NCBI GenBank assembly: GCA_002269645.1
Contig: NIVC01002167.1
Location: 1-30,630 of the forward strand
Origin: Macrostomum lignano
Lineage: Eukaryota
Length of the DNA stretch: 30,630 nt
Direction: 5' to 3'
Below the pieces are notes generated by a model, which was not told the origin of the DNA, did no database searches, and was given only the letters and a program-made list of their open reading frames with translations. Each line of letters opens with the position of its first letter. Positions within the stretch are counted from its first letter, which is position 1. The translations under genes and the position numbers were made by a program. This document shows positions 1-30,630 of this stretch, one piece after another.

Positions 1-445
1 GCAACGAGGTCTTGAAGTCAGGCTGTGCGACCTCCAGCAGCTTTGCACGGTGCACGCCGCTGCGGAGACCGAAGACAAGCTGGTCGCGCAGTCTGTCATC
101 CAGAGTGGCCTCAAATTTTCTATGCTCCGAGGCCAGCAATAAAAGTCAGTGAGACTCTCGCTGGGCTTCTGTAAGCGGTGTTGAAAGCGGAATCTGGCGG
201 ATAGCATTGGCGTCTGTGTAGAATAATGTGCCTTCTGGATAACTGCTAGGTCAGAGTAGGACTTGGAGGCCACAGTTTCTGTCAAGCACAAATTCTGAAG
301 AACCTTGTTCAAGCATCCTCTCCGATAGCGGCCACAAGCGTTGCGACCTTCGCCACGTCTCAGACATCATTGCAGATGAAGTACTGTTCAAGCCTCTGCA
401 ACTATATCTCAATGTCTGAGTCTATATTCTACCAGTTGTAGCCAT
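1..445 (-). pseudogene. gag: Ty3/Gypsy-type LTR retrotransposon gag, degenerate, continues out of window
   Basis: Manual minus-strand translation from ATG at 445 gives fragments LQRLEQYFICNDV, VAKVATLVAAIGEDA, ARFRFQHRLQKPSESLTDF and LDDRLRDQLVFGL. These match the typical animal Gypsy gag pattern, with several stops and frameshifts. Confidence 0.8.
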
Positions 446-457
446 CCTTGTCGCCAA
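446..457 (-). promoter_or_regulatory. Primer-binding site of the Gypsy element, directly after an LTR-like CA end (458-459) and directly before the gag ATG
   Basis: Minus strand reads ...TTCGCA|TTGGCGACAAGG|ATGGCT. A TGGCGAC(G/A)AGG immediately before the gag ATG is a common Gypsy layout. Confidence 0.65.
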
Positions 458-840
458 TGCGAAATTATGAGTTCGGAAACGAGTGATCAAACAGAGAGAA
501 CTATCGAGTGGCCAATGTCATTAGTAATCGACCTAATGCGACCAAGCTATCCGACATAAAGTCTCATAGAGGACTTCTTAAATTCTGTGGCTCATGGAGA
601 GAATTTTAAGATGTCAGGGCTCATGGGAATATTTCTGAAATTATGTGGCTTATGGGGGTTGCTTAAATGCTTTAAGCCAAAGCTTACAAGGGCATGCTGA
701 TATATTAGGCTAGTAAATACGCTCGTAGCTGGCTTTCAAAGCTGCTGCTTTTTTATTTACACATCATTTTCTTTCATAAATTTATGAAGGAAACTTGCTG
801 CTGCAGACGCCTCAGTCTAGGAATGTTTTAAGATACTCAC

Positions 841-1246
841 CTGCTCTTGCTAGGTAGCTACATGTAGCCATGTAGGCTTGCACTCGCTGAAATAAATAAT
901 ATTCGCAGGAGGGTTGTGGCCACATTGGCGCAGCGGTTTCGATAAAATCATCCCATAACCAGCGCTGAGGCAGTACCGCCCATTCCGATGACTGCTTACT
1001 GCTTACCAAATTTGATTTTTGAGAATCGCCGCGCCCACTTGTCCCGCCGATTCCAAACTCGAGCACCGAAGATGGCGTACGGCAGCTCCAAGTCAAGCAG
1101 CATCCAGGGCTGCGGGTCGCCGCCGCGAGTGTGCACCAAGGGCCCGCCGGTCAGGCCGTCATTAATGCCGATTGGGCTCCCAGCGCGTGGGTCCACTGAG
1201 GAGGACTTGGCTGGCTTGTGTTTTGGCACTTGAATCAGCTCAAATC
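841..1246 (-). pseudogene. F-type lectin (fucolectin/discoidin-like) domain exon, frameshifted by a 7-bp duplication
   Basis: KPAKSSS...INDG...VHT...QPWMLLDLELPYAIFGARVWNRRDKWARR contains H-x27-RxD-x4-R, close to the F-type fucose-binding motif. Acceptor TTTTAG at 1247-1252 and donor GTGAGT at 835-840. The exon is 406 nt, or 399 nt (phase 1-1) without the duplicated 7-mer at 991-1004. Confidence 0.7.
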
Positions 1247-2204
1247 CTAAAATGGTTTTGAGTTTGCTTTTAACTGTTGAAGATCCTACAGAATGGATTA
1301 GAAGGACAGATAAACAAAAACAGGTCCCATCAGTAGCTGCAAGTGTTCTCGAATGAGAAGTTGCTTCATAGTTTGTGCATGGTTGCCGCATGCCTGTATA
1401 TCGAAACTTCAAAAGGTTTCGATCGTTAAAACAGGTAAGTTTTGAATTTTTTTATAAGAACTGTACTGCTACGTTTATATGTGACAGGCAACGGCACTTT
1501 ATTATAGGCAAAGGGGCTGTGTGCACCCTGGCGCACTTGTGGGCAGTACATGCAAATTTTCAAACACTTTCTTCTTACCTGTGACAGCAGCAGAATAAAA
1601 ATTCAAAGCCCAAGTCACGAGAAATAGTCTTTGCATTTTTAGATGCATTTTTGATTGCTAGTCTAATTGGTGGCACTATGAGTGATTTAATTAACACAAA
1701 ATGAGGTTCTGTTAGACAAAGTATAGCTACCGCAAGACAAAGCTGTCGAATTTCTTCTTCAGTTATTTGGCTTTAATAGCTTGATAAGCTTCAGAAACAG
1801 CTGGCTGCCACCCGCTGGCATCCGATAAATAACTCGTCTGTCAATTCACAATTTATCTTTTGTTTTGCTAGCTAGAAAACATTCCAAATTATTATCGACA
1901 GTTGCTATTCATCAGTTGAGACTGGCAGCACTGACAGCTGGTGAAGCGATAGTTTTATCTCTCTATTTTTCACTTGTCCAAAAAATTATTCAGCTTCAAT
2001 TTGGGGAAATCCATGGGAAAAAATGCACATGCTTGCTAGCTTCTCTTGCGATTTGGAAACACGGAAAACTTCGTATCTTGCTAAATGCAATTGGACATGT
2101 TTGCTCGTAGGAGCAGCGAAAACTGACCTTGCTGTGAAATTTGCACGATTTGCGGGTGCAGCGTCCATTAATATCGATTTCTATGGGTCATTGAGCACGG
2201 AGAC

Positions 2205-2855
2205 AAGAGACGGAGGCGCCGCCCAAAATTAGATACAGGCGTCTACAACTAGATAGGGGCGCCCATAATTAGATGGGGGCATCCACCAAGAGACAGGGGC
2301 GCCCATAATTAGATAGGGGCACCCGCCAAGAGACAGTGGCGCCCACAAAGAGACAGGGGCGCCCACCAAGAGACAGGGGCGCCCTCCAAGAGACGGGGCG
2401 CCCACCAAGAGACGAGGGTGCCCACTAAGAGACAGGGGCGCTCACAATTAGATAGGGGCACCCACCAAGAGACAGGGGCGCCCACAATTAGATAGGGGCA
2501 CCCACCAAGAAACGGGGCGCCCACCAAGAGACGGGGGCGCCCACCAAGAGACGGGGACGCCCATCAAGAGACAGGGGCGCCCACAATTAGATAGGGGCAC
2601 CCACCAAGAGACGGGGCGCCCACCAAGAGACGGGGGCGCCCACCAAGAGACGGGGACGCCCACCAAGAGACTGGGACGCCCACCAAGAGACAGGGGCGCC
2701 CACAATTAGATAGGGGCACCCACCAAGAGACGGGGGCACCCACCATGAGAGACGTGGGCGCCCACCAAGAGACGGGGCGCCCACCAAGAGACGGGGGCGC
2801 CCACCAAGAGACGGGGACGCCCACCAAGAGACGGGAGCGCCCACAAAGAGACACG
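2205..2855. repeat. GC-rich minisatellite, ~19-21 bp units (CCACCAAGAGACGGGGCGC interspersed with variant CCACAATTAGATAGGGGCAC)
   Basis: Tandem units are directly visible. Roughly 30 copies in two interleaved variants. Confidence 0.95.
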
Positions 2856-2948
2856 AACGACCACTACTAGAACAAAAATTATTCTATTATAATTGCACTG
2901 AAAATTTTACAAAAGCGGAATAGTGGCCGACTATTTGTTTGCGGACAG

Positions 2949-3189
2949 TGTTGGAACAAGTTTGGTCAGACAGAATAGTACAAATTAAGGGTATGACGAA
3001 TATTTTCAGTGCATATTGTTACATTATTGGGGTTACTTCAGTATTACTCAAAAAGATTCTTAACAACGTTGTGAGACCACGAAGTTACGAATAAAAAACC
3101 TATGGACACCATAAATCACAGCGTTTAACTTTTGCAAAAGGTCGCAAGCAAAATACCGAAATACCGCAGGCACACAACAAACCCTAACA
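2949..3189 (-). repeat. 3' LTR of the BEL element (241 bp)
   Basis: Starts TGTTAGGGTTTGTTGTGTGCCTGC right after the PPT and ends CTTGTTCCAACA. Both ends resemble the ends of 7211-7434, but the interiors differ. Confidence 0.6.
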
Positions 3190-3198
3190 CTCCCCCCT
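3190..3198 (-). promoter_or_regulatory. Polypurine tract
   Basis: AGGGGGGAG immediately before the TG of the 3' LTR. Confidence 0.75.
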
Positions 3199-3442
3199 AA
3201 TGATGCTTTATCATTACAACATACTTGATAACGTAACGCACCATCACCAAAGTACTAAGTTATGGAAAAAGCAGAAACACAAAAGGCGCCAATGAGCAAA
3301 AATGTAAGCATCATCACCAGCGTACTGTACCATAGCGAAAACCAAATGTCGCGTTGAGAAGTTTACTCACAGAGCACGAGCACGATAGGATACGAACTTG
3401 AAGATTGAAACTAAGGAGGGATAAAGACTGAGAACTCAGACG

Positions 3443-5030
3443 TCAATAGTCACTGTCAGCTTTAGAAACGTCAATAACCGTTAATTCAGTCACGGCTTCT
3501 AGCAAAATCAGGTTTTCAACCGGCCGGCGAATCAAGCATCTCCTGGGTCCGCGGCCTGGCCTTTGCGCGACTCGAACTGTTGCCGATCTCACTCGTCTCG
3601 TCCCGGATGCACTGCCTCTATAATGCAAGAACACCAAGTGAGCCTCGGTTGGCCAGCTTCGCCTTTCACCAGGACGATGTCACCGACCGTCGCCTCTCCG
3701 ATCACGCCGTGCTTAGGATTGAGCCGATGTTCACGCAAGCTGGTCAGATACTGCCGCTCCCAGCAGTCCCAGAAGGCATGAAGTCTGGCGCGCATTCGCT
3801 TCAGCAGTCTTGGCAACGGTAGCAGAAGATCTGGCGCGCAACTAGAAGTAGGCTCCGCCGTTAGCCGCTGTAACACCAGGAAGTGTGCCGGTGTCAGAAC
3901 TTCTCCTTCGGGCTCGGCATCCACGTAGAGCAGAGGGCGGCTGTTGAGCACCGCCTCCACCTCCATGAGCACTGTCAGCAGTTCGTCCAGTGTTAGACTT
4001 GAATTCAGAAGGGTTTTGGGCAGTGCCAGCTTGATGTCCTTCATCAGTCGCTCCCAGAAGCTTCCTTGCCAGGGTGCGCGTTCCGTGATAAACTGCCAGG
4101 TAATCTTCCGAGTGGCGCAGAACTCCTGAACCTTTTGACTCTCCGATGCTTGCAATATCCGCGCGGCTTTGGCGAATGTCTTAGCGTTATCGCTAATGAG
4201 ACTAGGGATACCTCTCCTTGCACAGAATCGCCTTAGGGCTCTAAGAAGGTCTCAGTTGTTAGATCTGTGAGTTTTGGTGTTCGTTGTGTTGGCTGTTTTG
4301 GGGGTTGGCCTACTCTGGGGGGTTGGACACGCTTTTATTCACCTGAACCTATATCGATCGGAATGTACGCGCGTACATAGTGAATGACAAATATATATAT
4401 CGACTAACTTTGCCTTTGAGCCCTCGTGCTGATTTTTCTCGCAATTATGGTCTTACAGATCGTTCACCAGTTCTAGATGAAGCGCTCGCGTTGCTGCGCA
4501 GGTGAACACTAACATGTAGCCCTTTTCGACAGCAGTGTCTTTTCTCAGCTTGACCGGACCACAGTAGTCGAGCCTGCTCCACTCGAACGCTCTCATTGCT
4601 TTCAAGCGAGATTCTGGCAACGCAGGAACTTGCATCACAGCGAACGGGAGTCCCTGAAGACGCCTGCAGACGACGCATTTTCCAAGAATTGCCTTCACTC
4701 GCTGCCTGCCACGGATCAGCCAAAACTTCTCATGCAGTTTGCAAAGGGTGCTGTGCGCGTCTCGGATGAGGAGAACTTCTAGATGAGTCTTGTTCGGGAT
4801 GAGGATGGGGCAGTCAACAGCTGCAACAACGTTTGATTCTCTCAATCGACCCCGACTTTGGAGCAGACCTTTGCTGTCGAGGAAGAGATTCAGCTGCTTT
4901 GCAAGATCCGTAGATGCTGTCGACCTTTTAAAGTGAGCAATCTCAGCAGAGAAACTCCTTCGTTGTACCTCTTTCAGCCAACGCTCCTTTGCTTCGGACA
5001 CTTCTGCAGCTGTCAAAGTTCCTGCTCGCT
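3443..5030 (-). pseudogene. BEL/Pao integrase region (Zn finger, DDE core, C-terminal domain), frameshifted and split by a solo LTR
   Basis: ORFs 4453-5016, 3589-4155 and 3443-3637. Motifs CVVCRR, RLDYCGP, CAATRALHLELVNDL|TTETFL, ISDNAKTF, APWQGSFWERL, LNSRPL and LTPAHFL. Confidence 0.9.
4266..4457 (-). mobile_element. 192-bp solo LTR inserted in the BEL integrase
   Basis: TG...CA ends (TGTGAG/CTTACA), GATC duplicated at 4262-4265 and 4458-4461, and AATAAA on the minus strand. Removing it restores the codons N-D-L-T-T. Confidence 0.85.
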
Positions 5031-5342
5031 CCTCACTATTCCAGCTTCTTTCTGGCTCATCAGAATGCGGTGGTACTCCTGCAGCAGTGCGGGTTCACAG
5101 CGCAGCCTGCTCAGGTTACTCTAAAGCCTCTCGAATGCCACGTCGTCAACTGTTGTCAAGGCTTTTGTTGTTCCGTGCGTGCAGCAGAGAAGCACTTGCT
5201 CTTTTTTTCTTTCAGTCCTCCTGCCGAAATGGCGTCGGACAAGGAGCCACACAGGAGCCACCCAAGCTGACTGGCTACCGCAACCAGCTCGGTGCTGATT
5301 TCAGAACGATCTATCTGTCCTGTGACAAGGTCATAGAACTGG

Positions 5343-5879
5343 TCAGCTCCTATGAGGATGTTGATGTCTGGATGCTGCTCGCTGCCGATGTCTCAGTCTG
5401 CCAGATCCAGATGTGGGAAGTGATCGCTGCGCAAGCTGTTGATGAGAGCAGATGTAGGGCACTGTGTTGGCGCGCAATGTGAAGGGAGTGACGCCGTCGA
5501 GCTTACGAAGTTGGAAATCGATCTTCTCCGTTTGCACGACCTTGGGCTTTGTGCCTCCAAATGTCGTCACTTCCATTGTTTCTTTGCCTATCACACAGAG
5601 TCCCATACGCTCAGCTACGCCCGACAGGATGAACGAACGGTTGCTCGCAGAGTCGAAGAGAATTCGAACCCGTGTTTCACTGCAGCCATCTGGTGAAATC
5701 AGTACAGCTCCCGCGGTGGGAAGAACCACTGTCTGGACCTTGGTGACCATCGCCATTGTCTTTACTTCGTGGCTCTTGACACTCTGCGTGGCCGACTGTT
5801 CGAATTTCTTCTTTCCTGAACCCGCCGTATCGAAGTTGCAACTAGGCGTCTTGTCTGCCGGTCTCGGTGGCTGTTCCAC
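5343..5879 (-). pseudogene. BEL/Pao aspartic protease region
   Basis: VVLPTA...RVRILFDSASNRSFI...TTFGG, with D-S-A in place of D-S/T-G. Frameshifted downstream, where DIDILIGADQFY and SQLGWLLCG are read in another frame. Confidence 0.85.
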
Positions 5880-5927
5880 TCGCGCAGCGCAGAGACTGGG
5901 ATGATGCTTTAACTTGCAGAAGTCACA

Positions 5928-7125
5928 CTACTTCTTTTGATAACAAGTCTTTGTGGCATGACCTTTAGAGAGGCAACTGAAGCAGCGTCTTTGTTCTTTC
6001 AAGAACTGAAGCCTAGCAGGCACATCCACCAGTCGATTGCAACTCTCCGGAGCATGTTCAGCGTCACAATAAGGCTCTGGCTCTGGCGACCTTCGTAGCC
6101 TTCGTCTGCAAAGCAGATACCGTGCCTTCCTTGGTTTGCCTGTCAACAGTGGAAGCCTCTGATGAACTGGCTGCTTGAACTCCTGCTCCGAAAGCCGCTT
6201 CCTCTCTAACCAGGATTTCAAGTCCAAGACATTGAGGAATTCCTTGATCGAATCTAAGCCGTTCTCATCCGTCACCTGTAGCTGACTGACACCATAGAAA
6301 GGCCGTAAGGCAACCATCCTGGCAGTTCTAAGCATCCCGAGACGGACCACTTCGTATGAAGCAACGTACACTCACCCCGAGATTCTCCAGGCTGCGGACA
6401 TTGCCGTTGACTTGATCGTGGAAGTTTCTGAGTTGGTGGACTGAAGCACCTGAACAAGTCAGCGCCGAGAACTTCGCCAGATGCTCGCGCACGGCTCCAC
6501 TCCGGGATCCAAACCGTCGTTGCAGGTTATCGATCTTGTCGATCTTATCGATCTTGTAGTTCTCGGCTGTGATTTTACGGCCGGCGATCGAATTCTTGGC
6601 TTCTCCTGAAAGGCACGATTGCAGGTAGCTAAACTTTTCGACGACGCTGAGGCTCGGGTTGTCGTGGATGCTGGAGCTGAAGCGGTCCCAGAATGCAGTC
6701 CATTGCGTCCAATCTCCATTGAATGCTGGCGGCGGCAGCCTAATGGCCGGCGTAGTCGTCAAAGCAGAATTCTCTCGCGGTGACGTGGATGGAGTTGACT
6801 TTTTCGTTTGCTGTTGATCTTTAGCCTGCATGCGGCTTTCTCGCTCGGCCTGAAGACTCTGCAGTCGCTTGGCAAGACTCGAAATCATCTTCCCAGCCAG
6901 TAGCTCTCACTCCATCGTCTTCTCCACTTACTCTTGGAGTATTTTCTCGTCGATCTCAACGGACAGCTCTTTATCCGCTGCCAGCAGCTGTTGCTTCTTG
7001 AGGCGCAGGGCTTCCAGTACGCTGTCGATGTCTTCCTCAGCAGCCCCTGAGTTGAGCAGGTCTTGGGCTTTCTGGGCTAATCTGGTGACCGTCGCTCTCA
7101 AAACTCCACGCTTTTTGGAGCCCAT
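5928..7125 (-). pseudogene. gag: BEL/Pao gag (N-terminal coiled region, central domain, CCHC zinc knuckles), frameshifted
   Basis: ORFs 6928-7155, 6328-6888 (FNGDWTQWTAFWDRF...EKFSYLQSCLSGEA) and 5928-6371 (CDAEHAPESC, CFSCLSKGHATKTC). Confidence 0.9.
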
Positions 7126-7198
7126 GCTGAACTGATAAGAAATCGGGTGAGTCACTGTAGAACTATAGAGCCAATACTTTCACTTTACTTTGATTTTA

Positions 7199-7210
7199 GT
7201 TCGGGCGCCA
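7199..7210 (-). promoter_or_regulatory. Primer-binding site complementary to the 3' end of tRNA-Lys
   Basis: TGGCGCCCGAAC directly after the LTR end CAACA. It equals the first 12 nt of the tRNA-Lys3 PBS used by HIV-1 (TGGCGCCCGAACAGGGAC). Confidence 0.8.
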
Positions 7211-7434
7211 TGTTGTCTGAACAAGAAATTGAACAAGTCTGAGGGCCGTCAATTTAGCTAACAAGAAAAAATCAACAATTAAGCGCTTACTGAGAGGTCT
7301 GCAATACCTTGTAATACTGTATATTTAACTTAAGTCTCTCGCAACAACCACCCCACCATGCGCACTGAGGAGGGGGACACACAGCGTACACACAAACCAG
7401 AGGGTGCTTGGCAGGCACACAACTAACCCTAACA
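7211..7434 (-). repeat. 5' LTR of the BEL element (224 bp)
   Basis: Starts TGTTAGGGTTAGTTGTGTGCCTGC (23/24 identical to the 3' LTR start) and ends CTTGTTCAGACAACA, followed by the PBS. Confidence 0.65.
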
Positions 7435-7929
7435 AAGAGAATCTACACAGCAATGAAGTCGAAGTCGAACTTGCTGGCGACGAGGCCGCTAGCGGTGCCG
7501 GCCGGTCCAAACAGCAGGCAGTCGCCGGATCCGGGAATGACCAGAGAGAAGAGGCAGTTTGGCTGCAGGTTCGCGCACCAGATCGTAAATGTCGTAAGAT
7601 CGTAAATCGTAAATTCGTAAATGTGAATAAAAAAGATCGATGTTTGTAACTCATGTGACGTTCCTGTACATGGTGAGGTACCTGCCGGCAACGGGCTGTG
7701 TGCAGGTGATGTTGATTGAGTTTTTCTCAGCAGTCGAAAAATGATTGTAGTATTAGCAAATGTCAAATAGGTCCTTGCTGAATGTAGTCCACACGCGGAG
7801 GGGTCGTTGGTGATGCCTGTTTTTGTAGATAAATTATTAGTGTAGGACTCTTATGTGTCTTTGAGCTCATTGAATTTAACATATCAGGATATCTAAGGTA
7901 TGAATGATAGTGAAAATAATTGATTACTC

Positions 7930-8216
7930 CTGACTTAATGGGCAGATGTTCAACCGACAGCTCAGCCGCAGCTATTGCGCGGTGAATCTGAAGGCTGCGT
8001 ATAGCTGCTCAGTCCAAGGACTGGGGGGTCGCCACCCACACCCTCAATTACCACAGGCTCCTCAGCTAATGCTGGCACCCATTTTACAACTTGGTGAACT
8101 GAAAGCAACGCTGAGCTAAGTGTCTTGCACAAGGACACAAATTGTACTAGTTTGGTCGAGATTCGAACCTCGACCTTTCAGTGGTGACTCCGACGCCAGG
8201 TTACAATCCGCTAGGA
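7930..8216 (-). mobile_element. tRNA-derived SINE with a CORE-like central domain
   Basis: Degenerate A box (CCTAGCGG), B box GGTTCGAATC in a 7-bp stem (8154-8175), then TGTGTCCTTGTGCAAGACACTTAG...TGTAAAATGGG, resembling CORE/Meta-type SINE domains. The 3' boundary is approximate. Confidence 0.7.
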
Positions 8217-8299
8217 TATGAAATTTCTACCTTGTGTACGGTTTTTAGCTTGTGTGGTTCTGGAAGTGTTCTCTCTACATTTACATGTGGAGAAATTTC

Positions 8300-8578
8300 T
8301 AGCTGCTGACGCACCACTCTGAAAAATGGGATTCGCAAGGTGTCCTCCCCTATCAAATACGATCCTCCTGAACGATATGCATATCCAGACCAGAGCGCCA
8401 AAGATGACGTACGACTATTCCAAGTCCAGCATCAGCCAGGGTTGTCGGTCCAAATTATTGATGTGAACCAGCATCCCACCGGTAAGGCCATCGTTGATCA
8501 TTTTCGGTTGCGCTACTCCTGGGACCACAGGAGACGCCTTCACGGGCTTGTTCTTGAGCACTTTAACCAGCTCAAAAC
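8300..8578 (-). pseudogene. Second F-type lectin domain exon (paralogue of 841-1246), with in-frame stop
   Basis: Manual translation GFELVKVLKNKPVKASPVVPGVAQPKMINDGLTGGMLVHINNLDRQPWLMLDLE*SYVIFGALVW is 39/65 identical to the first copy by hand count. Same phase-1 acceptor (CAGCAG). TAG at 8415-8417. Confidence 0.8.
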
Positions 8579-8671
8579 CTGCTGCATAAATTTCAGTAAA
8601 AATTAGAAATCGAATGGGAGAGGATAAAAATATGCCTAATATACAAATATTTCAGGAGCATTTAACAGTCG

Positions 8672-8845
8672 TCTACCATGATCTACCATGACCTATCATG
8701 ATGTGCCATGATCTAATATGATCTTACCAAGATCTAAGCTGCCTACCATTATCAACAATTATCTACCCATAATCTATACCATGACCTACATTGTCCACCA
8801 TTATCAACAAATATCTACCCATGATCTACCATGACCTACTATGAT
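8672..8845. repeat. Degenerate ~10-bp tandem repeat (TCTACCATGA)
   Basis: TCTACCATGA/CCTATCATGA/TCTAATATGA-type units are visible. Confidence 0.8.
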
Positions 8846-10100
8846 TTAACGAGGAAATTACGAGTAAACTAAATAGTGAAACGCTAGACGTCCTGTATGC
8901 AACCGTTCGGAAGCGGCATAAATTTAAAGTTTATTAAATTTGCAGAATTGCAGTAGAACTGACGATCGCTGACTGACCACTGACGATAGCAAGATGACAA
9001 CACAGTAGAGTCGCGATTCCTATGAACTTGTTAATGCCGTTTAATTTTCTTCGTACCAGCGTACATGTACTCGTATCAACGTCAAAGCCAGTTTCGACAT
9101 GCGCAAAAAAGTTTTAATAAATTTTTCTTAGTTTTTCAAAGGACTCGAACTGATTCGCGATCGCCCCTTTCGTAGACGACTCAATTTTATCAGCTTTCAA
9201 GCTCTGCAGATAAATTCTCCACCGCTGTTGTTTATTTTTTCCTCTACTTTTGTTCAGTTGCCAAGGTGACACTTTCAAGACATGAGACAGCTTTTCTTAC
9301 TGGCTGCAATTGACCAATTAGTAGGGGGAAGGGGGGCTCGGTGAAAGTTTTAAGTATCCGTCTTCGTGTCAGTTAGCATTTGTATTGGTATTTCAAGATC
9401 TGTCTTAGTAAAGCTAATAGATGAATAAAAATGTTGAATTAAAACACTTCCTTAGATACGATTTCAAGATAATAAAATTGGGCCAAACAAAATTGATTTT
9501 AGTTATATTAACTAAAATGGGGACGTATCAATTAATGGAATGTGGTTTGATTCGATGAGGGCATAAATCTAATATCATTACATAAAATGTTGTTAAGACA
9601 TCATTAAGACATCACTTCACTACCCACTCAGACCCTCAGTAGCGTTTTTATTGTATTTAGGATTGCCCCGTCTTTCTACTCATAATTAAAGTTGTAAAAT
9701 TAGGCATAAAATAAGCATACGAGCGAAAGTTCAGATTTAGGTTGAGGCAAATTTATGGATATGTGAGAAATAATCAATATTGTTTCTGAGTTACTTCTTC
9801 GACGCAGTTTAACAAAAATAACGAAATATAGGGCCAAACGAATTCGCAAGAGCTACATGCATTATTTAATCATTCTTTAAAGAGCTATAATGAAATCAGG
9901 GCTCACAAATCGAGACAGTTACACCAGCTTCGCATTGATTCCTAAAGGGTAACACCGCTTGCACATGTAGATAAAGGTGGATTAGCTTATTGGGCAAAAT
10001 ATTCTAAACATATTATTTTGAGAACATCGGAATAGGAAATGAGTGTGCAAAAATTTGTTTAACCTTGAATATTAAATTTGCAGTTTTTCTCCTTTTTGCT

Positions 10101-12335
10101 TCACCAGAAGTGACACTTTTTATCGTTAGCCAAGTACATTGGATCTCCCGGCTTGCAGTTGAACACCCTGGCGAAGTCCTTCGACTGCATCACCTGGCCG
10201 TTCACTCTGGGATGCGGTGGCGAGTGAGAATAATTTTTTTGTCGAGAAATCAGAGCATCCATTTCCGCCTTGGTGCAGTGCAGCTGGGCCTGCTGGATGA
10301 AGAACAGCTGATCAGGTGTCAGGCCTGCCAATTTCTCTCCTGGAAGCATCTGAGGCCGATTCCCAGACTTCAGCAATTTTGCTGCTCTGTTTCTGTAGGC
10401 TAGGAAAGCGGAATTGGTGCCAACAATATCGGCAAAATTTTCATCAAACTTTTGAACCTCTGCTTCCGTTTCCTCTTCCGAAATTTCGGATTTCGCGAAC
10501 TCAGGATCGATGATCTGGCTGTAGAAATTAGCCAGACAGTCAGTTTTATTGCCGTACCGCAGCGCTGTGACATTGTCAAATATACGTTTCTGTTTGTTTC
10601 CAACACTAAATTTACTGACTAATCTATCGCAGCCGTGCCCGACCTCGTGGCCGATTATGTAGCCGACGCCACCGTACAACAGGTAGTCAGGGTAGCCCTT
10701 CATGTAAATTTTGCTGAGCAGCAGGCCAAAGTAGATAAAAATCGAATTGTCGTATGGTGAATAATGAGCGTTGACAGTAAACATTCTTGTAAACATATCT
10801 TTTGGCATCATGTCCTGTTTGTCAGCTGTCGCAATCCAAAGTCGATTCTGAAGCTGAGTGCTTTTAAACTGCAAAACAACATCTCCAAATGTTCTGCTTT
10901 GATTAACTTGAGCAGCAACTTTTGAGTAGCCTTCGGTGAACTCGGACATGTTGAACTGGGGGTAGCCGACGGTGCTCCGCATGGCATCGATTCTCTTCTT
11001 AATTGCTGCCTTACTCGGCTGCTCAATCCACGCCTCGCTGTCCACATTCTCCCACATGGCCTCCTTGATGTCGCCGATTACCACTTTCACTGAGTTGAAG
11101 TCGTCTGTGACGAAGGCGCTGCTGAACATCTGCAAAGCCACTGGCGGCATGGAGCCCAGCATCATGTCCATGCACAGTCTCGAGCTGTTCCGGCCTTCTT
11201 TCTCATGAATGAGATACTTTTGTTGCCCGAAAAGGTTTTTAAAGAATTTAAACGATTCGTCTGGAAGAAAATTTGCTGCCGACAGTGCAGAGTCCAGGCG
11301 AATAAAGTCATAGTAGGGTCCCTGTCTGTGCTCCAGCTCCGTTGTGAGCTGCTCGAGTACAAAAAATAATAGCGGGTACCTAATAATTTCAACTTTCATT
11401 GAGGGAGGTAACTTATTGGCTGAATACTTGCTCACAGCGCTGTAAAACTCCGTCCAGTTAAAGTTGAGATTTTCTGCCTCAACCTGAGTAAAATTCTGCA
11501 GCTGTTCCAGATGGTAAGGACCAACTTTCAAATACGATTCGCCTTTGTTTAACATTTGCTGAACTGCAGGCTTCATCTGATTTATACTAACAGTCAAATT
11601 CAGGTCTATGAGATCACTGAAATCTTCTAATGCAGAAATTCCGTCATTGAAAACATGATTCCAGGATTTCAGGGTAGATAGGTAGTATGGTGACGAGTGC
11701 AATCTCAGACTCCGCTCCACCGAGCCTGGCGACAATCTGAACAGATCCGATGTACCGGATATCACCAGTCTCGCTAGGAAGTCTTCAATGCCTGAGTAGC
11801 CCTCTAGAAAGTCCAACAAAGGTCTCACTAATGATTTCATGTCGAAAGGTCGTTCTCCAGTCTGCCAGCTGTTCGGGAGAAATTCCTCTTTCTTAGAATT
11901 CAGAACGCTGGAGCCGCGCCAATCCATGCAGGTCCCGTAGATGTATCGCAGCGTCTGGAACAGCTGCGCTTCGCTTGCGTCTCTGGGCTTGGACAAGTTC
12001 TTGAAGTACATCATCTCAAATAGATTTCCTTGAATGGAGTTGTCCTCCTGTAGTACTGAGCCCACGGTCTCGGCAGTGAAGGGGTGGCTTTTATGGAAAC
12101 CGCCGCAGGCGAAGCTGTAGAAGTCTTGGCACGGGTCCGCGGAACGGTCGATGTGGCTCTGCAGCAGTGCGCTTGCACTTATGCAGGCCTCGCTGGTGCA
12201 CAGGCTGGGCTGCTTGGGAGTGGCTGCTGTAGATAGCAGTTGGCCGGTAGCTGCTCCAGGTGGTAACCGAGCTGTGCTGAGAGCGTAGAGCAGAACGAAA
12301 GAAGCAGAAACGAAAGTACCGCTATTGCCAGGCAC
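10101..12335 (-). CDS. M13-family zinc metallopeptidase (neprilysin/ECE-like), uninterrupted frame, 5' end uncertain
   Basis: ADPCQDFYSFACG, VNAHY, HEVGH (HExxH), ENFAD (ExxxD), HSPPHPRVNG and C-terminal CHFW. The track's start codon is GTG, and the first ATG is codon 108. Confidence 0.95.
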   Translation of the reverse strand: MPGNSGTFVSASFVLLYALSTARLPPGAATGQLLSTAATPKQPSLCTSEACISASALLQSHIDRSADPCQDFYSFACGGFHKSHPFTAETVGSVLQEDNSIQGNLFEMMYFKNLSKPRDASEAQLFQTLRYIYGTCMDWRGSSVLNSKKEEFLPNSWQTGERPFDMKSLVRPLLDFLEGYSGIEDFLARLVISGTSDLFRLSPGSVERSLRLHSSPYYLSTLKSWNHVFNDGISALEDFSDLIDLNLTVSINQMKPAVQQMLNKGESYLKVGPYHLEQLQNFTQVEAENLNFNWTEFYSAVSKYSANKLPPSMKVEIIRYPLLFFVLEQLTTELEHRQGPYYDFIRLDSALSAANFLPDESFKFFKNLFGQQKYLIHEKEGRNSSRLCMDMMLGSMPPVALQMFSSAFVTDDFNSVKVVIGDIKEAMWENVDSEAWIEQPSKAAIKKRIDAMRSTVGYPQFNMSEFTEGYSKVAAQVNQSRTFGDVVLQFKSTQLQNRLWIATADKQDMMPKDMFTRMFTVNAHYSPYDNSIFIYFGLLLSKIYMKGYPDYLLYGGVGYIIGHEVGHGCDRLVSKFSVGNKQKRIFDNVTALRYGNKTDCLANFYSQIIDPEFAKSEISEEETEAEVQKFDENFADIVGTNSAFLAYRNRAAKLLKSGNRPQMLPGEKLAGLTPDQLFFIQQAQLHCTKAEMDALISRQKNYSHSPPHPRVNGQVMQSKDFARVFNCKPGDPMYLANDKKCHFW

Positions 12336-12388
12336 ACAGACAGACGTCTAATTCGCTCGTGTAGAGTTGAACTCTCAACTCTAACGCA

Positions 12389-12760
12389 AGTAGTATAGGA
12401 AAAGTAGGTTTGAGCGCAACCCATTTTGAAAAATCACAAAAAACAGATAAAAATCGACTAAAAACAGGTGAAAATTGTCTGAAAACAGTGATTTTAGTGA
12501 TTTTTCAAAAGTTTCGAAAAATTGCTTTTTGCGCGATTTCGTGAGTAAAATCACAAGAAATTTTTGATTCGTGGGTTAAAATAACCTATTTTCAGGTTTC
12601 ATCATTTCAAAACTAGCATCAAATTTAATAATAGTCTTTTCTCCCATTGCATAACGCCCTTCAATAAGCCAATCTTACTAGCTTTGCTTTTAACGATCAG
12701 TCAGCTACCATCTATGCATAAAAATTGTCCACTCGAGGCATACAATGCTTTTACAAAAGT
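12389..12760 (+). repeat. Left terminal inverted repeat, diverged, including a dead copy of the PLA2-integrase 5' end
   Basis: Aligns by eye with the reverse complement of ~29230-29615 (GACTAAAAACA.GTGAAAAT.GTCT.AA.ACAGTGATTTTAGTGATTT) and of ~29990-30285. The ATG equivalent reads ACG near 12652. Confidence 0.8.
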
Positions 12761-12935
12761 CAATAATTTGCTCCTGCACATTCGCTTTGTCCCGAGGCTT
12801 TGAAATGGCTTTAATGCTGTTCTAGATTTGTACTTAAAGATAATAGAAGACATTCAAGAACATGGAGCGCTAATTTAAATTTTTCGTGACATGCATACTC
12901 GACTACTAGAGCACTAACCGCAGCACTCAACATTT

Positions 12936-13018
12936 CTATTGGCTGCCAAAATTTCTGCCAAAACCAAAATTTTTGCCAAAATTTCTGCCAAAAAGTGTTT
13001 GGTTTTGGCATCCAATAG
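12936..13018. repeat. Mini hairpin element with internal CTGCCAAAATTT units (copy 1)
   Basis: CTATTGGCTGCCAAAA...TTTTGGCATCCAATAG inverted arms. A second copy lies at 28212-28301 and a collapsed form at 13329-13345. Confidence 0.8.
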
Positions 13019-13614
13019 GAGTGGCTCGTGCAAATCTTTTGTGTTCACCCTCTATCTAGCTGTAAAAAAAGACATGAAGTGGGCCACGCAAGTTACAAAC
13101 GAACAATGCTCTCGCGACCCTACCTACGGACGATTTCACTAACCCTTTTCTAAATTATGTATCTTAAAAATGGAACAAATAGCAGGAGAAATTCTCCTCA
13201 AAGCAATTTTTATATTGTGACTCAGCTTTAACGTCGTGCGAAACCCACACTGAGTGAAGCGTATGGTCAAATAGGCTCTCGCAGGAACTCACCAAACTAA
13301 CTATACATAACCGCAGCACTGAACATTGCTATTGGCAACCAATAGGAGCGTCTCATGCTAGTCTATTGTGTTCACCCCTTTCTAAAAAGACACGAAGCGC
13401 ATCACGTTACAGAATCATGCAAGATAAGAGACTATACAATAGGCGAACCACTAGAGTATAATGGAGAAGGTCTTTTTTGATACTATAAGCACCATATCCA
13501 ACTTAGTAAAAGACAAATCTACCTTTCATAGAACAGGCAGGTGCAGCAGGCTCTATTGCTACAGCAGTTAACGCAGCCTAAGTCTGTAGATTACTTAAAT
13601 TTATTTTTATAAAA

Positions 13615-14973
13615 ATGGCCTTCAGTAAACCATTATTTCTAGGTTCTGCATTGGATATTCAGTCAGCTATAACAAAACTACCACCCATCTTCGCCACTGG
13701 AAAATATCCTGGCGAATTTCATATTCCAGGGTATTCTTTCACTGGCCCAGGTACAAATTTAGACAAGAGACTCAATCCAATTACAGACTGGCCTCGGTAT
13801 GATAGTCTACCAATTAATCCAATTGATTGGACTGCTTACTATCATGACAAAAGCTATAGAGATGCTGAAAAGACGTCTTCAACTCCAGAGGAAGCCCTAG
13901 CAAAGAAGCATATTGCTGATGAAAAAATGATAGCTGATTTAGATGCTATTCCAACCAGCGACTTGTCGGTAAAGGAGAGACTCATTAGAAATCTAGTAAA
14001 GCGTATTATCAATGCTAAAGTTCGGTTTGGATTAGGAATTCATACTCACAACCCCAACAATTGTATAGACTGTCTAACAATTTATGGTAAGGGTCTTAGC
14101 TATGAAGATGCAGTAAAATTGCATAGGGAATACAGAAAGCCAAGAGTATTTAGAAAAATGATTCACTATGCAAAAGACACAATTTGGCATGCAGATATCA
14201 TTATCCTACCGCCCGAAAGAGGTTACAAATATGCTCTCACTATCATAGATGGTTTTACACGTTACGCCTGGGCAGTTCCTTTGAAAACAAAGACGGGAGC
14301 GGAAGTTGCAGAAGCTTTCCAAAAAGTATTTAAGGAATCAGGAAGACGATCAGAGAGACTTTGTGTAGATGAAGGCAAGGAGTTTTATAATCAGCATATG
14401 TACAAGCTATACTCGTTTTCAAAAGACAACATTAGAAAGAAGGATGAAAGGGGTGAATATATTAACAAGATGTTTTCAATTTATGGCGAGTCCAAGAATG
14501 CAATGATTGAGAGGTTCAATCGTACTCTCACAAATAAACTCTGGTTTGAATTTGATCTACAGGGTAATCAGAAGTGGCTCCACACATTGCCAGCTATTGT
14601 TGAAAAATACAACAACACAATCCATTCTGAGATTCTGATAACTCCTTCAGAAGCATCTAAACATCCTGAGCGAGTACCAAAGCCAACTTTCGAGTATTCA
14701 AATGAGAAACCAAACTTCAAAGTAGGTGACAAAGTTCATATCTATAGATATAAGGAGCACTTTGAAAAGGGTCGAAGAGGATATTGGAAAATTTCAGAAG
14801 TGTTTAGGATAAAGAAAATAGTTTACTCCAATCCCATAACCTACATTATTGAGGATGAGAATGGAGAAGAAATCATTGGATCATTTTACAAATCCCAGCT
14901 TCTACCAGCAAATTTTTCAACTAAAAATGAGCGCCTATCGAACAAACTGCAAACGGGCGAAAGGTCAGATTGA
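13615..14973 (+). CDS. Parvovirus-type phospholipase A2 domain fused to a retroviral-like DDE integrase
   Basis: PLA2: PGYSFTGPG, INPIDWTAYYHDKSY. Integrase: WHAD, TIIDGFTRYAWAVPLK, CVDEGKEF, MIERFNRTL and C-terminal FKVGDKV...PITYIIED...GSFY. One open frame of 452 aa. Confidence 0.92.
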   Translation: MAFSKPLFLGSALDIQSAITKLPPIFATGKYPGEFHIPGYSFTGPGTNLDKRLNPITDWPRYDSLPINPIDWTAYYHDKSYRDAEKTSSTPEEALAKKHIADEKMIADLDAIPTSDLSVKERLIRNLVKRIINAKVRFGLGIHTHNPNNCIDCLTIYGKGLSYEDAVKLHREYRKPRVFRKMIHYAKDTIWHADIIILPPERGYKYALTIIDGFTRYAWAVPLKTKTGAEVAEAFQKVFKESGRRSERLCVDEGKEFYNQHMYKLYSFSKDNIRKKDERGEYINKMFSIYGESKNAMIERFNRTLTNKLWFEFDLQGNQKWLHTLPAIVEKYNNTIHSEILITPSEASKHPERVPKPTFEYSNEKPNFKVGDKVHIYRYKEHFEKGRRGYWKISEVFRIKKIVYSNPITYIIEDENGEEIIGSFYKSQLLPANFSTKNERLSNKLQTGERSD

Positions 14974-15349
14974 AACGTCTGATTCACAACTACTAGCTGA
15001 TAAAGAGGGTGAAGGAATTGGTGATATGATCAGTGGTGTCACAAACTTTTTATCAAATCATGGAAGTAAAATTGTGAGTGGAGCTGATGCAATAGGTAAA
15101 ACAGCTACCACAGCGAAGAACATATTCGATGCGAAGAAATCATACAGTGACATGTCTAAAGCAGGTGAGGAACTGGAATATATTAAAAAGAAACGTAGAG
15201 ATAAAGAAGCAAAGAAAAGAATGGAAGAAGAGCAACAGATAGCTTCTCAATCAAATAAGGCTATTCAAGATATTGTTAAAAAGGCTCTAGGAACAGCAGA
15301 ACAGTCTCAAGTGTCTTTGAGACAAGGCAATGGTTTGAAGAAATTCTGA
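14927..15349 (+). CDS. Small putative virion core protein (140 aa) with GxG motifs
   Basis: ATG at 14927 in TAAAAATG context. EGEGIGD followed by an amphipathic-looking segment, a basic KKKRRDK patch and C-terminal QGNG. Sits in the structural gene block. Function inferred. Confidence 0.6.
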   Translation: MSAYRTNCKRAKGQIETSDSQLLADKEGEGIGDMISGVTNFLSNHGSKIVSGADAIGKTATTAKNIFDAKKSYSDMSKAGEELEYIKKKRRDKEAKKRMEEEQQIASQSNKAIQDIVKKALGTAEQSQVSLRQGNGLKKF

Positions 15350-15357
15350 CCTTAAAA

Positions 15358-15810
15358 ATGAGCGAGAAAAACACTGAAGCAAGACTCAATCGATATGTTC
15401 GAGAGGGAAAACCAAGATATGTTACTGTAAATAAGCAAAAGCAATATCTTTCTAAAGAGAAGATTCGAGAATTGCAAGAGAAACAGAAAGAACATGAAGG
15501 TGGAATAATTCCTCTATTAGGCTTACTACCAGCAATTTTGGGTGGTATCGGAGCAGCCTCAGGAGTTGGTACAATGATTGCAAAAAGTGTTAATACAGCC
15601 AACAATGCTAAACATAATAAGACAATAGAAAGCATTGAACGGCAAAAACTAGAAGAGTTGAAAAAGGCTCAAGGGAGTGGAGTATTAGTTGATGCGGCTA
15701 AAAGAGTCGAACAAGTACCCAGCGAAGCAGTCAAGTGGCTGCTAAAGACGTTTAAAGTTGAAAAGGAGAAACAGGGTAATGGGATAATTCTTAGACCTCA
15801 TGAAGCTTAG
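15358..15810 (+). CDS. Putative core protein with an adenovirus pX-like GG-hydrophobic segment
   Basis: Basic N-terminus, then EGG|IIPLLGLLPAILGGIGAASGVG, resembling the pX C-terminal GG|FLPLL-type segment. Also QGSG and QGNG motifs. Confidence 0.65.
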   Translation: MSEKNTEARLNRYVREGKPRYVTVNKQKQYLSKEKIRELQEKQKEHEGGIIPLLGLLPAILGGIGAASGVGTMIAKSVNTANNAKHNKTIESIERQKLEELKKAQGSGVLVDAAKRVEQVPSEAVKWLLKTFKVEKEKQGNGIILRPHEA

Positions 15811-15830
15811 TTGAAATTTCTCTTATAAAA

Positions 15831-17192
15831 ATGGAGAACAAAAAGGATATACTGAGCATATATGAGGACAAAACTTTTAGCTTTTTCAAAAAGAAAGAAG
15901 ACTATATTAAGATTTCTCCAACTCCAGGTAGCACTAATAATCTCAATGTTGCAGGAGGTCAAATAGTTCATGAAGTCAATTCAACAGAGTCATACATTCT
16001 CATGTCAGAGGCATTCGGTTGTATAAAATACTCAATAACACAACGAGATAACACCGACTTGAATACGAACATTACTCTAGAACATAATTGGCCTATGAGA
16101 CTTTTCTCTCAACTCATAGTTGACATTGGAGGAACAAAGAAAGTCTATAATGATCCTGGAGAGTATGACACAATCTTAAAGTCCGTAATGTACTCAAAAT
16201 TAATGAATGAAGTTGGAGAAGCATACGGATGGATTCCAGACACTGGAGATGCTGGGACTGTTTCTGATATACCTCTAGCAAACAACGCAGATGCTGAAGC
16301 TGTGAGAACTGCAGCAATCGCTATGAAAAATAGACTCAATAAGAAGGATTCGAATACTGGATACATTAGGAGGCTTGAAAATTATAACAATGTCACTAAT
16401 GCTCCAAACAGAGGTGGAACAATCAAACTATCATTAACACCCTCATTGGGTTCCTTGATTGGCAGAAGATTAGCAAAGGAATTAAATATAAATTCACATG
16501 GACAAGAAAGACTAACGATGCTGAAATTTTCTTTGGAGCTGCCGGGACGGAAGCTAAGTTAACTATTAATAGCTTTGAGATTTGGATCCCTGCTATTACT
16601 TTGTCACCCAGTGCTGAAGCAGCTTTTCTAAAATCACTCAACAAGGACATTACAGTATCATTTCCAGAGAGGGTAACGGTTCCGCCACAACTCATTCAAG
16701 GAAGTCCATATACATGGAACATAGCCAACATCTCCAATATGCCACTTGCAATCTTTGTAGCTTTCAAATATGACGTAAACAACCCATCATATATAGTTAA
16801 TGATCACAAGTATGTGTCTTACAAAACTGGAGCAAATGCAGTGAAAATAACCCAGCTTCAAGTCAGATTAAATCAGGTGATGTATCCGAATGATTATGTT
16901 GAAATTGATCCAGTAGCTCAAGACATTCACAGAGCGTATGAAATGTACGAAGACATCTGCAGCCGTTTCGGTGTAACTCCTCCATTCAATAAACAAGACT
17001 TTCTAACCATCTATCCAATCTTTTGCTTTGATCTAACAGCTCAGATGAGTTTCTGTCAAGAGTGGAGTGAATATTCAATTATTTATCAAGAAGTCAACAA
17101 ATGTTGAGCTGACTGCTTTTGCACTAATTCTTGAACAAACAAAGAATGTAATAAAAGTTACCAGTGAATATCAAATGACCCGCGTCGAATAA
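15831..17192 (+). pseudogene. Double-jelly-roll major capsid protein, two frameshifts (~16447 and ~17045)
   Basis: LNVAGGQI, NWPMRLFSQLIVDIGG...DPG, GW; bridging frame FLDWQKI...FEIWIPAITL; ITQLQVRLNQVMYP, RAYEMY, YPIFCFDLTAQ. The third frame ends ...YQMTRVE* at 17192. Confidence 0.85.
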
Positions 17193-17213
17193 GGTCATTT
17201 TTTCTTTTTTTAA

Positions 17214-17987
17214 ATGCCCAAAGTAAAATTTCAGCATGATCCTATTTTCCCTAATCCTCTTTTATGTTGTATTATCGGCGCTACAAATACGGGTAAAACA
17301 TATTTACTATTCCATATTCTTACAAGTCCTGAAAAACTAGTTGACTTTAATGAGTTAGTTTTATATGTTCCCAGAGCATCTCAAATGGATCCAGAGTATC
17401 AGTTTCTAAAATATGGCTTTGAAAATGGTCTCCCACCTTCTCTTATCAACTCACTCTATCATGTCTACCAGGTGAGTGAGGATGCATCTCCTGAAGATAT
17501 TAGACATATTTGTCGAGAGGCAGCCAACCCTGGTCGAGTGCAAAGCACATCAGAAAATTCAGAAGTAATAGAGAAAATTCCTGTCACTCTTTCCCATACT
17601 CCAAATGAAGAAATTTTTCATAATGGACTAAAGACATGTGTGATATTGGATGATGTTTTGGGAGAGGCTAATCAAACATTTCAGGAAAGTCTGTTTCAGA
17701 GAGGCAGGCATGGAAACTGTTGTGGTTTTTATCTAGCTCAAAATTTTACCAAACTAGATCGCAATACTGTCAGGGAGAATACGACATGTTACATAATCTT
17801 TAAACAAAAAGATACAAACTTGAATCACATTGCTAGAAATATAGAAACGAATTATGAACCCGCTATATTCAAGGCTAAATGTAGAGAGGCTTGGAAAAAG
17901 AAGTATGGCTATATCTATATAAATACAAGAGCTGATGAGGATGAGCAAGATTTGTATAAGGATGTTCTAACTAAAATCCCATTGTAA
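17214..17987 (+). CDS. A32/FtsK-like genome packaging ATPase
   Basis: Walker A GATNTGKT, Walker B CVILDD, GRH motif and LAQNF. Intact 257-aa frame. Confidence 0.93.
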   Translation: MPKVKFQHDPIFPNPLLCCIIGATNTGKTYLLFHILTSPEKLVDFNELVLYVPRASQMDPEYQFLKYGFENGLPPSLINSLYHVYQVSEDASPEDIRHICREAANPGRVQSTSENSEVIEKIPVTLSHTPNEEIFHNGLKTCVILDDVLGEANQTFQESLFQRGRHGNCCGFYLAQNFTKLDRNTVRENTTCYIIFKQKDTNLNHIARNIETNYEPAIFKAKCREAWKKKYGYIYINTRADEDEQDLYKDVLTKIPL

Positions 17988-17989
17988 AA

Positions 17990-18717
17990 ATGACTAATGA
18001 ATATATAAGAGAACTCATTAATTTAGCAAAGCAGCGAGAAATGTACAAATCCAGAAATGATGCTCAACGCTATTTGAAAATTGGAGAAGAGAGTTTATAT
18101 GCAAGAGTGGCTCCATTAGCTCAAAAACCTGTCACAGAAAAGCTTGATGAATTTATTGATGTCAATGCCAACCTTGTTGATAAACTTCAGAATCAAAAAG
18201 TTCCAGTTCCGCAATCAAGTACACCAAAAGGACGATTTGAACCTCTGGAAGTATTTGACAAAATAATTGAAGAAATTGGAAAGATTCCAATAACTCAAAG
18301 ACCAGCACTAGTATACGAATTCAAAAAACTGATGCTGGATATATATTTGGATCATCTGTAATAGATGTTGAATTCCATGAACAAGGTCGAGACATCATTG
18401 TCAACGAATTTCGAATGCCATTTTCTGAAGATCTTGAAGAGTTGTTCAAAATGCCTAAAGTAACTGAAAATGGTGAAGAGCTGAAGCAATTCAAGATGCA
18501 AACATTGCAGGATTATGTTAACCTCATTGAACATTGTAAAAATCCAGCGGCCAAATCAAGTGGGAATTATAAGCAAGCAGTAAGGATATTGAAAGATAAT
18601 CCACCAGGATATCGAGTAAAACCGGGATCTGGACTCAGTGAAAGAGTGTTGACATTACTAGCCGCAAGCAGAGGACATAACAATGTTGATAAAGAGCTAG
18701 CAGAATTACTTGCTTAA
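17990..18717 (+). pseudogene. Conserved Polinton structural-block protein, one frameshift (~18340)
   Basis: ORFs 17990-18361 and 18415-18717 join through GSSVIDVEFHEQGRDIIVNEF. The N-terminal YLKIGEE...KPVTEKL and C-terminal GSGL...LLAASRGHNNVDKEL resemble a recurrent Polinton ORF. Exact family name not assigned. Confidence 0.6.
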
Positions 18718-18719
18718 AA

Positions 18720-19496
18720 ATGGAAAAAGAAATAGAAAAAGTCAACATCCTCTTGAGTAAAAAGTTTCAACGCACATTTGACTTCTTTTCAATTAAAAAC
18801 CCATTTCGACAAACTCTAGGCACTCCTATAAATTTGTATGAAGATCGAGAATACGAAGCTGGTATAAAAAAGTTTGCAGTCTTTGATGCTATTAACAATA
18901 TTGAAGGAGTTGCGATACTCGAGGGATAGTGGTAGAACATGGAAAAATAAAGATTCAAGCAGGGTCTTGGGAAGTTAAAAGTCTGTCAAGCGAGATTCAA
19001 AGATTGCTAACAGCTGCAAATGATTGGAAAGAGGGGGCTATTGTTTTCAGTGCAAGCCTAGACACGCGTAGAGTTGAGTTACGGTTAGCCACAGATTATC
19101 AAGTTGATTTCAGGGATGCACATTCCAATAACTTTAGAAGACTGTTGGGATTCAATTCGGAAGTGTATTTGAAACCATTTGAGAGAGCTCCAAATCCAGC
19201 TCGGATAGACGGAGCTAGAAGTGCGATCATGGTTCGTTGTCTAAATATCAAAGGGGGTTTATCACTGATCCAGCTAATGGAAATCATTTAATTGATAAGC
19301 AAATACTTCTTTCAATTCCATCGTTCTCTGTCCCAATGGGAAGTAAAATTATTCAAGAGCCGCAAATCCTGTGTACCTACCACTAACTACAAACATGTTG
19401 AGCACATTCGACTTTGTCATCGAAGATGAGTCTGGTGTTCTATACGACTTTGATGGCGAGGAAATATTTATAAATCTTCACATACGACAAATATGA
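18720..19496 (+). pseudogene. Minor capsid protein (penton, single jelly roll), at least four frameshifts
   Basis: Fragments INNIE, RYSRDSGRTWK, IQAGSWEV, LLGF, VRC, VPMGSKIIQEP, VYLPL and EDESGVLYDFDGEEIIINLHIRQI* in changing frames. Confidence 0.8.
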
Positions 19497-19505
19497 GTGT
19501 TAAAA

Positions 19506-19934
19506 ATGAGCGAAGCTGAGACATGGAATGCATTTAAACAAAAGTTTGGACTGACACTACGACTAATATTGATCTGATAAATTGGGCAAAATATCTCAAG
19601 TTAAAACCATTTCGCTATGCCATGAGAGATGAAATTGTTGATTTACCACAGTATGGTTACTTTATGACAAATATTCACACTTCGAAAGAACGGGGTATAC
19701 ATCATTCAGCTATATTTTCAGCTCCTGATAAGGTTTATTTTTTTGATTCCTATGCACTACCCCACACTGGAAATTATGGAAAAGTTTAATCACACAAAGA
19801 ATAGAATATGTGGAGACATGGAAGAACAAATTCAAACTTTTGATAAGAAATTTTGTGGTCAAATGTCGCTGTACTTTTTACACCGAATCGATAAAGGAGA
19901 TAGCTATAATGAAATTTTGCAGCAATTAAAATGA
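19506..19934 (+). pseudogene. Adenain-like cysteine protease, frameshifted
   Basis: TNIDLINWAKYL, NIHTSKERGIHH (catalytic His), YFFDSY (Asp), QIQ...FCGQ (oxyanion Gln, catalytic Cys). At least two frame changes. Confidence 0.85.
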
Positions 19935-21310
19935 GTTACAAGAATACTGCCAATCAATTTGGTTACTCGTCAAATTCAAATGATATAGCACCTGGAATAA
20001 CAATAGCGTTAGCTGATGATCGATACATCAATGAAAATGAAGGATATAAGAGAGAGGAAATAGATAATTTATTGTTAGCAAAGAGAAATGTTTCAGACTC
20101 TTATTCAAAGGAAGATAGTGACGCAATGAATATCACCATGCTACAATTAATTGACGATGCTCATGGGCGCGTAAACAATGTCTACACAAAAACCGAAACT
20201 GACACTAAGATGTATTCTAAAACTGAGATTGACACTAAGATGTATTCTAAAACTGAGATTGACACTTTGTTAGCAGAAAGGCAAGGTACTGTGCGGGGGT
20301 ACAAGAGTTCGAAATTAGTCAATATTCTTTCATTACTGACTTCAAACGCTTCCCATCCTGACATGAAAGTGACCGCTTCTCATAACTCTTCAGCAGCATA
20401 TCATGTTGCAGATTCAAACCCAGCTTCAGAATGGAGCAGTGTAGATGACTCAGACAAGTGGATACGATTTCAATTTTTGAAAAGAGCTAGGAAAGTTGTA
20501 GAGATAAAGTTGGAAGGAGAGGTGTGGCCTGGTTGGTCTGTTAGTGTGAGCCTAAATGGAACAAACTGGACACCTGTTGAACAAAGTGCACCCATTGAAC
20601 TACGAAGGGGCAATGCACATCTTAGGAAAAAAATACCCAATCCCTCATATTATTTCCATTATTCTCTTAATTTTTCTGGTTCCGTAAAGCTTACAAAAGT
20701 TGAATTACTTGAGAGACAAACAGTGGTTAATGATTTAGTGTGGCCTATAGATAGACTTCAAGCTGTACCAAAGCTATACGTAGACAATGCACTTGAATCA
20801 GTGGAGCTGCGACTAAGGCGGGGACTAGGTTTCAAATCTTATACAGGATATATTCCCTCACTAGCAACACGTCAAAACTATAGAGAAAGGGGTTTCAATG
20901 TAGCGTCATCAGGAGCATTTGAAACGTCAGATAATTGGGGTTATGTAGTATCTAATTCAGAATGGGCATCGAGGAATGAACCCAATTCTTACATTGAAGT
21001 ACAACTTCCCGAGTCTATTCAAATTTGGAAATTCGGATTGAAAGGAACCAAAGCAGTAGGTAGTGAAATTATAAAAAATCAACCAAAAAGTTTTATTCTA
21101 AAAGGTAGCAATAACAAGAGAGACTTTAAGAATATTTTTTCTACCGAAAACGCTGGTTTAGTTCCTGGAGTGATGAAGTATTTCGAAGTAGCTTCCACCG
21201 AAAAATTCTCCGTTTATAGAGTGCATATTAATTCGGCCACTGAAGGATCAACTGTTCTTATAGTTTCAGGCTTTCAACTTTATCCGATTTTAGACATAAT
21301 TGCCACATAA
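19931..21310 (+). CDS. Putative fibre/spike: tail-fibre-like repeats plus two discoidin/F5-8C-like beta-sandwich domains
   Basis: Five Y(S/T/K)(K/R)xExD repeats, including a perfect 30-bp duplication at 20201-20260. Two modules of the type TAS/ASS...EW...WI/YIxxQ(F/L)...GSN...W/F. Intact 459 aa. Confidence 0.65.
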   Translation: MSYKNTANQFGYSSNSNDIAPGITIALADDRYINENEGYKREEIDNLLLAKRNVSDSYSKEDSDAMNITMLQLIDDAHGRVNNVYTKTETDTKMYSKTEIDTKMYSKTEIDTLLAERQGTVRGYKSSKLVNILSLLTSNASHPDMKVTASHNSSAAYHVADSNPASEWSSVDDSDKWIRFQFLKRARKVVEIKLEGEVWPGWSVSVSLNGTNWTPVEQSAPIELRRGNAHLRKKIPNPSYYFHYSLNFSGSVKLTKVELLERQTVVNDLVWPIDRLQAVPKLYVDNALESVELRLRRGLGFKSYTGYIPSLATRQNYRERGFNVASSGAFETSDNWGYVVSNSEWASRNEPNSYIEVQLPESIQIWKFGLKGTKAVGSEIIKNQPKSFILKGSNNKRDFKNIFSTENAGLVPGVMKYFEVASTEKFSVYRVHINSATEGSTVLIVSGFQLYPILDIIAT

Positions 21311-21325
21311 AAATAATTGATAAAA

Positions 21326-22052
21326 ATGAACACATCTATCCTGTGGTTGAGCTGCATGAAGCAGATTTGAGGGAGCGGGACTATTTCAATCAGAGAAAGG
21401 GTGAAATCAAAGGCAGTATTGAATGCATTACTAAAGATCTTACAATTTATAGCAAAAAGGTAAAAAAGTACAAACGGCAAAGTAGCAGGATAAATTGGAT
21501 CAACATTGTGACAGGAAATGTAAGTCTCTTGGCTGCTACAGGAATTGGCATAGCAACATCGATACTGACATTGAATCCCTTAGTCATTGGAGTAGTAATC
21601 GGGGCAATGAGTGGTTTTGAAGCTGTAAAATCCACGTCGTTGTTTGCAACTGTGAAAATGCACTGCCAAAAGCAGAAGGCAAAATACATTGTTTTCAGAG
21701 ATCTGGCAAATCAATACAGAGAGAGATTGTATATTTACTCCCAAAAAGCAGTTGATGATTATAGATTAAATCTTGAAGAGGTTCAAGCAGCTACTGCAAT
21801 TTATTCAGAATACAGAGAGAAAAGAGATCAATTGTTAGACGCCTGTGTTGCGCCTGAAGAAGTTAACCATTCGGAAGTCGTTGATAAAATTCTCAAAGAG
21901 AGTAGACTTGGTCATTCAGCGAAGGAAAAAATAAAAAGGAACTGCTAGAGAAAGATCTGAGAGAAAAATTGGGTCTAGCTGATAAGCCAAAAGAGTACTC
22001 GGCAACACTCAATATTCAATCAAATGCTCCAAGTGCACCTCCCTACAATTAA
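21326..22052 (+). pseudogene. Polinton membrane protein with a central hydrophobic hairpin; reconstructed with two 1-nt corrections
   Basis: Core ORF 21343-21948 has KKYKR followed by a long hydrophobic segment. TAAAAATG at 21321-21328 is one base out of frame. An alternative frame after ~21935 ends ...NAPSAPPYN* at 22052. Confidence 0.65.
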
Positions 22053-22077
22053 TATTGTATAATTTTTTTTCTAGAAA

Positions 22078-22383
22078 ATGGCTGCAATAAAAGTTCTCCT
22101 AAATGCATACCAAGATGAAATAAAGCGCATTGATAGAGAAATACAAATAAATAACTTTAGGGTGGTGCATACACATCGTGGAATAATAGAACCGGATTAT
22201 GGATATATTGATAAATTAAGTGATCGCAAATGTTTTCTTGAAACTGCTATTGTTTTTGCAGAAGCATTTATTGAAGTTGAAATCGACAAGTTAGTTAAAA
22301 AAATAAAAGAGATCAGGAAGTATGTTGAGTTTAATGATCAGCGCAAGAAACTTCTTAAGCAATTGAATTGTTTGGTTTTTTAA
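22078..22383 (+). CDS. Hypothetical 101-aa helical protein
   Basis: ATG in AAAATG context. Ends 2 bp from the PolB stop (tail-to-tail). No recognised motif. Confidence 0.5.
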   Translation: MAAIKVLLNAYQDEIKRIDREIQINNFRVVHTHRGIIEPDYGYIDKLSDRKCFLETAIVFAEAFIEVEIDKLVKKIKEIRKYVEFNDQRKKLLKQLNCLVF

Positions 22384-22385
22384 AC

Positions 22386-25300
22386 TTATTTGAATCCATG
22401 AGGATGTGTTATAATTCCATTGGATTCAATGTATCTTTTGTCATCGAAAGGACTAATAGCCTTCTTATTTTGTTCTATTAAAGTCATGTTATGCTTGTCT
22501 GATCTAAGGCTATACACTTTCCTATAGACTGGTTCGTTATAATCAAGTAGTATATTTCTATAGTCATCATATTGTACATGATGCTTCACTGTTGACTTTG
22601 AGATTCCCTTTAATTTTTTCTCTTCCTTCCCTTCCTTTTGAGTGCTGACATAAACTGTTTTAAATGAATATGCTTTCGATCTTAGAGCGGTTACTTCTGT
22701 CATTATGCAATCATATTTTGCCAATTCATCCTTGAATGTTCCCAGCTTTCCACAATTAGTCATATCATGTAAATCAATCGGAAGATTTTTTGTATACAGC
22801 GACAAATCGAAATGCTCCTTCATCTGAGCAATGTCTTTATAAATATTTTCTGTCTTTATATGAAGAATGAATGAGTCGGTGTCAGAGGTAACAATCTCAA
22901 CATTATCCCCCCATTTGGACTTGAAAACTTTGTAAAATGTTTCATACATATGCAATTTCGAGAGATCCAGAATTGCTTGTCCAGCGTATGTTGGCTTTGT
23001 TCCAAGAGGGATATTCTTAGGTCGCTGGTGAATGCAAATTAGATTTTCATTGAAGATTTTGAAGTCTATGAAATCTGGCTTGGATATTATCTTAGATATC
23101 TCATCCTCACTTGTCAGCAACTCAAATCGCTTTCTCTTTTTAACATCCTCCATTGTCTTGCCAAAGATGCTTACATTAAGCATTTTGAACTGATTGTCTT
23201 CGAACTCAATTTTTGCTTCTTTTGCCTTCTTTCTTTCTATCGTATTAAACTCGATATACTCCTTTAACCATGGCTTTTCATTGAATGAAATCGTCCTATG
23301 TACTTTTGTCACTTTCAAGCCCATCTCTTCATAGAATCGCAATAGCTTATGATGTACGATATATTTTGTTTTATTTTTTAAATTAAGGATCAATTTAGGA
23401 ACTTTTCCAATCTTTTTCATTTCGACTTCTAGACATCCTTTCTGATATTCACTCAATTCACTTTCTGACACAGTTGTACTTTCAGGTGCTAATGGGAAGG
23501 CATACGTTTTCTTTTTTGATTCTTTTGTATATTCAAGATCACATTCAACAAGACAGCCCCGTCCTTCAGGAGGATTTTTATAATAGTTGGAATCAGCTTC
23601 CCATTTAGTCAGAAAAAGGAAGGGGTTCCAACATACTATAACCATAGAGATTTGTACAATCAACGTAAAGTAAGTAGGAAGTTGGTTTTTCTAAATCATA
23701 GCCTGGAAGATAAGGATTATTTGCCTTTACATATCGTGACCCTAGAACTCCGCTAAATCCACCTCTTATTCCACTATCAATCATATGAATCATATCGATA
23801 TCCGCCAGCAAGTCTAACTCAACTTTACTTTTCTTCAACCCAGCATTCCAACTCAATCCTGGTGCTGAGAAGCATCTGGCTGGATCAATCTCAAAGTGTT
23901 TCAGGAAGAATGTTCTATAGCGTTCGAATACATCTGCTAATAATAGAACGTCAACCTTAAGATACAGCATCATATAATCCTCCAAATTCTTACAATTAAA
24001 AGTTTTCCACATTTGTTTTGCAAAATCATATTCATCTGAAGAAATGTCTTCACCTTTCAACCTCGAGTAAAACTCTTTCAATGGTGGTAACTCAGTTTCT
24101 GCTAATCTTCCAAAGCTTCTGATATACTCATATGGGAATACACCCTTGCGCTTAACATATTGAAAATCGCTGTCGTTTTTAAAGTATTTCTTTGTTATGA
24201 TGAAGTCTTCATCCTTCAGGGACTTTGCGCAGATATCCAGCGAGGAAGCCAAGAACCTGTATGAATCTAGGAACCTCAGTACTACTTTGTTACATCCAAA
24301 CTCGAGAGAAATGTACTCTTCAGAAGTTTTAGATAGTGGAGGAAATAATTTATCCTCCATGATCTCTTTGCTCTTTAAGTGTGTCACTAAGAAGTGAAAG
24401 TCATAGTGGGATCCATTCTGGAAGTAGATTGGGATTACTCGCTTCTTACTTTCGAGAGCATTGCAGGATTTACAGGCAGCCCCTCTATATTTGCCACTAT
24501 AGTGACAATGTTCTCTTACCTTACCTAGCTTAAGTGTGAAGTCATTTTTACAATTCGCACATTTTTCAGCCCTGTAAAACTCTTTCCATTGTTGCTTTGT
24601 GATCTTATATTTACTTATATTATTGCTCTTGTTCAGACATTTTTGCACCAAGATTCTATAGTAACTTTACTGTCAATTTCCTTCACATGCACCTTCATAT
24701 CTGGAACCATATCAAACTCCTTCTCGCATATGTAGCATTGTTTAGCCTTACAGTAAGAAGCCTCCTCTTGCGCTGTCAAATTATGATTAATATGCTTAGG
24801 CTCCTTCAGACCATTCTTAATTTGTTGATGAATTTCAACCATTCTATCAACATATTTTTCCTTGGCATCTGTGCCACAATATCCTTCATACTTCGATTTA
24901 ATTGTTGTTTATAGTTTATAGCTCGTACTTTTAGTACTTTATATAGTAATTGTCAGATACATAATATTGATTAATATTGTTAATGCAAATAGCTGTGCGT
25001 ATCCCTTTCTAGAAAGTTCAATAAATATTCAATACAGTATCGTACCGATATGAACTAACAACCATAGATACACAGGAGCAAATAGCTGTTGAAAAAGCTG
25101 TTGAAAAAACTTCAACATTAATTACCTCGGGTAACTCAGAATGGATATAAAAACCGTAAGCTATTGCGTTCTGATTTGCTACTTTTAGAGTATATGACTC
25201 TTTGTCTAAAATCTTAGTGAAGCTTTTACTTTGTGCTTCAATGGGTTCAGTTGTTGCTTCAAAGTCAGCATAGATAGCGATGGGTAGCTTTAGTTTGAAT

Positions 25301-26430
25301 ATATGATTTTTAAATTTCAGCTTCGATTCTTCCTTAGGTAATTTATAATGACCAGGTGCATTTTTACCGCACAACCTTGAGTGCTCGGCCAACACGGTTT
25401 CACTTGTGTAAACAGTCATGCATGTTCTGCATAAAAATGACTTGTGATTTACACGCTTTCCAGTTTGTTTTGAAACTAATGTTGTAAGATTTTTTATCAG
25501 ACAATAATGAGTCTTACCATCTTCCTCCAAGTATAGTAAATCTACTACATAAGTTCGTTGATTATGAGGTGAGACATAGAGATGTTGTAGTGTATCTGGG
25601 AATTTACCTTCATAATACAGCACATTAACAGCAAACTCTTCATTTAGTCTTTCAAACTTTTTTATATCTTTTATTCTCATGGGGAATTGGATATCGGTGA
25701 GATTAAGTTCTTTTTCATATGGTTTATATTTTGACACTCGATAACCATCTTTATTTTGTGGATGTTTAACAGCTAATACACACCAGAGGAAGCATTTCTC
25801 ATCATCATTCTGAATGTTAAGAATTGATAGACATTTTTTAACTTCATTGTTAGTAAAGAAGGATCCTCCCTGAATGCTAGAAACCTTGGCAACTCTGATG
25901 TAGATAGATTTTATCTGCACAAAGACATTATCTGATCCCTTCTCACAGAACTCATCAATGAACTTTTCCAATATCTTCTGTCTTTCGGTAAGGGCAGCGT
26001 CATACTGTGAATCTGACTGAATATTGTAGAATCCACTTTCATTGTCATAGACTGTGAATGGAGGAATGTCTTCGTTAAAATTCTTTTTGAATTCTAGTTC
26101 AAAATGCAAGTTGAACTTACTCCGTCCACCATCTCTAACTTTCTCCAACACTGCTTTAATTGCATCTTCATACTGAATAAAAACCTTTGTTATATAACCT
26201 TCATTAACATTCCTAATGACGTACTCTGAAATTTCTGACTTCTTATTATACTTCTCTCTAAAGGATTTATGTAGTATTATTTCATCACCAATCTGCGGAG
26301 CTGCCACTTCATCTTCTTTGGACTCCGCTATAGGCTCATTATCTGTGTGCTTTTGCTGCTGACGCCGAAACCGCTCAGCTTGAATGTATTGTTCAAATTC
26401 TTCATCACTCATCTTTCTGAGTTGTTCCAT
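22386..26430 (-). pseudogene. polB: Protein-primed family B DNA polymerase, split by a solo LTR and two frameshifts (~24650, ~23607)
   Basis: ExoI IYADFEA, EndoVII-like REHCHYSGKYRGAACKSCN, ExoII QNGSHYDFHF, ExoIII YLKVDVLLLADVFE, Pol A YVDCTNLYG, Pol B KMLNVSIFGK, Pol C SDTDS, plus KAY, KGI and DDKR. Confidence 0.95.
24903..25117 (+). mobile_element. 215-bp solo LTR inserted in PolB
   Basis: TGTTG...CAACA ends, TTAAT duplicated at 24898-24902 and 25118-25122, and AATAAA near 25020. Removing it restores ELPEVIKSKYEGYCGTDA in frame. Confidence 0.88.
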
Positions 26431-26540
26431 TTTTTATAAAATAAATTTAGCAGGAAAATTATGTAATGACGTTATAAATTTATTGTGGCATCCACACGAT
26501 TAAGCAATTAGAAATGTATAAGCGATATTACAATAGGCAG

Positions 26541-26953
26541 AAAAAGAACCAGATACTGCAGTATTCGATGTGAAAAAGCAGCGAGCAAAAAAGAACCAGA
26601 TACTGCAGTATTCGATGTGAAAAGCAACGAGCAAAAAAGAACCAGATACTGCAGTATTCGATGTGAAAAAGCAACGAACAAAAAAGATCCAGATACTGCA
26701 GTATTCGATGTGAAAAAGCAACGAGCAAAAAAGAACCAGATACTGCAGTATTCGATGTGAAAAAGCAACGAGCAAAAAAGAACCAGATACTGCAGTATTC
26801 GATGTGAAAAAGCAACGAGCAAAAAAGAACCAGATACTGCAGTATTCGATGTGAAAAAGCAACGAGCAAAAAAGAACCAGATACTGCAGTATTCGATGTG
26901 AAAAAGCAACGAGCAAAAAAGATCCAGATACTGCAGTATTCGATGTGAAAAAG
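26541..26953. repeat. Tandem array of nine ~47-bp units, each with the 12-bp palindrome ATACTGCAGTAT
   Basis: Unit AAAAAAGAACCAGATACTGCAGTATTCGATGTGAAAAAGCAACGAGC. Nine palindromes counted. Units are near-identical, with no spacers. Confidence 0.97.
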
Positions 26954-27013
26954 AATAGTCAGCATAATGAGAGTCAGATGTTATGATTCACAACGCGCGC
27001 AATAAGATTTTCG

Positions 27014-27649
27014 TCAGATCAGAAGTGCATCTTCCTCCTCTTCCTCCAGCATCTCCAGGGCTTTCTCAGCGTACTTGATTATAGAACGTAGGCGAAACAG
27101 TGAGATGCCACAACGCCACAGAATTGGATGTGCTGTGCTTAGACGAGCCACTCGGACTAAATAGTTCCCCCACGCCGACTTAAAGCGTAGTCTAGACAAA
27201 AATACTTTATACTCCTCGTCACTCAATGAAAGCTTCATTCTTATTAATATCTGACCAGACTTAATTCCATACTGCAAGCCCCGGCACTGTAGCTCGTTTA
27301 TCATTTTATCAATGGAATTAAGTTCTGTAATTGCATCCTGAAATTGATACTCTCCGTCCATAAATTCATTAATCTCTCCCGGCTCTTGATGCTCCATCGA
27401 ATCCCGCAGTATTTTAGCAGCTTCTGCTATTCGTTCCTTTGTCTTGTCCACTCTCTCCAATCTACCTCGAAAAGTTGGAATAGCAAACTTCTTCCTATTA
27501 AATTTTCTAGCAACCTTGTTGTATTCTCCTATCCATTTCTTACAATGCTTTAAATCCCCACTACAAAAAATCTTCTTGATAAGACTATCGAGGTCGGATT
27601 CGAATGATGCCATTGCTGCCTCCATACGGGATTCTAAAATGTAGGGCAT
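27014..27649 (-). CDS. Hypothetical 211-aa Polinton accessory protein, possibly helical DNA-binding
   Basis: Intact ATG-started frame. The C-terminal half (GQILIRMK...FLSRL...YLVRVARL...LWRCGIS) looks like a small helical bundle. Acidic tail. Confidence 0.6.
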   Translation of the reverse strand: MPYILESRMEAAMASFESDLDSLIKKIFCSGDLKHCKKWIGEYNKVARKFNRKKFAIPTFRGRLERVDKTKERIAEAAKILRDSMEHQEPGEINEFMDGEYQFQDAITELNSIDKMINELQCRGLQYGIKSGQILIRMKLSLSDEEYKVFLSRLRFKSAWGNYLVRVARLSTAHPILWRCGISLFRLRSIIKYAEKALEMLEEEEEDALLI

Positions 27650-27839
27650 TATAACTATTTAGTATCAAAATCAACACAAGAACAAAACTCTTATTTCTTA
27701 CCTTTTCGTTGTTGCTGAGTTGTGTGATTTATATGTTCGCTCTGTTTGCTTTAGTCTGTCTGATAAACGTGTGTTGTATTGCTTCCAAAACTAAAGCGGG
27801 TTTTTATCAAGCCACCTAAGCGACTTCTTACATGCGCAC

Positions 27840-28141
27840 TGAGTCATGAAAATAGAGAAAAAACTGCCATGGCCGTGCTTTAGAGTTGGGGTTTAAGAGG
27901 TGCTCAATTCCTGCTGCAGCATGCTGATATTCAAAACCTATTGATAAAGGAACAATAAATTCTTATTGACTCAACTGCTAAACTGTTAGGGTTAGGTTAG
28001 TTGCTTTGCTTCATTCTTGATGCGAAAAGCTAGAAAGAATGTTGAGTCATTCTGCTTTAAAGAAAAAAGGAACATAGTTTCTTTCAGTGTGCATTGTGCA
28101 GTGCGATGCCGAGCTTCTCAAGTAACTACAATTCTGACTCA
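27840..28141. promoter_or_regulatory. Cluster of four AP-1-type sites (TGASTCA) in a divergent intergenic region
   Basis: TGAGTCA at 27840, TGACTCA at 27967, TGAGTCA at 28043 and TGACTCA at 28135. Confidence 0.5.
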
Positions 28142-28211
28142 TGTGGGTAGACTTTTTTCTGCATCTGGCATGAGCCTGCAAGTTGCATTCTTTTCACCCA
28201 TTGTCGCTTTC

Positions 28212-28301
28212 TCATTGGCTGCCAAAATTTCTGCCAAAATTTCTGCCAAATCTTGCGACCAAAATTTCTGCCAAAAAAGTTTTGGTTTTGGCAACCAATG
28301 A
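28212..28301. repeat. Mini hairpin element with internal CTGCCAAAATTT units (copy 2)
   Basis: TCATTGGCTGCCAAAA...TTTTGGCAACCAATGA. Same orientation as copy 1 but unrelated flanks. Confidence 0.8.
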
Positions 28302-28377
28302 TAATACATCATAGTGTAAATAGTGTATTTTATATTGCCCAAGCTTCAGTTGTGTTTTTATGTGATCAAGCTGAAAA

Positions 28378-28812
28378 ATGCCATCAGAAATAGAACTGCG
28401 AAAGCGATACAAGGAACATAAAAAAGCATTTGAGGAAACTGAGCGGAAGATTCGAATACTCCTACCTTCAACTTTATTTGCTGGCCTAGATCCCGAAACA
28501 TTAATTGCTCGACTTAAAGGAGCTGATGTCCATCGGTCATTTAAGAAGGAAACAGCTCTTCTAAACCTGCTAAAGGAGAATCTGTCCAAGCGTAGAAGTA
28601 TGCAGACCTATGCTATTCAGTTTCGCAATTTGGAAGCTGATGTGCGGGATTTGACAGCTGTGGAGAATGAAGTATCGCCACCACCATCACCACCACCACC
28701 ATATCAAGGCAGTGCTGCAACTGCTGATCAAGCTCGTGGTACAACTGATGATCAAGCTCGTGCTACAACTGATTATCAAGCTCCTGCTACAACTGCTGAG
28801 ACCACTGACTGA
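28378..28812 (+). CDS. Hypothetical 144-aa accessory protein with PPPSPPPPY and 8-aa repeats
   Basis: ATG in GAAAAATG context and an intact frame. Charged helical N-terminus, SPPPSPPPPY, then (A/T)(A/D/T)DQAR-like repeats from a ~24-bp tandem. Confidence 0.6.
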   Translation: MPSEIELRKRYKEHKKAFEETERKIRILLPSTLFAGLDPETLIARLKGADVHRSFKKETALLNLLKENLSKRRSMQTYAIQFRNLEADVRDLTAVENEVSPPPSPPPPYQGSAATADQARGTTDDQARATTDYQAPATTAETTD

Positions 28813-29229
28813 CTAATTTGAACTGCTCTATTGACTGTAGTACGATTATATGTACAATTAATTTTAAGAAATCAGTGAGAGTACACTTATACCCATAGAG
28901 CTGATGCTTTATCAACATAAATTCTTTAATTAATCGTAAAAGACGCAAAAACCCTTACTTAAACCCTTACCGGATTTAAGTATGTCATTACATCAGTTTT
29001 CTACCTTTAATGCTATATAACTTATTTAGAAGTAATTGCAGCTATATTCATGCGGAGGTGCTAATTTAAAATTAGTTTAAATACTTTATGATTTTAATCT
29101 TTACTTCAACATATCATAATTACTAAATAAATTTTTGGTTAAGTAAAATTCAACTGAGGGTCGCGGACTTAAAGCCCGATGACTAGCAAGGACATTGACT
29201 TCCTCACTGAGGCCACATGGTGACCTGCG

Positions 29230-29615
29230 AAATTGTATGATGCTATATGAAGTTCTCCTGGGTATTTGCCAGTGGAGAAAATCTAAGGCAGTTTTTTATA
29301 GCTAACTGAATGTCTAAAGCAGTTCCTAGAAATAGTGGTTTATTGAAGGCCATTTTATGACGAAAAAAGTAAGCAAAATCAAATTTGATGACAGTTTCAA
29401 ATTGTTTACACCTGAAATGGCATTGAGATGAACCAACGATTCCAAAATAACTATTTGGTTTTAGTGCTAGAATTGTGTAAATGGCACTTTTTCAAAATTA
29501 TTAAAAAATAAATCACTAAAATCACTGTCTTAAGACCATTTTCACATGTTTTTAGTCATTTTTCAGTGAATTTCATGGTATGCTCTGCGCTTAAACCTAC
29601 TTTTCCTATACTACT
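29230..29615 (-). repeat. Right terminal inverted repeat (inner), including a frameshifted copy of the PLA2-integrase 5' end
   Basis: Ends ...CCTATACTACT. Minus-strand ATG at 29353 begins MAFNKPLFLGTALDIQLAI before a frameshift. Confidence 0.8.
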
Positions 29616-29907
29616 AATAAACACATGACAGACAAATATCCAGAATTTTTTCTGGACGTCCAGAAAAATTGACATGCTACTACTTAAAGTGACAATAATC
29701 ATTCAAACGTTCACTCCGCGCTACTTACCTTAGTATATACCTTGAAAACAACTCTTTGAAATAAAGGCTGCCTTTGTGCTCCAGTGGAGCCACCCACTGT
29801 GTGTCTGAGAGTCTTTTGTGTTTGCTTCATTCATTTTTTTCTAGTTCTAAAAATAGACAAAAATGTGCCACGTTACGGGGGTTCTGATACATCATCAGCA
29901 TTGTGAG

Positions 29908-30285
29908 TCAGAGCTGTTGGCTTGCAAAAGAATACCCTGGTATATGAAATTCGCCAGGATACTTTCCAGTGGAAAAGATGGGTGGTAGTTTTGTTATAGC
30001 TGACTGAATATCTAAAGCATTTCCTAGAAATAATGGTTTACTGAAGGCCATTTTATATATATAAAATTTACTATTGTTAAATTGGATGACACTTTCATGG
30101 ATGACATACTTGAAATTGCATTAAATTGACCGTGAATCCAACTTTTCTCATGGTTTTAGAGCTGGAATCGTGAAAATTGCACTTTTTCAAAATTTTTGAA
30201 AATCACAAAAAATCGCTGTTTTCAGACCATTTTCACCTGTTTTTAGTCATTTTTCATCTTGTTTTTAGTGATTTTCAAAATGAGT
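29908..30285 (-). repeat. Second right-hand terminal module with a 47-codon copy of the PLA2-integrase 5' end
   Basis: 30051 to 29908 encodes MAFSKPLFLGNALDIQSAITKLPPIFSTGKYPGEFHIPGYSFASQQL*, about 9 mismatches in ~127 nt versus 13611-13737 by hand count. Its upstream sequence aligns with the left TIR but lacks the AGTAGT tip. Confidence 0.85.
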
Positions 30286-30471
30286 GAAGGCATGAGGGCG
30301 AGGGCACCCCTTTTTAAAAAGTATAAAAATTCCGGAAAATCTGTGTTCTGTGAAATATTCCACATGCCAATTCCCCCACATGCCCTCACCCTCAACACCT
30401 CACTCACAGATATATGTATATTTATATATTTTTATATTTATCACACACACTTGTAACCCTGACCTCCTGGT

Positions 30472-30570
30472 AGTAGTAGTATGTTATAAGGGCTGAGTCA
30501 TCCAGCGAGCTGGCGCGCAATGCGCCCGAGCAATCAAGTGTGGCGCAGCCCCTTATAGCATACTACTACT
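30472..30570. mobile_element. 99-bp AGTAGTAGT-capped inverted repeat (mini-Polinton-like element or hairpin terminus)
   Basis: Left arm AGTAGTAGTATGTTATAAGGG-CTGAGTCA pairs with the right arm, whose reverse complement is AGTAGTAGTATGCTATAAGGGGCTGCGCCA. No TSD seen. Confidence 0.7.
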
Positions 30571-30630
30571 TACAATGACTCAGAAAGTGAAGACGAGTAC
30601 GAGGATGCAGTGCAATTTATGCCAGTACGA

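Follow-up and report, generated by a model that had tools for sequence, protein, structure and literature searches.

A PLA2-integrase fusion gene of a Macrostomum lignano Polinton belongs to a widespread family with a conserved glycine motif at the domain boundary

The window analyzed here, that is, the whole 30,630-nucleotide stretch of Macrostomum lignano DNA, contains an intact gene in which a parvovirus-type PLA2 domain and a DDE integrase are joined in one open frame. Our main finding is that this fusion is natural and widespread, and that its domain boundary carries a glycine motif conserved across the fusions. The best reading, which we hold to be probable from sequence comparison and analogy, is that the product is a polyprotein that the element's protease would cut at GxG, the integrase being packed alongside the entry lipase. 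The gene is composed of the following features (a slash within a motif marks a cut, here and below):

13615-14973, forward strand: intact PLA2-integrase fusion ORF, 452 aa in one open frame
13714-14031, forward strand: parvovirus-type PLA2 domain, residues 34-139 (Pfam PF08398, VP1 profile matches, Foldseek)
14017-14040, forward strand: boundary motif K-V-R-F-G-L-G-I, primary candidate protease site with predicted cut GL/G (conservation across fusions)
14035-14091, forward strand: 19-aa spacer with H-x-H-x4-C-x2-C between both GxG motifs (clade-specific; low model confidence)
14080-14097, forward strand: second GxG motif I-Y-G-K-G-L, secondary candidate, which would trim the integrase N-terminus (GxG in closest clade)
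14101-14910, forward strand: rve integrase, first helix 163-169, D194/D252/E299 (Pfam, AlphaFold model, motif reading)

A preliminary description had read a PLA2 (FTGPG, H77-D78) and a DDE integrase in a single open frame. Both are indeed present at 13615-14973, where Pfam places PF08398 (PLA2-like) at residues 34-110 (E 1.3e-8) and rve at residues 186-262 (E 7.1e-10) of the 452-aa product, each above its curated cut-off; no Chromo match at E<=0.1 was obtained with Pfam in this query fusion (P0001). The PLA2 part has the feature set of the parvovirus type, namely a Ca-binding GxG loop (FTGPG, residues 42-46, 13738-13752), an HD dyad (H77-D78, 13843-13848), and a downstream Tyr and Asp (Y81 and D102). 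Its profile matches parvovirus VP1 chains (best E 8.5e-5), and its Foldseek matches are mostly VP1 of parvoviruses and densoviruses; rice PLA2, the top VIA-align row (Z 7.3, rmsd 4.8, 95 aligned), is level with unrelated rows. Fold matches of the integrase comprise retroviral (including foamy-virus), MELD-virus and mavirus integrases. The AlphaFold model of the fusion (pLDDT 85, pTM 0.63) shows a helical PLA2, whose last helix spans residues 119-139 and ends at G139, and an integrase opening with helix 163-169, while confidence is low in the linker (pLDDT <50 at 141-149 and 154-156). This linker holds, as described earlier, HTH-x4-CIDC (residues 143-153) followed by IYGK/G (156-160, 14080-14094). 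It has no Met, and an integrase with the conserved first helix must therefore derive from the fusion.

Relatives of the full-length fusion numbered 409 among 3077 candidates, and both domains were matched in 91 of the 120 relatives listed. The survey for in-frame fusions that the preliminary description had proposed gave a clear answer: when two protein searches were pooled, PLA2 stood ahead of the integrase in 123 of 269 fetched proteins, query included, a figure that query choice and a length filter tilt toward fusions and that is not a prevalence. One of 124 double-match proteins was left out, its PLA2 match lying after the integrase, and two of the 123 have no alignable linker, so that linker motif counts, which were anchored by alignment, refer to 121 sequences. 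Of 84 loci read as DNA, 26 carry the fusion in frame, nine carry PLA2 as a separate gene, four are of the fusion type but broken (two of these in the linker), and the rest have the integrase alone. The PLA2 residues H, D, Y and D are retained in 106 of 109 fusions, the integrase DDE in 119 of 119, and the second Gly of the Ca loop in 59 of 109. Some fusions bear an added N-terminal DUF5679, a C-terminal chromodomain, or both (P0070, P0074, P0077, P0083, P0091, P0200). Scans of viral contigs gave no relative with P0001 and A2, and one weak locus with P0074. A search for shorter PLA2 proteins, itself weak, returned two matches among 23 candidates, both fusion fragments, and an equally weak search for longer forms returned one match, integrase only.

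Contigs from 4 of the 20 sequencing runs carrying sequence were compared with the gene; their listed indels all fall outside 13868-14215, and the substitutions listed at 13987-14134 for the contigs of these runs, read by hand, create no stop; a frameshift or stop between the domains, one of the results named beforehand as sinking the idea, is absent from the listed linker variants of 4 of 20 runs. Such contigs show presence only, and one of the contig records listed spans both motifs. Indels within one or the other domain occur in some divergent contigs, and no RNA run is found among the 24 listed runs carrying window sequence. On an integrase tree of 81 hand-picked rows out of 234, built by a quick method with SH-aLRT and with no bootstrap or AU test, fused and unfused integrases intermingle, with 15 label changes, four of them forced by strongly supported branches; 'solo' labels on this tree may be gene-calling truncations. 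Fusion or splitting was therefore repeated in evolution, and the tree gives neither its direction nor its number.

Directly past the last PLA2 helix lies K135-V-R-F-G139-L-G141 (14017-14037), which the preliminary description had missed. G139 is present in 119 and G141 in 104 of 123 fusions; K-x-x-hydrophobic-G-x-G occurs in 95 of 121 linkers and any GxG or GG in 108, the other 13 having neither. After pruning to <60% identity, the full motif remains in 24 of 34 linkers, compared with a mean of 2.3 and a maximum of 7 in 2000 shuffles under a null in which the first Gly was fixed and the rest shuffled. P4 at this conserved site is K in 96 and R in 12 of the 123 fusions. The IYGK site on which attention had been drawn lies 19 residues further downstream. 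IYGKG is the sole match to the adenovirus consensus in the protein (chance per 31-aa window 2.4%, 20,000 shuffles), but it is not conserved, which is among the outcomes that the preliminary description had named as refuting: three of the 123 fusions have I156 and eight have G158, the adenovirus consensus is found in 14 of 121 linkers (5 of 34 at the boundary after pruning), and P0003 is devoid of residues equivalent to 156-160. In the closest clade the second GxG is kept in 9 of 10 sequences, and M, I or L at P4 in only 4 of 10.

The spacer between the two GxG motifs, with its His/CxxC pattern (His/Cys part 14041-14073), is found in 9 of the 10 closest sequences and was not seen in other linkers; it is possibly a metal site, or a redox-active peptide set free between two cuts. 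Its assignment as a retroviral HHCC zinc finger was set aside, as the spacing of that finger is unlike that of the spacer and the spacer is confined to one clade.

The fusion is the first gene of an element of about 17 kb that is a Polinton/Maverick by most tested features, with AGTAGT and ACTACT ends (12389, 29615); the Maverick end motif is (AGT)2 in the text of PMC8097293 available to us. Genes for a pX-like protein, capsid, ATPase, probable minor capsid, protease, fibre-like protein and polymerase follow 3' of the fusion; in this copy the capsid, minor capsid, protease and polymerase genes are disrupted:

12389-12418, forward strand: left end, starting AGTAGT (repeat search; Maverick end motif)
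14927-15349, forward strand: small ORF with two GxG-hydrophobic motifs (ORF list, motif scan)
15358-15810, forward strand: pX-like core protein, separate gene (37% identity to the L026 protein)
15804-17107, forward strand: major capsid protein, split over two frames (PF21738 DJR, E 4e-11; tblastn)
17214-17987, forward strand: A32-like packaging ATPase (PF04665)
18693-19493, forward strand: probable minor capsid protein, in pieces (tblastn to the matching L038 and L001 genes)
19538-19934, forward strand: adenain-like cysteine protease, split over two frames (tblastn with the intact L001 and L026 proteases, E 8e-11; protease profile)
22386-26433, reverse strand: protein-primed DNA polymerase B, several pieces (PF03175, E 6.6e-12 on one piece)
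29586-29615, reverse strand: inverted copy of the left end, finishing ACTACT (30-nt inverted repeat)

The pX-like protein has a GG and two GxG motifs placed as in its L026 relative, which gives a weak Adeno_PX match (E 9e-4, below cut-off). The minor capsid protein is named from size and position, its own pieces giving no Pfam family match and its L001 and L038 counterparts being unnamed. At window positions 19913-21310 (forward strand) an intact ORF encodes a fibre-like protein that has F5/8 type C (discoidin) domains and a single R-R-G-L-G-F motif. Between the flanks of the 12389 and 29615 ends we found no 6-bp target-site duplication, and a short derivative may be the source of the right end. 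On the reverse strand, at 29245-29615 and 29927-30285, lie two short decayed derivatives that retain the left end of the element and 110-145 nt from the start of the fusion gene. Contig depth peaks over 13621-13790, and loose ends occur at 13612 and 13739; a large number of truncated copies would give this pattern. Tandem arrays are found at 26480-27000 (47-nt unit, upstream of the polymerase) and at 2220-2890 (20-nt unit), and a 99-nt element with inverted ends starting AGTAGTAGT at 30472-30570. The left side of the element adjoins a neprilysin-like (M13) peptidase in one long frame (10101-12347, reverse strand). Further off, at 3500-7200 on the reverse strand, is a broken LTR-retrotransposon remnant with DUF5641 and rve pieces, which we take to be BEL/Pao-like. 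Together with the peptidase gene, this remnant points to an animal host.

Several comparisons bear on whether the boundary motif is a cut site or a helix cap. The same K-x-x-hydrophobic-G-x-G also ends PLA2 in stand-alone PLA2X genes, followed there by a basic spacer and pX (L002, L003, L005-L008). Just ahead of the integrase helix, GG or GxG is found in all six protease-integrase fusions (5 of 5 proteins, and L009), while among unfused integrases with extensions it occurs in 9 of 69, three of which resemble cut-off fusions and five of which have an unrelated N-terminal motif. P0108, which is fused to PLA2, groups in a single clade (SH-aLRT 99) with P0168 and P0269, which are fused to the protease; after their different partners, the three have the sequence from the GxG onward (GxG-I-x-W-T) in common.

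Beyond the fusions, GxG-hydrophobic, a pattern picked after viewing the window and held fixed for later loci, is enriched in the window's 21 ORF pieces (9 versus 2.7 expected, P 0.0015). Its matches are in small core-like and fibre-like proteins and in one predicted membrane protein, with none in the MCP, ATPase and polymerase pieces of the window. In 39 other genes of nine fusion-type loci it occurs 29 times versus 6.8 expected (0 of 1000 shuffles), and in 54 genes of six PLA2X-type loci the enrichment is weak (12 versus 5.9, P 0.022); these site counts are not independent, and homologous or repeated sites in pX-like proteins raise them. Outside the PLA2 end, K is at P4 in 18 of 54 GxG sites. 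The form [KR]xGxG is enriched in fusion-type loci (11 versus 3.3), and is not in the 54 other genes of the six PLA2X-type loci (3 versus 3.1). Since the adenovirus-type pattern is also enriched in fusion-type loci (19 versus 9.5, P 0.001; GxG-only form 9 versus 4.9, P 0.059), P4 specificity is left ambiguous.

Modules are joined in other combinations as well. Protease-integrase fusions (L009:2740-4248, P0107, P0118, P0141, P0168, P0269) fall in at least two separate places in the integrase tree; L034:2182-3483 is a protease-pX polyprotein, and L005:340-1338 and L007:471-1502 have PLA2, pX and protease in one frame. At L041:415-421 and L062:1031-1040 the integrase is in the -1 frame relative to PLA2; an in-register slippery heptamer directly follows the GxG, and the stem downstream of it is modest (z -1.1 to -2.0). 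Such a heptamer is also present in 3 of 22 in-frame linkers, and none is found in the window linker. These two cases, in A-rich runs, may reflect a programmed frameshift, an assembly error or decay, and are offered as a lead only; similar slippage is predicted for adintovirus penton and hexon-protease in the portions of PMC11071296 available to us.

The idea of a polyprotein and of co-packaging, put forward in the preliminary description, gains support from these comparisons and from a mavirus precedent. A PLA2-spacer-integrase precursor would enter the capsid as a core protein and be cut during maturation by the element's adenain-type protease. The main cut would fall past the last PLA2 helix, at K-x-x-hydrophobic-G-x/G (GL/G, residues 140/141), and in this clade a second cut at GK/G (residues 159/160) would remove the 19-aa spacer. 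The predicted products are a PLA2 of 15.7 kDa, the 19-aa spacer and a basic integrase of 34.9 kDa; the freed PLA2 would serve in membrane penetration, and the freed integrase would arrive with the DNA. For the fusion product, we infer cleavage, packaging and lipase activity. Judged by its candidate sites, the protease rule looks mavirus-like (GG/X and GX/G, with a loose P4 that is often K or R) and not strictly adenoviral. As the window copy is decayed and its own protease broken, the model concerns the design of the family and not the activity of this locus.

A two-domain protein that stays uncut is the competitor to which we give most room, while considering it rather unlikely. Here K-x-x-hydrophobic-G would cap the last PLA2 helix and the next Gly would be a flexible hinge, PLA2 being a packaging or membrane-targeting tag and the integrase being active while tethered. 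It is true that helix 119-139 stops at G139, that the K-x-K-L-G cap is common to designed helical repeat proteins, and that the 13 linkers (of 121) lacking GxG and GG retain mostly the first Gly alone. Many linkers are moreover very short, with 13-20 aa from K135 to H170, so that the shortest of 13 aa fit an uncut protein, and short linkers may hide a candidate site. Modelling the L026 protease in complex with the linker of the same locus, without alignments, gave a score of 0.03, which favours neither a cut nor an uncut linker. What an uncut protein leaves unexplained is the second Gly in 104 of 123 fusions, the GG or GxG present when the partner is a protease, and the GxG enrichment in other core proteins. 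The version of the preliminary description, with IYGK/G as the one boundary site that functions and with adenovirus rules applied to it, appears very unlikely: IYGK/G is the only (M/I/L)xGxG in the protein, at the 2.4% chance given above, it sits just ahead of the integrase helix, and a candidate GK/G is on record for mavirus MV13 in the accessible text of PMC6048507, but the site is not conserved across the family, and five of the nine close relatives in which it occurs carry N, S or H at P4.

The precursor might also be cut and yet the fusion merely couple expression, with the integrase acting unpackaged in the producing cell for transposon-like reinsertion. The intermingling of fused and unfused integrases (15 label changes on the 81-row tree, four forced) would suit this account, as would the statement in the part of PMC8097293 available to us that Maverick particles have not been observed. 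We nevertheless judge it improbable, for both integrase partners, PLA2 and protease, are predicted virion proteins, and mavirus packages its integrase, according to the sections of PMC6048507 at hand. Finally, in an element with broken capsid, protease and polymerase genes one may suspect a chance fusion or an assembly error in one decayed copy; with 123 fusion proteins, 26 of 84 loci fused in frame and no linker indel among those listed for four runs, its probability is negligible, and the homolog survey has already refuted it.

Several known systems can be set beside the fusion. PLA2X of adintovirus (Starrett et al. 2021, PMC8502044) is, in the text available, a parvovirus-like PLA2 in an animal Polinton, proposed as a membrane-active virion protein; the PLA2 of the fusion likewise belongs to an animal Polinton and has the same KxxhGxG end, but is joined to an integrase instead of a C-terminal pX-like domain, the pX-like gene being separate. 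That Polintons package their PLA2 for entry had already been proposed (PMC4642659 and PMC8502044, as far as their available text goes), and the words 'cleavage' and 'fused' are absent from the main text of PMC8502044. Unlike adintovirus as defined in the accessible part of PMC11071296, the fusion has no detected C-terminal chromodomain on its integrase; that definition also names an N-terminal OTU domain in PolB and a hexon for which BLASTp recognition is reciprocal. The related cysteine protease of mavirus cuts GG/X and GX/G, including GY/G, and the mavirus virion carries an rve integrase and a predicted hydrolase, the latter in two fragments around GK/G (Born et al. 2018, PMC6048507, available sections). 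In contrast to the fusion, the mavirus integrase (MV02) and alpha/beta-type hydrolase (MV13) are separate genes in these sections, the integrase being packaged without fusion. Adenain motifs of adenovirus and adomavirus are given as (MIL)XGXG or L(LR)GG in the consulted text of bioRxiv 10.1101/341131. The candidate sites described here share with adenain substrates the Gly at P2, the GX/G geometry and the presence of a pX-like substrate in the element, and differ in the P4 of the conserved Polinton site, mostly K or R. We know of no adenovirus with an integrase.

As in parvovirus VP1u, the PLA2 has the Ca loop, HD dyad, Tyr and Asp, along with sequence and fold matches; in parvoviruses it is joined to a capsid protein, and here to an integrase. 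The VP1u sequence match stops ahead of the last helix, so the PLA2 end motif lies outside it. In retroviral Gag-Pol, a virion protein brings an attached enzyme into the particle, and the protease of the element releases that enzyme. The fusion has the corresponding feature of a single ORF joining a predicted virion protein and an enzyme via a conserved protease-type motif and, if the model holds, its integrase would likewise be carried in by a virion protein and then freed by a protease. It differs from Gag-Pol in belonging to a dsDNA element, with a cysteine protease in a separate gene, a lipase as carrier, no RT, and no frameshift in this copy. In the part of the literature that was searched, neither fusion of the integrase, with PLA2 or with the protease, is described, nor is a cleavage motif of Polintons; subscription papers, Repbase, figure maps and preprint supplements may depict the fusion. 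The fusion architecture itself is already in databases, since an automatic JGI label gives both domains on P0091.

A broader proposal can be made, which we regard as speculative and lean against in its full extent. In many Polintons, the integrase would enter virions as part of a polyprotein cut by the protease, a GG or GxG cassette rule would permit the re-joining of virion modules (PLA2-integrase, protease-integrase, PLA2-pX, protease-pX), and in some lineages (L041, L062) the share of integrase may be governed by a -1 ribosomal frameshift immediately past the GxG, which would amount to a full Gag-Pol-like strategy arisen independently in dsDNA viruses.

These results bear on whether animal Polintons spread as particles, and on how their integrase reaches a new cell. 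The repeated fusion of the integrase to two predicted virion proteins via a protease-type motif is genomic evidence for the integrase as virion cargo, and from the motif one can predict by which rule the Polinton protease cleaves and where core proteins end once mature.

Follow-up and report, generated by a model that had tools for sequence, protein, structure and literature searches.

The ORF3 protein of hepatitis E virus carries a PSAP motif, and the capsids of this RNA virus exit in host membrane through the ESCRT machinery. Late domains of this kind are short, multiple, exchangeable and position-independent (PMC8402826), and retroviral Gag proteins combine several of them: HIV-1 p6 carries PTAP and YPXnL, and MLV carries PSAP, LYPAL and PPPY (PMC8402826). 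Bluetongue virus protein NS3, a viroporin-like accessory protein of a non-enveloped virus, contains a PSAP that binds TSG101, and NS3 drives non-lytic release (PMC7409164). Among DNA viruses, one iridovirus draws on each of the three ESCRT routes (PMC4880917).

The particles of animal Polintons are deduced from capsid genes. Vertebrate Mavericks, whose virions had not been observed as of PMC8097293, encode a PW protein between the capsid genes, to which no match of the protein family described below was made. Adintoviruses supply membrane-active accessory proteins of animal Polintons, GasderminX, Cupiennin and PLA2X, which are candidates for entry or lysis (PMC8502044), and membrane-active adintovirus genes are also treated in 10.1101/2025.02.07.637071. 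So far, enveloped particles have been put forward on one basis only, the nematode Maverick fusogen called MFUS-1 (10.1101/2022.07.12.499685), and the descriptions given of these four proteins name no exit machinery (PMC8502044, 10.1101/2022.07.12.499685).

Here, we describe a predicted hairpin membrane protein of a Polinton from Macrostomum lignano that carries the motif pair YPx3L and PSAP, follow the motifs through the element's copies and a large unannotated protein family, and weigh the proposal that the protein recruits ALIX and TSG101.

A Polinton gene for a predicted hairpin membrane protein

The window, by which we mean the whole stretch of 30,630 nucleotides analysed from contig NIVC01002167.1, contains the following features.

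12389–29615, no strand assigned: Polinton/Maverick element of 17.2 kb, with inverted ends starting AGTAGT
13615–14973: PLA2-integrase ORF, 452 aa, a parvovirus-type PLA2 and an integrase in one ORF
17214–17987: A32 ATPase
19931–21310: F5/8 type C domain protein, 459 aa (E 4.2e-10), candidate fibre or attachment protein
21313–22052, plus strand: gene for the 246-aa predicted hairpin membrane protein; window copy without an in-frame start and with a frame break at about 21925–21945
21337–21354, plus strand: YPx3L (YPVVEL, residues 9–14), predicted ALIX ligand, where the short N-terminal arm joins the first helix
21454–21480, plus strand: polybasic stretch including KKYKR (21463–21477), directly before the hydrophobic segment
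21490–21618, plus strand: 43-residue uncharged stretch (residues 60–102), hydrophobic tip of the helical hairpin and predicted membrane anchor
22029–22040, plus strand: PSAP (residues 240–243), predicted TSG101 ligand, in a non-helical C-terminal tail; PTAP in two sister copies
about 22386–26430, minus strand: pPolB, Pfam match
28378–28812, plus strand: 144-aa accessory protein with PPPY at 28693–28704, then short repeats

Hallmark domains identify the element as a Polinton (PolB PF03175, E 1.3e-8; integrase PF00665, E 7.1e-10; A32 ATPase PF04665, E 6.9e-6). Its terminal inverted repeats (12389–12707 and 29299–29615) are 70% identical over 329 nt and 97% identical over the outer 30 nt, and no target-site duplication is present in the bases that flank 12389 and 29615. 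The major capsid, minor capsid and protease genes are presumed from gene order and from homology to other copies; two ORFs at 15831–17107 had no Pfam match. The membrane-protein gene follows the F5/8-domain gene and points towards the polymerase gene's end.

Several other observations were made on the element and its surroundings. The capsid, protease and polymerase regions of the window (15831–19930 and 22386–26430) are split into several frames, and the polymerase is a single 1,275-aa ORF in another copy, C781; because public contigs show indels at several such places, some of these breaks may be assembly errors. The PLA2-integrase ORF recurs in copy C781 at 100% identity. Two inverted partial copies of the start of this ORF lie at 29223–29356, inside the right end, and at 29923–30070, beyond it; AGTAGT ends occur again at 30472 and 30567, which suggests that a second or nested element is present. 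Between the integrase and the presumed capsid gene (14855–15810) lie two ORFs, one with an amphipathic-looking stretch and the other with GG followed by a hydrophobic stretch, which resemble, by eye only, the Cupiennin and pX-type proteins named for adintoviruses (PMC8502044). The last codons of the F5/8-domain gene encode LYPIL. At 26480–27000, upstream of the polymerase start, lie nine 47-bp tandem repeats. An M13 (neprilysin-type) peptidase ORF (10101–12347, minus strand), uninterrupted throughout, adjoins the element's left end, and fragments at 3589–6888 (minus strand) look, by eye, like a BEL/Pao retrotransposon.

The coordinates that the original prediction assigned to YPx3L (YPVVEL), PSAP and the PPPY protein are exact, and its KKYKR is confirmed at 21463–21477. 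The protein start it proposed, MEHIY, was rejected: the ATG at 21326 lies in another frame and opens an ORF of only 14 codons, and unbroken sister copies begin at the position equivalent to window 21313, where the window copy has no start codon. It had further held that joining PSAP to the protein takes a 1-nt correction. There is indeed a frame break, in an A-rich stretch at about 21925–21945, after which the first reading frame of the window copy stops at 21948; it is one of two defects, the in-frame start also being missing. The link between YPx3L and PSAP does not depend on any correction, as natural unbroken sister ORFs hold both motifs, and 21948 was rejected as the true family end since these ORFs read through to PSAP. 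Because sister copy L003, which is 99.7% identical to the window, reads unbroken to PSAP, and because contigs from four of four public runs show an indel relative to the window at this point, an assembly error is the probable cause of the frame break. L002 and L003 lack the start as well, and its absence is probably real.

Both motifs are conserved among sister copies and outside homologues

The host genome holds at least 40 close copies of the gene at 91–100% identity (40 of 51 candidate matches scored). Thirty of these 40 were fetched, one being the window itself, which left 29 sister copies for examination. Both motifs stand in one unbroken ORF in 20 of the 29 (19 of 246 aa and one of 249 aa), and the ORF is broken in the other nine. 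The natural ORF of sister copy L004 (protein P0001) served as the reference for later comparisons.

In the window and its sister copies PSAP or PTAP satisfies the exact P[S/T]AP consensus. Codon variation was followed in 17 of the 19 unbroken 246-aa copies (12 distinct DNA sequences; two copies with an upstream in-frame ATG were left out): 16 codons show silent variation and 16 a change of amino acid, and the only amino-acid change within either motif is the S to T exchange in PSAP. In 100,000 shuffles of P0001, YPx(1-3)L arose in 9.8%, P[ST]AP in 0.15% and both in 0.018%, and none placed both motifs within 30 residues of the protein ends. A six-frame scan of the window found 13 lone YPx3L and one P[ST]AP.

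Seven homologues from outside the host genome, at 63–69% identity, extend the comparison. YPx3L is present in five of the five that include the N-terminus, with different residues in its three middle positions, and the C-terminal PSAP is present in six of the six that reach the C-terminal end, despite indels in both flanks. The third residue after the tyrosine is lysine in those five N-termini, which fits YPx3L and does not fit YPxL or YxxPhi. The positional conservation of YPxnL and P(S/T)AP that the original prediction looked to in homologues thus holds within the protein's own clade.

A large unannotated family carries the motifs in its N-terminal arm

A weak match, P0009 (E 0.09), led to 120 relatives among the matches listed, and a profile of 18 sequences gathered a family of 2,557 clusters at E ≤ 0.001. 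Motif statistics cover the best 150 of these 2,557 clusters; 28 of the 150 representatives had no full N-terminal arm and were dropped by geometry alone, leaving 122, in which the core was set by a core-only profile.

In the 122 N-terminal arms from the best 150 clusters, YPx[LIV] occurs in 107 (mean of 2,000 shuffles 4.0, maximum 12), YPxL in 84 (1.9, maximum 6), [LI]YPxL in 73 (0.2, maximum 3) and P[ST]AP in 48 (0.8, maximum 5), the last being absent from the other 74. YPx(1-3)L is found in 89 arms (5.1 in shuffles), joined by P[ST]AP in 34 (mean 0.025, maximum 2 in 2,000), and at least one of the two is present in 103 (5.8 in shuffles). Neither motif type appears in any of the 122 cores. 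The wider family thus bears out the expectation of conserved motifs in that the counts of YPx[LIV] and P[S/T]AP stand far above the shuffled ones. PPxY was rejected as a feature of the family, being found in six of the 122 arms and in 3.1 after shuffling.

The motifs are constrained in composition and free in arrangement. Serine or threonine fills the variable position in 48 of 52 PxAP words, alanine instead of proline precedes [ST]AP in ten of 61 cases, and the proline after the tyrosine is kept in 114 of 122 arms. P[ST]AP comes before YPx[LIV] in 22 arms and after it in 20, and the YP lies 6–46 residues before the core. This variable order and spacing, together with the exclusion from the core, is the pattern that modular late domains would leave, and to be position-free, exchangeable and multiple is how late domains are described (PMC8402826). 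In a tree built from the core alone (119 rows), P[ST]AP switches between present and absent at least 28 times, and the motif order is altered at least eight times, counts with no label shuffle behind them and drawn from a poorly resolved tree (short search, 53 of 116 forks open). As the arm had been part of the search profile, we also compared the 37 representatives whose core score alone passes the listing cut-off with the other 85: YPx[LIV] occurs in 30 of 37 and 77 of 85, and P[ST]AP in 14 of 37 and 34 of 85. As the frequencies are similar in the core-passing set, profile bias does not create them.

The original prediction had the two motifs bracket the protein, YPx3L first and PSAP last. 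This is true of the query's own clade and does not carry over to other members, in which both motifs lie in the N-terminal arm; one sister subfamily has neither. Only one of 122 C-terminal arms contains P[ST]AP, and it belongs to a member of the query clade. The bracketing layout is restricted to that clade. In the P0009 clade, 105 of 110 arms have YPx[LIV] and one has P[ST]AP.

The host genome holds two further families. Family 2 (L031–L040), at 16–17% identity, has one to four P[ST]AP plus LYPx[IV] in nine of ten copies, the tenth ORF being without the arm; its gene sits among ATPase, protease-like and polymerase genes. Its P[S/T]AP is expanded in tandem from one to four repeats, differing between element copies, and the protein ends in an arginine-rich tail. 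Family 3 (L041–L060) is the sister of the query clade on the tree (SH-aLRT 100; 34–40% core identity), and all 20 fetched copies lack P[ST]AP, YPx(1-3)L and PPxY. It is a high-copy family (about 90 of 150 rows listed, by hand count) whose ORFs are mostly open, with the core intact and the N-terminal arm missing, and the same gene order is found in the one element read, a Polinton. Since family 3 is abundant and motif-free, the core has a function for which the motifs are dispensable, in this lineage at least, which is a natural loss-of-motif lineage and serves as a natural control. In the family-3 element an ATG-started integrase ORF spans the integrase part only, and the elements of families 2 and 3 have a related or differently built gene at the position of the F5/8-domain protein.

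The reading of genomic context covers few of the relatives. On L102, an unrelated contig from a metagenome, one distant member is accompanied by a polymerase and an integrase, a Polinton context; no loci of the outside relatives were found in viral contigs, phage records or the first metagenome scan. Ten clusters that we looked up had no names attached, and the atlas matches are likewise clusters without names; the few records that they have point mostly to Mollusca or Nucleocytoviricota, and they serve as leads only.

Predicted structure places a hydrophobic tip on a long helical hairpin

Hydropathy of P0001 peaks at 2.1 in 19-residue windows starting at residues 63–87. The uncharged stretch comprises 43 residues in the query (family median 50), and net positive charge flanks it on both sides in 82 of 122 members. 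An AlphaFold2 model from 79 sequences (pLDDT 82, pTM 0.64) folds residues 12–81 and 90–149 into two helices forming a long hairpin, followed by two further helices, with non-helical ends and a tail of pLDDT 51–65. The first model, built on 18 sequences, agrees with it in layout (pLDDT 69.5). The protein is accordingly predicted to be a hairpin anchor whose tip is hydrophobic and whose two arms lie on the same side of the membrane, and the flanking charge would place these arms in the cytosol by the positive-inside rule. In the models Y9 and P10 of the YPx3L precede the long helix and L14 falls within its first turn, so L14 may be kept in the query clade for helix packing, a structural reading of its conservation.

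In Foldseek the predicted fold matches best with unnamed proteins of invertebrate iridoviruses (E 1.6e-5 to 1.9e-4), followed by several giant-virus SLATT proteins at E 0.01–0.25. By Pfam the protein falls short of SLATT membership: the SLATT_1 match (E 0.027) scores 14.9 bits against a curated cut-off of 26.3, and only one of 79 members matches SLATT at E ≤ 0.01, which makes the protein SLATT-like in layout only. The first model had no PDB match at E ≤ 0.001, and profile matches came only at E ≥ 0.07. With VIA-align, BAR and coiled-coil chains scored best, up to Z 10.9 with 138 aligned (rmsd 3.3); this lies within the generic helical range, and we therefore read no function from it. Neither a gasdermin nor an NS3 entry stands among the Pfam and PDB matches listed, which excludes neither.

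Host partners and a separate PPPY protein

The host genome encodes both presumptive partners. The TSG101 UEV domain has three strong matches (E 1e-44 to human), and of positions Y63, Y68, N69, M95 and F142, which we take to be the PTAP-pocket positions of the human UEV, the host keeps three and differs at two. The ALIX V domain is present, split over exons, and retains the phenylalanine matching human F676. Conservation in homologues and the presence of host TSG101 and ALIX make the ESCRT-recruiting reading well supported by comparison.

The 144-aa accessory protein has 25 matches (L075–L099), 23 with an ORF, and PPPY stands in the same place in 20 of them, including the window's, across 33–100% identity; these 20 are all the full-length ORFs, and the three without PPPY end earlier. 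Its PPPY is likely a real WW-domain ligand. Each subfamily of the protein carries a different short tandem repeat after the motif. The suggestion that the element holds all three classical late-domain types is supported only as far as the conservation of PPPY in its own family; no tie of that protein to the membrane protein, to membranes or to budding emerged.

A candidate ESCRT-recruiting adaptor and its alternatives

We consider the YPx3L and PSAP motifs probably to be true ESCRT ligands that bind ALIX and TSG101. What they would be used for is less settled. We propose, with confidence evenly balanced, that the protein acts as an ALIX- and TSG101-recruiting membrane adaptor, giving the Polinton a non-lytic, membrane-cloaked exit by analogy with NS3. 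In this scheme the protein would sit in a host membrane through its predicted hydrophobic hairpin with the arms facing the cytosol, YPx3L would recruit ALIX and PSAP would recruit TSG101, and the protein may oligomerise at the endosomal or plasma membrane. Its long helical stalk or its C-terminal helices could make contact with the capsid, and scission by ESCRT-III and VPS4 would then release the particle, wrapped in host membrane, without lysis. The broader statement, that the family of 2,557 clusters is a dedicated budding adaptor and that animal Polintons exit quasi-enveloped by means of retrovirus-like motifs on a hairpin anchor, we put forward tentatively, at somewhat under an even chance. 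Several observations count against the proposal: the motif-free sister family 3, the lack of P[ST]AP in 74 of 122 arms and in 109 of 110 arms of the P0009 clade, the place of L14 in the first helix turn, the fit of YPx[LIV] to a tyrosine sorting signal and the two differing positions of the host UEV. The element also has no recognised fusogen.

A different use of the same ligands is conceivable. The motifs may bind ESCRT for the protein's own transport, with ALIX and TSG101 sorting it into endosomal vesicles, shedding it in capsid-free vesicles or limiting its damage, around a core that forms pores or bends membranes in the manner of a viroporin or SLATT protein. Family 3, which retains the core without the motifs, is in keeping with this, as are the weak SLATT likeness (SLATT_1 E 0.027; Foldseek E 0.01–0.25), the proposal that SLATT proteins of Polinton-like viruses form pores (PMC12220804) and the viroporin-like activity that NS3 has as well (PMC7409164). 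Yet the SLATT score lies under the curated cut-off, with one of 79 members at E ≤ 0.01, and two motif types repeated and shuffled over many lineages would resemble budding modules more than a turnover signal; on balance we judge this account unlikely.

The motifs might instead be conserved for reasons outside ESCRT, with YPx[LIV] capping the helix or serving as an adaptin sorting signal and another proline reader binding P[S/T]AP. The YPx[LIV] form of the family also fits the consensus of the tyrosine sorting signal YxxPhi, as do YPVV in the query and YPxL; L14 lies within the start of the helix, and alanine replaces the proline before [ST]AP in the ten cases noted above. The lysine third after the tyrosine in the five outside clade members, however, breaks YxxPhi and keeps YPx3L. 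A proline held after the tyrosine in 114 of 122 arms, at 6–46 residues from the core, is ill-suited to a helix cap, and serine or threonine in 48 of 52 PxAP words also counts against this reading, all of which leaves this explanation quite unlikely.

ESCRT could also be recruited at an inner membrane step, in nuclear exit of capsids or in endosomal remodelling during entry. A DNA virus that integrates has to pass the nuclear envelope, where large nuclear DNA viruses use ESCRT, and iridoviruses, in which the closest predicted folds are found (E 1.6e-5 to 1.9e-4), assemble on internal membranes. Set against this, the use of TSG101 by P[S/T]AP is known mainly from endosomal and plasma-membrane budding (PMC8402826, PMC7409164), and a PLA2 domain, proposed as the entry enzyme of adintoviruses (PMC8502044), is already present in the element; we regard such a step as very unlikely. 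Chance matches in proline-rich, low-complexity ends, for which one could cite the shortness of the motifs, the 13 lone YPx3L in the window's six frames and the motif-free family 3, are largely refuted by composition-preserving family shuffles (the maxima were five arms with P[ST]AP and 12 with YPx[LIV], where 48 and 107 were observed), and with the S/T exchange within PSAP among copies this reading is hardly credible.

Should the adaptor proposal be right, the ALIX and TSG101 signature across the family would name the host machinery for Polinton exit and offer a general route, helping to explain germ-line and between-species spread without visible lysis. Polinton capsids would then be sought in the vesicle fraction, cloaked exit of the NS3 type would extend to integrating DNA viruses, and thousands of 'hypothetical' proteins would gain a function.

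Comparison with known systems

The mechanism type is known; a family-wide module of this kind in animal Polintons appears unreported in open-licence PMC and bioRxiv, where no paper among those listed joined Polintons with late domains, TSG101 or ESCRT egress. Nor did the membrane-protein family match the adintovirus gene names given in PMC8502044, compared by names only.

SLATT proteins of Polinton-like and giant viruses share the arrangement of long helix, hydrophobic hairpin and long helix at a similar size, and differ in being proposed entry pores, with no late domains mentioned where they are described (PMC12220804, PMC8502044, 10.64898/2026.06.19.733378). In the iridovirus tiger frog virus, VP031L, VP065L and VP093L engage ESCRT via ALIX, TSG101 and NEDD4 with the motifs on separate proteins (PMC4880917); iridoviruses differ in being large and having known enveloped forms, and the iridovirus proteins matched by fold are unnamed. 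Hepatitis A virus is alike in that a non-enveloped capsid exits quasi-enveloped in host membrane, with a YPX3L in VP2, and unlike in being an RNA virus with the motif on the capsid itself (PMC8402826).

Retroviral Gag has the same motif pair, which in the N-terminal arm of the Polinton family often lies only a few residues apart, and in both the motifs are movable, multiple and exchangeable (PMC8402826). In Gag they are part of the capsid polyprotein, whereas those of the Polinton are on a separate predicted membrane protein of a DNA element with a presumed jelly-roll capsid.

Bluetongue virus NS3 offers the likeness on which the proposed role is modelled, an analogy, as no search that we ran gave homology to NS3. 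Both are small accessory proteins, that of bluetongue belonging to a non-enveloped virus and having two membrane segments joined by a short loop, with polybasic motifs upstream of the first segment (PMC7409164). NS3 differs in pairing its PSAP with PPRY rather than YPxnL and in serving a cytoplasmic RNA virus (PMC7409164). The bridge from NS3 to the capsid has been demonstrated (PMC7409164), whereas a capsid contact of the Polinton protein is a proposal; the hairpin anchor, polybasic flank and PSAP of this protein would make it a candidate counterpart of NS3 in an integrating DNA element.
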